This document shows, one piece after another, positions 1 to 64,000 of a DNA stretch of 64,000 nt. The DNA is from a bacterium. Lineage in GTDB: Bacteria; Zhuqueibacterota; Zhuqueibacteria; Residuimicrobiales; Krinioviventaceae. The notes beneath the pieces are model-generated. The model worked only from the letters and a program-made list of their open reading frames with translations, was not told the origin of the DNA and did not search any database. How positions within the stretch are numbered: the stretch's first letter is position 1; each line of letters begins with the position of its first letter. The translations under genes were made by a program, and so were the position numbers. Where the stretch lies: contig OY843751.1 in assembly GCA_963693055.1 (NCBI GenBank), forward strand, positions 960,001 to 1,024,000, given 5' to 3'.

Positions 1-78
1 ATAAGCTCAAAGACGAATTAATCCGCTCCGAATCATTTCTGGTTTTGCAAAATTCATAAAAATCCATTACATTCACCC

Positions 79-1572
79 ATGTCGTCGTTAAAACAAAAAA
101 CATTATCTGGTGTCATGTGGACCGGCATTGCAAAAATGAGCATGCAGCTTGTGTTACTTGTTGTCATGTTTGTACTTGCCAGATTGATCTCCGAAGAGGA
201 TTTCGGGATTGTTGCTATGGCAAGCGTTATAACCGTAGCAATTGGTATGGTGAATGACCGCGGGCTGGGTACAGCTATAATCCAGAAAAAAGTTGTATCT
301 GATAGTTTGTTATCTACAATGTTCTGGGGCAGTGTTTTATTTGGAACATTGCTCTTCTTAATTGGATATATTGCCGCTTATCCGCTTTCTCTTTTTTATA
401 AAGAACCGGTTGTTATACCTATTGTAAGGACCATGTCACTCGGCTTTTTCATTGGCGGTTTGGGTATTGTGCAAAAAGCCCTGCTCACCAAAGAAATGAT
501 GTTTAAAAAACTTGCCATTATTGAAACAGGTGCGGTATTGACCAGCGGAATTCTGGCTATTATAATGGCGTTTTTAAATACAGGTGTATGGAGCCTGGTG
601 GTGCTAACACTGGGTAGAGATATATTTACGGTTTTACTGGTCTGGATATTTTTCAAGTGGCGTCCTGGTTTATATTTTGCTTGGAAAGATTTTAAAAGTG
701 TATTGGGATTCAGCTCAAATGTATTGGCAAATGATGTAGCTTTGTACCTGGTAACCAATACAGATGTTACCATAATTGGCCGTTTTTTGGGTAAAGCCAT
801 GTTGGGTTATTACAGTCTGGCGTTAAATCTGGTTAAACTGCCGGTTACCCGTATATCCGGTATAGTTGCGCGGGTTGTTTTTCCTGCTTTCTCTGAACTG
901 CAGGATGATCTGCCGCGATTCAAAAACAGCTTTTTGCGCTCCGTTACGTTTATCTCACTGATAACATTTCCATTATTGGCGGGGCTAGCGGTGTTTGCAA
1001 AAGAATTTATTCTAGTCGCTTTGGGAGAAAAGTGGCTGCCTATGGTATGGCCGTTGATCATTTTGGTTCCCATGGCCATGTTGAAATCGGTTGGCTCAAT
1101 TAAAGGATCCGTTCTGATGGCTTGTGGGCGTCCGGATATTGAGTTGAAATGGAATTTGTTATATTTCCCACCACTTGTAGCTGTTGTGTGGTTCGGCACC
1201 CAATATGGCCTTACAGGATCGGCCACAGCTTTTACATTATTTTATATACTGACATTTTTTATAATACAACATATTGCCAATAAGCAGATAAATATAAAAA
1301 TGATCGAATTTCTAAAAGCGCTATCAATCAGTTCCTTTTCAACCGCAATTATGGTTATTTTAGGTATACTCTATAAATTGTTTTTGACGCGATTTTTACA
1401 TATTGGTGATATTATTGTACTTGTAACTGGAATAATTATTTCTGTTTTAATATATTACATGGCTATAAGGATTCTGAAAAAGGATCTGATAATAGAATTT
1501 ATGCAAATGTTTAAAAAAGGGACCGGCAAAAAAATGCAGATAGAGCCAGAAGACGTGATGGTGAGTGAATGA
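79..1572 (+). CDS. Wzx/MOP (PST-family) polysaccharide flippase, WzxC-like
   Basis: 497 aa with ~12-14 hydrophobic segments; 'LARLISEEDFGIVAM', 'GLGTAIIQKK' and 'LGYYSLA' motifs typical of PST flippases. Confidence 0.9.
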   Translation: MSSLKQKTLSGVMWTGIAKMSMQLVLLVVMFVLARLISEEDFGIVAMASVITVAIGMVNDRGLGTAIIQKKVVSDSLLSTMFWGSVLFGTLLFLIGYIAAYPLSLFYKEPVVIPIVRTMSLGFFIGGLGIVQKALLTKEMMFKKLAIIETGAVLTSGILAIIMAFLNTGVWSLVVLTLGRDIFTVLLVWIFFKWRPGLYFAWKDFKSVLGFSSNVLANDVALYLVTNTDVTIIGRFLGKAMLGYYSLALNLVKLPVTRISGIVARVVFPAFSELQDDLPRFKNSFLRSVTFISLITFPLLAGLAVFAKEFILVALGEKWLPMVWPLIILVPMAMLKSVGSIKGSVLMACGRPDIELKWNLLYFPPLVAVVWFGTQYGLTGSATAFTLFYILTFFIIQHIANKQINIKMIEFLKALSISSFSTAIMVILGILYKLFLTRFLHIGDIIVLVTGIIISVLIYYMAIRILKKDLIIEFMQMFKKGTGKKMQIEPEDVMVSE

Positions 1573-2690
1573 AAATAGCAATTATGGGAATTCGTGGCAT
1601 TCCGGCAAATTATGGTGGTTTTGAAACCTTTGCCGAAGAACTTGCACCCCGTTTGGTAAAACGCGGACACGATGTTACGGTTTACGGCCGTTCAAATATG
1701 ATTGATTATGACCAGGAATATTACAAAGGTGTACGCATCAAGATCTTGCCGACTATTGGGCACAAATACCTTGATACGGTAATCCATACACTTGTTTGCA
1801 CTTTGTACAGTTTCTTTGTAAAGTATGATATGGTTTTCATCTGTAACAGTGCAAATGCTGCCTTTGCAATACTTCCAAGATTAATGGGTAAACCCGTTGT
1901 ATTGAATGTAGATGGACTGGAATGGAAACGTAAAAAGTGGAACAAGGCTGGGCAGTTGTTTTACAAGGTCTCTGAATTTTTGGCCACTTTTTTACCAACG
2001 GCAATTGTTTCGGATGCGCACGATGTACAGCGTTACTATGAAAAGAAATTTAATAAATCATCTACATTTATTCCTTATGGCGCACCGGATGGACCTGTTG
2101 AAACAAGAAATATTTTAAAAGAGCTGGGTATTGAGCCTCGTGATTATATTCTTTATGTCAGCAGAATGGAGCCTGAGAACAATGCTCACCGGGTGGTTAA
2201 AGCATTTGAGAATTTAAAAACCGACAAGAAACTGGTGATGGTAGGAGATGCTCCTTACAGCAATGAATACATCAAACAGTTGAAAAATACATCAGACAAA
2301 CGGATTATTTTTACCGGGTATGTCTTTGGTCAAGGGTATCGTGAATTGCAGAGTAATGCTTATTTTTATGTACAGGCTACAGAAGTGGGAGGTACACACC
2401 CGGCGTTAGTAGAAGGTATGGGGTATGGCAATTGTGTGCTGGCCAATGATGTGCCTGAGCATCGTGAAGTATTGGGCGAAGCCGGACTTTTTTACAAAAT
2501 GAATGATATTGCTGATATGACACGACAAATGCAGCGGCTATGTGATGATCCTGATAAAGTTGCCCAGTATCGTGATTTGGTTAGCGATTGGGTACATGCG
2601 CGTTTCAGTTGGGACAAGGTAACGAAAGATTATGAAAGTTTGTTTTTTAAAGTAAATAGAAATTACAGGAAAAATAATGGCAGATCCTAA
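1569..2690 (+). CDS. GT4 glycosyltransferase (DUF1972/rhamnosyltransferase-like)
   Basis: 'MKIAIMGIRGIPANYGGFETFAEEL', 'NVDGLEWKRKKW' and 'EVGGTHPALVEGM' GT-B motifs; start overlaps the upstream stop. Confidence 0.88.
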   Translation: MKIAIMGIRGIPANYGGFETFAEELAPRLVKRGHDVTVYGRSNMIDYDQEYYKGVRIKILPTIGHKYLDTVIHTLVCTLYSFFVKYDMVFICNSANAAFAILPRLMGKPVVLNVDGLEWKRKKWNKAGQLFYKVSEFLATFLPTAIVSDAHDVQRYYEKKFNKSSTFIPYGAPDGPVETRNILKELGIEPRDYILYVSRMEPENNAHRVVKAFENLKTDKKLVMVGDAPYSNEYIKQLKNTSDKRIIFTGYVFGQGYRELQSNAYFYVQATEVGGTHPALVEGMGYGNCVLANDVPEHREVLGEAGLFYKMNDIADMTRQMQRLCDDPDKVAQYRDLVSDWVHARFSWDKVTKDYESLFFKVNRNYRKNNGRS

Positions 2691-3441
2691 AAAACGTTTG
2701 TTAATCTTGATTCCTTCGTATAACGAAGAAAAAAATCTACCTCCTGTTTTGCAAAAGCTATTTGGAGAAATGGATGATTTGGCAGGTAATTATTGGGATA
2801 TAGAAGTGCTGGTGATTAACGATGGATCAAAAGATAAAACTGCACAGATTGCAAAAGAAAAGGGTGTTAAAGTAGTATCGTTACCCATCAATCTGGGCTA
2901 TGGTGCGGCATTGCAGACCGGTTTTAAAATTGCCCAGGACCAGGATTATGACGCAGTGATCTGTATGGATGCAGATGGACAGCATCGTCCTGAAGATTTA
3001 AAAGTACTCATGAAAGAGTTTCAGGAAAAGAAATACAAAGTAATTCTGGGTTCACGCTTTGTGACCAACACGGGTTACCAGACAAACATTTTTCGGAAAA
3101 TGGGTATCATGATGTTCAGCTTGGTACTGAAAATGTTGTGTGGTAAAAAAATCGCAGATGTTACAACAGGATTGCAATTGTTAGACAAGCAGGTTGTTCG
3201 TCTTTTGGCAGAAGAATATCCCCATGATTTTCCGGATACTCAGGTGTTGTTAATGTTGTCACTTGTGGGCTTTGATATCAAAGAAGTACCGGTCAAAGTT
3301 GAACAGCGTATTTACGGGACCTCGATGCATTCATCATTAATGTCTCTGTTGTATCCGTTACGGAATTCCCTGGCAATCATATTAACATTGTTACGGATTG
3401 CACAGATCAAACGTAGTGTTATGCAGACGGTAAGTGAATGA
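2677..3441 (+). CDS. GT2 DPM1-like polyprenyl-phosphate glycosyltransferase
   Basis: 'IPSYNEE', 'INDGSKD', 'NLGYGAALQTG', 'MDADGQH' and 'GSRF' motifs. Confidence 0.9.
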   Translation: MADPKKRLLILIPSYNEEKNLPPVLQKLFGEMDDLAGNYWDIEVLVINDGSKDKTAQIAKEKGVKVVSLPINLGYGAALQTGFKIAQDQDYDAVICMDADGQHRPEDLKVLMKEFQEKKYKVILGSRFVTNTGYQTNIFRKMGIMMFSLVLKMLCGKKIADVTTGLQLLDKQVVRLLAEEYPHDFPDTQVLLMLSLVGFDIKEVPVKVEQRIYGTSMHSSLMSLLYPLRNSLAIILTLLRIAQIKRSVMQTVSE

Positions 3442-5093
3442 AATTGCCATCGGTTCAAAAGATTGGTCTGGAACATATAATCCTTGCAGCTATATTATTG
3501 CTGGCGGGTATTCTTCGGTTTTATGCTATATCTTTTGGTACCCCTTTTAAATACCATCCCGACGAAGTCAAGCTTGTTGTACAGGCGGGCCATTTCCTCA
3601 ATACCCGCTTTGTCGATCCAAATGTTTATTTCATGGGCGGCATATATCCTGTTTTGTTTACACTTGTACTAGCTGTCTTGATGGGGATTTACCTTTTTTT
3701 TGCATTACTCACCGGCAGGATTGCAGGATTTAGCCAGGCCGCGCAATATTACCAGGACCATAGTTTTGAATTCTTTCTTGTGGGACGTTATTTTGTAGCG
3801 ATTCTGGGCGTATTATCAGTATTTGTACTTTACCTGATTGTGAAACGATTATTCAATAGCAACCGACTTGCACTGGTGAGTTCGGCATTGCTTGCCGTTA
3901 ATTTTGTGCATGTGCGAAATTCTCATTTTTGTACAGTGGATGTTCCAGCTACATTTCTTGCATTATTGGCCATCTATTTTGCTGTCAAGGTATTACAGCA
4001 ACCCAGTACTTGTAATTATTTTCTATCAGCTTTACTGACTGCTGCAGCAATAGGAGCTAAATACAGTTTGTTTCCAACCGCATTGCCGTTGATGTATGCG
4101 CATATATACCATGCATGGGGAAAACCATTTGATTCTAAAAAGTTGTTTAACCTTAAAGCAGTAACTGCAATTGTAACTGCCATTGCAGGATTTTTTATTT
4201 TTTGTCCCATGTTTATTATTGATTTTCAGCGTACCATGGCGCGGTTGTTTCGGTACCAGGCTTTTGAAAAAATTGGCAAGATTGGCAGCGGTGGCAGTTT
4301 TTTATCCTATTGGACAGGTGACCAGTCTCCGGGATTCGGGATGTTTTATCCCAACTCTATTCCCACAACATTTGGTGTATTTTTAACGATTTTGATTCTT
4401 GTCGGAATCGGCATCCAACTGTATCGACATAAAAAGCAAGATGTCTTTATTTTGATTTTTATTTTACCCATGTATTTTTATTTTGATCATTTGGCATATA
4501 AGGCCATGCGGCACATTTTGCCAATTATTCCTATTCTGCTAGTGAGTGGCGCCGTTGCACTGGTCTGGCTGAGTGAAAAAATGTTTAAAAATCCTGTGCT
4601 CAAATTTTCCGCATTGGCGGGTTTGCTGTTGGGGCTTGTGATTTCGGGAATAGTGAGCTCCATGAATTATCTGGATGAGATTCAAAAGACCGATCCCCGT
4701 ACAGATGCAGTTGCGTGGATACAGCAAAATATACCTACAGGTTCTCGTGTTGCAGTTGAAGCGTTTCCTCCGGATATACCGGGTTTGTATGAAGAAAATG
4801 TGGAAAATGGATACGAAATAACCCGGCTGGAATTACAATCCAAGCAGGAATCACTTGCAGACTCGTTAATTAATCGATTTAAGAAAAAAGAGTTTGATTA
4901 CTATATTGCCGATGGTTTTACGCGTCAATGGCTTTCGTGGAAATATACACGTAAAAAATATGCCAAAGTTGTTAAAGACCGATATCAGCTCTTTCAATGG
5001 CTGGATACGGACGTAACTATAGCCGCGGAATTCAGACCGGATAACGAGCAAATTCAACCATTTATTATTATATATACATTTGTAAATGAATAA
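3438..5093 (+). CDS. GT-C fold (ArnT/PMT, GT39/GT83-like) membrane glycosyltransferase
   Basis: First TM followed by 'HPDE' acidic motif, multiple TMs, 'HVRNSHFCTVD' and a C-terminal periplasmic domain. Confidence 0.85.
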   Translation: MKLPSVQKIGLEHIILAAILLLAGILRFYAISFGTPFKYHPDEVKLVVQAGHFLNTRFVDPNVYFMGGIYPVLFTLVLAVLMGIYLFFALLTGRIAGFSQAAQYYQDHSFEFFLVGRYFVAILGVLSVFVLYLIVKRLFNSNRLALVSSALLAVNFVHVRNSHFCTVDVPATFLALLAIYFAVKVLQQPSTCNYFLSALLTAAAIGAKYSLFPTALPLMYAHIYHAWGKPFDSKKLFNLKAVTAIVTAIAGFFIFCPMFIIDFQRTMARLFRYQAFEKIGKIGSGGSFLSYWTGDQSPGFGMFYPNSIPTTFGVFLTILILVGIGIQLYRHKKQDVFILIFILPMYFYFDHLAYKAMRHILPIIPILLVSGAVALVWLSEKMFKNPVLKFSALAGLLLGLVISGIVSSMNYLDEIQKTDPRTDAVAWIQQNIPTGSRVAVEAFPPDIPGLYEENVENGYEITRLELQSKQESLADSLINRFKKKEFDYYIADGFTRQWLSWKYTRKKYAKVVKDRYQLFQWLDTDVTIAAEFRPDNEQIQPFIIIYTFVNE

Positions 5094-6861
5094 ACTTTTA
5101 TTAAAAATAGCAGCAATTTGGGACATGCCCCCAAAGCGTTTTGTGCTGATTGTGTCTGTTTTTATACTGATTTTAAGAATTGGTTATGTAAGTACCCTTG
5201 AGAATAGCTGGTACTTTTTTGATACTATACATTATGACACTGCCGCACAACACATAGTTAAAGGCGAGGGCTTTGGTCCTGGTCTTCATTATTATAATAT
5301 ATACAAACAGTACAGTCTTGAACCGGTATATCCTTTATTTTTAGCAGGTATATACTCGGTGTTTGGGCATTCATTCCTTGCCGTACGTATTGCTCAATCC
5401 ATACTCGGACTCTTGACACTGTTGTTCCTGTATCTGATTGCAAAAAATCTAATGCCGGAACGTTATGCGCGGGGAGTGCTCTTGTTTGGCGGTGTATATC
5501 CTTTTTTTATTTATATTGCCGGATTATTATACGCAACCCAGATTTTTACTTTTTTTATTGTATTGGGTGTTTGGATCTTTATCGAGTATTTTAAAAATCC
5601 TCGCATGTGGTTAATGTTAGTCGGGGGAATTGTGCTGGGTTTTGCGGTTTTGTCTATACCTGTATATGTTGTAGCATTACCTTTGTTTGTGCTTTGGGTC
5701 TTTTTGTTCAGTAAACAAACTTTTTCAAAACGATTTACTGCAGCATTAGTATTAAGTGCTAGTATTGTATTAATTCTGATACCATGGACGGTCAGAAATT
5801 ATATGGTATTTCATGAGATAAAGTACGCACGTGCATTCATTCCACAGGAAGAGGCGTTTTCGCAAGTTTTCTGGAAAATTGAACGTGAAAAATCGTTTCA
5901 AAAGCAAGAGCTGGATGTTGAAAACTTTTCCTTTTATTATTACGAGCAGGATGACAAGAGTTATCTTGACTGTTTTATAAATAATACGCACTTTTTTACG
6001 CTTAACCCTTACAAGAAATTATCAATACCTGACAGTGGTTATTATAATGGTTTGATATTTTTTGGCAAAAGAAAAATCTATGTTAAAGAAAATAGTTTTA
6101 ACGAAAGAACGATTGTGGGGCAGGATACACTGGAAACAAGTATTTGGGATTCAAAATCTGAAATTGAGCTCGTCACACAATCCGAGACTGTAAAAACTGA
6201 AAATCAGCAAATCGTATATCAAGGATTTGAAAGAGGGTGGGACAAACCAGTTTTTGTGAAAAAGTTAAATATAGCCAATTTTTTTGATGTGCATTATGAG
6301 CAGCCCTTGTCACCCAAATATGTGAACCGGGTGGCATTGCTTGTTTTTATGGATAGTATGGAAGCAGATGGAGATGGATATATGGTATGGCTGCACCCCT
6401 GGTTAGAGCCAGATCTTTGGCATATTAAAGACCAGAAACCAGACAGCAGTGTAGCTGTTTTAAAATCATTTGCAGATGGAAGAAGCATTAACTTGATGTA
6501 TCTTTTAAAGAATTATCCTTATGAATATGTTTTCAAGCATTATATACCGGAATTTATTAATTTTTGGTCTCCCGGAATTGCGAGAATATCTTCAAAGGAC
6601 AGGGTACCTGGTTTAAAAATACAGATCGTTGCTATTGCAAGCTTTACACCGATATTGTTATTAATGCCATTTGGCATATGGGCTGCAAGAAAAAATTGGC
6701 GATTGTTGATCTTGTATTTGATACCCATACTCACGGTATCTGCCGGGTATTCTCTCTTTTTTACTGAAACACGCTATCGCATCCCCATTGATGGATTTGT
6801 GGTTCTTTTTGCATTTGTGGGTGCTAGCTGGTTGGTATCGCGATTAAAAATGCGTGCTTAA
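5086..6861 (+). CDS. GT-C fold membrane glycosyltransferase with a large inserted periplasmic domain
   Basis: 'DTIHYD..A', 'PVYPLFLAGIY', 'PWTVRNY' and 'RYRIP' motifs of PMT_2-like proteins; long soluble insert between the TM bundles. Confidence 0.82.
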   Translation: MNKLLLKIAAIWDMPPKRFVLIVSVFILILRIGYVSTLENSWYFFDTIHYDTAAQHIVKGEGFGPGLHYYNIYKQYSLEPVYPLFLAGIYSVFGHSFLAVRIAQSILGLLTLLFLYLIAKNLMPERYARGVLLFGGVYPFFIYIAGLLYATQIFTFFIVLGVWIFIEYFKNPRMWLMLVGGIVLGFAVLSIPVYVVALPLFVLWVFLFSKQTFSKRFTAALVLSASIVLILIPWTVRNYMVFHEIKYARAFIPQEEAFSQVFWKIEREKSFQKQELDVENFSFYYYEQDDKSYLDCFINNTHFFTLNPYKKLSIPDSGYYNGLIFFGKRKIYVKENSFNERTIVGQDTLETSIWDSKSEIELVTQSETVKTENQQIVYQGFERGWDKPVFVKKLNIANFFDVHYEQPLSPKYVNRVALLVFMDSMEADGDGYMVWLHPWLEPDLWHIKDQKPDSSVAVLKSFADGRSINLMYLLKNYPYEYVFKHYIPEFINFWSPGIARISSKDRVPGLKIQIVAIASFTPILLLMPFGIWAARKNWRLLILYLIPILTVSAGYSLFFTETRYRIPIDGFVVLFAFVGASWLVSRLKMRA

Positions 6862-6957
6862 TCTTACCTGTTTTGACGTAGGTATTTGAGATTATCATAA
6901 ATTATTGTACATTAACAGTTCTGGATTCATGCAAAGCTAATCATACCGGTTTATTAT

Positions 6958-6974
6958 CTGGTATAAATATTGCG
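6958..6974 (+). promoter_or_regulatory. Putative sigma54 (-24/-12) promoter
   Basis: CTGGTATAAATATTGCG has GG-N10-GC spacing and lies in the intergenic gap ~100 bp upstream of 7071. Confidence 0.5.
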
Positions 6975-7070
6975 CTTAAATTAAAGATATGTTGTTCTAG
7001 GTTGTTTTTATTGATTTAAGGCGTTGAAATTGTATTTTAAATTGTTTCAAACAAAGACATTGTATCAATT

Positions 7071-8483
7071 ATGACTTTATTTATTAGACTTTTATATATT
7101 GCTTTGGGATTGTTCCTGTCCATCAATCAGGGAATTACACTGATTGTGGGTAATCTGCGCAATGGTCAGATCATTGGATCTGATGTATTCATGCCGGTAG
7201 ATTTTCCGTTATACCTATTGTTGTTTTTAACACCGAACAAAAGCAAAGGTACAAAATATTGGTTTTTGGGATTCTTTGTTAAATTATTGATCTTTTTGTT
7301 TTATTTACTCAGTTTTACCGGCGAATCCATTGCATATGACAATGGAGAGTTCCGATTCCAGATGGTGCATCTCACAAGAGCCATGCTTATCTTTTTTGTA
7401 ATAGCGTCAAGATTGCATGATCGCGCTATGCTCAAGAGTTTTGTAGTGGGTTTATTGTTGGGCTTGGGATTCCAAAGTGCGGTAGGTTTTTGGCAATGGC
7501 AGGTAGGTCCGGTTTCTTTACCATTCTTTAATATTGATTCCAGCTATCGTGTCAGTGGTTTGATTGGTGTGCCCAATGCATTTGGAGCATATCTGATCAC
7601 ATTGATCCCCCTTGCCATACGTGTTATCTTTTTTACCAATATAAAACCGAAATGGCTCTGGGTTATTATTACCATTTTCTCATTAGGCTCTTTGTATGCA
7701 ACATACACCCGTGGTGCCTGGCTTGCTTTTGTAGGTGCCATGTTCTTGTTTACGCTCAAGGATTTAAACAGTACAAAGATAAAAACACAGCAAAAATTGA
7801 CTTTTGTTGCAATTGCCATTATTTTTATGGCATTCATGGGGGCAAAATATGGCGGAAATATTTCGGCCAGAATGCAGGGCTCTACCGAGTCTTTGGCAGG
7901 AGATGCCAGTCAAAGCCGTTTGAGCCTTGCCAAAGATGCTCTAAGAATTATTAATGACAACAAAGTCTTTGGCGTGGGACTGAACAATTATCGAAATCAT
8001 GCTGACCAGGCAACCCTGGGATTAAGAATAGTACATAACGCATATTTGTTGATAGGAGCTGAACAGGGACTGTTTGCTCTGTTTTTATTTGTACTTGCTC
8101 ACCTGATAGTCTTGATCGGAGGTTTGAAATTGCTTTCCGCAAAAGACAGGCTCATTTATAATGTGGGGTCTGCAACGTTAACGGGATACCTTGCAATTTT
8201 AGTATATCACCTGATTGCGCCTGATTATCGAATGGTGGGTGTTTTGATGAATCATTGGCGTTTACCCGCAATGATTCTTGCGTTACTGGTTATGAGTGAT
8301 ATTACTGATAAACAAATTCTGCGTAAACGTCTGGTATATAATAAAAAGCGGATGAATGGTTCCCGAAAAATTCAAAATTCTATAGGGAATGGCAATGGTA
8401 ATGGTAACCATCAAACCAATATCAATACAGATTCTTCAATTATATATAAAAGTAATATTGAAAATAATGAACAGGGAGTATAA
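7071..8483 (+). CDS. O-antigen ligase / Wzy polymerase-like membrane protein
   Basis: 'RVSGLIGVPNAFGAYL', 'TYTRGAW', 'FGVGLNNY' and 'HNAYLLIGAEQG' motifs of the Wzy_C/WaaL family. Confidence 0.88.
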   Translation: MTLFIRLLYIALGLFLSINQGITLIVGNLRNGQIIGSDVFMPVDFPLYLLLFLTPNKSKGTKYWFLGFFVKLLIFLFYLLSFTGESIAYDNGEFRFQMVHLTRAMLIFFVIASRLHDRAMLKSFVVGLLLGLGFQSAVGFWQWQVGPVSLPFFNIDSSYRVSGLIGVPNAFGAYLITLIPLAIRVIFFTNIKPKWLWVIITIFSLGSLYATYTRGAWLAFVGAMFLFTLKDLNSTKIKTQQKLTFVAIAIIFMAFMGAKYGGNISARMQGSTESLAGDASQSRLSLAKDALRIINDNKVFGVGLNNYRNHADQATLGLRIVHNAYLLIGAEQGLFALFLFVLAHLIVLIGGLKLLSAKDRLIYNVGSATLTGYLAILVYHLIAPDYRMVGVLMNHWRLPAMILALLVMSDITDKQILRKRLVYNKKRMNGSRKIQNSIGNGNGNGNHQTNINTDSSIIYKSNIENNEQGV

Positions 8484-8875
8484 TGCAAATAACTGATGCA
8501 GGTATTTCGTTACAGGGTAAATTAATTATCCTGGCGGCAGGAATTATTTTCATCATTTTTATTTTTTACTTGTTAAAGTCACGCAAGATCAGTGATTCCT
8601 TGGGGCTTGTATGGTTAACAGTATCTATTGGTATGGTTTTGGTGATGAGCAGCAATACTGTTTTGTTATTTGTAACTCATATATTGGGAGCGCAGTATCC
8701 TGCTTCTGCGTTGACAATGATTGGGCTGTTTTTTATCATGTCTTTGTTGCTATATTTTACCCTCAAATTAACCAAACTGAACCAGGATCTGCGTGCATTT
8801 GTTCAACAAATGGCAATGAAAAATATGGAGCTGGAAGACAAGATTTCAAAACTTGAATCCGGTAACAAAGATTAA
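8483..8875 (+). CDS. DUF2304-like small membrane protein
   Basis: 130 aa; three TMs, 'ILGAQYPA' and a C-terminal coiled coil ('LRAFVQQMAM'). This family usually accompanies DPM1-like GT2s. Confidence 0.75.
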   Translation: MQITDAGISLQGKLIILAAGIIFIIFIFYLLKSRKISDSLGLVWLTVSIGMVLVMSSNTVLLFVTHILGAQYPASALTMIGLFFIMSLLLYFTLKLTKLNQDLRAFVQQMAMKNMELEDKISKLESGNKD

Positions 8876-8905
8876 TAATCAGGTTTATTTTACCACCTCA
8901 AAAAT

Positions 8906-10351
8906 ATGGCACAATTACAAAAAAACATCGGCTTTGCCAGTATAGGTCATTTAATCTATACGCTGTTGGCCTTTTTATTGATTCCTTTTGCTACCCGGTA
9001 CCTGGGGGTAATAAATTTTGGTGTTTATTCTCTGGCGACTACGGTCGGTTTCTTTGCCAATTTGTTGACAGATTTGGGCATGTCTATTCTTTTAACACGA
9101 GAGATTTCCAAGCATAGAAAAATTGCCAAAGCATTGTTTGATTCTTTTATGGGAATCAAGTCAGTTCTGGTTCTGATTACAATCGGTTTACTCCTTTTAT
9201 ATCTTCAGGTTGGTAATTTTACTGTTACGGCATTTCATACCATTTTGATATATTCTGTTTCATCAATCATTAGTTCCTATACGCAAAATATTTTTTCTGT
9301 ATTCAGAGGATTTGAGAGAATAGAATATGAATCTCTTGGAATGAGCCTTGACAAATTTTTATCAGTAATTCTGGGTATTCTTTTTCTAATAGCCGGTTTT
9401 GATATTCGTATTTTTATTTCTTCATTTGTAATTGCAAGCCTTGTAAAACTAGTTGTAATTACATTTATTCTACAAAAGCATTTTTTCAAGCCAGGTATCC
9501 AATATTCGTTACCCAGAAATAAAGTACTCATGTTGACTGCTTTACCTTTTGGTCTGTCAAATTTATTGGCATTATGTTATAATTATTTCGATATATTGAT
9601 GCTTTCGGCCATGACCAATTTCAGGGATGTGGGCTGGTACAATGGCAGTTATAAATTCCTGAGTTTAACAACACTGGTACCTATTGTTTTGACAGCAGGG
9701 TTGTTACCCCAATTATCCGTTCATCATAAAAATAGAATAGAGTTGACCGGATTGTTTTTAAAGGGAGTGACCTATTTGTTTATGGTTTCCATACCCATGG
9801 TTCCGGTGATTCTTTTGTCTGCTGAATGGATTGTAAATACTGTTTTAGGTCCTGAATTATATGGATCTATCATTTCGCTCAAGATACTCGTTTTTGCTGC
9901 GTTTGCACAAATGTTGAATTATTTATTTGTTTCCCTGTATGCTGCAGTGAATCAGCAAAAGAAGATTTTATATTTTCAAATTATTGGACTTTTTATTAAC
10001 CTTGTTTTGAACTTTGCACTTATACCTGTAATATCTTATCGTGGTGCGGCATTTGCTACAATAGTAACGGAATGGATTATATTGATTTTTATTGTCGTTT
10101 GGGCATCCATTCATATATTCACTTCCACAGAAGCATGGAAAGTGTTTGTTATCAAGACTGTTCAATTGCTGTTCTCAACAGTCATAATAACGCTGGTTTT
10201 GTGGTTGTCAATAAAAAACCAGATGGCAACATTGTTAGCCCTGTTTGTTAGTGCAGGGGTTTATGTTCTTTGTTTACAGTTGTTTAAGGTTGTTGATCTT
10301 GTGGCGTTATCGCAATCCGTTTTGACAAGAATTAATCATGGAGAGAATTAG
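8906..10351 (+). CDS. Second Wzx-type flippase
   Basis: 'TRYLGVINFGVYSLA', 'TDLGMSILLTREIS', 'VGWYNGSYK' and 'GAAFAT' motifs; ~14 TMs. Confidence 0.88.
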   Translation: MAQLQKNIGFASIGHLIYTLLAFLLIPFATRYLGVINFGVYSLATTVGFFANLLTDLGMSILLTREISKHRKIAKALFDSFMGIKSVLVLITIGLLLLYLQVGNFTVTAFHTILIYSVSSIISSYTQNIFSVFRGFERIEYESLGMSLDKFLSVILGILFLIAGFDIRIFISSFVIASLVKLVVITFILQKHFFKPGIQYSLPRNKVLMLTALPFGLSNLLALCYNYFDILMLSAMTNFRDVGWYNGSYKFLSLTTLVPIVLTAGLLPQLSVHHKNRIELTGLFLKGVTYLFMVSIPMVPVILLSAEWIVNTVLGPELYGSIISLKILVFAAFAQMLNYLFVSLYAAVNQQKKILYFQIIGLFINLVLNFALIPVISYRGAAFATIVTEWIILIFIVVWASIHIFTSTEAWKVFVIKTVQLLFSTVIITLVLWLSIKNQMATLLALFVSAGVYVLCLQLFKVVDLVALSQSVLTRINHGEN

Positions 10352-10356
10352 ATATA

Positions 10357-11133
10357 GTGGATTCTAAAATAGAGAGTATTCAGAAATTTTATGAAACGGA
10401 AAAGGCTCTGGTCACATCACCCTTTATTGAACAATCCGGAAAATTGAACCGTGAACTATTGTCAACAGTTTTTGACAAATTGGGTATCAAAACGGACAAA
10501 AGGGTAATAGCTGATGTTGGCTGCGGTACGGGTTTGTTGGCCAGATATTTTGATGATGCAATGTACTATGTTGGGCTTGATCTTGTTTTTCATCCAACAT
10601 TAAGTGCACTTGCAGATGACACCCATCAGTTTGTTCAGGCAGATGCTCAGATCAATCCTTTGCAGGATGAATCGGTTGATTTTATTGTATGCCTTGATAG
10701 TTTTGAGCACTATCCGCATCAGTTAAAAGCAGCCAAAGAATTCTATCGTGTTCTCAAACCCGAAGGAAGCTTGTTTCTGTCTATACCAACTTATGCTAAT
10801 GTGGCAGGTTTGGTAAAATGGTTTTCTGAAAAATATGGCAGTTATGAGAAAAATACATGGGCTCCTTTTGATTACTGGAAACCCGAAGCATTGGAACATT
10901 TTGTAACCCCAAAGTTGGTTCGTAATGTTTTTCAATCGGCAGGTTTTACAGACTTGAGTATGATAGGATATGACAAAGAAGTCGTGGTAGGCATGTTTCC
11001 ATGGGTTTGGCACCCGAAAATGCCTGGCAAGATTGTTGGCTTGATGCAAAGAGTGTTTAAATTTTTTTCTAAACCCTTGGTCAAGATGATACCACAATCA
11101 AGTTTGCATACATTTTGGAAAATATCTAAATAA
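10357..11133 (+). CDS. Class I SAM-dependent methyltransferase
   Basis: 'DVGCGTG' motif I and 'EFYRVLKPEG'; GTG start behind GGAG. Confidence 0.85.
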   Translation: MDSKIESIQKFYETEKALVTSPFIEQSGKLNRELLSTVFDKLGIKTDKRVIADVGCGTGLLARYFDDAMYYVGLDLVFHPTLSALADDTHQFVQADAQINPLQDESVDFIVCLDSFEHYPHQLKAAKEFYRVLKPEGSLFLSIPTYANVAGLVKWFSEKYGSYEKNTWAPFDYWKPEALEHFVTPKLVRNVFQSAGFTDLSMIGYDKEVVVGMFPWVWHPKMPGKIVGLMQRVFKFFSKPLVKMIPQSSLHTFWKISK

Positions 11134-11153
11134 TATACGTTGGAGTATTGATC

Positions 11154-13235
11154 ATGAAAAAACCATATATCCTCATAATAATGGCATTATTTGTACTGGT
11201 TCATGCATACAATATATTGGCGCAATCCTATGATCGTTTAAACCCACCATATCCGCGTACGGCCATGTTTAACATGGTTGATCCAACCAAATCATTGCAG
11301 GATGGTGTGCGTCACGAGATGCTCAAAGATTATGATATGGTGATGATTTATGGAATGACAGATTTTGGTGGACATATAATGGCACCTATTCTGCGAGCAC
11401 AAAATCCTAATCAGATTTTATTTGCTTCCGGTATTAATGGTGTTAATGATCGTGATCCTGTTGGTTACTTTATGGTGAGAAGTTATCGAGGTGTTTTAAA
11501 AGAAGATATTGTACCTAACCAGGAATATATAACTGTATCTACAACTGCGGATATACATGCAGGGCAAGCTACTGCAGAATATTGCTATGTTTTTATTGGT
11601 GACGATTTGATCAAAGTCAGAAGTGTGGAAAATGATACAACTTTGCGATTGGTAGTTGACAATGAAGAGCGTTTTGTGATTAGTACCAATCACTTTGCAA
11701 ATGATACACTTTTTAGCCCGCTTCGTTCACCAGGTCCTGGTATTTATCCCGATTTTGGACAATACGCGAAAACTGTGGATGGTATTTATGCATGGGATTA
11801 TATTGCTGAAGAAAATTATTATCGTGAAGTAGATTGGGCATCCGGTTTGTATGATGGAATGTACCATGATTTTTTCACCTATACTTTGCATATTGACGGA
11901 TGGCAATTTGATATTGATAGAAACGGTGTTCCTGATGAAGATGAACACTCTAGTGACTGGTATAATGAACAGTGGCGCTATGGTGCCAGAAAATTTGTCG
12001 AACGTGAAAATCAGATAATGGCCGAACTTACCCCAACAATGCCAAACCTTTTGGCATTAAATGCAGGTGGTGTATTGTTTGATCTTTATGATGTCATTAA
12101 TGGGCACCAGTTTGAGGGTTTTCAACGATTTGTAGCATGGGACTGGTTTAAGGATGATGGTATTGCCTGGATGAATAATGGTAAACAACCCTTGATGATG
12201 TCTATCTTTGATTATTTCCCTGAAAAGCATTTTTACAATGGTAAAAACCGTTTTAATAAAGTTCGTTTTGGTTTGACTGCTTCTATGATGTTCGATATGT
12301 ATTATGGCTATACCGGTGGTGATACCTACTGGTTGTTCTATTGGTACGACGAGTTTGAAACCAATATGGGATACCCAACCGGTCCTTACTCTGAACTTTC
12401 TAATGGATTACTGGTCCGTTATTTTGACAATGGTGTTGCTATTTGTAATCCTACCGGTGCAGATCAAACGTTAACTTCCGCTATGCTTACCGGTGGTCCC
12501 TATTATCGTTTAAAAGGTGGACAAGATCCGGTTATGAATAATGGAGAATTGTTTACCGAAGTATCTTTATATGGTTATGATTATGGTATACAAAATTTGC
12601 GTGGTGATGGTATTTTGCTTTTTAAAGAACCTACCACAGCTATTTGTGATATCATTGTAGATAATTTCTTTTTAAACAGTACTTCTCCCGGTTCTGATCC
12701 TGTTGAATTGACCGGTTCATGGACTAAAGCTGTATCTGCCGGGCATGCTGACTTTACTCAAAACAATCCCTATTGGGGAGTAGATGGTACTCGCCGGGTT
12801 CTGGATTTAAGCAGCTATAATTATTACTATGATGAGGGTTACGGATATCACTATTGTTCGGCGGGAAGTGGAGAAAATACAGCTACCTGGAAACCCACAA
12901 TCGGTGTTGAAGGTTGGTATGAAGTTTCAGAATGGCACGGATGGCATGGAGATGCTGCAAACAGTTACCAGGAAGCGACTAATGTTCCGTTCGAAATGGG
13001 TGTTGATACTGAAGTCCGTTTGCGCGGTACAATAGATCAGCAGAGCAATATAGGGCAATGGAACCGCTTGGGTTATCTGTATTTGCCTGCTGGAAAACTG
13101 GGATATGTAAAGATCACAAACGAAGCGAATGGATATGTTATTGTTGACGCCATGAAGTTTACCTATATGGGAGATTCATCCTTTACCCCGGATTCAACTC
13201 CACCCGCTAAACCTACGAATGTTCAAGTATATTAA
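11154..13235 (+). CDS. Secreted putative glycoside-hydrolase-like protein with a C-terminal golvesin/xanthan-lyase-type beta-sandwich
   Basis: Signal peptide (..ILA|Q); 'YDGMYHD', 'NGHQFEGF' and 'WYDEFETNMGYPTG' resemble hypothetical GH barrels; 'ATWKPTIGVEGWYEVSEW...IVDAMKF' resembles a golvesin-like domain. ATG at 11154 fits GGAG spacing. Confidence 0.55.
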   Translation: MKKPYILIIMALFVLVHAYNILAQSYDRLNPPYPRTAMFNMVDPTKSLQDGVRHEMLKDYDMVMIYGMTDFGGHIMAPILRAQNPNQILFASGINGVNDRDPVGYFMVRSYRGVLKEDIVPNQEYITVSTTADIHAGQATAEYCYVFIGDDLIKVRSVENDTTLRLVVDNEERFVISTNHFANDTLFSPLRSPGPGIYPDFGQYAKTVDGIYAWDYIAEENYYREVDWASGLYDGMYHDFFTYTLHIDGWQFDIDRNGVPDEDEHSSDWYNEQWRYGARKFVERENQIMAELTPTMPNLLALNAGGVLFDLYDVINGHQFEGFQRFVAWDWFKDDGIAWMNNGKQPLMMSIFDYFPEKHFYNGKNRFNKVRFGLTASMMFDMYYGYTGGDTYWLFYWYDEFETNMGYPTGPYSELSNGLLVRYFDNGVAICNPTGADQTLTSAMLTGGPYYRLKGGQDPVMNNGELFTEVSLYGYDYGIQNLRGDGILLFKEPTTAICDIIVDNFFLNSTSPGSDPVELTGSWTKAVSAGHADFTQNNPYWGVDGTRRVLDLSSYNYYYDEGYGYHYCSAGSGENTATWKPTIGVEGWYEVSEWHGWHGDAANSYQEATNVPFEMGVDTEVRLRGTIDQQSNIGQWNRLGYLYLPAGKLGYVKITNEANGYVIVDAMKFTYMGDSSFTPDSTPPAKPTNVQVY

Positions 13236-13257
13236 GATTGAATATATATATTTCAAG

Positions 13258-13292
13258 GCCCTGTTGTTACATCAGCAGGGCTTTTTTTTTAT
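13258..13292 (+). terminator. Rho-independent terminator
   Basis: GCCCTGTTG-ttacat-CAGCAGGGC hairpin followed by a long T run. Confidence 0.85.
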
Positions 13293-13485
13293 TATCTAAA
13301 ATACTTGTAATTAATAGAAAAAAAGATTAATTTAAGTGTCTATCTAAAGGCTTTAAGAGATATCTTAAAGTGTTACTTTAGGACGTGTCAGGTATAGGTG
13401 TTATAAAATAAAAAATTTTTCGGCAATATTGAAAACAAACCCTATTGTCAATATATTGTAATAGGTTGTTTGAAGGTTTGTCAGG

Positions 13486-14679
13486 ATGAAGACTTTGTAT
13501 ATCGTCTATTTTAATTACATGCAGGATTTGTACGGAAGCTCTATCGGTTCGACGATAAAAGCAGAACGGCTGTTTGAGAACCTGCAACAAATGGGGCATA
13601 CAGTCTCTGCCTATTGGCGTTATGCAGATGAAGAACTTGACCCGCATGTGCAACCAAGACGGGTGCAAAAAAATAGTATAAAACCTTTTTTACGGAAACT
13701 GTTTTTTACGCCCAAAGAGATTTTGAAAAATCTGGTCGAGCTTTTTCGAGAATGGAAGTTCCTTCATAAGCATCATCCTGATGTGGTCATTATAAGGTGC
13801 GACGCATATCGATATTCTGCTGCGTTGCTCTGCAAGCTGCTGAATATGCCACTCATTGTAGAAGCTGATGGCGCCAATTCTTATGAATGGCTGACTTTTA
13901 ACAATAAAGATGGTAATATCTGGAGGAGCTGGCTTTTGGGTATTGAAAAATATAATTTTAAAATTGCCAAACATATATTTGTTCAATCCAATATCGCCAA
14001 AGATTATTATGCGTCGGTTTTTCCGGATCAGCAGGATAAGATCTCTGTTATTACAAATGGTGCAGATCTTCGGTCTGTTGACAATGTTGGCATGAAGCAA
14101 AAACTTGAAATCCCTATAGATGCGGTTGTATGCGGATTTGTGGGGTCGATGCACTATTGGCACAACACTGGATTGCTGTTTGGTTTGTTAAACACGCTTA
14201 TGCCCAAACATACCAAACTTTATTTTGTAATGGTTGGCGGTGGCGGACCTATGGCGGATGCATTTAAGCAACAATGTGCTGGCTATGATTGGAGTAATAG
14301 AATTATTTTTACGGGCAAAGTTCCGTACGAGACAACACATGAATATATGAATATTATGGATATAACACTTGCGCCTTATGCAAAAAGTGATATGTTTTAT
14401 TATTCACCCGTCAAAGTGTTTGAATATATGGCACAGGGTAGAGCTGTAGTAACTACAGCAGTAGGACAAATAGAGGAACTGGTTCAGGATGGTGTGAATG
14501 GTCTTTTTTTTGATCCTGATTTGGAAAATGATCTGTCTGATAAAGTGGATCAATTATTGTCCGAACCTGAATTGCGTAAAACTTTGGGTGATAATGCCAG
14601 AGCGTGTATTGCGCGTGAACATACATGGAAACATAAAGCAGAACAGCTTCAGCAGTTATGTTTGGATGCTGTAAATTAA
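13486..14679 (+). CDS. GT4 glycosyltransferase
   Basis: 'ITNGAD', 'GFVGSM..WH' and 'SPVKVFEYMAQG' motifs. Confidence 0.9.
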   Translation: MKTLYIVYFNYMQDLYGSSIGSTIKAERLFENLQQMGHTVSAYWRYADEELDPHVQPRRVQKNSIKPFLRKLFFTPKEILKNLVELFREWKFLHKHHPDVVIIRCDAYRYSAALLCKLLNMPLIVEADGANSYEWLTFNNKDGNIWRSWLLGIEKYNFKIAKHIFVQSNIAKDYYASVFPDQQDKISVITNGADLRSVDNVGMKQKLEIPIDAVVCGFVGSMHYWHNTGLLFGLLNTLMPKHTKLYFVMVGGGGPMADAFKQQCAGYDWSNRIIFTGKVPYETTHEYMNIMDITLAPYAKSDMFYYSPVKVFEYMAQGRAVVTTAVGQIEELVQDGVNGLFFDPDLENDLSDKVDQLLSEPELRKTLGDNARACIAREHTWKHKAEQLQQLCLDAVN

Positions 14680-14683
14680 GACT

Positions 14684-16291
14684 ATGAAAACTGATTATTT
14701 TAAAATTGCTATTGTATTGGGAACCTTGCTTGTACTTTACCTGCATTTATGGGGTATTGACAAACTTGTTCTGGGCAGTGATGAATTGCACCCAGCAAGG
14801 GCGTTAATCAGTGATGACTGGAGTCTGACGGTGCATCCATGGCCTGCAGATGCTGTTCGAGAGTATTATGACAACTGGCCCATACAGTTTCCTCCATTGT
14901 TTGGATTAATGGTACGTGCTGCTGTTGTATTGTTGGGTGTAACCCATGTGGCTTTGCGTATTGTACCTGCTATTTTTTCATTGTTAGCAATTGGTGCTAT
15001 TTTTTTACTATTTAAGCAGTTTCTAAAAAATGGCTATGTATTTGGATTCACACTTTTGCTTGCAATGCTATCTGACAAGATGCTCATCTATGCCAAATCC
15101 CTCAAACATTATACATTGGATATCTTTTTTGCCACATTGATTCTTGCATTTGGCAAGATGTTGGGTGATCGGTTTGAAGATAAAACATGGATTGGGTTTA
15201 CTATCATTTCCGCTATCAGCATATGGTTTGCTTTTGCATCCATTTATGCTGTAGCCGCAGTGTATTTATTTTTGTTTGTACGGTTTGTCTTTTTAAAACA
15301 GCATCGAAATAGTGGCTTTTGGTACAAGATCATTCTATCCGGTTTGGTGTTTACCGCATCTTTTGCGGGACTGTATGTAACCAGTATTTCCAATGCTGTA
15401 TCTAATCCGGTTTTTCTTAAAGAATGGCTGGTACAGATTTTTCAGTGGGACCGTGCTACCGATTTGGGGTACCTGGTAAAATATTTTGGGCATGTTGGAA
15501 AGCATGTTTTGATTCTTCCTGCATATTTCTTTTTTGATTCTCTGCTGGTTGCATTGATTGGTGATATTTTAATCGCGGTTTGGATTTGGGACCGCTTTAA
15601 ACAGAAGCAATGGGATACTGTGCTATTGCTGGTAACACCGTTGTTGTTGGTTATATTGGCCTCTCTGGCGGGTAAGTACCCGTTTTCGGCAGGGCGATTG
15701 ACTTTGTTTTTAATGCCGGCCTGGTCGGTTATGATACTATTGGGAGCCCAAATTGTCTATAATCGTTTAAAAGATAAACAAATCTGGCTGTCACGAATTG
15801 CAATTGTTGCTGTAACAGCCCTTGTAATATCGGGTATTTGGCTTAATATTAACAATGTATCTAATTTAAATTATTCTGGCGGCAGACATGTTGACCAGTT
15901 GATGTATGCATTGAAAGCAAATGCGCAAGATGGCGACACGGTTTACGTCCATTGGGGCGCTATAATGCCGTTTTATTTTTATTTTACGGACCATCAGCCG
16001 GGTTATCAAAACGAATACCCCATACGTTCAGCGAACGAAAAAATACATGTGATCTGGGGTGAAGAGCATACACTGCATCCTGAAAATAATGAGCCTTTGT
16101 TTGAGCGTATTGAGCAGGTACCCGGTAGATTATGGATTGCCTTTGGCCATTTATGGCCCACCCGGGATATGAAATTGTTAGAATCTCGTTTGAATGAAAA
16201 ACGAACATTATTAGAAGAACAGACTTTTAAAGGCTGTAAATTATTATTGTATGATAAATTACCGTCTGATAAAGCTGAGAATAGAAATTAA
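14684..16291 (+). CDS. GT-C fold membrane glycosyltransferase
   Basis: 'LGSDE' after TM1, 'PPLF', 'ALRIVP', 'YAKSLKHY..D' and 'YPFSAGRL'; multi-TM with a C-terminal periplasmic domain. Confidence 0.8.
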   Translation: MKTDYFKIAIVLGTLLVLYLHLWGIDKLVLGSDELHPARALISDDWSLTVHPWPADAVREYYDNWPIQFPPLFGLMVRAAVVLLGVTHVALRIVPAIFSLLAIGAIFLLFKQFLKNGYVFGFTLLLAMLSDKMLIYAKSLKHYTLDIFFATLILAFGKMLGDRFEDKTWIGFTIISAISIWFAFASIYAVAAVYLFLFVRFVFLKQHRNSGFWYKIILSGLVFTASFAGLYVTSISNAVSNPVFLKEWLVQIFQWDRATDLGYLVKYFGHVGKHVLILPAYFFFDSLLVALIGDILIAVWIWDRFKQKQWDTVLLLVTPLLLVILASLAGKYPFSAGRLTLFLMPAWSVMILLGAQIVYNRLKDKQIWLSRIAIVAVTALVISGIWLNINNVSNLNYSGGRHVDQLMYALKANAQDGDTVYVHWGAIMPFYFYFTDHQPGYQNEYPIRSANEKIHVIWGEEHTLHPENNEPLFERIEQVPGRLWIAFGHLWPTRDMKLLESRLNEKRTLLEEQTFKGCKLLLYDKLPSDKAENRN

Positions 16292-16297
16292 GGACAG

Positions 16298-17437
16298 ATG
16301 CCGTTTATGAATAGTAAACGAAAAATCAATGTTCTTCAACTTGTTGAAGGTCTGGGAAACGCCGGTGCTGAAAAGAAACTATGGGAACTGGTGCACCGTA
16401 TGGATAAAGACCGTTTTAACACACTGGTTTGTGATCTGGGTGTTGGACCGGTACAGCAGCCTGAACAATTGGAAAAACTGGGCCTAAGACATGTAACCCT
16501 GAAAAGAAGAACCCAGTTTGATTTTTCACTGATCTGGCGTTTGCGTAAACTGATCCGTGAGGAAAAGATTGATGTTATTATGACCACATTATTCTATGCC
16601 GATTTTATGGGAGCACTTGTGGGCAAGTGGGCAGGAGCAAAGGCCGTGTTCTCATGGGAGACCATATCTTCACCTTACTGGCTGGTTCCCAGACGATGGT
16701 ATCCATATCGTGCAGCAATTAAACGTGCCGACATGGTAATATCTGTATCTCAGGCGACTGCTAAATGGCTGATTGAAGACCGGAAAGTTTCAACACGGCA
16801 AGTCATGGTAATTCCTTATGGCGTTGATCTGGACAAATTTAAGCGTGTGCCTGATCCTGAGCTTAAAAAAGAATTGGGTATACCGGAAGATGTACCTATT
16901 GTAGGTATGGTGGCCCGCTTGCAGGAGCAAAAAGGTCATATCTATTTGTTTAAAGCCGCGAAAAAGATTTTAAAAGAGGTACCCAATACCCATTTTGTAT
17001 TGGCAGGTGGCGGCCCGGATGCTGAAAAGCTGCAACAACAGGTTAAGGATATGGGGCTGGATGACCATTTCCATTTTCTGGGGTACCGAACCGATGTATA
17101 CAGAATTTTACGTATTTTTGACGTGTTTACGCTGCCTTCATTATTCGAAGGCTTGCCCAATGTTGTGCTGGAAGCAATGTCCAGCGGATTACCGGTGGTA
17201 GCCACACCGGCAGATGGTACCAAGGAAGCGGTTGTGCCGGGTGAAACGGGTATACTGGTCCCTAAAAAGGAACCGGAACCCCTTGCAGATGCATTATTGG
17301 ATATGTTGAAAAATCCTGATAAAGCCAGATCTTTGGGCGATAGGGGACGTAAAAGAGTAGAAGAAGAATTTTCTTTACAAATGCAGGTCAATCGATTTCA
17401 GGACCTGTATGAAGAATGGACATACAAGAATCAGTGA
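16298..17437 (+). CDS. GT4 glycosyltransferase
   Basis: 'GAEK', 'VARLQEQKGH' and 'EGLPNVVLEAMSSG' motifs. Confidence 0.92.
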   Translation: MPFMNSKRKINVLQLVEGLGNAGAEKKLWELVHRMDKDRFNTLVCDLGVGPVQQPEQLEKLGLRHVTLKRRTQFDFSLIWRLRKLIREEKIDVIMTTLFYADFMGALVGKWAGAKAVFSWETISSPYWLVPRRWYPYRAAIKRADMVISVSQATAKWLIEDRKVSTRQVMVIPYGVDLDKFKRVPDPELKKELGIPEDVPIVGMVARLQEQKGHIYLFKAAKKILKEVPNTHFVLAGGGPDAEKLQQQVKDMGLDDHFHFLGYRTDVYRILRIFDVFTLPSLFEGLPNVVLEAMSSGLPVVATPADGTKEAVVPGETGILVPKKEPEPLADALLDMLKNPDKARSLGDRGRKRVEEEFSLQMQVNRFQDLYEEWTYKNQ

Positions 17438-18714
17438 GTAACAGGAGCGGTTTGTTGAAAGTATTAATGATACACAAGTTTCACTATATTGAGGGCGGTG
17501 CGGAACGTTATGTTTTTAATCTGAGCGAGTTGTTGGAGAAAAAGGGGAATACGGTTATCCCTTTTTCAATGCATCATCCTAAAAATATAGAATCTCCTTA
17601 TGCTGATCATTTTGTATCTTATTTTAATCCGGACCAGTTGCGTAACAGTGAATCTTTGATGCAGACATTCAAAGTTGCAGGACGTGTGGTTTATAACAAA
17701 GAAGCACAAAACAAACTGGCAGAATTGATTAAAGAATCAAAACCGGATATTGCACATATACACAGTATATATCATCATATATCTCCATCTATATTTAAAA
17801 CATTAAAAGAATTTAATATACCTGTTATTCTTACTTTGCATGATTTTAAACTGGTTTGTCCCAATATCGTATTTCTGGATGGAAAAGATCGGGTTTGTGA
17901 AAAATGTCAGGGAAAATATTTCTGGAATGCTACATTCAAGAAATGTTTTAGAAAATCTTATGGTGCAAGTCTGCTGGCGACTGTGGAAGCTACCGTACAT
18001 TATCTGTTAAAGTCTTATCGTGGTAATGTAGACATGTTTCATTCACCCAGTGCTTTTCTGGCAGAGAGAATATCAAAATACGGTTATGGGCACAAACCGG
18101 TCAAGGTTTTACCCTATACTCTGGATGTTGAAGCGTTTGAACCCAAACATGATCCCTCTGATTATTTTGTCTATGCCGGCAGAATGTCTGTTGAAAAGGG
18201 TGTTTTGTTTTTGGTAGATGCAATGCGCCAGGTAAAAGGAAAACAACTGTACCTGATTGGTACAGGTCCTTTGGACGAAGAAATTCGTACCCGGATACAG
18301 AAATATGGATTGGATAATGTTAAGCAATTGGGTTACAAATCCGGAAAAGAACTGCAAGAGATTATTTCCGGAGCGGCATTTACGGTAATGCCTTCATTAT
18401 GTCATGACAATTCACCACTGGCAATCTATGAATCCTTGTCTCTTGGCAATGCAATTTTGGGTTCTGACAATGGTGGAATACCGGAATTAATTAATGATGG
18501 AATAGATGGTTATATTTTTAAAGCGGGCGATGTGAATGATTTTGCGGCCAAAGCGGAAAAGTTGATTAATGATCCTCAGGCTGCAATTGACATGGGGAAA
18601 CGGGGTCGGGAAAAAGCCCTGCAAATGTTCTCACCTGATGAACACTATGAACAGATAAAAGCACTATACGAACAAACCATAACGTTAAAAAAGAAAGGTG
18701 CTGCCGGTAAATAA
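17416..18714 (+). CDS. GT4 glycosyltransferase
   Basis: 'GGAERY', 'TLHDFKLVCP', 'GRMSVEKG' and 'DNSPLAIYES' motifs; exact start uncertain. Confidence 0.9.
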   Translation: MDIQESVSNRSGLLKVLMIHKFHYIEGGAERYVFNLSELLEKKGNTVIPFSMHHPKNIESPYADHFVSYFNPDQLRNSESLMQTFKVAGRVVYNKEAQNKLAELIKESKPDIAHIHSIYHHISPSIFKTLKEFNIPVILTLHDFKLVCPNIVFLDGKDRVCEKCQGKYFWNATFKKCFRKSYGASLLATVEATVHYLLKSYRGNVDMFHSPSAFLAERISKYGYGHKPVKVLPYTLDVEAFEPKHDPSDYFVYAGRMSVEKGVLFLVDAMRQVKGKQLYLIGTGPLDEEIRTRIQKYGLDNVKQLGYKSGKELQEIISGAAFTVMPSLCHDNSPLAIYESLSLGNAILGSDNGGIPELINDGIDGYIFKAGDVNDFAAKAEKLINDPQAAIDMGKRGREKALQMFSPDEHYEQIKALYEQTITLKKKGAAGK

Positions 18715-18759
18715 ATTCCGGGATCATTTTGTAAATATACTGATACACTCTTGTTTTCA

Positions 18760-18775
18760 TGGCACTGTCTTTGCA
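18760..18775 (+). promoter_or_regulatory. Sigma54 (-24/-12) promoter upstream of the giant surface protein gene
   Basis: TGGCACTGTCTTTGCA is an exact match to TGGCAC-N5-TTGCA, ~150 bp upstream of ATG 18929. Confidence 0.7.
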
Positions 18776-18928
18776 TTTTTTACTGGAGGATTTGTTAAAA
18801 GTGTATATAAAACAAATACTTATGGTTTATTTTAAATTTCAAAATTGTATCAGCATGATTTGATTTGTTGAAACTGTTTTGTTTTGAAACATTAAGTGTT
18901 GATAAATTGATCTGGAGGTAATACTACC

Positions 18929-21900
18929 ATGTTGAAAAAAACGACAACCCTCACTTTTCAGATTGCTATTGCGGTCCTCCTGAGTCTTACCGCATTTGCA
19001 TTTGCGCAAACCAGTACAGATGACTTTGACCGTCCTGATGGCGCTCTGGGTGCTAACTGGACCTCTGATACCGATCTGGTAATTGCAAGCGGAAAATTGC
19101 ATAACCAAAGTGCAGGTTCTGACTGGTTACTTGCTATATATGATGGCAATGGAACCGTCACTAATCCTGATGAGGTCACAATTAATTGGGCTACTACCGG
19201 TGACGGAGTACAATGGGGTGGCGCAGCATTTGTGAATACCAATGCATCCGTTGGGGCTGCAAACGGTTACCTGGTCCAATATCGGCTCAGCTCTCCTAAC
19301 AAAATCCGTTTATGGAAAATTACTTCCGGCGCATTGGATGTAGGTGCAGGTATTGTTGATGAAGTAACCGCATCCGGTTCTGCTCCCACTGCTGATGCTC
19401 CTTTGAAAGTGAATCTTGACCCTGCAACCTACACATTACAGGTTTATGTGGATGATGTGATTGCCGGATCAGTTCAAGATGCAGGTGCTTCATATGATCT
19501 GACCAATCGTTTTGGTGCTGTGGTACTGGCAAGTGGTTCAAGCCTGAATAATGATGTTGAAGATTTTACCGTTGGCATTGAAACTCCGGACAATATTGCA
19601 CCCAATGCAGTGTCTGATTTGAGTGCAACAGCTACCGGAGCTTCTACAGTATTGCTGGAATGGACAGCAAGCGGAGATGACGGAGCTACCGGGCAGGCTT
19701 CACAATATGATATTCGTTATTCAACAAGTCCTATTGCCACCAATACAGACTTTTCAAATGCACAACAAGTAAACGGAGAACCTACACCTCAGATAACCGG
19801 CTCTGACGAGTCTTTTGTTGTGAATGGATTGAATGCCAGCACCACTTATTATTTTTGTCTAAAGGTTGGTGATGATAATGGCAACTTTTCTGCTATTTCG
19901 AATTCAACCTATGCCGCTACAGAAGAAAGTGGCGGGACAGGCAGCGAAGGTGGATTACTAACAGTCACAGATGATTTTGAACGTGCTGATTTGGGTACCA
20001 GTTGGGCTGCAACAGCCAAACACCAAATCAAAAATGGTACGTTAGATGTTATTGATGGTACATCAACAGACTGGAATAACCTTGCCGTATATAAAGGTAA
20101 CCGTTCAGTGAGTCCTGCGGGTGTTTCAATTTGGCTGGATGATACGGAATGTAGTGCTAGTGGTGCGCTGGCTGTAGGTACAGCTATTTTGCTGGATTCC
20201 CCTTCAAGTAGTGCCAGTGGTTATTTTATTTTACGACGTACCAGCAGTCTTGAATTGTGGGATTTAAGCAATGGTGTTGTTGGAGCAGGTGGACGTTTGG
20301 CACGTGATTCCAATCCAGACCAACCTGATCCTACTCCTGGAGATAGAATTAAGGTCATGGTAACCGGTGATGACGATACCGGTACTATTACTATAGATGT
20401 ATATGTAAATGATTATATGGACGGACAGTTTATATTAAATGGTACCGAACCCTCTACCTGGTATGCAGGTGTTTTTCAACATGGTTCTTATGCAAATAAT
20501 ATAGATGCTTTTACTATATATTCTGATGGCAGCAGTGCTGAAATGATCAGTGAATATTATGGAAATGGCCAGGCTGGTCCTATTCAGGCAACTTTGAGTG
20601 ATTCCATTGCCGTTCAGGTTACCGATGGTTTGGGTAATCCTGCAGCGGGCACTGTTGTTAATTTTGATATTGTAAATGGTGATGCTACACTGAGTATTGA
20701 TAGTTATGATTACGGCGGTTTGATCTGGAAAGAAGTTGAAGATGGTGCTATTCTTTCTCCTGCTGTTACTCAGGCAGATGCAAACGCCTCAAATGGTACT
20801 TTTGTATTAACTCCTAATGATATACAATACTCCCGACAGGGTGGTTCGGTTATGAACCTGTATGTTCCTGAAGCGGGTAATTTTAATGTATGGTTACGTG
20901 TAATTGCTCCTTCGTCCACCTCAAATAGTTTGTTTTTGCGGGTTAATGATGGCGATACAACAGAAGTGAAATGGGGTAACACCTGGACTTCCTGGCGTTG
21001 GGAGATGCTTAAAAATATTAGTCTGGCAAAAGGATTTAACCAGGTCAGTATTTTAACACGTGAAGAAGGTACACAATTTGACAAGATTGTGCTTGCTGAA
21101 ACCACCAAGCAGCCCGGTTACACACCTACGGGAACGGGCGGTTCAGGATCAACTTTGCCAAACGTTACGGATGTGAATGGTATTGCATATACATTTGTAA
21201 CCTTTTTAACCAATGCTGACGATGATGTTGTAATTGAAGCTTCTGCTTTTAAAGATGATGGCTCAACTGCATTAACCGGCTCTCCGGTAACATTTACTCT
21301 TGATCCTATATCAGGTTCCGCTGTTTCTATTGTCAGAGACCCCGCGCAGCCGGATACTCTTTTGGGTGAACCCATTCAGCAAATGACAACGCCATTGCGT
21401 GCCTATGTACGAGATTCTTTTGGCAATGGTGTTAGCGGTGTTTCTGTAAGTTGGGCGATTACAGAAGGAACCGGTACTTTATCTTCATCTCAAAATACAA
21501 CGGGTAATACTGGTACTTCTGAGACCTATTTAACGTTGTCAGCACAAAATACACCTTATACTATACAGGCAACAGCTGCAGGTCTTTCCGGATCTCCGGT
21601 CAGTTTTTATGTAAAACCGGGTGATCCCCCAACGGAAATACAGCAAACCAATCCTACAACACAGGTAGCTGGTGATGCTGGTGTTGAATTGACAGAAATT
21701 TTAACAGTTCGCGTAATTACCGAAGATGGTACGCCATTTCCGGGTTTTCCGGTAAATTATGTAGTAACCGAAGGTGATGGAGCACTGAGTTCTGAACTTG
21801 GCTCTGAAAACGCTACTGAAATACAGATCCTTTCTGATGAAAACGGTTATGCCCGCGCGCGTTGGGTATTGGGAGATGAACCCGGTCTCAATCGTGTTGA

Positions 21901-24900
21901 AGCACAAGCAGAAGGATTGACCAACAGTCCAATTTTATTTGAAGCTTTGGGTGAAATTGGCGATCCTTCCTTATTAACCATTATTGATGGTAATAATCAA
22001 TCTGGTCCTTTGGGACTTGCATTGCAAGAACCTTTTATTGTTAAATTAACTGATCAGGTTGGTAATGGTATCCCAAATCAGAATATAGAATATCGTATAC
22101 TTCAAGGTTCTGGTGCAACGTTGGGATCTTCAGGATTAACAGTTCGGAACGTAAAAACTGATGCAGAAGGTGTTGCCCGGGATACGTTGGTGATTGGTAA
22201 TCAGGTAGGCCAAACACACCAGGTGCAGGTATCTGTTGCAGGTAATTCTTCGGTATCCGCTCAAATCTTTTATGCAACTGCTACAGCAGCAATTGCAAGT
22301 GAAATTGTCTATGTTTCTGGTAATGGTGTCAAAGTCGGAACCGCTTATAATTATCAGAGTTCTACCGTGAATACTACATTGGCTCAGGACTTTATCGTTC
22401 AGGTGAATGGTCCTTTTGGTAATGATCCTATTGCCGGCCATGCGGTTACATTTAGAGTTGTAAGCGGTGGTGGTAATTTTTATGGTAATAACAGTACAAC
22501 AGTCAGTACCGGTCCTGATGGAAGAGCGTCTGCAAGACTGACATTGGGTTCTGTAGCTGGCGACAGTGTGCACATAGTTGAAGCTACGGCAAACCGTGTT
22601 GATAATACAACCTTGATGTTAAACAATGCTCCCATCATCTTTAAAGCTGATGGGACGGCATCTGATCCCAACAAGATCACCAAAATGGACTCTACAGACA
22701 ACCAAACCGGTATTGTTGGCGATCCGCTTACTAAACAGGTTCAGGCACTAGTTTCTGATATTTATGGTAATCCTATTAGTGGTCACCAGGTGACTTTTCA
22801 GATTATAAATAATGGTGGCGCATTGCAGGGCTCTACCGGTGAACCGGCTCAGGCCAAACAGGTAACGACCAACGCAAAAGGTATTGCTTCCATTATTTGG
22901 GTTATGCCCACTACACCCGGTCAGGTCCAGATGCAGGCTTTTGCAACAACTGCTACAAGCAATCCTTTGACGGGCAGCCCCATTACATACACCGCTTATG
23001 CCGGCGTTGATGCTGCATATGAAATGGTCAGAGTAACCGGTCAAGATTTGTCTGGTATTGTGGGACAACCACTTGCAGAAAATGCAAGCGTGAAAATTGT
23101 TGATCAATACTCGAATGCAGTTTCCAGTTACCCTGTAACCTTTACCATTACCGATGGTAATGGTCTTGTGAATGGCAGCAATCAGGTTACCGTTCAAACC
23201 GGCACGAATGGAATTGCTTCAGTAGAGTGGACATTGGGTACCGAAAGTGGTTTTGAAAATAATGCTATGGAAGCCACTTCTAGTGTATCAATGAATAATA
23301 AAGAAACCTTTACCGCATCCGGATTGGCTGATGTAGCTTTCCGTATGATTGCGGATTCAACCTATGATACCTTTGGTATTGTAGGCGAGTTGCTGGATAC
23401 ACCCATCAAGGTATTGATTGTTGACCAGTACGATAACCCTGTTGCGGACTATCCCGTAACATTTGAAATTGATGATATTGATGATAATGTAGGTTTTATT
23501 GAAACTGAAGGTACCTTGTCGAAAGTAGAGTCTACTGATGATGACGGTTATGCTCAAATTCGTTGGGGATTGGGACCAAATCCTGGTTCTCAAAACAACA
23601 AACTGACCGTTACTACTAAACGGAATAACATTCATTTAATCAATTCTCCTTATAATGGATTTGTAGTTTCCGCACAGGCGGGTAACGCTTACCAAGTAAT
23701 CAAAGTAACCGATGATGTAACCAAAGAGCTTAGCTCTGTTCATGGCAGCACTTTGCCCGAATATTTAAAGGTCAAGGTTGTTGATAAATTTGGAACTCCT
23801 ATCGCAAGACATCCGGTAACATTCCAGGTATTGAGCCGACTGGTTGCTGATGGTGGTACCCTTGACGGCAGTGTAGATACCGTAAAGGTTAAAGAGACGG
23901 ATTCTAATGGTATTGCATCTGTACAGTTTACTTTGGGTCTGAATGCCGGAAGCAAGATTAATCAGGTCCAGTATGTTGCTGAATTAAATGGCGAGAACCT
24001 TGAAGGCTCACCAGGCACATTCGAGATAACTGGTCTGTCTTCTACCGCCACCCAAATTGTCAAGGTAGCTGGTGATGAACAGCCAGACGGTATTGTGGGC
24101 CAGTTCTGGGATATTCCATTGCAGGTTGCTGCTAAAGATAAAAATGGAAACTATGTTGCCGGACAACCGGTCAGTTTCAAGATTTTACCCAAAGAGGATT
24201 TAATTGAAGAAACACTGGGTTCGTTGGGCGCCGGAACTGCAACCGATACTACGATTTTAACCAACGCTGAAGGACTTGCCATTATTAACTGGCGTGCTGG
24301 TCATCTGGTTGGTGAATATCAGGTCCAGGTTACTTCCTTTGCACTTGCAGAACTTGCCGGTTCACCCATGACTTTTACTGCGACTGCTTTTGCAGAAACC
24401 ACAGACGCAGACCAGTCCATGATTTCAGTCAATCCGGACAGTCTGAATGTTTCTGATGGTTCAATCAGATCTACAATCGTAGTAACATTAAAAGATAAAT
24501 ATGGTAATCCGGTTCAAAACAAGGGTGTTACTTTACAAGCCTCCGGAACCGGTAATATCATCACACAACCGGCTACAGCATCTAATTCAAATGGTCAGGT
24601 AACCGGTTATATTGCATCTGAAAATTCTGGCTTGAAAAATATTTCAGCCCGCGATATTAATAATGAAGTTGATATGGTAGACAAGGCCCAGGTTTATTTC
24701 CGTGCTTCCGAAGCAGACAGGATTGTTAAACATCCGACTGCGAATGGAGACGGACAAAAACGTAACGTGGGTACAGTACTTGAAAATCCACTTCAGGTTG
24801 TTGTTGAAGATTCGTACGGCAACCCCATTCCCAATTTCCCGGTAGTGTTTACAGTTACAGGAGCACAAACGGGTGGTCAGATTGTTGAAAATGTAAATGT

Positions 24901-27154
24901 AACAACTGATGAAAATGGTGTTGCATCTCGTTATTACAGACTTGGTACGGTTAAAGGTATAAATACAATCCAGGTGACTGCACAGGGCATATCCGGTTCT
25001 TCGGTGATTTTCAATGTTGAAAGTGATAATCCCGTTGATTTGCAGAAACCCGTAATTGTAAGTGGTGACAGCGCTCGTGTTTCTCCTGCCCAGCCATTGC
25101 CCGAAGACCTGGTTGTTCAAGTTGTAGATGAACGCGGTTGGCCGGTTTGGAATGAAGGTGTATTGTTTGAAGCATTGAGTACAAACGATGGTCAAATAAC
25201 CAGTAGTAATCCACACAATACCGATTGGTATGGATACGCACGCGCGCAAGCCCAGGTTGGTACCAAAGTGGGTATTAATCTCTTTAGCGCAAAACTTGAA
25301 GAATATCCTGGTAAAGGTACAGTTACATTCTATGCATGGACTGTATCTGCATCTACTGCCAAGTATCTTACTTTTGTAAGCGGACCTACCAGTGGTGTTG
25401 TAGGTCAATCTTTGAGTAGTCCGGTCATTATGAAAACTACGGATGAATATGACAACCCGGTACAGAATGTTACCGTAACATTCCTGGTTGTGGATGATGC
25501 CAGTGTTGACGGTGCAGGTACTTTGCAAGGTGGATTGAAATCCGTAACAAAACAAACAGACAGTAATGGTGAAGTAAGTATATTTTATACACTGGATACA
25601 GTAAGCGGAATAAACAAGATCCGTGTATCTTCATTAAATCTTGAACCCAGTAGTTATGTGGTAACCATAACAGGTAATGCGGATTCACCCTACCGTATGG
25701 AGAAATTCTCTGGTGATAATCAGCGTGGTGAAATGAGTAAACACTTGTTTAATCCTATCTATGTTATGGTACGTGACAGATACGGCAACCCGGCTCCTGG
25801 TGGTGTTGTGACCTTTACCGTAACTCAGGGTGATGGCAGCATCGATGGCGATCAATCCGTACAATCCAATTCAAACGGTCTTGCCAGAGCATACTGGGTA
25901 TTAGGCCCGCGTCCATATGCTGTAAACAACAGTGTTCAGGTTACCAGCTCTTATTTGCAGGGAGGTCCTTTGACTTTTAATGCAACAGGAGATGATCAAA
26001 ATTATCCTGAATTCTCATCATTGCCAAGTAATGTTGAAGTATTTGAGCTTGCAAATATAAGGCTCGAAATTTCAGCTACTGATGAAGATGGCGAAAACGT
26101 ATTCTATAACTCTCAGAATCTGCCATCAGGTGCAAGCTTTGAGATGGAAAGTAACAACAAGTACTATTTCAAATGGACACCGGGACTTGATGTTGTAAAC
26201 AGTCCGGATGTCAGCCAGACATTCTACCCGATCTTTATTGCTCAGGATGATCATGATCCCTCTGGTCGTGTAAAGGATTCGGTCAAAGTTGTAATCAAAA
26301 ATTACAACCGTCCGCCCGAAATTACTAAATATACACCGGAAGCTTCCAGCTTGGATTGGAATCAGGATGAAGTAGCGAGTATTTCTTTTAGTATTGAAAC
26401 CAATGATCTGGATAATGATCCTTTGACTGTTACCTGGTATGTGGGAGACACCCAGGTTGAAGAAGGTCATAATTTGACATTGACTAGTGGTGATTATGAA
26501 AATGGTGTCTATACTGTTAAAGTTAGCGTGAGTGATCAGTTTGCGACCACTGAAAAGTTATGGCAGGTTACTACATCATTAGTCGAGTTGAGTAGTTTTA
26601 GCGCTGTTTCTGAACCTTATAAAGGGATTACCGTTGAGTGGGAAACAGCATCAGAAATTGCAACCGCTGGATTCAATGTATTACGGAGTCTTTCAGAAAC
26701 CGGTACATTTGAAAAAATCAACGAGGATATGATTCTGCCCAACAAGGAAAAGATCTATAGTATTCAGGATAAAGAAGTTCAATCCGGGCAGACCTATTAT
26801 TACAAGCTTGAAGATGTTAGCCTTAGCGGACTTGCAACCCATCATGGTCCTATCTCTGTAGAGGCGCCGGTTCCGAAAAAGTTCTCGTTATCTCAGAACT
26901 ATCCGAATCCGTTTAACCCGGTTACGACTATCCAGTTCGAGCTGCCTAAACATACAGATGTTACCATAGAGGTCTATAATATTATGGGACAAATGGTGAA
27001 TCAACTGATCAATACTCGATTTGAAGCCGGATACCACACCGTTCAATGGGATGGTACAAATTCGAATGGTATGCGGGTTGGTTCAGGTGTTTACTATTAC
27101 CGAATTATAGCCGGAGATTTCAAGAATGTTAAAAAGATGGTATTGTTGAAATAA
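18929..27154 (+). CDS. Giant (2741 aa) secreted Ig-repeat surface protein/adhesin with a T9SS-type/FlgD-Ig C-terminal domain
   Basis: GGAGG RBS and signal peptide (AFA|Q). Two 'DDF(D/E)R' beta-sandwich domains flank an FN3 domain, followed by a CBM-like insert and many Big_1/invasin-like repeats ('D.YGNP....V.F', 'TD..G.A'). Ends with 'LVELSSF' and 'QNYPNPFNP...KKMVLLK'. Confidence 0.88.
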   Translation: MLKKTTTLTFQIAIAVLLSLTAFAFAQTSTDDFDRPDGALGANWTSDTDLVIASGKLHNQSAGSDWLLAIYDGNGTVTNPDEVTINWATTGDGVQWGGAAFVNTNASVGAANGYLVQYRLSSPNKIRLWKITSGALDVGAGIVDEVTASGSAPTADAPLKVNLDPATYTLQVYVDDVIAGSVQDAGASYDLTNRFGAVVLASGSSLNNDVEDFTVGIETPDNIAPNAVSDLSATATGASTVLLEWTASGDDGATGQASQYDIRYSTSPIATNTDFSNAQQVNGEPTPQITGSDESFVVNGLNASTTYYFCLKVGDDNGNFSAISNSTYAATEESGGTGSEGGLLTVTDDFERADLGTSWAATAKHQIKNGTLDVIDGTSTDWNNLAVYKGNRSVSPAGVSIWLDDTECSASGALAVGTAILLDSPSSSASGYFILRRTSSLELWDLSNGVVGAGGRLARDSNPDQPDPTPGDRIKVMVTGDDDTGTITIDVYVNDYMDGQFILNGTEPSTWYAGVFQHGSYANNIDAFTIYSDGSSAEMISEYYGNGQAGPIQATLSDSIAVQVTDGLGNPAAGTVVNFDIVNGDATLSIDSYDYGGLIWKEVEDGAILSPAVTQADANASNGTFVLTPNDIQYSRQGGSVMNLYVPEAGNFNVWLRVIAPSSTSNSLFLRVNDGDTTEVKWGNTWTSWRWEMLKNISLAKGFNQVSILTREEGTQFDKIVLAETTKQPGYTPTGTGGSGSTLPNVTDVNGIAYTFVTFLTNADDDVVIEASAFKDDGSTALTGSPVTFTLDPISGSAVSIVRDPAQPDTLLGEPIQQMTTPLRAYVRDSFGNGVSGVSVSWAITEGTGTLSSSQNTTGNTGTSETYLTLSAQNTPYTIQATAAGLSGSPVSFYVKPGDPPTEIQQTNPTTQVAGDAGVELTEILTVRVITEDGTPFPGFPVNYVVTEGDGALSSELGSENATEIQILSDENGYARARWVLGDEPGLNRVEAQAEGLTNSPILFEALGEIGDPSLLTIIDGNNQSGPLGLALQEPFIVKLTDQVGNGIPNQNIEYRILQGSGATLGSSGLTVRNVKTDAEGVARDTLVIGNQVGQTHQVQVSVAGNSSVSAQIFYATATAAIASEIVYVSGNGVKVGTAYNYQSSTVNTTLAQDFIVQVNGPFGNDPIAGHAVTFRVVSGGGNFYGNNSTTVSTGPDGRASARLTLGSVAGDSVHIVEATANRVDNTTLMLNNAPIIFKADGTASDPNKITKMDSTDNQTGIVGDPLTKQVQALVSDIYGNPISGHQVTFQIINNGGALQGSTGEPAQAKQVTTNAKGIASIIWVMPTTPGQVQMQAFATTATSNPLTGSPITYTAYAGVDAAYEMVRVTGQDLSGIVGQPLAENASVKIVDQYSNAVSSYPVTFTITDGNGLVNGSNQVTVQTGTNGIASVEWTLGTESGFENNAMEATSSVSMNNKETFTASGLADVAFRMIADSTYDTFGIVGELLDTPIKVLIVDQYDNPVADYPVTFEIDDIDDNVGFIETEGTLSKVESTDDDGYAQIRWGLGPNPGSQNNKLTVTTKRNNIHLINSPYNGFVVSAQAGNAYQVIKVTDDVTKELSSVHGSTLPEYLKVKVVDKFGTPIARHPVTFQVLSRLVADGGTLDGSVDTVKVKETDSNGIASVQFTLGLNAGSKINQVQYVAELNGENLEGSPGTFEITGLSSTATQIVKVAGDEQPDGIVGQFWDIPLQVAAKDKNGNYVAGQPVSFKILPKEDLIEETLGSLGAGTATDTTILTNAEGLAIINWRAGHLVGEYQVQVTSFALAELAGSPMTFTATAFAETTDADQSMISVNPDSLNVSDGSIRSTIVVTLKDKYGNPVQNKGVTLQASGTGNIITQPATASNSNGQVTGYIASENSGLKNISARDINNEVDMVDKAQVYFRASEADRIVKHPTANGDGQKRNVGTVLENPLQVVVEDSYGNPIPNFPVVFTVTGAQTGGQIVENVNVTTDENGVASRYYRLGTVKGINTIQVTAQGISGSSVIFNVESDNPVDLQKPVIVSGDSARVSPAQPLPEDLVVQVVDERGWPVWNEGVLFEALSTNDGQITSSNPHNTDWYGYARAQAQVGTKVGINLFSAKLEEYPGKGTVTFYAWTVSASTAKYLTFVSGPTSGVVGQSLSSPVIMKTTDEYDNPVQNVTVTFLVVDDASVDGAGTLQGGLKSVTKQTDSNGEVSIFYTLDTVSGINKIRVSSLNLEPSSYVVTITGNADSPYRMEKFSGDNQRGEMSKHLFNPIYVMVRDRYGNPAPGGVVTFTVTQGDGSIDGDQSVQSNSNGLARAYWVLGPRPYAVNNSVQVTSSYLQGGPLTFNATGDDQNYPEFSSLPSNVEVFELANIRLEISATDEDGENVFYNSQNLPSGASFEMESNNKYYFKWTPGLDVVNSPDVSQTFYPIFIAQDDHDPSGRVKDSVKVVIKNYNRPPEITKYTPEASSLDWNQDEVASISFSIETNDLDNDPLTVTWYVGDTQVEEGHNLTLTSGDYENGVYTVKVSVSDQFATTEKLWQVTTSLVELSSFSAVSEPYKGITVEWETASEIATAGFNVLRSLSETGTFEKINEDMILPNKEKIYSIQDKEVQSGQTYYYKLEDVSLSGLATHHGPISVEAPVPKKFSLSQNYPNPFNPVTTIQFELPKHTDVTIEVYNIMGQMVNQLINTRFEAGYHTVQWDGTNSNGMRVGSGVYYYRIIAGDFKNVKKMVLLK

Positions 27155-27174
27155 GGAAAATTTTCCGGTAGGTT
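27155..27174 (+). repeat. Left terminal inverted repeat
   Basis: GGAAAATTTTCCGGTAGGTT, starting immediately after the TAA stop of the giant gene. Confidence 0.85.
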
Positions 27175-27203
27175 TTGGAAAAAAGGCGGTTATTTCATAT
27201 AGT
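27175..27203 (+). promoter_or_regulatory. Putative sigma70-type promoter inside the element's left end
   Basis: TTGGAA-N17-TATAGT directly abutting the left inverted repeat. Confidence 0.5.
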
Positions 27204-27259
27204 ATTTACTAGAAGTAACCGGAAGTCAAACAAAGATTTCAAAACTTACCGGAGGACAA

Positions 27260-28087
27260 ATGTACAATACTCGTAGTAGTTTGTATGACAGGATATTAGA
27301 AAAAACACCCGAGCAAGTATTCATCAATTCTTTACGAAAAGAATTTGAATTATCACCGGCAGAAAGTAAAGGGATATTGGATTTAGCCAAGCAGTGTTTA
27401 TTTGGCGAGGTTCCCCAGACAGTTGGTAAAATAAAATATATCTGCGCATCCACCAAGGCAAAACATGGCAAGCCCCTGGGTGAGCAGGAATTGAAAGAAG
27501 TAGAGTTAACACTGGATGCCGGTGTAGAAGATTTAAATGTATTAAAAGAAAGCGGTCCCAAGGCACTGCGCCAGTTAAAGGTCTTACGATTGACCGAAGA
27601 AGCCTGGGATCAGGAAGGTTCTTTGACACAAGAGGATTTGGCCCGGATCCTCCAGGTTACGAGTCGCACTGTACGCCAGGATATAAAGTCTTTGCAGACT
27701 GATGGCAACTTTATTCACACGCGCGGAACAGACCATGACATCGGTCGGAGCTTGTCACACAAAAGCCACATTATTGAACTGTATTTGCAGGGAGACACAT
27801 ACGATGCAATTATTCGTAAAAGTCGTCATAGCGCGTTTTCAATAAAACGATATGTGTGCAGCTTTGGCAGGCTGTTGTTATTACTGAATCATGGTATGCA
27901 GGATATCAAAGAGATCAGTCGGTTATTAGGCCAAAGTGAGCGTTTGACCCGTGAGTACCTGGATATTTTTGAGCATCATAAACAGGGTGACAAATGGCCG
28001 CCGATCTATGTAGAGTTATTGGAGCAATTAAAGGTGTTATACCCCTCGAAAAAAAAACAAACCAAGGAGGGGATCGATGAAGACTAA
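27260..28087 (+). CDS. DUF1670-like protein (multi-HTH), element ORF A
   Basis: 'RLTEEAWDQEGSLTQEDLARIL', 'TRG..HDIGR..SHK..IIELYLQG' and 'HS..SIKRY' match my recollection of DUF1670; GGAGG RBS. Confidence 0.75.
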   Translation: MYNTRSSLYDRILEKTPEQVFINSLRKEFELSPAESKGILDLAKQCLFGEVPQTVGKIKYICASTKAKHGKPLGEQELKEVELTLDAGVEDLNVLKESGPKALRQLKVLRLTEEAWDQEGSLTQEDLARILQVTSRTVRQDIKSLQTDGNFIHTRGTDHDIGRSLSHKSHIIELYLQGDTYDAIIRKSRHSAFSIKRYVCSFGRLLLLLNHGMQDIKEISRLLGQSERLTREYLDIFEHHKQGDKWPPIYVELLEQLKVLYPSKKKQTKEGIDED

Positions 28088-28892
28088 GCCTTTAAATCGT
28101 TATGAATCAATAGCTAAGCGTAGCTTTCAAAATGCGATTATTCGATTACTGGAAGAAAATTATAAAATGCTGGGAAGCCACAAAGTCATCCGGATGATTG
28201 CAGAAGATATTGTCGCATTGCAAAATGAATTTTATCCAGAGCTGGAAAAGAAAAGTTTTGGTCAGATTATCTGGCGGACAACCAAAGCGACAAACCGAAA
28301 GCCAAGCTATGGCACAAAAGCGGAAGATTATGAGGTTCAGACAGTTGTGCTACCGTTGGTAACAGATGCGGATATTGACAATCGTATCAAAAGCCATTAT
28401 TCTTATCCCCCAAAAGATGGCAGTGCTAATTATGAAAAACAAACAGAACGGGATATTAAAGTAATGGCGCGGTTATGCAAGAGTGCGGCAGAACAGGGCG
28501 GCTGGTTGACAGGTGCAGAACTCAGTGTATTGTTGAATCGCTCATTAAACACTATTGGTCGGTATATGACAATTTATCATGAAACGCATGATGATATATT
28601 GCCGACTAAAGGAATGATGCTGGATCAGGGCAGTAAGCCGACGCATAAAGCCGCAATTATAGATTTGTACGAGCAGGGATATCCCGAACCGGATATCGCC
28701 CGGATTACAAATCACACAATTGAATCAACGAGTCGGTATTTAAAGAGTTACAAGAACGTAAAATCATTATTGGAAAAAGGTTTTAATTTAATGGAAATGG
28801 TAAGAATAACCGGATTAGGACGGAGTACAATATTACAATACCGTGATCTGGTTTATCATTATCATTCAGATTTAATACAAAAGAAAACTTGA
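28077..28892 (+). CDS. DUF1670-like protein, element ORF B (paralog of ORF A)
   Basis: 'RLCKSAAEQGGWLTGAELSVLL', 'TKG..LDQG..PTHK..IIDLYEQG' and 'HT..STSRY' align with ORF A; AAGGAGG RBS. Confidence 0.75.
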   Translation: MKTKPLNRYESIAKRSFQNAIIRLLEENYKMLGSHKVIRMIAEDIVALQNEFYPELEKKSFGQIIWRTTKATNRKPSYGTKAEDYEVQTVVLPLVTDADIDNRIKSHYSYPPKDGSANYEKQTERDIKVMARLCKSAAEQGGWLTGAELSVLLNRSLNTIGRYMTIYHETHDDILPTKGMMLDQGSKPTHKAAIIDLYEQGYPEPDIARITNHTIESTSRYLKSYKNVKSLLEKGFNLMEMVRITGLGRSTILQYRDLVYHYHSDLIQKKT

Positions 28893-28929
28893 AAATTTGA
28901 AAAGGAATTAATAGGTTAGGTTGTCATTG

Positions 28930-28980
28930 TTTTTCAGCTAACTCCAGTCGCCCTACGGGCTCCTTTCGTTAGCTGAAAAA
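28930..28980. other. Nested hairpin in the element's 3' non-coding end
   Basis: 13-bp stem TTTTTCAGCTAAC/GTTAGCTGAAAAA enclosing a GCCC-TAC-GGGC inner hairpin. Confidence 0.7.
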
Positions 28981-29007
28981 ATGAATAAATGTTCTAATCT
29001 TAAAAAC

Positions 29008-29027
29008 AACCTACCGGAAATATTTCC
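29008..29027 (-). repeat. Right terminal inverted repeat
   Basis: AACCTACCGGAAATATTTCC followed by TAA. Confidence 0.85.
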
Positions 29028-29060
29028 TAAACGTAAATAAAAATAAACTCCAGATCAAAC

Positions 29061-29099
29061 AAAAAAAAGCCGGCATCTTTAAGATGCCGGCTTTTTTTT
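29061..29099. terminator. Bidirectional Rho-independent terminator
   Basis: A8-GCCGGCATCTT-T-AAGATGCCGGC-T8 between convergent genes. Confidence 0.92.
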
Positions 29100-29120
29100 G
29101 TTACAACTATTATTTTATTC

Positions 29121-29963
29121 TTAATTTTTTTCCTGATCTGTATTTTGATCGTTTTCTTTATCTTCTTTTGGTAGGGTGGGTTTTGCAGCAGTAGATTTTT
29201 TACGAGTTGTCTTGGCCGGGGTTTTCTTTTCCTTTGACTCGTTCTCATCTTTGGTTTCAGTTGTTTTAGCTACCGCTTTTTTACGAGGAGCACGTTTGGG
29301 TTTTGTTTCCTTTGGTGCTTCTGTTTTGGTTTCGGTTTCAGTTTTTGTTTCAGGCTCTTGAGTTTTTTCTTCAGTAGCTGGCTCTTTTACTGCTTTTTTG
29401 TGTGAACTGGGCTTAGCCTCAACTGCGGTTGCCGAATCTGTCTCTTTGGCGGCAACTGTCGGTTCAGTTTCTTTTTTCTCCACACTGGCAGGTGCCTTGG
29501 GTTCCGGTTTTATTACCTCTTTTTTGGGCTTTTCCGGCTCTGGAGATTTTATAACTTTTTTTGCCGACTTTTTCGGTTTAAGAATTGTAAAAAGTCCAAA
29601 TATGAGTATAACAATGCCTACAAACAGCACAAGATAAGCTGATGCTCTAAACTTGCGTATTTCGGTTTTTTGAGCTATCAGATCATTTTCCATTAATTCA
29701 AGTGCGGATTTTACAGAGTCCAGTTTAGCTTCACGAACAACCAGATCCAGTTCTTTTTGTTGTAGAGAGTCCAGTAAAGCCTGGGCTTTTAACTGTAACG
29801 CATCGAGTTCGTTCTGCTTCAGTCTGATCTGGTCTTGTATGGCACTTTTTTCAAGTTCCGATTTGAGAATATCTACATTGGCCTTTTCTTCTTCATCAAT
29901 TTTAGAGCATGCAAAAGGCAGCATGAAAATTAGTATGATCGGAATCAGGTATTTGTACTTCAT
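29121..29963 (-). CDS. Hypothetical lipoprotein-like protein: coiled coil, TM helix and K/E/T/P-rich low-complexity tail
   Basis: Lipobox-like 'LPFA|C', heptad-rich segment, TM 'AYLVLFVGIVILIFGLFTIL' and charged tail; GGAGG RBS. Confidence 0.7.
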   Translation of the reverse strand: MKYKYLIPIILIFMLPFACSKIDEEEKANVDILKSELEKSAIQDQIRLKQNELDALQLKAQALLDSLQQKELDLVVREAKLDSVKSALELMENDLIAQKTEIRKFRASAYLVLFVGIVILIFGLFTILKPKKSAKKVIKSPEPEKPKKEVIKPEPKAPASVEKKETEPTVAAKETDSATAVEAKPSSHKKAVKEPATEEKTQEPETKTETETKTEAPKETKPKRAPRKKAVAKTTETKDENESKEKKTPAKTTRKKSTAAKPTLPKEDKENDQNTDQEKN

Positions 29964-30043
29964 TGGCCCCTCCTTTCAAGTTTATAATGTTAACTATTAC
30001 AAGATACAAATAATTCCGTTAATACGTAACCGTTATTTTACGA

Positions 30044-33000
30044 TTATTTTTCATATTTCCAGATGAAATCAATACCCGTGGTTTTGTCATCCCCTTTGGT
30101 TGCCTGTATGAAAAAATGACGATTCATTTCATATTCCAGAGACACCTGTTCGGAAACCAGTTCATGGGTTTGCCCGAGATTAAAGCCTTGAATATAACTT
30201 AAATACAGGTCATTGGTTATATATTTTCCCAAAACAATCGAGTTTTTACGCCAATTGTCACTGCCCTGAAATTCAATTACATCCAGATTCAGTTTTTCTT
30301 GCAGAGATCGCGAAATAGGTGCTGTGAGACGTCTGGCAACCCAGTTTTCAAGCGATGCGGTTGACAAGAGACCATTATTCTCCTGAAGTTGTTTTTTTTC
30401 ACCATAAGACAACTCGTTCGTGCTACGTCCAAACAAGAGGTAGGAAATAGCATCCGCTTCTTCAATAGATTCGTCATCCATAAGAAATGCAATTTGAGGA
30501 GATTCAGCATTGCCGGTTATATTGATATAGAGCTTTCTTTTCTCGCTATAAATATCCCGAAAGGTATGAAGGGCAGAAATATCAATTTCAGGGTTTATTT
30601 TCTTTTTCCCTGTAAAATTAATCTCGCCACTTTCAATTTGAAAACGTTTACTGTAAAGATTGATTGTGCCGCGAAGGGTTTCAATCGTACCGAATAGTGT
30701 TATCTGGTTACCGTTTGAAACCAGATCTAAATTACCGCCCAGTTCAATATTCAAGTCATTATTGCTGATCCAAAAGTTTTTATCAAACCGGATAGAGACC
30801 CTTGATTTTATATTGGATTCCAGCGTAGTCTTGGTTTTTACAGCTAATGTATCCTGACTGACGGTTTCCAAAAGGGCAGGAGATGTAGTACCATTTTTTT
30901 TATTCTTTTGTAACAATGGCAAATATATTCGCGATTGCAGAATGTTTATGTTACCATTCAACTCGGGAGTCGAATAATTTCCCTGTAAATCTAGCTCACC
31001 TGAAAATGTTAATCCCAGTTTGTTGCTTTTTGCCAGGGGGTAATTCAAAGGCGTTATATGTATACTAAGATCTTTTGGTTTAAAATCTGGTGTCAAATTG
31101 AAATTTCCATTCAATCTGAAAATTCCATTATCTTTTTTAGATTGAAAAGAATGAATTTGTACAAAGTTGCTGTCTATTTGTATATCACTATTCAAATTTG
31201 GGACCTTGATTGCGTATTCCGGGATGTCAATTTGTGTTTGTAATAATTTCAAATATCCATCAAGGTAGGCATTGCCGGCTATTTTTTGATACTTGAGATT
31301 AAAAGACATATCACCCTGAATGTTAGCAGTGGGGGAGACAAGTGCATTAATCATGGCCATGTTCATTTTATCTGTCGATATTTCAACTTTTAAATCTTTA
31401 TTGATCAGAGGGATTGTATCGTTATCTGTAACGGCCCCTGTCTGTATTGTTCCGGATACTGTTAAAAGCTGTTCCGAATTGTTTGTCAGGCTTGACTGGG
31501 TAGATAACAAGCCATCTTTGTATTGTATGGTACCACTCAGCCTTTCCAAAGGGGTATTATAGAAAACCGGAGATTCTATAGAAATATTGCCATCCAAAAC
31601 TGGGGTCGTTGTATTTCCAGTCAAATCAAGCTTTGAATACAGCAAACCCTTGTATTGCTTTTGTGGAAAATAGGGATTTAAAACCTTGTCTAGATCGAGT
31701 CCCGAGATGTTTAACGACAATAAATGATTACCGCTTTTACCCATACTTCCGTCAATAGCTATGGACTGGTTCCTGCTGAAAAGTTCAAAATCTGAAATAC
31801 TGAATGCCGAGCTGCTAAAACTGGAAGACGCTTTATTTGTTAACTGCCAGATCTGATTTGCTTGCAATATGGCTAAACTGTCAATACTGGCTGTTAACGT
31901 ATCCATCAGGTTTATTGTACCCATCAGATCCAAAGTTGTTGAATCATTTAATTGGATATAAAGATCATGGGCCAGTGATTTATCTTTAAACACGAGCTGT
32001 ACATTTGTTGAATCAACAGTGATTCCTGATATTCGTGCTTTGCCGGCATTTAACTGACCATTAACGGATAGATCAGAATTATTGATATAGACATCTGCAT
32101 TTCCGGTTAATACTGAAACCGTGATACTGTCCAGTTTTATGTTTTGCAGATTTATTTTATTTTTAATATTTAACGAATCCGGCTGGCCTGTAATATTACC
32201 TGTGATCTGACCTTGTGAACTGGAGTGCATGCCAGTTAATGCATAAAGATCCTGAGGGTACAAGGAATACTTGAAACCCATGTTCCGGTTGTGATCCAGT
32301 GCGCCTGCCAGATTAAATTGACCCAATGGGGATGTTGCTGTCAAAGAATCAATTTGAACGGATTGATCTCTTTGTTCTCCATTTAACGTGATTGAATGAA
32401 ATGGTATATCTCTGATGGTAATAGAATCGGACTGGATTGAAAATTGGTTTGTAAAGCTGTTCTGACTCCATGAGCCGGCATTGGTAAGTGATAGTGATAT
32501 GTCTGAAGATATCTCGGGTAAGAAACGGTCCAGCTGCAGGTTCTCCACCAGTCCTTTGAGTGTGTAGCGGATTGTATCTCCCAGTGTTGTTTCATTGCTT
32601 AGATGCAAATCCGCAATGTTGGATGTTCCCTGAACATTTAAAATAATGTCTTTTTGTTTTTTACTGCCCTCTATTAAAAGGTTTTTAATTTGATATGTAT
32701 TAAAATCCGAGTTGTTAAATTGCGCCAAAAGTTCTAGTTCAGAATTATTGATGGAAATATCTTTGCCTTGTACCTGAATGTTTCCATTAATGTTTGTTTT
32801 GGGCAAGTTCAAAGAATCAGTCCAGCGAGTCAGGTTGATCCGTTTCAATTTTGTTTCTAGTGTGTATGAAAAGGGAGATGTGTATGGAGATACCTGGCCA
32901 GAGAGTGCGAACGATTGTGAATTACGAGAGAAATCAGAACGGATTTGCATCTCGTTATCCTGGGTTTCGATATAAATATTGGCAAGCAAATTACCATTAG

Positions 33001-33817
33001 GTGAAAGCACGGGGAGCCATTGTGCAGCTTTGTTGAGAGATAATGTCAGGTTTGGCATGGACAGGTTTAAAAGCTGGTTATTTTCCAGATCATATAAAAG
33101 ATCTGCATTTACTATTGAAGAGTCGGTTTTGGCATGCAAATCGTTTATGTGCATGAGAGAATCCATCATTGCAATAGTGCAGGAAAATTGATTCAGTGAT
33201 GTCTTGTATGCTGGAATGTTAAATGTAAGAGCATTGATTGTAACATCAATGTTTTTTTTCGATACAACAAGTCCTGCTAAAAGTTGGAAATTATTAACTG
33301 CAACAGTGTCTTGGGGCAGCAACTGAATTATTTGAAAACATCCACGGGCAATTTTAATATCTGGCGCTGTAATTTGAAAGGGTAACGAGTTATTGCCGGA
33401 TTCAGGTGTCTGGGTCGTATCCGATTTTGCGAGTTTTTGCCAATTGAGTTTGTTATTTTCTTTTTCCAGATTTATAAACAACGAATCTAAATGGATAGTC
33501 TCTATCTGCAACCGGTTTTTTGCCAATTCGAATAAATTATAGCTGATTTGTAATTGGTCCGTATATAACAATGTATCAGTATGTGTTGAAATTCGGATTC
33601 CATCAAGTGAAAGTTCTTTAAATAAATTTCCTTTTATTGCATCCACTTGAACTAGGGCATTCAAATTTTTATTTAAACGGTTAAGCACCAGGGTCTTTAG
33701 TTTATCTTTAAACCACACCGTCTGACTTGATGCAATAACAATGATCAAGAGTATAAAGATTATTCCGAGCGTAATGAGCAAGGAGAGCAGGATTTTTTTT
33801 ATGATCTTAGAACGCAT
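30044..33817 (-). CDS. tamB: TamB/AsmA-like translocation and assembly module protein
   Basis: N-terminal anchor, long beta-taco-like repeats, DUF490-like C-terminus ('LGKYITNDLYLSY...GIDFIWKYEK'); adjacent to an Omp85 gene. Confidence 0.85.
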   Translation of the reverse strand: MRSKIIKKILLSLLITLGIIFILLIIVIASSQTVWFKDKLKTLVLNRLNKNLNALVQVDAIKGNLFKELSLDGIRISTHTDTLLYTDQLQISYNLFELAKNRLQIETIHLDSLFINLEKENNKLNWQKLAKSDTTQTPESGNNSLPFQITAPDIKIARGCFQIIQLLPQDTVAVNNFQLLAGLVVSKKNIDVTINALTFNIPAYKTSLNQFSCTIAMMDSLMHINDLHAKTDSSIVNADLLYDLENNQLLNLSMPNLTLSLNKAAQWLPVLSPNGNLLANIYIETQDNEMQIRSDFSRNSQSFALSGQVSPYTSPFSYTLETKLKRINLTRWTDSLNLPKTNINGNIQVQGKDISINNSELELLAQFNNSDFNTYQIKNLLIEGSKKQKDIILNVQGTSNIADLHLSNETTLGDTIRYTLKGLVENLQLDRFLPEISSDISLSLTNAGSWSQNSFTNQFSIQSDSITIRDIPFHSITLNGEQRDQSVQIDSLTATSPLGQFNLAGALDHNRNMGFKYSLYPQDLYALTGMHSSSQGQITGNITGQPDSLNIKNKINLQNIKLDSITVSVLTGNADVYINNSDLSVNGQLNAGKARISGITVDSTNVQLVFKDKSLAHDLYIQLNDSTTLDLMGTINLMDTLTASIDSLAILQANQIWQLTNKASSSFSSSAFSISDFELFSRNQSIAIDGSMGKSGNHLLSLNISGLDLDKVLNPYFPQKQYKGLLYSKLDLTGNTTTPVLDGNISIESPVFYNTPLERLSGTIQYKDGLLSTQSSLTNNSEQLLTVSGTIQTGAVTDNDTIPLINKDLKVEISTDKMNMAMINALVSPTANIQGDMSFNLKYQKIAGNAYLDGYLKLLQTQIDIPEYAIKVPNLNSDIQIDSNFVQIHSFQSKKDNGIFRLNGNFNLTPDFKPKDLSIHITPLNYPLAKSNKLGLTFSGELDLQGNYSTPELNGNINILQSRIYLPLLQKNKKNGTTSPALLETVSQDTLAVKTKTTLESNIKSRVSIRFDKNFWISNNDLNIELGGNLDLVSNGNQITLFGTIETLRGTINLYSKRFQIESGEINFTGKKKINPEIDISALHTFRDIYSEKRKLYINITGNAESPQIAFLMDDESIEEADAISYLLFGRSTNELSYGEKKQLQENNGLLSTASLENWVARRLTAPISRSLQEKLNLDVIEFQGSDNWRKNSIVLGKYITNDLYLSYIQGFNLGQTHELVSEQVSLEYEMNRHFFIQATKGDDKTTGIDFIWKYEK

Positions 33818-35615
33818 GACCAACACTCAGGTGATATTCAAATGTTGTTTTGTCATCAAATATTGGAGAAGCCATATCAACTCGGATAGGTCCAATAGGA
33901 GTATGGAGACGAATTCCAACACCGGGAGAGTAATGCAGATCATTCATGTCAAAATAGAGACTTGAAGTCCATACGTTACCAAAATCCATAAAAATGACCC
34001 CTGAAAGTCTGCTCCAGACCGGGAAACGCAGTTCAATGCTGTTTTCGATATAACTGTTTCCACCCAAAGGTTTTCCCTGAGAGCTTTTGGGCCCCAGTTC
34101 TGATCTGGCCCACCCGCGGACCGAACTGCTGCCTCCAATAAAGAAACGTTCTTCAATAGGGGCAATGCTGTTTTGCCAGGTTTCAATGACTCCCCATTTT
34201 GTTTTAAGGGCCAGTACAGTAGACTCGTTAATTTTCCTAAAAAAATGTGCTTCAGCGAGAAAACGGTGATAATGAAAAGAGCTGTTAAAACCCAGGCCTG
34301 AAATTGTATATGTTGCTGATAAATAAGATCCCGAATTGGGGGTAAACATGGGAACGGATGTATCACGTGTTATACCCAGGGTTATGCCACTTTTATTATA
34401 CAAAGAGATATCCCGGTTTGCCAGTAACTCTTCTTTGGTCAAAGAGTTTGTATAAAGTTTTGCCTGTTCAAGTGAATAATTCATAAATATATCAATATCT
34501 GAAGATACATTCTTGTGTACACTACTGCTAATACCTGTACGTCTGATTCGGTATGCGGGTTCCCTTTCTTTTCTGAGGAACGGCTCAATTGTCAATGAGG
34601 TCCTCTTCCATACAAATGCCGGGTGCACCCATTTGAGGTTAAGATTATATGGTTCAAGATAAGAGTGCTTTGCATTTAATGTAATTCGCCTTACACTGCC
34701 CAGAAACCCAATTTTTCTGACTTCAGCAAATAGACGGACCTGGTCTTCCTTACCATAACCAATACCTGTTTTAGTACGGAATCGTGCGGATTCTTTAACA
34801 TTGATGGAAACCGGGATTTGATTATTTGTAGTAGAATCCAGCAAGGCATTTACAGATACGTATTGAAATACACCAAGTTCATATACCTGTTGCTGAGATT
34901 GCCCAAGCTCGTTTTGTGAAAAATTATCACCACTGCTAAATGAAATCTGTTTTTTTATATAATATGATGGAATTTGTTCGTTTTGAACAGAAATTTCACC
35001 AAAAAAACTTTTTTGGCCTGTGTTAATGCTGAAAACAACTTGAACAAAATTATCTTGTACCGATAATTTAGGATCAACCAAAACATATGGAAATCCATTA
35101 TTGACATAATATGAATTAATTAGTAACAGGTCTTTTTTGTATTGATTGTCTGTAAATCGTTCCCCTTTGATAAGCCTTAATTGTTTTTGTATGTCCTGAG
35201 GAAGAGACGTGCTGGAATCTTTACCAGAATTCGGATTAATATTAAAAATAACATTTGAAATGATAATGGGTTGGTTCTCATGGACTTTAATGTCTATAGC
35301 AACACTATTATCTATTTTTGTTACAGCATCAACATCAACATTCAGGAACCCCTCTTTTTTGTAAAAATCCTTAATACTGGCAATGTCATTTTGTAATAAC
35401 GTTTCATCAAAAGGGAGCAGGTCTCTCCAAAAAAACAGTCTTTTCAGCGTTCCCCGTTCTTTTAACTGCATCTGATTTTTGATCTGCCCGGAAGAAAAAG
35501 TCTCATTCCCCGTTATATTGATTTTTTTGACCGGATATTGAGCAAAGATTGCAACAGGATACAGAACAGCCAGCAGAATCGCGATCCTGAAAAATTTGGA
35601 AAATACGGATTTCAT
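33807..35615 (-). CDS. Omp85/TamA-BamA family outer membrane protein
   Basis: POTRA-like repeats, 'FFIGGSSSVRGW' (VRGF/Y-type motif), 'TPIGPIRVD' and C-terminal 'GHAF'. Start moved to the ATG with a signal peptide (MKSVFSK..IFA|Q). Confidence 0.88.
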   Translation of the reverse strand: MKSVFSKFFRIAILLAVLYPVAIFAQYPVKKINITGNETFSSGQIKNQMQLKERGTLKRLFFWRDLLPFDETLLQNDIASIKDFYKKEGFLNVDVDAVTKIDNSVAIDIKVHENQPIIISNVIFNINPNSGKDSSTSLPQDIQKQLRLIKGERFTDNQYKKDLLLINSYYVNNGFPYVLVDPKLSVQDNFVQVVFSINTGQKSFFGEISVQNEQIPSYYIKKQISFSSGDNFSQNELGQSQQQVYELGVFQYVSVNALLDSTTNNQIPVSINVKESARFRTKTGIGYGKEDQVRLFAEVRKIGFLGSVRRITLNAKHSYLEPYNLNLKWVHPAFVWKRTSLTIEPFLRKEREPAYRIRRTGISSSVHKNVSSDIDIFMNYSLEQAKLYTNSLTKEELLANRDISLYNKSGITLGITRDTSVPMFTPNSGSYLSATYTISGLGFNSSFHYHRFLAEAHFFRKINESTVLALKTKWGVIETWQNSIAPIEERFFIGGSSSVRGWARSELGPKSSQGKPLGGNSYIENSIELRFPVWSRLSGVIFMDFGNVWTSSLYFDMNDLHYSPGVGIRLHTPIGPIRVDMASPIFDDKTTFEYHLSVGHAF

Positions 35616-35626
35616 CAAATTACAGG

Positions 35627-36511
35627 TTATTGCCCTGTTGTTTCGGTAAAGGGAACCGGCAGGGGAGAGCGAACATGCAAATCTCTTTGCGGAAAGGGGA
35701 TTTCTATCTGATTTTCTCTGAATTTTCGTACAATGTCGCAATTGATATCCGATCTTACATAATAATGTCGTTTGGGATCCTTGATCCATACACGCAGCAT
35801 CAGGTTCCACGAAGAATCTCCAAACTCCATAAACAACACTTCGGGGGCAGGAAATTTCAATACTTCATCATTTTCTTCTGCAACATTTTTTAGTACAGAT
35901 AGAACCAGATCAAGATCCGAATTATAAGATACACCAATATTCAGGTCAAGCCGGACTTTGGGATCACCATGTGACCAGTTGACAACATTTGACGAGATAA
36001 ATTCAGTGTTGGGAACAATATAAGAAATATTATTGAGTGAGCGTATCGTTGTAGAACGGATATTAATTTCTGTAACATCACCCTCAGTATCGCCAACAGT
36101 AATACGGTCACCCACTTTGATTGGCTGTTCAAATAGTAATATAAGCCCTGATATAAAATTGGAGGTGACATTTTGTAAACCAAAACCAATACCTACGGAT
36201 AATAAACCGAATATAACTGCCAGTCCGCTAAGATTGATGCCAATACTGTTAAATGCAAAGATAGCGCCAATAATAACCAGTATATATTCAAAGATACGCA
36301 TCATTACATAACGTTTACCTTCCTGAATGTGAAATCGGGACAGGACCTTGTCTGAAAACCAGCGCGTTGTTGTTTTGGAAAGATATAAAAATGCCCCAAA
36401 TATGAGAATGAATTTAATCAGAGAGCTTAGGGAAATTTTTGTATCTCCCAATGAGAATAGCACAAAGTTTAATACATCATTGAATTTTTGAAAAATATCG
36501 CCTAAGCCCAT
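35627..36511 (-). CDS. mscS: Small-conductance mechanosensitive channel (MscS family)
   Basis: 'GIGFGLQNVTSNFISGLILLFEQPIKVGD' and 'IPFPQRDLH' motifs. Confidence 0.92.
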   Translation of the reverse strand: MGLGDIFQKFNDVLNFVLFSLGDTKISLSSLIKFILIFGAFLYLSKTTTRWFSDKVLSRFHIQEGKRYVMMRIFEYILVIIGAIFAFNSIGINLSGLAVIFGLLSVGIGFGLQNVTSNFISGLILLFEQPIKVGDRITVGDTEGDVTEINIRSTTIRSLNNISYIVPNTEFISSNVVNWSHGDPKVRLDLNIGVSYNSDLDLVLSVLKNVAEENDEVLKFPAPEVLFMEFGDSSWNLMLRVWIKDPKRHYYVRSDINCDIVRKFRENQIEIPFPQRDLHVRSPLPVPFTETTGQ

Positions 36512-36570
36512 AAACCAACTCCTCTAAAAGTGAACATCAAATACGGATTTACCATATTTTGAAAAATAGC

Positions 36571-36599
36571 TTGACTTTTCCAAATGAATTTGATATTAT
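36571..36599 (+). promoter_or_regulatory. Sigma70-type promoter of tRNA-Gly
   Basis: TTGACT-N17-TATTAT with an extended -10 TG, 10 bp upstream of the tRNA. Confidence 0.7.
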
Positions 36600-36609
36600 T
36601 GGTCTCGCT

Positions 36610-36681
36610 GCGGGAGTAATTCAGCGGTAGAATGCAAGCTTCCCAAGCTTGACGTTGCGGGTTCGACTCCCGTCTCCCGCT
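36610..36681 (+). tRNA. tRNA-Gly (anticodon CCC); CCA not encoded
   Basis: Acceptor stem GCGGGAG/CTCCCGC, anticodon arm CAAGC-TTCCCAA-GCTTG and T-loop GTTCGACTC; followed by TCAA rather than TCCA. Confidence 0.97.
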
Positions 36682-36689
36682 CAAATGAG

Positions 36690-36727
36690 AAAACGCCTTT
36701 TGCTAAAATTGCAAAAGGCGTTTTTTT
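36690..36727. terminator. Bidirectional terminator between the tRNA and ackA
   Basis: AAAACGCCTTTTGC-taaaatt-GCAAAAGGCGTTTTTTT. Confidence 0.88.
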
Positions 36728-36732
36728 ATAAA

Positions 36733-37926
36733 TTATGCAGCTTGCAAAATCTTTTTTGTATCTCTGGCAATAGCCAATTCTTCATTGGTAGGTACAACCA
36801 GAACACGGGTTGTACCTGTTCCTAAATCAAATTCATTGGTTTCATTTTTATCGGGATCAAAACTGATTCCAAAGTGTTCCATGTTTGACAGAATAATATT
36901 CCGGCAATAGGGTGACCGCTCTCCAATTCCCGCAGTAAAGACTAGTGCATCCAAACCACCGAGAATTGCATAATATGCACCAATATATTTTTTAATTCTG
37001 TGACAAAAGATTTCTAATGCGAGTATATATTTTTCTATTCCAGCCATTGCTTCATCTTCAATATCGCGGAAATCGCTCATACCTTCTGTAAGTCCCAGCA
37101 TACCACTCTTTTTATTCAACAGGTTATCTACCTGCTCAACGGACATGTTTTTCAAAGTAGCGATATACAATACAAGCGCGGGATCAATATCGCCGCAGCG
37201 GGTACCCATAACCAATCCTTCAAGTGGTGTAAAACCCATGCTGGTTTCAATAGATTGGCCACCATCAATTGCTGTTACACTGGCTCCATTTCCAAGATGG
37301 CATGAAATAATTTTTAATTCTTCAATGGGTTTACCCAGATAGTCGGCAGTTTGGTTTGCTACAAAATTATGAGAGGTGCCATGAAAACCATATCGTCTGA
37401 TTTTGTCATATTTGTAATAGTCCAGGGGAAGTGCATACATGTGAGCTTTGGGTGGTATTGTGTTGTGGAATGCTGTATCAAAAACACCTACCTGAGGCAC
37501 GCCTGACAACTGTTCCTCGCAAACTTCAATTCCTTTAAGATTGTGGGGATTATGCAATGGAGCAAACTGAATACAACGTCTAACACCTTCTTTAACATTA
37601 TTATCAATGCGAACGGATGTGACAAATTCCTCACCACCATGTACTATACGGTGTCCAATTCCTGAAATTTCGGATTGATCTTTAATTACTCCGTTTTCCG
37701 GATCCATTAATGTTTTAATTACCAATCCTATAGCCACACTGTGATCAGCAATTTCACGTGTATCTGTAATGTTTTTTTTACCTTCAACAGCGGGTTTATA
37801 TTTCAGAATGGCGTCTTTGGCACCTATACGCTCAACCTGACCTTTTGCGACAACACTTTCATCACTCATATCAATCAATTGATATTTTATGGAAGAGCTG
37901 CCGCAGTTTAGAACTAAAATGTTCAT
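36733..37926 (-). CDS. ackA: Acetate kinase
   Basis: 'ILVLNCGSSSIKY', 'GHRIVHGG', 'APLHNP', 'RRYGFHGTSH', 'HLGNGAS' and 'PTNEELAIA' motifs. Confidence 0.97.
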   Translation of the reverse strand: MNILVLNCGSSSIKYQLIDMSDESVVAKGQVERIGAKDAILKYKPAVEGKKNITDTREIADHSVAIGLVIKTLMDPENGVIKDQSEISGIGHRIVHGGEEFVTSVRIDNNVKEGVRRCIQFAPLHNPHNLKGIEVCEEQLSGVPQVGVFDTAFHNTIPPKAHMYALPLDYYKYDKIRRYGFHGTSHNFVANQTADYLGKPIEELKIISCHLGNGASVTAIDGGQSIETSMGFTPLEGLVMGTRCGDIDPALVLYIATLKNMSVEQVDNLLNKKSGMLGLTEGMSDFRDIEDEAMAGIEKYILALEIFCHRIKKYIGAYYAILGGLDALVFTAGIGERSPYCRNIILSNMEHFGISFDPDKNETNEFDLGTGTTRVLVVPTNEELAIARDTKKILQAA

Positions 37927-38136
37927 CAATTACTCCAAATCTTTTATCGCTATATTAATATAATAATAATTAAATAATTAAATGAAATTTAGCAAAAATT
38001 TGTAAAATATCAAGTAAAGTTTTTTCACTGTTTTTATTAAGCATGAGAGGAATTTAAAAAACAATTTGTAATCTATTATCATTATTCTTAAATTCGATTG
38101 AATTTTATAAACATTCACTAACTGGTTGTTTTTCTT

Positions 38137-38775
38137 ATGAAAGTTCTGATTGCTGAAGATGATGATGTTTCAAGACGTATTTTGGAATACTGGCTTAAAA
38201 AATGGGGTTATGAAGTATTAATTGCCCACAATGGAAAACAGGCATGGGATGTTTTGAATCAGGATGATGCTCCGAGATTGGCAATATTAGACTGGGTTAT
38301 GCCTGAAATGGATGGGTTGGAAGTATGTAAAAAGGTCCGAGAAAAGTGGGATGAAGGTTATATTTATATTATTATCCTAACTTCCAAAGAGAGCAAACAG
38401 GACATCATTCAGGCTTTGAATTCGGGTGCCGATGATTTTATACAAAAACCCTATTATCAGGGTGAACTTCAAAGTCGAATAAACGCAGGGCGTAGAATTA
38501 TAGAATTGCAGCTTGCATTGTCTGCAAAAATTCAAAGCCTTGAAGAAGCATTAAATCATGTCCGGCAATTACAGGGATTGTTGCCTATATGTTCGTACTG
38601 TAAAAAAGTGCGAGATGATAATAATTACTGGCACCAGGTGGAAGAATATATAACCCATCATTCAGATGCTAAATTTAGTCATGGAATTTGTCCTGATTGT
38701 TATGAACAATATGTAAAACAGGATTTAAAAGAGTTACGAGAAGAAAAATCCAGGCAAAATTCAGCCAAAGAATAA
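38137..38775 (+). CDS. Response regulator (REC + Cys-rich C-terminal domain)
   Basis: REC motifs 'IAEDD', 'LDWVMPEMDG' and 'GADDFIQKP'; C-terminal 'LPICSYCKKVRD...SHGICPDC'. Confidence 0.9.
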   Translation: MKVLIAEDDDVSRRILEYWLKKWGYEVLIAHNGKQAWDVLNQDDAPRLAILDWVMPEMDGLEVCKKVREKWDEGYIYIIILTSKESKQDIIQALNSGADDFIQKPYYQGELQSRINAGRRIIELQLALSAKIQSLEEALNHVRQLQGLLPICSYCKKVRDDNNYWHQVEEYITHHSDAKFSHGICPDCYEQYVKQDLKELREEKSRQNSAKE

Positions 38776-38823
38776 CACCCCTCTTTTCGCTTTCCAATTG
38801 ATTTGATTAAAAAGGAGTATTTG

Positions 38824-40419
38824 GTGAAATTATTATATAATTTTATATTGACTATATTGATTACCTTGCCGGTATTTGCTAAAGTTGCAGAAAAACCGGA
38901 TTGGGTAGCAGGCAGGCCTGATGGTTGTACTACTATTACAGTTGGGCGTAAAGCATCTGATGGGGGTTGGGTTTCAACTTCACATACTTGCGATAGTCAT
39001 CGTACCCGTTCTTGGGTGGATATTACACCTGCCAAATCTCATGTTCCTGGGACCAAAGTTGATATGCTAAAGCGTGAAAATGATGATTCCAGGGCAATGC
39101 CCACTTATAAAAAAATCAAAGTAGGATCCATACCCCAGGTAGATTCCACATATTCTTTTATTAATACTGCATATCCATGTATGAATGAATATCAATTGGC
39201 AATTGGTGAGTCAACTTTTGGTGGCCGTGAGACATTGCAGTCCGATAAGGGATTAATCGATTGTCAGCAATTGGTGCAATTGATGCTTGAACGCTGTAAA
39301 ACCGCCAGACAGGCAATTAATATGGCAGGCAACTTGCTTGCTTTGTATGGATGGAATGATGCTGGTGAGTGTCTTACTATTGCAGATACCAAAGAGGTTT
39401 GGCACCTTGAAATTGTTGGCCCTGGAAAAGGCAATAAAGGTGCAGTTTGGGTAGCACAGCGTGTACCGGATGACCATATATCTGTTAACGCCAATGCAAG
39501 CCGTATCCGCAAGGTTAATGTTAATGATACCAATTATTTTTTAGCGTCTTCAAACCTTACTAAAGTTGCTCAAGATAGCGGATGGTGGAGCCCCAGTCAG
39601 GGCGAGTTTGAGTTTTGTTACGCCTATGATCCTGATGGCAGACGTTCAATTGCTGCCAGACGTCGTGAATGGCGGGTATTGACCATGGCTGCTCCTTCTT
39701 TGGATGTTGACCCTAATGATAAAGATTTCCCCTTTTCTGTCAAGCCCGATTCACTCATGACTTTACCAAAATTGGTAGAAATTTTTCGAGATTATTATGA
39801 AGGAACAGAATATAATTTTATAAAAAATATAACCCAGGCAGATTCCAACGGCAAACAGGTAATATCACCATTTGCCAATCCTTTTATGCCTTATGAAATG
39901 AATGAACTGTTCAACGTCAATGGTGGGTGGAATGAATTGGGCGAACGTACCATTGCACGTTGGTATACCATGTATGCAACTATAACCCAATCCCGGGATT
40001 GGATGCCAGATGAAATTGGCGGCGTTGTGTGGCTGGCATTTGATAATGTTGCCTCGTCAATCTATACTCCTATTTATTGTGGCAATAGTGATGTACCAAA
40101 ATCTTTTAAAACCCCCGGACGGCAGAATGGATATACTCGTGATTCCGCGTGGTGGGCTTTTAATCGCTTGGGAACACTTGCAGCACAACGTTGGGGCGAT
40201 ATGCGTAACAATGTTGCAAATGTATGGTACCCCATGCAGAAGGAGTTGTTTGATAAACAACAGCAACTGGAAATTGAAGCTTTATTGTTATTTGATCAAG
40301 ATCCGCAAAAAGCTATTGATATGCTGAACAAGTATAGCATGGAATGGGGAAACAAGGTGGTTGAACGTTGCTGGAAATTGGGTGACGAACTGTGGACAAA
40401 ATATGATGAAAAATTTTAA
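38824..40419 (+). CDS. Secreted C69-family dipeptidase (Ntn hydrolase)
   Basis: Signal peptide, 'GCTT' N-terminal nucleophile Cys, 'MNEYQLAIGESTF' and 'WVAQRVPDDH'; GTG start behind AAGGAG. Confidence 0.88.
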   Translation: MKLLYNFILTILITLPVFAKVAEKPDWVAGRPDGCTTITVGRKASDGGWVSTSHTCDSHRTRSWVDITPAKSHVPGTKVDMLKRENDDSRAMPTYKKIKVGSIPQVDSTYSFINTAYPCMNEYQLAIGESTFGGRETLQSDKGLIDCQQLVQLMLERCKTARQAINMAGNLLALYGWNDAGECLTIADTKEVWHLEIVGPGKGNKGAVWVAQRVPDDHISVNANASRIRKVNVNDTNYFLASSNLTKVAQDSGWWSPSQGEFEFCYAYDPDGRRSIAARRREWRVLTMAAPSLDVDPNDKDFPFSVKPDSLMTLPKLVEIFRDYYEGTEYNFIKNITQADSNGKQVISPFANPFMPYEMNELFNVNGGWNELGERTIARWYTMYATITQSRDWMPDEIGGVVWLAFDNVASSIYTPIYCGNSDVPKSFKTPGRQNGYTRDSAWWAFNRLGTLAAQRWGDMRNNVANVWYPMQKELFDKQQQLEIEALLLFDQDPQKAIDMLNKYSMEWGNKVVERCWKLGDELWTKYDEKF

Positions 40420-40447
40420 GCCGGAATTTTATTCCGGCTTTTTTTTT
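40418..40447. terminator. Terminator between convergent genes
   Basis: AAGCCGGAAT-ttt-ATTCCGGCTT followed by a T run. Confidence 0.8.
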
Positions 40448-41840
40448 ACATGTCCAGGTCAAAGCTTTGGCCAAATTGTGGTACGGTAACATTCCAGCCA
40501 AATTTATCTCTAATTTTTTGAGCCATAGATTCAGATGATTCAGGCTCGCCATGTACAATAAATGTTTGCAGCGGCGGACGATTAAAACCTGACAGCCATG
40601 CAAGTATTTCATTGTAATCCGCATGACCAGAGTACCCACTCATGCTTTCCACTTTGGCTTTTACAGGTATTTGTTGTCCATGAATTTTAACAGTCTCGTG
40701 GCCTTCCATCAAGGTCCTGCCGCGCGTTCCTTCAGCCTGGTACCCTACCAGTAACACGGTGTTTTTAGGATTCGGTAAACGTTCTTCCATGTGGTGTAAA
40801 ATTCGTCCACCTGTTAACATGCCGCTTGCAGATATGATAATAGCATTCTTTTTAACTGAATTGATTGCAATAGATTCTTCTCTTGATCTGCATATGTTTA
40901 AATATTGTGGATGCAATACATTCTTGCCTTCCATGATTTCTGTGCGTGTAACAAGATCAAATTCTGCGGGATGATGTTCAAAAACATCTGTAGTACGGAT
41001 TGCCATGGGCGAGTCTACATAGATCTGCAATGCAGGAATTTTACCTTCCTCTTCAAGCTGACGGATTACATAGAGTAATGTTTGTGTTCGTCCAACAGCA
41101 AAAGCGGGAATAACCAGCACACCACCACGTTCTATGCTTTCATTGATTATTCTGCTCAGCTCTTCAGTGGGATTCCCGGGTTCATGTAACCGTTGACCAT
41201 AAGTTGATTCTAATACAAGGTAATCTATATTGAAAACCTGTGTAGGATCCTGCAATATTGGGCGTTCAGGGCGGCCAATATCTCCACTAAACAATATCTT
41301 TTTGGCCTCACTGTTATGACGGGTTTTAAACTCTATAAAGGATGAACCTAAAATATGTCCGGCGTCTTTAAATTTAACGCGTGTATCCTCATCAATATAA
41401 AAATCTTCACCGTAATATTTGGGTTGTAACAAAGTCAATGTTTGTTCAGCATCTTCAGTGGTATAAAGAGGGAGAGCAGGCGAGTGCTTGGAATATCCTT
41501 TTTTATTGGCCCATTTTGCATCTTCTTCGTGTAAATGCGCGCTGTCTAGTAACATGATTTTGACCAGTTCTGATGTTGAATGAGTACTGTGTACCTGTCC
41601 TTTAAAACCTTCTTTTACCAGGCGTGGTAAAAATCCGGAATGGTCAATATGCGCGTGCGTCAGAAAAACCCTGTCAATTTCGTTTGCGGGAACTGGAAAG
41701 GGATCCCAGTTTTTTTCTCGAATTTCTTTGCGGCCCTGGAACATTCCGCAATCAATAAGAAATTTATAGTCATCAAGTTCCAGGAAATGTCGTGAGCCTG
41801 TTACTGTGCCTGTAGCTCCGTAAAAAGTAATTTTAGACAA
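40446..41840 (-). CDS. MBL-fold beta-CASP ribonuclease (Ysh1/TTHA0252-like)
   Basis: 'THAHIDHSG', 'AGHILGS', 'ESTYG', 'SGHAD' and 'VHGE' motifs. Confidence 0.93.
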   Translation of the reverse strand: MSKITFYGATGTVTGSRHFLELDDYKFLIDCGMFQGRKEIREKNWDPFPVPANEIDRVFLTHAHIDHSGFLPRLVKEGFKGQVHSTHSTSELVKIMLLDSAHLHEEDAKWANKKGYSKHSPALPLYTTEDAEQTLTLLQPKYYGEDFYIDEDTRVKFKDAGHILGSSFIEFKTRHNSEAKKILFSGDIGRPERPILQDPTQVFNIDYLVLESTYGQRLHEPGNPTEELSRIINESIERGGVLVIPAFAVGRTQTLLYVIRQLEEEGKIPALQIYVDSPMAIRTTDVFEHHPAEFDLVTRTEIMEGKNVLHPQYLNICRSREESIAINSVKKNAIIISASGMLTGGRILHHMEERLPNPKNTVLLVGYQAEGTRGRTLMEGHETVKIHGQQIPVKAKVESMSGYSGHADYNEILAWLSGFNRPPLQTFIVHGEPESSESMAQKIRDKFGWNVTVPQFGQSFDLDM

Positions 41841-41974
41841 AACATTCCTCCTGTTTTCGTTATTGCATATAATAAGGGTTTATATGCTTAAATACCATAA
41901 AAAATTTATTGTATATGTTGTTAAAATTGGTTATAAATAAGGCGGTGTTTGTAAACAGATTTTTAGAGGATGAT

Positions 41975-42709
41975 TTGAGAGATACAATTTATTCTACACC
42001 TCAGCAGCAGGTATCCGGGTTTGTATTTGATGATAAAGTGGCAAATGTCTTTCCGGATATGATTAAACGTTCCGTTCCGGGATATGGAGATATTATTAAT
42101 ATGCTGCCGGTTTTGACGCGTTATTATGTTAAAGCCAACACACGCTTGTATGATTTGGGCAGTTCTTTAGGTGCTTCTACTTTTGCTATGCAATGTGGTG
42201 TTGATAAACCGGGATGCCGCATTATTTCTGTTGATAATTCACTGTCAATGCTTGAAAAATCTCTGGAATTAACCCAGGCGGGTTCAGCTCCACAATTTGC
42301 TGAAATTGAAAGAGTTTGTGCCGATATTCGGGATATTGAATACAGTAATGCATCAGTAGTTGTAATGAACTTTACCTTACAGTTTATAGAGCCTGATAAC
42401 AAAAATCGTGAAAAGTTGATTAGAACGATATTTGATGGAATGATACCTGGTGGGATTTTAATTATTTCTGAAAAGATCCATTTTCCCGATGATGTTGAGC
42501 AGAAGAATATGACCAATTTGCATTTGGCATTTAAGCGATTTCAGGGTTATAGTGAACTGGAGATCCACCAAAAGCGAACTTCGTTGGAAAATGTGCTTTT
42601 AACGGACAGTGCAGAGCAGCATCTTGAGCGTTTAAGAAACACTGGATTTGGACACGTGCAGCAGTGGTACCAGTCATTAAATTTTTGTTCATTTATGGCA
42701 GTTAAATGA
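41975..42709 (+). CDS. cmoA: Carboxy-S-adenosyl-L-methionine synthase
   Basis: 'FVFDDKVANVFPDMIKRSVPGY', 'YDLGSSLGA', 'NFTLQF' and 'GYSELEIHQKRTSLENVL'; TTG start behind GAGGA. Confidence 0.93.
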   Translation: MRDTIYSTPQQQVSGFVFDDKVANVFPDMIKRSVPGYGDIINMLPVLTRYYVKANTRLYDLGSSLGASTFAMQCGVDKPGCRIISVDNSLSMLEKSLELTQAGSAPQFAEIERVCADIRDIEYSNASVVVMNFTLQFIEPDNKNREKLIRTIFDGMIPGGILIISEKIHFPDDVEQKNMTNLHLAFKRFQGYSELEIHQKRTSLENVLLTDSAEQHLERLRNTGFGHVQQWYQSLNFCSFMAVK

Positions 42710-43680
42710 TGGATTATACGTCTTTATATAATTTTATGGATAATACCCGTCTGGCAGACTGGCGAGATCTGTTAAAAAGGCAGATCGACGAAGCTCTTGA
42801 TGAGTCATCGAATGGTGATCTCGCAAAATGGAATGCAATATTAAAATCTCTTCCATGTTCCAAGCCTACCCACATTGATCTGGATCAGGGGGCCATTCTT
42901 ATTGGTGAGCCCGATGATACTACCAGAGAAAAGCGTAAATTCATTGAGCAGACCATGAAGCAGTTTCATCCCTGGCGCAAGGGACCTTATTCTTTATTTG
43001 GAATTCATATTGATACAGAGTGGCGATCGGACTGGAAATGGGACCGGGTAAAAGATCATATTACTCCCCTTGAAGATCGTGTGGTTCTGGATGTGGGGAG
43101 TGGGAATGGATACCATGGTTGGCGTATGTTGGGAGCCGGAGCCAAACTTGTAATTGGTATTGATCCGTTTTTGTTAAGCGTTGTACAGTATCATGCAATA
43201 AAACATTTTATTGGTGATGAACCCATGTATGTTGTGCCGGTTGGTGTTGAAAAAATGCCAGAAAACCTTAAAGTGTTTGATACGGTTTTCTCCATGGGGG
43301 TTATGTATCATCGTCGTTCTCCCATTGATCATCTTTATGAATTAAAAAGTTTTCTAAGACCGGGAGGAGAGCTGGTATTGGAAACACTAGTAATAGATGG
43401 CGGCCCTGAAAAGGTTTTGGTCCCTGAAGACCGCTATGCACAAATGCGCAATGTTTGGTTTGTTCCCAGTTGTTTAACGCTTGAAAGTTGGTTAAAAAGA
43501 TGTGGGTTCAATGATGTGAGATGTGTAAATATTACCAAAACAACTTTTGGAGAACAACGATCAACAGATTGGATGCAATGGGATTCATTAGCAAATTTTT
43601 TGGATCCTGAGAATCCCAATTTGACTATTGAAGGGTACCCTGCTCCTGTCCGTGCAGTCTTTATTGCGAATGTAGGTTAG
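42706..43680 (+). CDS. cmoB: tRNA 5-carboxymethoxyuridine (cmo5U34) synthase
   Basis: 'PWRKGPY', 'IDTEWRSDWKW', 'FSMGVMYHRRSP' and 'RYAQMRNVWF'; coupled to cmoA. Confidence 0.95.
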   Translation: MMDYTSLYNFMDNTRLADWRDLLKRQIDEALDESSNGDLAKWNAILKSLPCSKPTHIDLDQGAILIGEPDDTTREKRKFIEQTMKQFHPWRKGPYSLFGIHIDTEWRSDWKWDRVKDHITPLEDRVVLDVGSGNGYHGWRMLGAGAKLVIGIDPFLLSVVQYHAIKHFIGDEPMYVVPVGVEKMPENLKVFDTVFSMGVMYHRRSPIDHLYELKSFLRPGGELVLETLVIDGGPEKVLVPEDRYAQMRNVWFVPSCLTLESWLKRCGFNDVRCVNITKTTFGEQRSTDWMQWDSLANFLDPENPNLTIEGYPAPVRAVFIANVG

Positions 43681-43687
43681 GTATTAA

Positions 43688-44959
43688 TTATTGCCCGTTA
43701 CTGAGTGAATCTGAATGAATTGTAATGTGTGACGGAGGGAATTGTTTCGCATCAAGTGATTCAATTAACACAAATTTTGATGATTCTACAATTGCCTGCT
43801 TTATACCCATTACTTCTATAATGATTTTAAAACTGTTGGGCATGTAACCACAGCTTTCTACTAAATTATTCTCAACGACCTTGAGCATATCTTTGTCAGA
43901 AAGAAAATGTACTGCTTCTTTAACACCAACTGTAAAGAAACTGGAAATCAGAATGATTGTATTCCCTCTGGGAGCTCTTATCTTGATAATTGTTACATAA
44001 TCTTTATGAAGCATGTCTTCATTAAATTCAGTAATAAATGTGGTTGTGTCATTTTCTGAAAAATTGTAAATAATTCTGTCTCTATTATTGATTTCCAGAT
44101 CTGCTTCAGAAATATAATTAGACAAGATTCCCAAAGACCTGTTGTTGCCAATATATACAATGTTTTGCTCGTCAATCAGATTTGGGGTCAGTTTGGATGC
44201 CCGTCTTAGGACAAATTGTCTGGGTACAGAGTTTAACACTTTGATAATTCCGGCCAAGGACCAAATTGTAGAATAGGGAAAGTAGGTCTGATCTGCTGCT
44301 CTAATTAAGCTTTTATCCTTGGGGAAAATGATATCACCCATTTCTTCTTTGCTGTTGATCCAGGTGTCTCGAATATGCACTGAACGTTTATCTATCATAA
44401 TGGGGTAATTGTAATAAAAGTGGTCACCACATACAATTACAGATTCTTTGTCTTTTGACATAAAACTACCCCATATGGGATCATTATCATCAACAATCTG
44501 ATAGTAATTCAATTGTTTTTCTGAACGATAAAACAGAAATGATAAAGTAACAATGATCAATAAACAGAGTATTAATGCTATATTAACAGGTTTAATTCTG
44601 GAACCTAAAGGTTTTTTTTCTTTTTTAAAATTTCTTTCAGTGATTTTTATTACATAATTACCTTTAGGAATTTCAATGATATATTTATCAGTCTTGCCTT
44701 CGTTGTTGTAATAATCATCCAGCTTTTTGCGAAGGTTGTGTATATGAACGCGGACGAGAGGGTCTTCTCCGGGAATAAAGTTTTCATCTTTCCGAAAGAC
44801 CTCCTGAGCAATAGTAACCTCTTTTGGAGATATATCATCAATAGAACATTGAATTAAATATTCTAACAAATATTTGCTATTCTTGCTGTTCTTGAATTGC
44901 TCACTTGATAGAATTTTTTCCTGTATGTCATTTAATAATTTTTTATCTGCTTCTATCAT
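43688..44959 (-). CDS. Membrane-anchored one-component regulator (winged-HTH + TM + periplasmic sensor)
   Basis: 'KEVTIAQEVF...DPLVRVHIHNLRKKLDDYY...IEIPKGNY' resembles an OmpR/ToxR-type wHTH; single TM; divergent from the TBDR gene. Confidence 0.75.
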   Translation of the reverse strand: MIEADKKLLNDIQEKILSSEQFKNSKNSKYLLEYLIQCSIDDISPKEVTIAQEVFRKDENFIPGEDPLVRVHIHNLRKKLDDYYNNEGKTDKYIIEIPKGNYVIKITERNFKKEKKPLGSRIKPVNIALILCLLIIVTLSFLFYRSEKQLNYYQIVDDNDPIWGSFMSKDKESVIVCGDHFYYNYPIMIDKRSVHIRDTWINSKEEMGDIIFPKDKSLIRAADQTYFPYSTIWSLAGIIKVLNSVPRQFVLRRASKLTPNLIDEQNIVYIGNNRSLGILSNYISEADLEINNRDRIIYNFSENDTTTFITEFNEDMLHKDYVTIIKIRAPRGNTIILISSFFTVGVKEAVHFLSDKDMLKVVENNLVESCGYMPNSFKIIIEVMGIKQAIVESSKFVLIESLDAKQFPPSHITIHSDSLSNGQ

Positions 44960-45224
44960 GAAAGGCTTTCATTTTTGATAAAAAATAAAATGGAATGAAA
45001 AATATTTTTAACAAATATAAAGATATTGTTAATTAACAACTTTAACAAAGTAAGTAATTACTTTAAAAACAACAAGTATTTTTTTTAACATTGTTAGAGA
45101 TGTTTTTTAACCGTTAATTTACTTGTTTTGCATCGAATATGTTTATATTATTAACACATAATAATTTATGCTGTAGGAATTATTATGCTTGTTCTCCCTC
45201 AATTTTTAGCCTCATCATAAAGGA

Positions 45225-48191
45225 GTGAAAATGTATAATAAAAGATTATTTTGGTCAGTTTTACTTTGTATGGCCTTGTTTGTATCTTTTACTCCCTCTT
45301 TCGCCGCTACCTCCGGCCAGGTGCAGGGAACCATTACTGATGCTTCAACACAGGAAAGTTTGCCAGGTGCAAACGTATTTTTAAAAGGAACTGCTATTGG
45401 TAGTGCATCCGATCTTGAAGGTCAATTTAGGATAGCAAATATTCCTCCTGGCAATTATACACTTGTTGTCTCTTATATGGGATATATTCAGCAAGAAGTT
45501 CCTATTCAAATTGCTGCCAATCGTACCTTGACACAAAATATTAAAATGGACTATAGCGTTGTTGATGTTGAAGGTGAAGTAATTATTACCGCTCAACGTG
45601 AAGGCCAGGTTGCCGCTATAAACCAGCAAATTACTTCTGATCAGATTGTGAATATTGTTTCTGCAGAACGTATACAGGAGTTGCCCGATGCTAATGCTGC
45701 TGAATCTATTGGACGTTTACCGGGTATTGCCGTACAGCGTAGCGGTGGTGAAGCGCAGACTTTGATGATTCGCGGACTTGATGCCAAGTATACAACTATA
45801 TCTTTAAATGGTGTACAGATACCCGCAACAAGCGCTGATGACCGTTCTGTGGATCTTAGTGTGTTGTCACAGGAAACTTTGGCAGGTATTGAAGTTTATA
45901 AAGCCATTACACCTGATCAGGATGCAGACGCGATTGCAGGCGCAATAAATCTTGTAACCGGAAAAGCCCCTGAAGGACAGAAAATAAGACTTGATGTAAT
46001 TGGATCTTATAATGATTTGGAACAATCCACTAGCCAATATGATGTTAGTGGAAGATATAGTAATAGATATATGACAGGCAAATTGGGTATTCAAGCAGGT
46101 GCACAAGCAGAAAAACGTGACCGTAGTACAGAATCTTTTGTAGATTCCTGGAATATACCAGCAAACCTTGATTATTCAATCAGTAACTTAACCGTTGGGT
46201 ATACTGATGAAACCCGCGAACGTTATGGCGCAGATATAACATTCGATTATAATACCTCTGATGGTGGGAATATTAAATTTATTAATATATTTAGTAATAC
46301 CAATCGTGAAAGATATTACTCATCACGTAATTATAATACTGGTGGTGATAATGTTGTATATACCGGACGAGCAACTGACACTGAAATTCAAACCTGGAAC
46401 AATTCGCTTGTTGGTGAAAACCATTTGTTTGGTTTTGACATGGATTGGGCATTGGCTCATGCCTATACACGAAATTCCACTCCATTTGATCATGATATGG
46501 AATTCCGCGAAAACCAGACTACTACGTCTGGTATGAAAAGTGAAATATATGAAGAAGAATATAAACGTGTTTCCGGTAAAGAGTTGATACCACTTGCATG
46601 GAACAATTTTGAAGCCGGTTTTTTAAGAGATGCTACATTTTCACAAAGTGAAAATAATGAAAGAAATTATGTAGCGCGAATTGATTTGAAAAAAGAGTTT
46701 AATCTAACTACAAAGATTGCTGGTTTTATTAAAGTGGGTTACAAATACCGTGATAAAGAACGTGAGCGTGATTCTGATGTAAGATTTGCTCCTTATTGGC
46801 TGCGTTCTTCACAAGATAGTGTCTATACAGATAGCGGAAGTTTAGTAGCCAAAGATTATGCAAATTCTTTATGGCCAAATGGATCTAATAATTTATTGGT
46901 AGACTGTTTAACCGGACCTCCGTATGCTTCTCGTACTTTGTATGATGATTATGAGTTAAATCCGGTAATTAATGGATATATGGTTAGAGAATGGTATAAT
47001 TTTAATGGACGTGGAGCCCGTAATGTTACTTCAGATGGTGTAACTTCGAGCTTGTACGAATATGTTTATATGCTTTACAGTAACAGAGATAAATATCACG
47101 TTAAAGAAAATATTAATGCAACATATTTAATGACCAAACTCAATTGGGGACAGACAGTGTCTTTGATTGCTGGTGTTCGCTATGAAAAAGAAAATAATGA
47201 TTATACTGCCAAGTTTATTCCAAATGTATCAGGCTTTTTAGAATATCAATCAGCAGTAATGTATGATACAACCGCAAACTTTGATAATGAACATTGGCTG
47301 CCCAATTTTCATCTTCGAATTAAACCTTTAAAATGGTTTGATGTACGTTTAGCAGCAACAAAATCACTTACCAGACCCGATTTTTCAATGCGTTTACCCT
47401 ATTTGTATGTGAATAATCAAGATCAGGAATTAGAACGTGGAAATTCTGGTCTAAAACCAGCGTTGGCTTGGAACTATGATGCAAGTGTTTCTCTTTACAA
47501 ATCTGAATTTGGTTTGTTGACTGTTTCCGGTTTTTCTAAAAAAATTGATAATGTATTTTATTGGTTAAACAATGTGAAAATTTTGAATACATCTCATGCT
47601 GATAGTATTGGACTTCCGAGTGAATGGGGACCCTATAAAGGTATGGAAATGTCTGAACCCGTTAGCGTTGATGGTACTGATGTGTATGGATATGAAATTG
47701 ATTTGCAAACCCATATGTTCTTTCTGCCGGGTATGTTGAAAAATATTGTTGTAAACGCAAACTTTTCAAAAATTTGGTCACATACAAAATATCCAAGGTT
47801 TAAAATTAAAGAAGATAATTCTTCTTTCCCACCCAAGTTGTCTCCATATTATTATTTCACAGAACGTCCTTTAACAGGACAAACAGATTATACCGGGAAT
47901 ATTGCAATTGGTTATGATCAGGGTGGTTTCTCTACAAGATTGTCAGTTTACTTTCAGGGACCCTATTTGTCTTCTATTGATTCTAATGAAAATTTGGACC
48001 AATATCGTAAAAGTTTTTCAAGATGGGACCTTTCAGTTAAACAACAGGTTACTCAAAATATTGCAATTTTTGCCAATATTAACAACTTAACTAACACCAT
48101 AGAAGGAAATTACTATGGATTTAAGGAAATTGACAGAGGAGGTGAGGTAACTGGTATATCCGGAGATATCGGATTACGTTTTACTTTATAA
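45225..48191 (+). CDS. TonB-dependent receptor
   Basis: Signal peptide, carboxypeptidase-regulatory-like N-domain ('LPGANVFLKGT'), plug 'ELPDANAAESIGRLPGI' and a barrel ending in 'GLRFTL'. Confidence 0.93.
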   Translation: MKMYNKRLFWSVLLCMALFVSFTPSFAATSGQVQGTITDASTQESLPGANVFLKGTAIGSASDLEGQFRIANIPPGNYTLVVSYMGYIQQEVPIQIAANRTLTQNIKMDYSVVDVEGEVIITAQREGQVAAINQQITSDQIVNIVSAERIQELPDANAAESIGRLPGIAVQRSGGEAQTLMIRGLDAKYTTISLNGVQIPATSADDRSVDLSVLSQETLAGIEVYKAITPDQDADAIAGAINLVTGKAPEGQKIRLDVIGSYNDLEQSTSQYDVSGRYSNRYMTGKLGIQAGAQAEKRDRSTESFVDSWNIPANLDYSISNLTVGYTDETRERYGADITFDYNTSDGGNIKFINIFSNTNRERYYSSRNYNTGGDNVVYTGRATDTEIQTWNNSLVGENHLFGFDMDWALAHAYTRNSTPFDHDMEFRENQTTTSGMKSEIYEEEYKRVSGKELIPLAWNNFEAGFLRDATFSQSENNERNYVARIDLKKEFNLTTKIAGFIKVGYKYRDKERERDSDVRFAPYWLRSSQDSVYTDSGSLVAKDYANSLWPNGSNNLLVDCLTGPPYASRTLYDDYELNPVINGYMVREWYNFNGRGARNVTSDGVTSSLYEYVYMLYSNRDKYHVKENINATYLMTKLNWGQTVSLIAGVRYEKENNDYTAKFIPNVSGFLEYQSAVMYDTTANFDNEHWLPNFHLRIKPLKWFDVRLAATKSLTRPDFSMRLPYLYVNNQDQELERGNSGLKPALAWNYDASVSLYKSEFGLLTVSGFSKKIDNVFYWLNNVKILNTSHADSIGLPSEWGPYKGMEMSEPVSVDGTDVYGYEIDLQTHMFFLPGMLKNIVVNANFSKIWSHTKYPRFKIKEDNSSFPPKLSPYYYFTERPLTGQTDYTGNIAIGYDQGGFSTRLSVYFQGPYLSSIDSNENLDQYRKSFSRWDLSVKQQVTQNIAIFANINNLTNTIEGNYYGFKEIDRGGEVTGISGDIGLRFTL

Positions 48192-48234
48192 GTACACTAA
48201 TTCACAATAACATAAATTAATTTCGGAGGAAATT

Positions 48235-49866
48235 ATGCGTTATCTTGGTACTTTGTTATTCGTTGTTCTGGTTCTGGCTATTATGGCCCCAATGGTATCT
48301 GCAGATACTGTTGTTGATCCAACAGCTGGTTTTGTTAATGAAATCATTAACGGTGATACCACTGCAACTGGTGCACGTAACGATTCAGTTTATGTTTTTC
48401 AACGTGGCGCTACCTATTATGCGCGTAATGAAATTACTAACCGTGGTTGGACTATGGTATTGAAGGCTGAAGAAGGCGATGGCCCATTACCAGTAATTAC
48501 TACTTTTATTGAAGAAGATGGTGATATTGAGCACCGTTTGGTGACTGGCCGTGCAGATGTTTATTTGTATGATTTATACTTTGATGGTATGGGACCAGAA
48601 GTAGATGATTATACTGTTCAAGATCCATTGCTGCCAATGAATGGTCAGTTGTTAAATGCAAACGCTTCAGGTGCTGTATTTGTAATGGATGGTTGTATTG
48701 CAAATAATGCAGGTCAAGTACTTTTGCGTTCTTCCAGTGGCGCACGTAAAGTTCAGCTAACCAACTCTATTTTCTGTAATGCAGGTCAGTTGTCTCGTGA
48801 TAACCTGGGTAATGGTCGTTTGTTTGATTTACGTGACGGTGCAACAGATACAATTATTGTTAAAAACTGTACTATTATTAATGGTGAAGATCGTGTGATC
48901 CGCCATCAGGATGCTAGTGGAAAAAATAACTTTTTGAGCTATTGTGAATTTGATCACGTAACCATTGCAAACTGGTTGGGTTCTTTTGGTTTTATCCAGT
49001 TAGGCGATTTGGGTGAACCTGGTTTGAAAATGACCAACTGTCTGTTTGTTAACCCCATGTGTCTTGGTGAAGATCCTGATGATGCATGGCGTATTCAGGA
49101 ATTTGGTTGGTTCTCTGGCGAATGGTATGAAGAAGAAGTAAGACCTAAAATGCCATTGTTACGTGATGAACCGAATGTATCTGATACTTTGACTGTAGTT
49201 CCTAATTTCTTTATTCAAAACAATGTTGTTCATTACCAGGATCCAGTAATTGAATTTTTCGATACTTATGAACTCAATCCTGCACCTGTAATGACTGATC
49301 GTATTGCTTCAATGAATAGTGCTGAAGGCTCAAGTATTCTTGAAACCGAAACTTCTGTTGAATTTACAAATTGTGCAGATATTCCATTGGATCTGATGTA
49401 TTGGTATCGTGATAATCAAGGTGCTGTTATTTCTGATGAAGTTGAAATGGACAGACGTTCACGTGAATTCTGGTCAGATTCTTTGGATATGAGCTATGAA
49501 GTTGCTAATGATGCTTTTGTAGGTACCGATGGTTTACCAGTTGGTGATACCAATTGGGCAAGTATTGTTACTACTGGTATCAATGACGATGCCAAAGCTC
49601 CTGCAACTATGGCATTGAACCAAAATTACCCCAATCCTTTCAACCCAACCACTTCTATCAACTATACTTTGAAAAAGAGTGGCATGGTGACTTTGAAAGT
49701 TTTTGATACATTAGGTCGCGAAGTTTCTACCCTGGTTAACAAAAATGTTGCTGCGGGTAGTTATGATGTAACTTTTGACGGTGCAAGTCTTGCTTCAGGT
49801 GTATATTTCTACACATTGAAAACAGATAATCAGACTCTTACCCGCAAGATGTTACTTGTGAAATAA
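48235..49866 (+). CDS. Secreted beta-helix-like protein with a T9SS-type C-terminal domain
   Basis: Signal peptide; 'N(S/C)(I/T)F.N'-type repeats; C-terminal 'LNQNYPNPFNPTT...SGVYFY...KMLLVK'. Confidence 0.8.
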   Translation: MRYLGTLLFVVLVLAIMAPMVSADTVVDPTAGFVNEIINGDTTATGARNDSVYVFQRGATYYARNEITNRGWTMVLKAEEGDGPLPVITTFIEEDGDIEHRLVTGRADVYLYDLYFDGMGPEVDDYTVQDPLLPMNGQLLNANASGAVFVMDGCIANNAGQVLLRSSSGARKVQLTNSIFCNAGQLSRDNLGNGRLFDLRDGATDTIIVKNCTIINGEDRVIRHQDASGKNNFLSYCEFDHVTIANWLGSFGFIQLGDLGEPGLKMTNCLFVNPMCLGEDPDDAWRIQEFGWFSGEWYEEEVRPKMPLLRDEPNVSDTLTVVPNFFIQNNVVHYQDPVIEFFDTYELNPAPVMTDRIASMNSAEGSSILETETSVEFTNCADIPLDLMYWYRDNQGAVISDEVEMDRRSREFWSDSLDMSYEVANDAFVGTDGLPVGDTNWASIVTTGINDDAKAPATMALNQNYPNPFNPTTSINYTLKKSGMVTLKVFDTLGREVSTLVNKNVAAGSYDVTFDGASLASGVYFYTLKTDNQTLTRKMLLVK

Positions 49867-49878
49867 TCTCCTTCCTTC

Positions 49879-49910
49879 AACCCGGAGGTTAATAACCTCC
49901 GGGTTTTTTT
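49879..49910. terminator. Rho-independent terminator
   Basis: AACCCGGAGGTTA-a-TAACCTCCGGGTT followed by a T run. Confidence 0.9.
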
Positions 49911-49946
49911 ATCTCTAATTTATATTTGAATCAATAAATGGTTGGT

Positions 49947-51194
49947 TTATACCCATCCCCTGAGTTCACACGCTTCTGCAACCCGTGCAACCCCTACAAT
50001 CGTTGCGGCAAGTCGTGGATGAACATGTTTTTCTTTAACCGCGGACATGACGGTATGATAAGCGGTGGTCAGTTTTTCATCGAGTCGGGTGTGGACTGTG
50101 TTTTCATCCCAAAAATCAGATGTTGCATTCTGGACCATCTCAAAATGAGATACGGTAACCCCTCCGGCACTTGCTAAAATATCGGGTATTACATGTACTC
50201 CCTTGTTATTGAGAATGATATCCGCTTCAGGAGTGGTGGGGCCGTTTGCAAGTTCACAAACAATTTTTGCTTTGATTTTTTCTGCATTATGAGCGGTTAT
50301 TGCATTTTCCAGCGCCGCCGGGTAAAGGATGTCTACATCTGCTTCCAGAATAGAATCCCGGTCAACGGCTTTACCTCCGGGAAACCCTGCAATGGTACCG
50401 TGTGTGAGTTTCCATGTTACCAGTTCTTTTACATCCAGCCCGTCTGCATTGTAAAGACCACCGCGGGAATCGCAAACTGCGGTTAATCTGCCTCCACCCA
50501 ACAGTTCGTTATGCAACAACGCCGCACGCTGTCCGGCATTTCCAAATCCTTGAATGGCAAATGTACCGGTGGGATCAATGTTCAGCACTTTACATGCTTC
50601 TCGCACGGTGATAACTCCACCCCGTGCTGTGGCATCGCGTCTGCCTTCGGTACCACCGATTTTTTGCGGCTTGTCTGTTAATACACCAGGATGATGGCGT
50701 TGGGTAATCACTTCAAATTCATCCATCATCCAGGCCATAATCTGGGGATTTGTGTACACATCTGGAGCAGGGACGTCTTTGTCAATTCCCAGATATGAAG
50801 CTGATGCCCGAATATACGCTCTTGAAACGTTTTCCATTTCACGTTCAGACATGTTACGAGGATCGCAGCATACACCGCCTTTACCACCGCCAAGTGGTAA
50901 ACCCGCAACTGCGGTTTTCCAGGTCATCCAGCACGCTAGCGCGCGTATGGTATCTACTGTTTCATCCGGATGAAAGCGTATACCGCCTTTTGAGGGACCA
51001 CGGGCTGTGTTGTATTGAATGCGCCAGGCGTGATAGATTTTAACAGAGCCATCATCCATTTTGACCGGAAGGGTAAATTTAAATTCACGTTGGGGCCAGA
51101 TCAACAAGTCGGTTGTTGCCTGATCAAGATTCAATAACCTGGCGGCTTCCAGAACTTGTTTTTGTGCCACATTAAAAGAGTTGTATGATTGCAT
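49947..51194 (-). CDS. Glu/Leu/Phe/Val dehydrogenase (probable glutamate dehydrogenase, family II type)
   Basis: 'GPSKGGIRFHP', 'GGGKGG', 'DVPAPDV', 'GFGNAG', 'ANGP' and 'GGVTVS' motifs. Confidence 0.92.
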   Translation of the reverse strand: MQSYNSFNVAQKQVLEAARLLNLDQATTDLLIWPQREFKFTLPVKMDDGSVKIYHAWRIQYNTARGPSKGGIRFHPDETVDTIRALACWMTWKTAVAGLPLGGGKGGVCCDPRNMSEREMENVSRAYIRASASYLGIDKDVPAPDVYTNPQIMAWMMDEFEVITQRHHPGVLTDKPQKIGGTEGRRDATARGGVITVREACKVLNIDPTGTFAIQGFGNAGQRAALLHNELLGGGRLTAVCDSRGGLYNADGLDVKELVTWKLTHGTIAGFPGGKAVDRDSILEADVDILYPAALENAITAHNAEKIKAKIVCELANGPTTPEADIILNNKGVHVIPDILASAGGVTVSHFEMVQNATSDFWDENTVHTRLDEKLTTAYHTVMSAVKEKHVHPRLAATIVGVARVAEACELRGWV

Positions 51195-51208
51195 TGTTTA
51201 GCTTCCTG

Positions 51209-51382
51209 TTAAGAGTTTTTATTCTTGTCATTTTCCGGATGATCGTGGGAATCCAGAAATATACGATACCAGCAGCCTTTACACATCAAGGCCCGATCAA
51301 CCCGTAACAAGACTTGTTCCCAGGGTGAAAGTTTTCGCCCGCAATGGGGACATGTTTCAGGCACTTTTTCTTGTGTATTCAC
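51209..51382 (-). CDS. Small zinc-ribbon protein
   Basis: 'CPHCG...CKGCW' with two CxxC pairs; fills the gap between co-oriented genes; start uncertain (GTG 51382 or ATG 51421). Confidence 0.6.
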   Translation of the reverse strand: MNTQEKVPETCPHCGRKLSPWEQVLLRVDRALMCKGCWYRIFLDSHDHPENDKNKNS

Positions 51383-51383
51383 G

Positions 51384-54300
51384 TTAAATTCCCGGTTTAA
51401 TAATAACACCGCGGCTTTCATGTCCGTTCATTCTCACAGAAAACGGCTTGTCAAAGCTCAGGTGTTTTGTGTATTGTTTTTGTTCAACAATATTTTGGTT
51501 ATTCAGCCAATCCCAATCCAGAAAGCAGTTATTGTTTTGATGGTCAATGGTAAAATAACCTACCATAAAAGAGTTCAGGTTTTGGAAAAAGTGAGATCCT
51601 TGCGATGGTGTAACATCAATGTCTTTAAATTTGGCTTCAATAATTACTCTTGCACCCGAAATCTGGTCCCACCTGACGGGTATACCCAACCAGGGATCCA
51701 TGCTGCCCCAACGACCAACACCAATCAACAGATAATGCCGGTTTTGATCTACCAGCTTTGAATTAAAATAACTGACTTCTTGTGCAACCTGAACGCTGGC
51801 AGCCCTTTCAAAGATATCTCTGTCTACCATTATGATATCCTGCAAATGCTCTATAACTCCATTGCCCATGACCTTGGCACTTTTGCAGATCATTTCGTCA
51901 TCATGATATTGATCTATATTTAATACTTCAAGTTCCCGGTTCAATACCATGGGCCGCATTTGCAATATACCAAATTCTTTTTTATCTTTTTGAGATAAAT
52001 TTACCGCATACTCTATTTCCACAGGAGTACCCATACCCCAGCGCCCCATATCCAGAATCAGATCAAGAATCTCGGGCAGGGGGAATGTTTTAAATTTTAA
52101 TAGGGGAGCGAGCGTAATTAACCGAACTCCTGGTTTTGATGTGCCGTCATAAATAATGTCATTCTCTTGAGAATAAGTTGAAGCCAGTTGGAAAAGTGTC
52201 CCATCTTTTTCTGCCACAGATAAGGGATAGCTTTTAATATGGCTGTCTTCAATGTCTTCAGGATTCTCGGGTTCTTTTGATAGATCGAGCGCGAAAAATT
52301 CGGTTTGTGAATTTTTTACAATGTATTTGGGTGCATTGAGCGGATCTTGACGAGACGGATATTTGGGGCAAAATCTTGCCGCTGTACCACCCTCGACAAC
52401 TGTTTTTCCCAAACCCAGTGCCGCGGAGGCAATACCGTCATTGGGTTTTTGTGGTGGCAACGGATAAAAGTTGTACGATCTGGCAACACCTGCAAAATCC
52501 GGATAAAAGCGGTCATTATGCCTTGAACCTATCATGCTTTGAATAATTACCGCCATTTTTTCTTCTTCAAGCCTATATGCAGTTGCTTTGATATAGTTTT
52601 TGGCAGCCTGTAAAAATGTAGAAGCATACACTTTTTTAATGGCCCTTAGCAGGTTTGCCAAGCGTATTAATGGATCAGGGTGGCTGTTGGGCAGCATATA
52701 TGTATTATAAACCCCTGCAAAGGGTTGGTTATGCGAGTCTTCCAGCAAACTAGATGATCGTATTGCCAGAGGGGTATTTACCAGATCCAGAAATGCGATA
52801 AGTTCGCCTAAAATTTCTTCAGGAAAACGTCTTGATTGTAGAAAACGGTGCATGATTTCCTGATCGTCATGGGTGGATAATGCGAATGCGTGCAAATCAT
52901 TTTCATGAAGAAATTCATCAAAGACATCTGTACCAATTACAATTGCCGGGGGTATGCTTATTTTTACTCCCGGAAACTGGTTGTGGATATTGTAATTGTT
53001 GATGAGAATATTTACAAAACTTAGTCCACGCGCCTTGCCTCCCAGAGATCCTCCGCCAATTCTTGATATACTTGAAGAGGGATCATACGTCTCTTTTTTG
53101 AAATCTGTGATAATGCCCTGCTGACGGATTTTCCGGTACTCTTTTAATGACGCAATCAAATCCTGTCGGGCGTTTTCTACATCCGGAAAATCTGTGATTT
53201 TACGGGGACGTAGTTGGTGCGCAAGCCAGAATTCTGTTCTGGCTTTTAACCAGTTTGAAAAATGATTGCGGGCAGCGTGGTACTGAATACTTTCGGCAGG
53301 CACAGATTTTAATTGTTCTTCAAGAGATATTAAATCATTCGCACGGCCTACCTCAACTCCTTCTTTGGTATAAAAAACAAAATCTCCAAAACAGAGATTG
53401 TTGATCATAAAGTGCTGTAATTCGTGCAGAAGGGTGGGAGAATTTTTTAAAACAAATGAAGCTCCAATAGAATGGGCTTCTTTTTCGTTATCAATATTGT
53501 TTGAATTTAACAAGACCGGTATATCCGGATGGCTGTTTAATACGTATTTTGCAAATTCAAGCCCTGCTCTGGAGTCCATTGTGTTGTTGCGTGGAAATTC
53601 AATGTCTGAAATAACACCCAAAATAGTTTCATTATAATTATCGTAATACGATTTTGCTTCTTCATAGGTTTTACATAAAAGTATTTTGGGCCGTGCCCGC
53701 TGCCGCAGTTGCTTGTGCGATAAATTGATGCCTTCAGAGATCAGACGCTGTGATTGACGCATGGTCTCCAGATAGATCATGGGCAGGAAGGAGGAATAAT
53801 ACCTTACATTATCTTCTATTACTATAATGGATTGCACACCAACCAGATTGGTATCATGATCTACGTTTAGTTTATCTTCCAGATGTTTTATAATTGCAAG
53901 TAATAGTCTAAAATCTCCCTGCCAGATAAAGATTTGATCAAAAACTGATGAATCTTGGTGTAAAAGCAGGTCAGACAATTCCCGATTATCGAACGCAAGC
54001 AGAACAATGGGTATGCCAATATCCAGAGATTTTACCTTTTCTGCAAAATTGGAAACCCGCATGTCTTCAATGTGCAAAGTAGTTAAAATAAGGTCGAACC
54101 TGCGTTCTTCCTGGATGATTGCCAGGGCTTCTTTACCGCTCGAAACCCGGGTCAATTCGGGCGAGTGGCTTAAATTTAATCCCTGGTATTTCTCACGGAT
54201 CAATTCATACAATCTTCCGTCTTCTTCAAACACATAGAGATCATACAAGCTGGATACCAATAGAATGTCTCTGATACGCAATCGCATAAGATTTTGGAAC

Positions 54301-54389
54301 CCTTGAAATCGGGTTCCATACCCATGCTCGACCCATAATGGGTCGGCATGGGGCAGAACTTTAATATTAGATGACATAGTATCTTTCAA
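51384..54389 (-). CDS. PEP synthase/PPDK-like nucleotide-binding domain protein with N-terminal receiver-like domains
   Basis: 'GGKARGL', 'PLAIRSSSLLEDS...FAGVY', 'MAVIIQ', 'GLGKTVVEG' and 'ILQMRP'; REC-like N-terminal segments. Confidence 0.82.
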   Translation of the reverse strand: MKDTMSSNIKVLPHADPLWVEHGYGTRFQGFQNLMRLRIRDILLVSSLYDLYVFEEDGRLYELIREKYQGLNLSHSPELTRVSSGKEALAIIQEERRFDLILTTLHIEDMRVSNFAEKVKSLDIGIPIVLLAFDNRELSDLLLHQDSSVFDQIFIWQGDFRLLLAIIKHLEDKLNVDHDTNLVGVQSIIVIEDNVRYYSSFLPMIYLETMRQSQRLISEGINLSHKQLRQRARPKILLCKTYEEAKSYYDNYNETILGVISDIEFPRNNTMDSRAGLEFAKYVLNSHPDIPVLLNSNNIDNEKEAHSIGASFVLKNSPTLLHELQHFMINNLCFGDFVFYTKEGVEVGRANDLISLEEQLKSVPAESIQYHAARNHFSNWLKARTEFWLAHQLRPRKITDFPDVENARQDLIASLKEYRKIRQQGIITDFKKETYDPSSSISRIGGGSLGGKARGLSFVNILINNYNIHNQFPGVKISIPPAIVIGTDVFDEFLHENDLHAFALSTHDDQEIMHRFLQSRRFPEEILGELIAFLDLVNTPLAIRSSSLLEDSHNQPFAGVYNTYMLPNSHPDPLIRLANLLRAIKKVYASTFLQAAKNYIKATAYRLEEEKMAVIIQSMIGSRHNDRFYPDFAGVARSYNFYPLPPQKPNDGIASAALGLGKTVVEGGTAARFCPKYPSRQDPLNAPKYIVKNSQTEFFALDLSKEPENPEDIEDSHIKSYPLSVAEKDGTLFQLASTYSQENDIIYDGTSKPGVRLITLAPLLKFKTFPLPEILDLILDMGRWGMGTPVEIEYAVNLSQKDKKEFGILQMRPMVLNRELEVLNIDQYHDDEMICKSAKVMGNGVIEHLQDIIMVDRDIFERAASVQVAQEVSYFNSKLVDQNRHYLLIGVGRWGSMDPWLGIPVRWDQISGARVIIEAKFKDIDVTPSQGSHFFQNLNSFMVGYFTIDHQNNNCFLDWDWLNNQNIVEQKQYTKHLSFDKPFSVRMNGHESRGVIIKPGI

Positions 54390-54395
54390 TTCTTG

Positions 54396-55757
54396 TTATA
54401 CAATACCCTGATCAATCATGGCATCCGCAACTTTGAGAAAACCACCAATATTGGCACCATTTACATAATTGCCCGGAGTACCAAATCTTTCGGCAACATC
54501 AACACAGGTTTTATGGATGTTTTTCATGATCATATGCAAACGTTCATCCACTTCTTTGCGGGTCCAGGGGAGACGCATCGAGTTTTGTGTCATTTCAAGT
54601 CCTGAAACCGCTACCCCACCGGCATTGGCAGCTTTGCCCGGTGCATAGAGCGCACCCGCATCCAAAAATACTTTGACGCCATCAATGGTTGTGGGCATGT
54701 TAGCACCTTCACTGATTACATCAACACCGTTCTTGAGCAGGTTTTCAGCATCTTTTTTATTGATCTCATTTTGTGTTGCACTTGGGAAAGCGCAATCTGC
54801 TTTATGGTCCCAAAGTGGGTTATGATCCAGATTGTGGTCCAGATCGGTATAAACCGCACTTTTATATTTTTCCGCATATTCTTTAATTCTGCCGCGTCGT
54901 TGGTTTTTGAGCTCCATAACAAATTCCAGCTTTTCGCTGTCAATTCCTGCTTCGTCATAAATATAGCCATTTGAATCAGAAAGTGTTACAACTTTGCCGC
55001 CCAATGCTATAACTTTTTCAGTGGTAAATTGTGCAACATTACCGGAACCTGATACCAGACAGATCTTTCCTTCAAGTGTTTTGCCCTTGGTTTCAAGCAT
55101 TTCTGCTGCCATATAAACTGCGCCATATCCGGTTGCTTCGGGTCTTATTAAAGAACCACCCCAGTTCAGTCCTTTACCTGTAAGTACACCGGTGAATTCA
55201 TTTTTGAGTTTTTTATATTGACCAAAAAGAAAACCGATCTCGCGTCCGCCAACACCAATATCACCTGCGGGTACATCCGTGTTTGGGCCAATATGACGGT
55301 AAAGTTCACTCATAAAGCTCTGACAAAAGCGCATTACTTCATTGTCACTCTTGCCTTTGGGATCAAAGTCAGAACCACCCTTGCCACCACCCAGTGGGAG
55401 CGAGGTAAGGCTGTTTTTAAATACCTGTTCAAAAGCCAGAAATTTTAAAATACTTAGATTTACAGAGGGGTGGAACCGGAGTCCGCCTTTATATGGACCA
55501 ATTGCGCTGTTCATTTCAATTCTGAATCCCCGGTTTATTTGCACTTCTCCCTGATCATCAACCCAGGGAACGCGAAACATTAGAACACGTTCAGGCTCAA
55601 TGATCCTTTCAAATATTTTTACAGAGCGGTATTCAGGATAACGGTCATAAACCAGTGCTACAGATTCAGCTACTTCTTCAACAGCTTGTAAAAATTCGCT
55701 TTCATGCGCGTTTTTTGCTTTTACATCGCTCATCAGGGAATTGATAAAATCCGACAT
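54396..55757 (-). CDS. gdhA: NADP-specific glutamate dehydrogenase
   Basis: 'GPYKGGLRFHPSV', 'FEQVFKNSLT', 'GGGKGGSDFDPKGKS', 'RPEATGYG' and 'GSGNVA' motifs. Confidence 0.96.
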   Translation of the reverse strand: MSDFINSLMSDVKAKNAHESEFLQAVEEVAESVALVYDRYPEYRSVKIFERIIEPERVLMFRVPWVDDQGEVQINRGFRIEMNSAIGPYKGGLRFHPSVNLSILKFLAFEQVFKNSLTSLPLGGGKGGSDFDPKGKSDNEVMRFCQSFMSELYRHIGPNTDVPAGDIGVGGREIGFLFGQYKKLKNEFTGVLTGKGLNWGGSLIRPEATGYGAVYMAAEMLETKGKTLEGKICLVSGSGNVAQFTTEKVIALGGKVVTLSDSNGYIYDEAGIDSEKLEFVMELKNQRRGRIKEYAEKYKSAVYTDLDHNLDHNPLWDHKADCAFPSATQNEINKKDAENLLKNGVDVISEGANMPTTIDGVKVFLDAGALYAPGKAANAGGVAVSGLEMTQNSMRLPWTRKEVDERLHMIMKNIHKTCVDVAERFGTPGNYVNGANIGGFLKVADAMIDQGIV

Positions 55758-56034
55758 GATAACCTCTTTATTATAATTTTCAAGATTTTTAGGAAAAGAT
55801 GCAGAATATCATGTGGATTTACGGGAAAGATAAATTCAGCAGGGTACACTCTAATTGTGGATATATTAGAACCATAGCACCTGTTTTTAGTGACTACCTC
55901 GGTAGAGTATACAAAATTTAATATTTCTCTGCAACCTTTTTTTGTTTTTGTATACAGGGAATACAAATTTATTGTTTGCAACATTGTCTTAAATCTGTTA
56001 CTTTAAAAGAAAAATTATAATAAAAGGAGGGCCC

Positions 56035-57609
56035 ATGAAGAATCTGTTTGCGGGAATAGACAGTTCTACCCAAAGTACCAAATTGCTTGTGCTGGATATT
56101 GATGAGAATAAAGTTGTACATGTGGATGCTGTGAATTATGATAATGATTTACCTCAATATAATACCCGAAATGGTGTTGTAGCTAGTCAAACTGAAGGCG
56201 CATCCGAATCAGATCCCATGATGTGGGTAGAGGCTTTGAATATATTATTCGCGCGTTTACAGAAATCTAATGTTCCTCAACAAAATATTAAAGCGATAGC
56301 CGTTTCAGGGCAACAGCATGGCTTGGTCACTCTGGATGCAGAGGGAAACCTTACACGGAAAACCAGTAAATTGTGGAATGATTTTAGTACCCAGCAGGAA
56401 TGTGATTTGATGACCGAGGCTGTCGGCGGGCTCGATGCCATGATTGAGGAGGTTGGCAACAGTCAGCGAACGGGTTATACGGCAGCAAAGATTTTTCATA
56501 TGGTTCGTAACGAGCCGGAGGCTTTTGCAAAAACCTCTACCTGCTTTTTGGTCCACAACTTTATCAACTGGTATCTCACGGGAGGTAAAGATGGTGGAGT
56601 ACGGATGATGGAACCGGGAGATACTTCCGGAATGGCACTTTGGGACCCCAAAACCGGCAAATGGTCTGAAAAAGTTATGAATGCCATTTCACCGGATTTG
56701 AAAAATAAAATCCCACCCCTTGAACCTGCTGATAAATCTATTGGAACTATTGGAAAAACACTTGCGGAACAATATGGATTTGATCCCGAATGCCGAATTG
56801 ATGCCGGCTGTGGAGACAATATGTATGGTGCAGTGGGTACTGGTAATGTAGAACCAGGTATTGTAACGATCAGCCTGGGTACCAGTGGAACAGCTTATAC
56901 ATTCCTGAATGAACCTTATGTTGATCCTACCGGCGAAATAGCTGCCTTTTGTGACAGTACCGGTCATTATTTGCCTTTGTTATGTGTATCTAATCTGGCA
57001 AATGGATACAACGCAATTATTGACCAATTTAAATTGAGTCATAAAGAATTTGTAGAAATTGTTAATACGGTTCCGGTTGGAAATGAGGGACGTTTGCTGA
57101 TTCCCTGGTATATGGGTGAACGCACTCCGGATGTACCCCAGGCAAGTCCGGTTTATTTTGGTTTTGATTTGGATGATTTTACAAAGGAAAAATTGTGCAG
57201 AGCCGTATTAGAGGGCCATATACTAAATCTGTACGATGGTTTCAGGAAAATGCCAGTCCAGGCAAAAGAAATTCGGGTAACCGGTGGACTTGCACAATCA
57301 GAAGCCTGGGTACAAACTATTGCAGACGTATTTGAGGCAGAAGCTGTGCCGGTTGAAGGTGAAGGAGCGGCATTGGGCGCAGCGCTACACGCAGCATGGG
57401 TATATGATAAAGAAAACGGTGGTAACGCTTCCTTGAAAGAAATAACCGATCCTTTTGTAATATTACGTGAAGAAAGACGCTGTAAACCTGTTCCTGAAAA
57501 TGTGGATGTGTTTAAAGTGCAAAAATCCATGTTTTCTGCACTAAGTAAACGTGTCAGGGGACACCATTCTACTGATGATCCATTTGCTTTGCGAGCAAAA
57601 ATGTTATAA
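56035..57609 (+). CDS. xylB: Xylulokinase (FGGY carbohydrate kinase)
   Basis: 'GIDSSTQSTK', 'SGQQHG', 'GDNM', 'SLGTSG', 'GERTP' and 'GAALGAA' motifs. Confidence 0.85.
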   Translation: MKNLFAGIDSSTQSTKLLVLDIDENKVVHVDAVNYDNDLPQYNTRNGVVASQTEGASESDPMMWVEALNILFARLQKSNVPQQNIKAIAVSGQQHGLVTLDAEGNLTRKTSKLWNDFSTQQECDLMTEAVGGLDAMIEEVGNSQRTGYTAAKIFHMVRNEPEAFAKTSTCFLVHNFINWYLTGGKDGGVRMMEPGDTSGMALWDPKTGKWSEKVMNAISPDLKNKIPPLEPADKSIGTIGKTLAEQYGFDPECRIDAGCGDNMYGAVGTGNVEPGIVTISLGTSGTAYTFLNEPYVDPTGEIAAFCDSTGHYLPLLCVSNLANGYNAIIDQFKLSHKEFVEIVNTVPVGNEGRLLIPWYMGERTPDVPQASPVYFGFDLDDFTKEKLCRAVLEGHILNLYDGFRKMPVQAKEIRVTGGLAQSEAWVQTIADVFEAEAVPVEGEGAALGAALHAAWVYDKENGGNASLKEITDPFVILREERRCKPVPENVDVFKVQKSMFSALSKRVRGHHSTDDPFALRAKML

Positions 57610-57616
57610 TAACCCA

Positions 57617-57642
57617 TTCCCCCGGTAAGCCGGGGGAGTTTT
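57617..57642 (+). terminator. Probable terminator after xylB
   Basis: TCCCCCGG-taag-CCGGGGGA followed by GTTTT. Confidence 0.65.
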
Positions 57643-57775
57643 CCTTTCAAGAAATAATAATTATTTGTATATTGTTGAAAATAAAAAAGTGGTTAAATGT
57701 TCATTTGTTAATACCTGTGGGCTGACACTGCATTAAAATTTGGTTATAATCCATTCATATAAAAAGGAGATTTAC

Positions 57776-58240
57776 ATGCAAGTTGCAAAAGACATGGTTG
57801 TTGCCATGCATTATACATTGGTATTAGAGAATGGTGAAATTGCAGATACTTCAGCAGACCGGGAACCGTTGAGTTTCATTTGTGGTCACAGTCAGATTAT
57901 ACCTGGTTTGGAAAACGAATTGATGGGAATGTCTGTTGGTGACAAGAAAACTGTCAAAGTTGCGCCCAAAGATGCTTATGGTGAATATGATGAAAGTTTG
58001 TTACAACGGGCACCTAGAGAACAAATCCCTGAAAATATAGAGTTGAAAGAAGGTTTGGTATTACGTGCAAATAGTGAAGATGGCCAAATTATGGAATTTG
58101 TTGTAAAATCTTTTGATGAAAAAGAAGTTGTCTTTGATTTGAACCATCCTCTTGCAGGCGAAACACTGACTTTTGAGACTGAAATCATGGAAGTACGAGC
58201 AGCAAGTTCTGAAGAAATTGATCATGGACATGTTCATTAA
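57776..58240 (+). CDS. slyD: FKBP-type peptidyl-prolyl isomerase SlyD
   Basis: 'IIPGLENELMG', 'AYGEYD', 'DLNHPLAGETLTF' and C-terminal 'HGHVH'; AAGGAG RBS. Confidence 0.92.
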   Translation: MQVAKDMVVAMHYTLVLENGEIADTSADREPLSFICGHSQIIPGLENELMGMSVGDKKTVKVAPKDAYGEYDESLLQRAPREQIPENIELKEGLVLRANSEDGQIMEFVVKSFDEKEVVFDLNHPLAGETLTFETEIMEVRAASSEEIDHGHVH

Positions 58241-58249
58241 GATTTTTTT

Positions 58250-58290
58250 AAAAAAAAGGCTGTCCTCAAAATTGGGACGGCCTTTTTTAT
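58250..58290. terminator. Bidirectional terminator
   Basis: A-run-GGCTGTCC...GGACGGCC-T-run between convergent genes. Confidence 0.8.
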
Positions 58291-58291
58291 T

Positions 58292-60865
58292 TTAATCATT
58301 ACTTGCCTGATAATTGGGGTGTTCTATTGTAATTCCTACTTTTTTTGTATATTTTTGCCCGCTGTTCAAGTCTTTTATATTGATGATTAAATCATAAATT
58401 CCTGTTTCCTGATTTCCTACAGCCAGATTGAGGTAAATGCTTTCGTCGCGGGCTATACCCTGATAGTCAAATGCCGTTCCGGTTTGCCCGTCTTTTCCCA
58501 GCAGACTTTTAAAGAAACCATACAGTTTCTGTTCTTTTAGGTTTTCTATGGGACCAGCCGGTTTTAAACTGCACTCTAAATTGAAATGAGTTTTAAATTC
58601 ATTGTTGAGAATTAAATTGTATATTTCAAAATAGATGCCAATTGTGGCATTTGACGGATAAGCTGAAAACATGTGAGGTGTATAAGTGATATCATTTTTG
58701 GTGAATTTGGAATATTCGGTTTTTACTGTAATCGGATTGGATAGAATTACATCACTGGTTAAAAGTTGATTTGTATTATAGTTAACAATCTCAAGCGTGT
58801 CTCTATAAACTCCTGTACGATGAGATAAAAGGTCAGTAAATTGTAATTCATAAACATGAGAGCCGGGTTTGATAGAAGTACGATCTAATCTAACAGCTGA
58901 ATTGTATTTCCAGACATCCGGTCTAACATCTACCGGTACTTTTTCAGTTTTTTTGATTCGAACTGAAGGGTCCCAATTCCTGTCATACATACCTAAAAAT
59001 GTTTTCAGGTGCAATTCAGGGGGAGACTGAGAACGGTCCAGAACAGTTTGGTTGCCTTCCAGCAGATAATAAAGCTCAAGATCCGTTTGATTGTTTTCAC
59101 CTTTAAAACTCAGAAAGGTATAAGGAATGGTTAGTGGCTTTGAAATGTATCTATAATCTGAACTTTCAGTTTGTAGTGCTGATTTTAAATCATCAAGTGT
59201 TTCTTTTTTAAATTCAACACACATACGTTTAACTTGTTCAATATCAGGCCTGTCCATAAAAGAGACTACACTCAATTGCCCGTATTTAGGATCAAGGTCT
59301 TCCCGGCCTGCTGGTGCATATGGGATGGCCTCAATAACCCATCCCAGAAATCCGCCGTATTTTTTGAAATGGAAAATCATTTCTGGGCGGGTATCGGTTT
59401 TGAAATATTTCCAGCTGAGGTTCATTGGCAGGTTGTCAAAATATTCTTTACGGTATAAACTTTCACCCAGATCAGCCCTGGGAACCCGTGGCGCTCCTAC
59501 CGCCATTTGGGCTTCATCATCAGGAGATTCGTTCAGTCTTCTGGCAATTTCACCTGAATTGGCGCTGATCCCTCCAACAATATGACGCATTGACGCATCA
59601 TATTCATCCTGTTTTTTTAGACGCCATGCAATATAATCTTCTGAAATAATATTTGGCATGCCATCCATTGATCTTGCCTGGTCATCCGGGAATCCATGGC
59701 GTATAAAAATGAGCCCTAGGTCGTCCAGATCCCGTTCACTATTGATGATAGCTTGAGGAAAACCAGCTGCTTTGAGCATTTGTGAACCCTGAATATTGTA
59801 GTTGGCAAAGGGATGAGAGTCCTGATAGGCTACTTCGTTAAATCTGTTACTCAACATGTATCTGCGAAAGTTTTTTTGAGCAAATGCAAGTCTTCGGTAA
59901 TGTTCACCAATTCTTTCGTTTTCCAGAGTAGCATAATTGGGGTCGCGAACATTCCAAAAGCGTTTATAAAAAATTGGCAGGTCCTGCATGCGCGTGTTTT
60001 GTAATTTGTCATGCTCCTTATCAGTTAACAGGTAGCTAAGATCTTTATAAATTTCAATTACTGTTGAGCTGTCTTGAATGTTTTCAATAGCTTTCCAATA
60101 GTGTTTTAATCCCTTTGCATCATCCTGCATATTGAAATAGTTTCTGGCCAAAAGCAGATCAAGCATGCTTGTAGAATAATTCGGGAATATTTTTTGTGTT
60201 TCTAATAACTGATCCAGGCTGAGCTGGTAATGTCCTGCAGCAAAATGGACATGCGCGAGGTTCAGGTAATACTGGGGATTGTTCGGATTTTTTTCTATCA
60301 GATAGTTGATGGTTTCGATTATGTTTTCATTGTCTTGCATCCATATTGCAATTTCAAGGAATTGCTGGAATATTTCCTGATTATCGGGATTGTGTCGAAT
60401 GGCTTTGTTGTATAATTTTAGGGTTTGTTCCGGCATATCTAATAGTTTATTGGCATTGCCTATTTCAAGCCATGCATCTGAAATAGTGGGATCGTATATG
60501 ACAGCTTTTTCAAAATAATCGCGAGCTTTGATGATGCGTTTGGGTCGATGTTTGTAGACCATTCCCATTTGATAATATGCGCGTGCATATTCCCTGTCAA
60601 GTTGAGTTGCCCTTCTAAATTCGTTCAAGGCATCCCTCCCCGCGGGATTTTTTGAATAATAAACCATACCCATGCCATAATGTGCCTGGGCAATATCATT
60701 ATCCTTGTCCAGGATAGATTTGAACAGTTTTTCTGCTTTTTTTAATTCTTTTTTGTAGACATGTGACATCCCCTGGTCGAACAATGGCTGCCACCAAAGA
60801 TCAGCTTCTGATGCTAACAAAACCGATGAAAAGAAGATTACTGCTAAACAGGTAATATTTTTCAA
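58292..60865 (-). CDS. Exported TPR + GWxTD-domain protein
   Basis: Signal peptide, multiple TPRs, 'FWNVRDPNYATLENE..EHYRRLAFA..NF' and 'G.IFIRHG.PD', plus C-terminal Ig-like strands. Confidence 0.78.
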   Translation of the reverse strand: MKNITCLAVIFFSSVLLASEADLWWQPLFDQGMSHVYKKELKKAEKLFKSILDKDNDIAQAHYGMGMVYYSKNPAGRDALNEFRRATQLDREYARAYYQMGMVYKHRPKRIIKARDYFEKAVIYDPTISDAWLEIGNANKLLDMPEQTLKLYNKAIRHNPDNQEIFQQFLEIAIWMQDNENIIETINYLIEKNPNNPQYYLNLAHVHFAAGHYQLSLDQLLETQKIFPNYSTSMLDLLLARNYFNMQDDAKGLKHYWKAIENIQDSSTVIEIYKDLSYLLTDKEHDKLQNTRMQDLPIFYKRFWNVRDPNYATLENERIGEHYRRLAFAQKNFRRYMLSNRFNEVAYQDSHPFANYNIQGSQMLKAAGFPQAIINSERDLDDLGLIFIRHGFPDDQARSMDGMPNIISEDYIAWRLKKQDEYDASMRHIVGGISANSGEIARRLNESPDDEAQMAVGAPRVPRADLGESLYRKEYFDNLPMNLSWKYFKTDTRPEMIFHFKKYGGFLGWVIEAIPYAPAGREDLDPKYGQLSVVSFMDRPDIEQVKRMCVEFKKETLDDLKSALQTESSDYRYISKPLTIPYTFLSFKGENNQTDLELYYLLEGNQTVLDRSQSPPELHLKTFLGMYDRNWDPSVRIKKTEKVPVDVRPDVWKYNSAVRLDRTSIKPGSHVYELQFTDLLSHRTGVYRDTLEIVNYNTNQLLTSDVILSNPITVKTEYSKFTKNDITYTPHMFSAYPSNATIGIYFEIYNLILNNEFKTHFNLECSLKPAGPIENLKEQKLYGFFKSLLGKDGQTGTAFDYQGIARDESIYLNLAVGNQETGIYDLIINIKDLNSGQKYTKKVGITIEHPNYQASND

Positions 60866-60998
60866 TGTACTCTCCCCATATGTTCAAGTTATTTGAAATG
60901 TTGCTAATGGTACCCCAACTGATATTACAAAACAAGCCATATTAATTTATATAAAAAAATTATCATAAATGCAAGAAATTAAAAGCCTTTTTTTTATT

Positions 60999-61574
60999 TC
61001 AAGGAGTTGTGAATGATGGCTCTGTGGGTTCTGTGATGGCCGTGTCACGTTCCCAACCGCTGTATTGTAATTCAAGGGATTCTATTGCAATTTCGTTTGA
61101 ATTGGCATCAAACTCGGTTACAGGGCTGTATTGTGCCGGCCAGCAGTTGTAAACCTTGAAGGCCATAACAATTTGTCCTGCTTCATTCAGCAATTCAATT
61201 ATTATGTCTTTTTTATATTCAGATTGGGGTGTACTAGAATTGTTATTCCAGACCTGGGTTGCCCATTGTTCAAAGGATGTATCATGAGTGCGGCCCCGCT
61301 CAAGTAAAAGAGGCTGAACAGTTGTTTTTCCGGGCACCTGCTTAACTGTACCGTTTTTGTCATTTCCTGATTTATAAACCATTATTTGAGTTTCCCGGTG
61401 CAAACCACTGATATGGAAAATTCCGGGTATATATTTCCCGTCCCATTTTACTCTGAATTTACTGCGATTATAAGGATTTGTTCGGTGTGTATTTACAGCA
61501 AACTCGATTGCAATGGATGAACCTGTTGCAAATAGTATTAAAAGGATTATCGAAACAATTCTAATTTTTTTCAT
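60999..61574 (-). CDS. Phage tail tube-like (T4 gp19/Afp1-5 family) protein with a Sec signal peptide
   Basis: 'NPY...KFRVKWDG', 'PGKT....LERG.THD..FEQWA', 'KKDIIIELLNEAG' and 'CWP...DANSNEIAIESLELQYSGWERD'; N-terminal MKKIR-hydrophobic-SIA; AGGAG RBS. Confidence 0.85.
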   Translation of the reverse strand: MKKIRIVSIILLILFATGSSIAIEFAVNTHRTNPYNRSKFRVKWDGKYIPGIFHISGLHRETQIMVYKSGNDKNGTVKQVPGKTTVQPLLLERGRTHDTSFEQWATQVWNNNSSTPQSEYKKDIIIELLNEAGQIVMAFKVYNCWPAQYSPVTEFDANSNEIAIESLELQYSGWERDTAITEPTEPSFTTP

Positions 61575-61598
61575 AATGAACTCCTGATTTTCAATATA

Positions 61599-62135
61599 TT
61601 ATCGAATACTGAGATCCCGTTCCCAACCTTCATGTTCCAGTACAAGTATTTCCATTGCTTCATCACTACTGTTTTTTTCCAGTTTGGTCAAGGGAACATA
61701 TTTTGCCGGCCAGCATCTGTAAACTTTGAATGCCATCAAGGTCCTGCCTGTATTGTCTACCAGTTCAATAATAATATCTTTGCGAAAATCTCTCAAAGAG
61801 ACTTCTGATCCCATTCCTCCGCTTACATAACTAACTTTATTTGCCCATTTTTCAAATTCATTGTCCATGGTGCGCGGTCTTTTGAGCACAATAGGTTGAT
61901 ATTCTGTCTGTCCGGGTGCCCTTTGTGCGGAATTGGGACTAGCTCCATTGCGATATTCAATAACCTCGGTTGTTCTTACAAGATCACTAACAAATGAAAT
62001 ATCAGGAATAACTTTCCCATCCCATTTGACATGGAAATCGACTTGTACATTCCCGGATGATGGTGGTTGAGCGAATGAATTTAAAAATAAAGTGAATATA
62101 AAGACGGAAAGTAGAATGAATTTAAATTGTTTCAT
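61599..62135 (-). CDS. Phage tail tube-like (gp19 family) protein with a Sec signal peptide (paralog)
   Basis: 'FHVKWDG', 'RTTEVIEYRNG', 'PGQTEY..I.LKR', 'FEKWANKV', 'FRKDIIIEL' and 'CWP...LEHEGWERD'; signal MKQFK-hydrophobic-SFA|Q; GGAGG RBS. Confidence 0.85.
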   Translation of the reverse strand: MKQFKFILLSVFIFTLFLNSFAQPPSSGNVQVDFHVKWDGKVIPDISFVSDLVRTTEVIEYRNGASPNSAQRAPGQTEYQPIVLKRPRTMDNEFEKWANKVSYVSGGMGSEVSLRDFRKDIIIELVDNTGRTLMAFKVYRCWPAKYVPLTKLEKNSSDEAMEILVLEHEGWERDLSIR

Positions 62136-62546
62136 ATTTTCCTCCAGGATGTTTATATAATAAACCCATACGTTTCCGGATTTATTCTATATGAGGATAA
62201 TGTTTTTCGTAATAACTTAGTATGAGCGGGATTATTAAGATATTGGTTTTTACAGGTTAATTTTTGAAATGGTATGTAAATCTGGTCTTACCCGTGAGCC
62301 TTTTTTAACAGATTTGAGGTGAGAGAAAAGTATTGTGTGATTAATTTTGAATTGTGTGGATGAACTTGAAGTTTAATACGAATGATACAAATGAAACTAA
62401 TTTTCTCATATTAGATTTACTGATTCATTTTAAAATTCCATTGGACCTTTGATAATATGTTATTTTTTTTTTTCGTATTCATTCAACAAATGTCTTGACA
62501 TTATTTGATCACTTTTAGATAGAACTTTAAGTTAAGATTATCGCAA

Positions 62547-63323
62547 TTACTTTCTGCGGGTGAATAACAAACCGGACCAGGTATTGTCAATAGAGCATAT
62601 TTTATAATCTACCAGTCCGGCAGCCAGACCCGTATTGCGTATCAGGGTTTGAGTAATATCAGTCTTAACTCCCGAAGATTTTTTAGGCCATGCGATCCAT
62701 AGTTTTTGTTCTCCGTATTGCTTGCTGATTGCTGCAATCTGATCTTCCAGGTCAGCCATGCTGTTTAGAAACCAAAGGGTGACATCTCCGGGTGAATTTT
62801 TAGAGGATTGCAATTTTGCTCCATTTGGTAGTTGGGGGGCAAGCATGTCTTTAAATCCATCAGGTTCATTTAACAGCGTTACAACAGAGTCTGGTTTGAT
62901 TCCGAGTTTTTTAGGAAGGGGAGTTCCCGAATAGGCGGCCATAGTAGATTCCGGTACAACCGGGGCCGCGGGAGGCGATTCTATTGCCTGTTTAAGAGCC
63001 TTTTGAATTTGGTCCCATTCCGTATAAACGGCATCGGGTAAGATGGATTGTGTTTTTAAAACTTTATCTGGTTCTCCTTCAACAAATACGATAGGCATAT
63101 TACGGGTGTTTTTATAACTTCTGAACCCAATTGCTACATCGCGTCCTACTGATGGTTTTCGTGAGAGATCAATAACCATTATATCCGGTGGATCATCACG
63201 CAATTGTCTCATACTCTTGTTATCAATCGGCCCTGATGCTACCTGGTATCCGAATGATTGCAGGATTTCAGACAAGGATTCTGCTTTTTCTACATCCCAA
63301 TGTAATAGATATATTGAATACAA
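62547..63323 (-). CDS. Atypical receiver-like domain fused to a DUF3052-like domain
   Basis: N-terminal REC-like fold ('PPDIMVIDL', 'PIVFV'); C-terminal 'YSGTPLPKKLGIK...WIAWPKKSSG...GLVDYKICSID.TWSGL'. Confidence 0.6.
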   Translation of the reverse strand: MYSIYLLHWDVEKAESLSEILQSFGYQVASGPIDNKSMRQLRDDPPDIMVIDLSRKPSVGRDVAIGFRSYKNTRNMPIVFVEGEPDKVLKTQSILPDAVYTEWDQIQKALKQAIESPPAAPVVPESTMAAYSGTPLPKKLGIKPDSVVTLLNEPDGFKDMLAPQLPNGAKLQSSKNSPGDVTLWFLNSMADLEDQIAAISKQYGEQKLWIAWPKKSSGVKTDITQTLIRNTGLAAGLVDYKICSIDNTWSGLLFTRRK

Positions 63324-63340
63324 TAGAGTTTCCTCAAGAG

Positions 63341-64000
63341 CTAGTTGATTTTTATGTTAAAAACCAATACAACCAGAGTAAATGTAAACAGTGTAATCAA
63401 CATAACAAACAAGATGTTGAGGAAAATCCCGGCTCTGGCCATTTTGGGGATTGTTATGGTGCCGCTGCCATAAATAATTGCATTAGGCGGAGTTGCCACG
63501 GGCAGCATAAATGCGCAACTTGCTGCAATGGCAGTTGGAACAACAAACAATAACGGATCTTGCCCAATACTAACCGCAACGGAAGCCATAATGGGTAAAA
63601 ACGCGGCAGTTGTTGCAGTATTGCTCGTCAGTTCAGTTAAAAGGATAATACATGCTGTTATGATAAATACAATGATGATAATATGTGGATACTGAATTTG
63701 AGAGAGTTGGGTGCCAATCCATACTGAAAGGCCTGTACTGCTAATTGCAGATGCCAATGATAATCCACCCCCAAACAGTAATAATACTCCCCAGGGTAAT
63801 AACTGCATGTCTTTCCAATCCAACAAGAATTCACCATTATTCCAGTCTGCGGGTACAAGAAACATGAGTAATGCTCCCAGAATTGCTATACCTGTATCAG
63901 AAATACCGGGAACCATGTTTTGTAACAAGGGGCGAATGATCCAAAGTAGGGCCACAAGCGCAAAAACAACAGCTACTTTGATTTCATTTGCAGACATTTT
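63341..64000 (-). CDS. DASS/SLC13 sodium:dicarboxylate/sulfate symporter, C-terminal part (5' end outside the window)
   Basis: 'LPWGVLLLFGGGLSLA', 'TELTSNTAT' and 'AFMLPVATPPNAI' motifs. Confidence 0.92.
   Translation of the reverse strand, partial: KMSANEIKVAVVFALVALLWIIRPLLQNMVPGISDTGIAILGALLMFLVPADWNNGEFLLDWKDMQLLPWGVLLLFGGGLSLASAISSTGLSVWIGTQLSQIQYPHIIIIVFIITACIILLTELTSNTATTAAFLPIMASVAVSIGQDPLLFVVPTAIAASCAFMLPVATPPNAIIYGSGTITIPKMARAGIFLNILFVMLITLFTFTLVVLVFNIKIN

Follow-up and report, generated by a model that had tools for sequence, protein, structure and literature searches.

To our knowledge, the chemistries of prokaryotic transposition are few, namely DDE, DEDD, HUH, serine, tyrosine, and Cas1. 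Tn7 inserts through TnsD at a single site, attTn7, where a conserved coding sequence ends; it leaves the protein unaltered and makes a 5-bp duplication. Tyrosine-recombinase integrative elements can restore the 3' end of a gene. Elements of the IS1202 family have terminal repeats, a DDE enzyme, and long duplications. They are described as small insertion sequences (IS) with a strict target (dif/pdif sites) and a fixed orientation (PMC10132070), and the IS1111 family is described with subterminal inverted repeats, asymmetric terminal extensions, specific targets, and one orientation per family (PMC11187229). Runs of 8 to 9 A residues are described for slippage in IS genes (PMC1088944).

The element analyzed here lies in a 64,000-nucleotide stretch of bacterial DNA (the window) and carries two DUF1670 genes, ORF A and ORF B. 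Like Tn7, it targets a coding 3' end and leaves the protein unaltered, but it has neither TnsABC-like genes nor a 5-bp duplication, inserts within the last codon with a new stop in place of the old, and has paralogous targets by the hundred where Tn7 has a single site. With tyrosine-recombinase integrative elements it shares an element-supplied gene end and conserved Arg, His, His, and Tyr in similar order, whereas it lacks their shared overlap of 6 to 8 bp, is only 1.9 kb long, encodes two paralogues, and gives no profile match. Small size, strict target, and fixed orientation recall IS1202, but the target differs. The IS1111 family, within the IS110 superfamily with its DEDD recombinase and seekRNA, is similar in its subterminal repeats, asymmetric extensions, specific target, and single orientation; the DUF1670 element, however, lacks a DEDD domain, encodes two helix-turn-helix (HTH)-rich paralogues and not one enzyme, has some members with no room for a downstream guide RNA, and carries extensions of 4 and 7 to 8 nt around a core of one or two bases. 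Two overlapping ORFs with a conserved run of 8 to 9 A and tandem HTH modules resemble IS1, IS3, and IS630-type elements with two ORFs and an A-B fusion, but ORF B is a paralogue of A where those elements have a DDE domain, the repeats lie inward of the ends, and there is no TA or other duplication.

Results

The insertion comprises 1,886 bp (27151..29036; features are on the plus strand unless stated otherwise) when compared with an empty allele, with its ends ambiguous within a shared AAATA, and contains the two DUF1670 ORFs and no other gene. An earlier note on this DNA had placed the element at 27152..29030, between terminal inverted repeats flanked by a TAA target duplication. Inverted repeats are indeed present (27154..27174 and 29008..29028), each with a 12-bp palindrome inside (27155-27166 and 29016-29027), and 19 of 21 positions are complementary, against best 21-mer matches of 12 to 16 in 60 random window pairs. 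In all seven genomic copies of this family (F1), however, AAATAA stands 5' of the left repeat and TAAACGTAA stands 3' of the right repeat; because these flanks are constant, the repeats have a subterminal position and the right TAA is part of the element itself, as the beginning of a 7-nt terminal extension, TAAACGT (29028..29034), identical in 7/7 copies. The F1 end geometry is fixed as 4 nt and a 12-bp palindrome on one side and a palindrome followed by 7 to 8 nt on the other. The proposed TAA duplication has to be given up, and the proposed boundaries need correction in detail.

An empty orthologous site, of the kind that the earlier note had suggested seeking in relatives, was found in the same-genus genome G001 (C3:3048021-3048025), and it has only AAATA in common with both junctions. 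This motif occurs at the left junction (27149..27153) and again at the right (29035..29039), where the host's original downstream sequence follows, and the crossover falls within 27149-27150. Removal of the element plus one TAA, as previously proposed, does retain the host bidirectional terminator (29058..29102), which lies outside the element and is present at the empty allele too, but leaves 10 extra bases relative to that allele. G001 has its own copy at a different gene of the target class described below, for which the reciprocal empty site was looked for in the window genome and not found.

The target gene (18929..27154) encodes a 2741-aa Big_1/fn3 protein with a C-terminal FlgD_ig/Por_Secre_tail (type IX-type) domain, and the left TAA is its stop codon, as had been read. 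The crossover falls within the first two bases of the gene's last codon, here Lys; the third base and the new stop come from the element, so that the host protein is unchanged. In eight elements whose target codon does not start with AA, the second base is equal on both sides (8/8), and the first base is mismatched in 4/8, the left junction having the target base and the right one A in every case; these four mismatches rule out a strict 2-bp duplication. Where the target codon was AAG, the third base differs between junctions. In element L059, CG stands at both junctions, a match that a one-base core would explain only by inheritance or mutation. No DDE-type duplication (>=2 bp) was found at the junctions.

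The window genome holds seven F1 copies at seven different genes, five of which differ from the window copy by 3 to 4 nt and one by 177 nt, and six identical copies of a second DUF1670-pair family (F2); genome G167 carries seven copies with 0 to 4 differences and a divergent eighth. Judged from these sequence comparisons, the element is real and mobile, and its earlier description as an unclassified IS-like element with a DUF1670 pair as its only genes is borne out by the copies with different flanks and the empty orthologous site. All 26 DUF1670 matches in the window genome form pairs (13 pairs, none single). The F1 end motif (<=3 mismatches) occurs in this complete genome only at these seven copies and four remnants, and no other element there carries F1 ends. 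A script search of the flanks of other DUF1670 pairs found end repeats at 22/25, a count that, like the other pair counts given here, comes from related and hence not independent pairs. The palindromes vary between subfamilies while the geometry is constant, which fits binders encoded by the element itself.

A metagenome scan with the end motif returned 53 loci, with ORF A downstream in 10 and both ends readable in 4, and tblastn of F2 ORF A gave no match on plasmids. In assembled contigs, element depth is about six times that of the flanks. No circle or empty-site junction was seen in the assembled contigs of runs X6-X8 (one sample, which may be the window's source), and such contigs drop rare forms; a backward-running joint in them was rejected as a circle junction, as it starts from a target-domain motif stretch outside the element. 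The DUF1670 family spans many phyla, with matches also in a Methanosarcina control genome.

The targets are the last codons of genes with type IX/FlgD-type C-terminal domains (CTDs) and not stop codons generally, so that of the earlier proposal of TAA targeting without gene disruption the harmlessness holds and the target itself is redefined. The window genome has 241 CTD genes, 57 of which end in Arg, whereas all 14 occupied sites end in Lys (p=0.012). The G-x-Y codons of the CTD (27086..27094), 63 to 55 bp 5' of the crossover, are likely the distal part of the target signal: GG..TA at this spacing is found in 14/14 occupied and 116/145 unoccupied K-ending CTD genes (p=0.075), and the GG is invariant at 20/20 sites from other genomes. 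With a 26-bp local profile, CTD ends account for no more than 173 of the 4,776 best sites; a 77-bp DNA profile, for which other genomes supplied the training set, places 152 CTD ends within the best 157, an enrichment that is partly circular because training used CTD genes. The signal shows codon periodicity. Recognition via a TCCGGT-like Ser-Gly codon pair was discarded, since occupied genes use mixed codons. One of the six F2 copies is off target with a poor profile score, and subfamilies L043 and L045 insert in loops of short palindromes and not in genes.

Both ORFs score far above the Pfam cut-off for DUF1670, and their earlier reading as overlapping paralogues stands (31% identity over 139 aa; profile probability 100%). 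ORF A (27260..28087; 275 aa) consists of N-terminal helices and a beta-hairpin, a winged HTH, and two repeated HTH modules, and ORF B (28077..28892; 271 aa) is its paralogue; the predicted structure model is almost wholly helical. Conserved residues are R110, D126, R155, H167, H190, Y198, and Y233 in A and R132, D183, H190, K191, H213, Y221, and Y255 in B, with R, D, H, H, and Y common to the two. Despite 21 to 31% identity, R155 is present in 85/85 aligned sequences and H167, H190, and Y198 in 98 to 99%, and both His and the Tyr are retained in A and B alike and in each half of 63 natural A-B fusions. As Y198 and Y233 occupy equivalent positions in the two repeated HTH modules (profile probability 95%), the conserved tyrosines may be structural. 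Values of dN/dS (0.082 and 0.058 for A; 0.090 and 0.078 for B) indicate purifying selection on both ORFs; together with the strict pairing and the subfamily-specific palindromes of constant geometry, they imply that both proteins are needed. A literature search, with ISfinder, subscription papers, and supplements outside its scope, returned no paper on DUF1670, PF07900, or its InterPro id.

The overlap region of A and B contains a run of nine A residues (28049..28057), a candidate site of transcriptional slippage. A run of >=7 A near the end of A is found in 23/24 pairs against 213/3907 genes, and the B frame is open across it in 22/24. The conserved run suggests an A-B fusion through slippage. 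ORF B nevertheless possesses a start and a ribosome-binding site of its own, and its frame is +1 in 14 pairs but -1 in the other 10.

Among the non-coding parts, a stretch resembling a promoter (27175-27203) and, on the minus strand, two internal repeats of the TCCGGT-type end motif (27216-27224 and 27246-27254) are likely extra binding or autoregulation sites. The 3' non-coding end holds a stem-loop (28930..28980; z -5.07 for 28893-29039), the core of which recurs elsewhere in the genome, where it terminates an IS3-like element unrelated to this one. This core is absent from the element of one relative, and no Rfam match reaches gathering score; on these three grounds the hairpin was rejected as a guide RNA of the family. 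In L043 and L045 the right non-coding end is 18 to 20 nt and the left 117 to 148 nt long.

Searches for a known catalytic enzyme agree with the original reading that DDE, HUH, and serine-recombinase motifs are absent. Pfam, NCBIfam, PHROGs, and PDB-sequence matches are to DUF1670 and HTH only, with no DDE/RNase H domain, and no RNase H fold is among the structure-comparison matches listed, which barely cover residues 1-96. Foldseek returned nothing at E<=0.001 against PDB or BFVD, VIA-align gave only winged-HTH regulators (best Z 6.4), with weak paired-domain matches for the tandem HTH modules (Z 4.7-4.8), and an Atlas search with residues 1-120, DUF1670 clusters left out, gave no usable match. 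Any HUH motif occurs in only 2/85, 2/56, 10/58, and 6/63 aligned sequences, the resolvase catalytic domain is absent (the sole resolvase match being the HTH PF02796 on ORF B), and TnsA/B/C and TnsD/TniQ are missing inside the ends. The IS110 DEDD domain (PF01548) has no match anywhere in the window genome (100% complete); G167 does have IS110 genes. Homology to tyrosine recombinases, raised by His and Tyr spacing judged by eye, found no support in profiles (hhalign probability 0.2-1.5% against 33 domains; no Pfam Phage_integrase match). Structure matches to Topo V and Cre (E 0.2-0.55; Cre at 0.24 and 0.55) are not significant, and a Topo VI-A winged-helix match (Z 5.7) is generic, its helix lacking a conserved Tyr.

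Discussion

As its cargo is two related DUF1670 proteins only, the element probably moves by an undescribed type of enzyme. We consider it probable that this is a multicopy insertion element of the last codon of CTD-tail genes, with DUF1670 A and B as its own, new site-specific recombinase; we infer that DUF1670 itself would cut and join the DNA. A and B could work as a heterodimer or as a slippage-made fusion, with the HTH modules binding the end palindromes. By joining the ends, the two proteins would form a circle, which they would then insert by conservative strand exchange with one shared base. Along about 65 bp of target they would read codon positions that are conserved, in a way that can be likened to the reading of glmS by TnsD. 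The weakest step is the chemistry, for which a covalent tyrosine link via R155, H167, H190, and Y198 (H190, H213, and Y221 in B) is put forward tentatively, as somewhat doubtful in itself.

Against a recombinase, the sequence and fold searches gave only HTH matches and no catalytic fold. It could instead be speculated, although we regard this as unlikely, that A and B are targeting or end-binding adaptors that recruit a conserved host enzyme (e.g., XerC/D, a topoisomerase, or a repair nuclease) for cutting and joining: all structural matches are DNA-binding HTHs, tyrosine recombinases are present in 21/21 genomes searched, and one-base homology is reminiscent of single-strand exchange systems. 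Yet both subunits have His, Arg, and Tyr residues that are invariant although they lie at positions not typical of DNA reading, the spread of the family over many phyla and into the Methanosarcina control genome would demand a nearly universal host factor, and the end palindromes differ between subfamilies. Less plausible again is a new enzyme that finds its site via the CTD transcript or nascent peptide, or that inserts more broadly with only harmless CTD-end events surviving. The insufficient 26-bp profile, the codon periodicity, and the off-target F2 copy would suit such a reading, whereas the 77-bp DNA profile (partly circular as it is), the near absence of equally harmless intergenic insertions, the palindrome-loop sites of L043 and L045, and the restriction to Lys-ending genes argue for recognition of DNA.

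Very little weight can be given to a non-autonomous element that depends on a known transposase (IS110/IS1111-type or DDE) acting in trans, with DUF1670 as cargo or regulator. The subterminal repeats with asymmetric extensions do look like IS1111 (PMC11187229), the genome holds many conventional IS, and the 3' hairpin core is common to an IS3-like element. However, F2 reached six identical copies in a genome without an IS110 DEDD gene, the ends are found on no other element, the right end in L043 and L045 is too short for a guide RNA there, DDE-type duplications are lacking, and both ORFs are under strong purifying selection. We favor, with slightly more reserve than the element-encoded recombinase as such, the wider view that DUF1670 A/B form an unrecognized class of site-specific recombinase, in which winged-helix and HTH modules surround an Arg/His/His/Tyr center. 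Such an enzyme would use one-base homology without duplication, and its target would have shifted during evolution between the last codons of secretion-tag genes, hundreds in number, and short palindromes, at their loops.

With the ends placed exactly, a rule for the target, and a set of candidate residues, a direct assay is feasible, and a compact integrase of two proteins with site specificity would also be an interesting tool. The targeting is unusual in that all the genes of one protein-domain family, 241 in this genome, serve as a safe harbor, entered with base precision and with the host protein unchanged. If true, our reading would add a new chemistry and give DUF1670 a function, in a widespread 1.9-kb element of recent activity for which the sequence tests were negative for every chemistry tested.

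Mobility and distribution

The DUF1670 gene pair of the window belongs, almost certainly, to a real mobile element. The earlier note proposed looking for an empty site and for further copies with different flanks, and both exist: the orthologous site is unoccupied in a same-genus relative (G001), and the host genome (G000, one 6.5-Mb contig) carries seven full copies of the family (F1). Five of these differ from the window copy (27151..29036) at 3-4 nt and one at 177 nt. The copy of G001 itself sits at a different gene encoding a type IX/FlgD-type C-terminal domain (CTD), with ORF B frameshifted near its end, and another genome, G167, holds seven copies that show 0-4 differences, plus an eighth that is divergent.

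All 26 DUF1670 matches in the host genome group as 13 pairs, seven F1 and six of a second family (F2). The F2 copies (G000:C1 56483, 511486, 1348082, 2354510, 3999196, and 6090200; 1,852 bp between the motifs used) are mutually identical, share ~33% protein identity with F1, and have a different end palindrome and an extension of 8 nt. Three left-end remnants and one right-end remnant of F1 are also present (G000:C1 1730453, 3844069, 5975654, and 333453), the last type following a truncated CTD gene; at CTD stops, left-end remnants of ~15-100 bp without any DUF1670 gene are frequent, including several loci among L120-L171. Such remnants could be deletion scars or products of imprecise excision. 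The 71 merged repeat intervals in G000 include numerous further multicopy repeats that contain long ORFs and have the look of conventional IS.

Of 167 genomes of the phylum, 33 contain DUF1670, usually as pairs and in many cases on contigs that scarcely exceed the element in length. A close homologue of ORF B is labelled candidate-division KSB1, and further matches to the family come from Methanosarcina and from clusters of several phyla.

Ends and insertion junction

The inverted repeats described earlier are borne out at 27154-27174 and 29008-29028 (19/21 complementary; best 21-mer pairing among random window pairs, 12-16/21 in 60 trials), and a script located end repeats in 22 of 25 DUF1670 pairs; in the remaining three, they were seen by eye in one and in none of the other two. 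As AAATAA precedes the left repeat and TAAACGTAA follows the right one in 7/7 genomic copies, the repeats are subterminal. Each end contains a 12-bp palindrome, with the crossover 4 nt away at one end and 7-8 nt away at the other, a geometry that is constant across subfamilies although the palindromes differ. The 24-nt core of the 3' hairpin (window 28930-28980) recurs, with a different lower stem, at G000:C1 2152973 and 2227145, between the ORF and the end of a two-copy IS3-like element.

Relative to the empty allele, 1,886 bp have been inserted, and AAATA is common to both junctions; removal of the element plus one TAA, the reconstruction first suggested, leaves 10 extra bases. Where the target lysine codon is AAG, the left side reads AAA and the right retains AAG, so the element supplies the third base and the stop. 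At codons not starting with AA, the second base matches on both sides in 8/8 elements, four of which came from a scan selecting a non-A second base and two of which share one right flank. The first base mismatches in four (L054, L122, L132, and L163), the left side in each case carrying the target base and the right side A; the L059 junction is CG on both sides. The TAA target duplication of the earlier note is thereby excluded, as is a strict 2-bp duplication. The junction sequences point to a crossover that would involve one shared base.

Target choice

The upstream 2741-aa gene terminates in a FlgD_ig/Por_Secre_tail CTD, both matches being above cut-off. A profile search seeded with 12 occupied genes identified 241 CTD genes in the genome, 159 Lys-ending and 57 Arg-ending. 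Fourteen are occupied (seven by F1, three by remnants, and four by F2, which is oriented oppositely to F1 with respect to the target gene), and 14/14 are Lys-ending (p=0.012 against the Lys/Arg pool). Of the remaining two F2 copies, one is overlain by an F1 copy in a shared target gene and the other is off-target. The genome contains 40,757 instances of AAATA alone. Trained on other genomes, a profile of 26 bp does not suffice, CTD ends making up only 173 of its top 4,776 sites; with a 77-bp profile including G-x-Y codons at -63, for which CTD genes were the training set, they make up 152/157.

A second target class is seen in the subfamily of L043 and L045, which has a TGCCA-type palindrome and the same end geometry and inserts in loops of short REP-like palindromes rather than CTD genes. 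Arg-ending CTD genes host the lineages L059, L122, L132, L157, and L163, several with a TAATAGA extension; these suggest that the shared base may have switched from A to G, most of them having come from a scan selected for that switch. Because each insertion recreates the target, DUF1670 elements stack, an F1 copy being found on the end that its gene received from another such element (G000:C1 506714-511594; L044; L163).

The window holds an unoccupied second CTD gene (48235-49866), also ending AAATAA, as a natural test target. A polysaccharide or glycosylation cluster (79-18714; MOP flippase, several glycosyltransferases, and several ORFs without strong NCBIfam match) lies immediately upstream of the target gene. 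Elsewhere are a TamB/BamA-like pair (30044-35810), a beta-CASP nuclease scoring below family cut-offs (40446-41840), and a 1001-aa ORF with only a weak match between two different glutamate dehydrogenases (49947-55757).

Proteins A and B and the proposed mechanism

The two paralogous ORFs, A (27260-28087) and B (28077-28892), lie where the earlier note placed them and purifying selection acts on both (dN/dS 0.06-0.09 from two comparisons; those at greater distance were saturated). The model of A (pLDDT 87, pTM 0.60) comprises N-terminal helices, a beta-hairpin, a winged HTH, and two repeated HTH modules. Residues kept in A/B across 29 pairs are R110/R132, Q118/Q140, D160/D183, H167/H190, K168/K191, H190/H213, Y198/Y221, and Y233/Y255, with R155 invariant in A only. 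A and B also occur naturally fused, and in forms with three repeats, in both cases unaccompanied by any other domain; the repeat variants (P0016, P0021, P0024, P0036; P0069, P0083, P0094, P0118) have three repeats (degenerate, A-like, and B-like; 930-952 aa) or a degenerate repeat ahead of A.

Close to the end of A, 23/24 pairs have an A-run of at least 7, against a background of 213/3907 genes. Across this run the B frame stays open in 22 of 24 pairs; it is +1 relative to A in 14 and -1 in 10. Such mixed frames fit transcriptional slippage, as PMC1088944 describes for IS genes; a basic Lys-rich tail would also give rise to A-runs.

With mobility, ends, target, restored host codon and stop, and selection on both genes established, it can be proposed that A and B bind the end palindromes and join the ends into a circle, which would integrate through conservative exchange at a single base, with ~65 bp of target being read. 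Catalysis by A/B themselves is the reading we favor as probable. Phosphotyrosine chemistry is its least certain part, since the two tyrosines occupy equivalent positions of the repeated HTH modules. Tyrosine-recombinase profiles do not match DUF1670 proteins, nor is an HUH motif conserved in them. Circle junctions were not seen in the assembled contigs.

The searches turned up no known enzyme. Pfam, NCBIfam, PHROGs, and PDB sequences gave matches only to DUF1670 and HTH, Foldseek gave none at E<=0.001, and VIA-align returned winged-HTH regulators (Z 6.4 or less) while scarcely testing residues 1-96; the fold results are no proof of a new fold. IS110 genes, present in G167, are absent from the window's genome, where no other element carries the shared ends. 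That A/B are instead adaptors for a host enzyme seems rather unlikely, and movement in trans by a known transposase more improbable still.

In the layout of its ends, the element is closest in working to IS1111 (PMC11187229). In target logic it is closest to Tn7/TnsD, yet neither system's enzyme is found in it. A literature search, with ISfinder and supplements outside its scope, found no paper naming DUF1670. For this family, the analysis tested the empty allele, the rule of one shared base at the junctions, the extended target signal, the statistics of the A-run, and the second target class.

Follow-up and report, generated by a model that had tools for sequence, protein, structure and literature searches.

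Two adjacent genes in the window (the whole 64,000-nucleotide stretch of DNA that was analysed), here called A and B, encode a pair of tube proteins that is a real, conserved and apparently undescribed system, in which a part of a cytoplasmic nanomachine was likely re-used as a small tube or barrel of the cell envelope. The best explanation, to which we give about an even chance, is a Sec-exported, sheath-less cassette in which rings of B would be capped by a ring of A, resulting in a short tube or, in the lineage of the window, an A6B6 double ring. It rests on membership of the tube family, conserved leaders, a genome in which no other gene of a contractile injection system (CIS) was found, purifying selection, and the complementary loss of stacking faces. 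The cap-and-body architecture is moderately supported, the function of the pair weakly.

A tandem pair of tube genes

The host genome is a single 6.5-Mb contig (100% complete) in which A and B are the only two genes matching PF06841. Their open reading frames lie where they had previously been placed, separated by 24 bases (Table 1). The original prediction of two tandem tube paralogues was borne out: both proteins exceeded the curated cut-offs of PF06841 (28; A, 108 bits; B, 130 bits) and TIGR02241 (62; 98 and 130 bits), and CIS inner tubes were the top Foldseek matches (E 7e-11 and 4e-10) of their AlphaFold2 models (pLDDT 85.6 and 86.9). Among solved structures, CIS inner tubes such as 7adz and 7b5h also came out on top when sequences were compared. 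The cut-offs of the NCBIfam equivalogs CIS1_fam and CIS5_fam (220 and 260 bits) were not reached (best 52.8 and 62.7 bits). The predicted models have the β-sandwich tube fold with a helix and the β2-β3 hairpin, so that the gp19-like fold, on which the prediction stood or fell, is supported by models and structural matches alike. The mature parts of A and B are 46% identical, and the core net charge of the tube proteins is near neutral in all groups. The flanking genes are as first described, a TPR-GWxTD gene downstream and a gene with weak PhoB-like and DUF3052 matches upstream, and their association with the pair is not kept outside the genus. A promoter scan yielded 14 promoter-like sites versus 7.4 in shuffled sequences, none of which stands out, and a terminator scan yielded no terminators.

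Table 1. Positions within the window of genes A and B, their predicted elements, and the neighbouring genes.
Feature	Position	Strand	Description
Upstream neighbour	62547..63323		Receiver-like (PhoB-like) domain and DUF3052, both weak matches
A ribosome-binding site	62141..62145	-	Sequence GGAGG
Gene A	61599..62135	-	178 aa; gp19-fold tube paralogue without N-loop, G-x-T-H-D, NEAGQ turn and C-arm; predicted cap ring
A predicted Sec/SPase I signal peptide	62070..62135	-	Residues 1-22, S-F-A, then Q23
A β2-β3 hairpin	61908..61967	-	Residues 57-76; kept donor stacking face
A helix end and α-loop	61788..61838	-	Residues 100-116; kept donor face
B ribosome-binding site	61581..61585	-	AGGAG, within the A-B gap
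Gene B	60999..61574	-	191 aa; predicted signal peptide fused to a full-length eCIS-type tube subunit
B predicted signal peptide	61509..61574	-	Residues 1-22, S-I-A; Ala22 at the Met1 place of leaderless relatives
B N-loop	61458..61508	-	Residues 23-39; kept acceptor face
B α-loop	61215..61256	-	Residues 107-120; donor face decayed in the window lineage (4-residue deletion, conserved S-L lost)
B NEAGQ turn	61173..61187	-	Residues 130-134; acceptor face
B C-terminal arm	61002..61034	-	Residues 181-191, E-P-x-E-P; acceptor face; A without arm
Downstream neighbour	58292..60865		TPR and GWxTD domain

Search for a contractile machine

The absence of sheath, baseplate and spike genes, originally noted for the window, extends to the complete genome, in which none was matched by the sheath, Baseplate_J, gp25, Phage_GPD or cap profiles. 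The sheath profile PF17482, which matched in control genomes, gave no match in the host genome, and neither did a profile of our own built from 13 sheaths; Baseplate_J (PF04865; Afp11) gave none there, with 3 of 14 control genomes matched. The same was true of gp25 (Afp9), Phage_GPD (Afp8 spike) and VipB (PF05943; TssB/C sheath), all with matching controls, and of the Afp16 cap (Pvc16_N), for which profiles from the parent CIS loci were used. PF17541 (T6SS sheath) and PF19266 (Afp7 initiator) had no match in the host genome, and no control genome was matched by them either. All in all, the profiles from the parent CIS loci retrieved only A, B, and one generic AAA protein; the single Afp15-type AAA match was weak (53 bits), in a 689-residue frame 3.3 Mb away. 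Among the components in the definition of extracellular CIS (eCIS) in PMC6899500, the Afp1/5 tube homologue is represented by A and B, and Afp11, the sheath, Afp8, Afp9 and Afp16 were not found. Nor did the whole-genome profile scans reveal a complete CIS locus lacking tube genes, to which the pair might have belonged. A-B is a member of the gp19 tube family and appears not to be a CIS, a T6SS or a prophage.

Predicted export leaders

A classic signal peptide behind a strong ribosome-binding site had been claimed for both genes, and both leaders indeed combine a basic n-region with a hydrophobic stretch and an S-x-A motif (residues 20-22), their starts being preceded by GGAGG (A) or AGGAG (B). 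A hydrophobicity rule was rejected as the sole test for leaders, as it flags 934 of 2017 ORFs of the host genome and is, thus, not discriminating; what speaks for genuine leaders is, instead, their conservation across the family and where the cleavage site falls. A homologue search with A as the query gave 7237 hits, the best 120 of which were classed together with the two window proteins (55 A-type with leader, 42 B-type with leader, 24 leaderless, and 1 unclassed). In this set (best 120 of 7237), 23 of the 24 leaderless proteins have their Met1 three residues ahead of a conserved Phe; in all 42 B-type proteins, Ala (36), Ser (3) or Gly (3) is found there instead, which speaks against the notion that close homologues start downstream of the leader. 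With a small residue two places earlier, 39 of the 42 fit the −3/−1 rule, and just 2 of them have a Met near the native start; the short form could, therefore, not be made from the ancestral start. All 20 leader starts examined are preceded by an RBS-like motif, and a lipobox or twin-arginine (Tat) pattern was found in none of the 97 leader-bearing proteins among the best 120 of 7237. The leaders mostly evolve faster than the mature parts but retain their pattern (dN/dS of the A leader, 1.18 and 0.31 versus 0.08 and 0.06 in the mature part). The host genome contains 14 Omp85-family matches, which indicates that an outer membrane is present, and three secretin genes. The leaders of A and B look like true Sec signal peptides, and export is well supported at the sequence level.

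Distribution and neighbourhoods

In a GTDB search, the best 80 of 166 confirmed loci were kept and their classes read by hand. Other leader-bearing gp19 homologues, the search for which had been proposed with the original prediction, were present: the A-to-B pair recurs in 14 of these loci (best 80 of 166), across phyla and without a CIS neighbour. The leader group in the same best 80 of 166 comprises 22 loci, that is, the 14 pairs, 5 loci with B only, 1 with A only, 1 broken chimera, and 1 B-like gene cut at its 5′ end; the leaderless forms stand beside a sheath gene in 13 loci and are solitary in 45. The orphan status of the exported forms had been emphasised originally; it is not special to them, given that it is shared with these 45 leaderless relatives. 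A sheath profile matched in 13 of 13 genomes with sheath-linked tubes, 2 of 22 with leader-group loci, and 5 of 45 with orphans (completeness of the genomes not given), and five further genomes of the phylum, three of them already counted, gave no sheath match. One of the 13 sheath-linked rows, also part of the sheath alignment, is from the unpublished genome G101 (L074), on which alone no claim depends.

In metagenomes, 7 of the best 80 of 578 loci encode leaders, none of these adjoining CIS genes, and a CIS neighbour was found at 0 of 29 leader-group loci. Of 98 genes adjoining the leader-group loci, none was identified as a phage gene by Pfam. There was also no conserved third, client or partner gene (the best non-tube cluster occurred in 5 of 31 loci); the neighbours of the pair differ from locus to locus and are unrelated. 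In the host phylum, 8 of 167 genomes have the pair. It is a maintained accessory cassette, patchily spread. Its members are not obligate partners, with single-gene loci (5 B-only and 1 A-only) among the 20 loci with intact leaders. None of the 15 phylum-named leader-group loci is from Actinomycetota, Chloroflexota or archaea, versus 17 of 45 leaderless orphans, kin among these not being independent.

The chimera (L022:9986-10552) is a single gene with an A-type front and a B-type back, broken by a stop and without a clear leader; it appears to be a pair collapsed by recombination. The A-only locus (L025:602-1138) belongs to a Syntrophaceae genome, and a related, partly syntenic metagenome contig (L136) has both A and B. 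In seven genomes of the host phylum (L100, L101, L104-L107 and L110), a sheath gene adjoins the gene of the leaderless parent tube, and a member of the same family as the host (G003, locus L003) has an AlgoCIS-like locus.

A phage origin was considered and rejected: a single-protein scan of viral contigs was empty, and a profile scan gave 12 loci, of which 11 were CIS-like and none had a leader. The best match to the pair proteins in phage records was just 29%. A prophage remnant was also rejected, as there are no phage neighbours and no relaxed selection. The IMG/VR "viral" contigs with a tube (L124-L135) resemble eCIS loci in 11 of 12 cases, with a sheath and other CIS genes; these have perhaps been mis-binned as viruses. 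Plasmids contributed 42 records, with the best matches beginning near the native N-terminus, and the ESM Atlas contained generic PF06841 clusters only.

Solitary leaderless tubes and other leaders

The solitary leaderless tubes among the best 80 of 166 GTDB loci (e.g., L030, L036, L040-L043, L058, L063 and L075-L078) have no CIS neighbour; for 33 of the 45, the flanks available measured 1.5 kb or more upstream and 1 kb or more downstream. A sheath match is absent from 40 of their 45 genomes, the completeness of these MAGs not being given. They keep both stacking faces, evolve at dN/dS of 0.06-0.18, show conserved synteny within Acidobacteriaceae and Chthoniobacterales, and also occur in Bathyarchaeota. 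They appear to be an undescribed cytoplasmic tube in their own right. When their neighbours were searched with PADLOC, 8 of 126 matched, mostly through generic domains, and there was no defence-island signal.

Several distant tubes carry other, longer leaders (P0149, P0153, P0162, P0164, P0170, P0175, P0198, P0199, P0249, P0257, P0264, P0267, and the one at L169); those of P0175 and P0257 have a lipobox-like Cys, and some of these leaders sit on an R-G-V-T core. Leaders may, thus, have been gained more than once. Fusions were rejected, as 14 longer homologues turned out to be leaderless read-throughs or frameshift joins.

Selection and history

The mature domains evolve at dN/dS of 0.084 and 0.056 (A) and 0.126 and 0.036 (B), and the neighbouring genes at 0.05 and 0.10. 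Values of 0.04-0.13 indicate purifying selection on the mature domains, similar to that on the neighbours. Two trees separate the sheath-linked tubes and some orphans from a sheath-free side (SH-aLRT 99 and 87), which contains the remaining orphans together with every A and B row from GTDB. A forms one branch (SH-aLRT 96), as do the 15 paired B (SH-aLRT 90), and a single clade of A plus paired B was not rejected (p-AU 0.67, 79 rows). The free tree requires 11 leader changes; a single origin of the leader was not rejected (p-AU 0.229) when tested with 101 rows, after 17 long and 15 near-duplicate rows had been dropped. With the G003 tube as the root, whose branch length is 5.1, the tree lacks a reliable root. 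A CIS neighbour was present at 0 of 56 R-G-R-T loci versus 55 of 95 loci with V, L or I at this place, which indicates that R-G-R-T marks the sheath-less side. As orphan status is common to many leaderless relatives, sheath loss likely preceded export. The likely history would lead from an eCIS tube through a solitary cytoplasmic copy and the gain of a leader to duplication and division of labour, an order that is inferred, the root not being established.

Stacking faces and the cap model

Columns of the alignment were compared before any complex was modelled. A jointly lacks the N-loop, G-x-T-H-D, the NEAGQ turn and the C-arm, all of which are kept in sheath-linked, orphan and B proteins; elements retained in sheath-less forms are likely tube-tube contacts. 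NEAGQ is present in 42 of 42 B-type and 24 of 24 leaderless proteins, and in 0 of 55 A-type proteins (best 120 of 7237). The β2-β3 loop is the main contact between rings and is bound by the N-loop, and in the last Afp1 ring the N-loop binds the cap Afp16 (PMC8718954).

Three mature chains each of A and B were modelled as a complex, which scored 0.61 (best of three controls, 0.00); 116 of 157 solved pairs and 2 of 215 mismatched ones attain the mark for such scores, a calibration unlike this job. In the best run, residues 57-76 and 92-116 of A lie on residues 31-41, 48-53, 93-94, 129-134, 160-162 and 185-191 of B (partner pLDDT at least 72). Modelling of hetero-complexes had been proposed earlier. 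Against the model stands the poor agreement of the three runs (700, 205 and 213 contacts), which share at least 0% of contacts. The model contains half rings only, and its pass may reflect memory of solved tubes.

The faces, donor on A and acceptor on B, were defined from this single best run and compared, arms excluded, with a consensus derived from the 13 sheath-linked tubes. A (16 proteins) agrees with this CIS consensus at 0.35 of the acceptor positions, 0.81 of the donor positions and 0.69 of the remaining ones, and 53 of 54 further A proteins among the best 120 of 7237 are below 0.5 on the acceptor face. Single B and orphan proteins keep both faces. The window B is different: only 4 of 23 donor positions are kept, versus 42 of 70 elsewhere (p 0.0006), its stacking hairpin and its α-loop both being decayed. 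Decay of the donor face (<0.5) was found in 4 of 15 paired B (among them those of the window, L014, L060 and L067) and in 0 of 41 B among the best 120 of 7237, a set which, having been retrieved with A, favours an intact donor face. The B proteins of L060 (Brevinematales), L067 (Myxococcota) and L019 have a decayed donor face similar to that of the window. A single clade of the B with a decayed donor face was not rejected (p-AU 0.875; the group was named after the data had been seen).

As A would dock on the N-loop end of B and offers no such face itself, it is placed as a terminator. The original prediction had suggested an initiator and a major subunit, or a heteropolymer; judged from the lost acceptor face, the modelled stacking and the Afp16 end of the tube, A is more likely to terminate or cap the tube than to initiate it or to co-polymerise with B. 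The lost donor face of the window B makes a closed double ring likelier here than a filament.

Proposed assembly and alternative explanations

In the proposed mechanism, Sec would export A and B to the periplasm, the subunits crossing unfolded and assembling outside the cytoplasm, and cleavage of the leader would give B back its native N-terminus exactly. B would form hexameric rings. The hairpin and α-loop of A would then dock on the N-loop/NEAGQ/C-arm face of B, that is, the end of the Afp tube bound by the Afp16 cap, and because nothing could stack on A, length would be self-limiting. In most hosts, B with both faces could stack several rings under one cap; in the window lineage, where the donor face of B is lost, a closed A6B6 double ring is likely. 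By analogy, the barrel might serve as a periplasmic carrier or a conduit, with an elongated client kept or escorted inside it; this is the least certain step, our best guess at a function but a doubtful one. Hcp rings are known to bind cargo. CIS tubes have a lumen of 3.6 nm and contain cargo proteins, as described in the available text of PMC8894135. Whether the pair stands for a new class of envelope nano-assembly, a Sec-routed tube with a body ring and its own cap ring, built as short tubes or a 12-subunit barrel with cargo, on a wider base of solitary cytoplasmic tubes in bacteria and archaea, is a question to which we would answer yes with slightly less than even confidence.

It is unlikely that B instead forms long sheath-less filaments, periplasmic or on the surface, pilus- or conduit-like, in which A would be interspersed or make up the end ring, along the lines of the original prediction. 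Both faces are kept in 41 of 41 B among the best 120 of 7237 and, at a level of at least 0.5, in 11 of 15 paired B; B-only loci occur; some siphophage tube proteins self-polymerise, according to the available text of PMC8718954; the secretins of the host leave an outward route open; and the one 3A+3B run with 700 contacts, unlike the stacked best run, is compatible with a mixed arrangement. The lost donor face of the window B nevertheless argues against long filaments here, A is unable to extend them by the sequence evidence, and there is no anchor, usher or sorting domain, including in the 14 longer homologues mentioned above, which are leaderless read-throughs or frameshift fusions.

The patchy accessory spread (8 of 167 phylum genomes), the unrelated neighbours and the occurrence in distant phyla would also suit an envelope decoy or immunity factor, free rings of A and B binding the tube ends or cargo of incoming phages or CIS and so blocking delivery. 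Defence by disturbing tail assembly exists, though in the cytoplasm, in the available text of PMC11364771 and PMC10884400. A decoy is nonetheless improbable, given that neither A nor B has a PADLOC match, that the few PADLOC matches near leaderless orphans (8 of 126) are mostly generic domains, that Pfam found no phage gene among the 98 leader-group neighbours, and that A docked on B conceals both usable faces. A and B might also be exported as monomers or single rings that do not stack at all and have taken on a new binding or enzymatic function. In our estimate, this is slightly less probable still: single-gene loci of both types and the weak agreement among the 3A+3B runs fit with this, but the complementary retention of ring-meeting faces is hard to explain without stacking.

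Finally, the reading in which A and B act in the cytoplasm as part of a CIS or prophage that is split or was missed, or are a decaying remnant, with leaders that are artefacts of gene calling, is very improbable and already largely refuted: split eCIS loci exist (available text of PMC6899500), one A/B chimera (L022) is broken, and the PF17541 and PF19266 searches had no matching positive control, but the complete single-contig genome has no sheath or baseplate match, the ancestral Met1 is Ala, Ser or Gly in 42 of 42 B with a Met nearby in 2 of 42 (best 120 of 7237), and dN/dS is far below 1. The Sec-exported cassette of B rings capped by A remains the preferred reading. If it is true, a tube fold has been domesticated, together with its own cap, for a sheath-free job in the envelope, and the two proteins would offer a system for studying how tube length and polarity are controlled.

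Relation to known systems

Neither leader-bearing nor solitary gp19 tubes turned up in the literature searched, with subscription journals mostly outside it; the supplement tables of the eCIS surveys could list them. One survey (PMC6899500), in its available text, requires afp11 together with afp1/5, and the survey PMC12210884, likewise in its available text, discards clusters without baseplate, tube or sheath-initiator genes. As these two surveys, so far as their available text goes, require a baseplate or sheath gene, tube loci such as A-B are excluded by design. In the available text of a third survey (PMC8213781), the words "signal peptide" and "orphan" are absent.

The direct parent of the pair appears to be the leaderless tube of ~175 aa of an uncharacterised eCIS lineage (e.g., L070, L084 and L088), which is 45-50% identical to the window B and has the same N-loop, NEAGQ turn and C-arm. 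Its locus encodes a sheath, the tube, T4_baseplate (PF12322), Pvc16_N, an AAA protein and a separate gp5; by likeness, not by an Afp11 tree, this split spike resembles the lineage II subtypes IIa/IIc in the available text of PMC6899500. In contrast to the pair, there is one tube gene in such a locus, leaderless and always beside the sheath gene, and it has R-G-V-T, whereas most sheath-less and exported forms have R-G-R-T.

The characterised eCIS tubes, AlgoCIS Alg1/Cis1 (7adz), Anabaena tCIS (7b5h), Afp1 (6rao/6rap) and Pvc1 (6j0b), share the fold with the pair at ~30% identity, as well as the hairpin, the α-loop and, in B, the N-loop. They have no leader; their assembly takes place in the cytoplasm, on a baseplate and within the sheath, and they exit by lysis (available text of PMC8894135), unlike A and B, which carry predicted export leaders and for which no sheath, baseplate, spike or Afp16 was found. 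The T6SS protein Hcp/TssD has a related hexameric fold (6bdc), and solitary (orphan) hcp genes exist, but Hcp is leaderless and requires the T6SS, for which the host genome has no VipB match. To our knowledge, all characterised relatives (phage tails, eCIS, tailocins and T6SS) assemble in the cytoplasm with a baseplate. The closest parallel to A itself is with the terminators Afp16, Pvc16 and Alg16, and gp3 of T4: like them, A is predicted to occupy the N-loop end of the tube and to halt growth there, but it has no match to Pvc16_N and is, in contrast to them, a recent paralogue of the very tube that it would cap.
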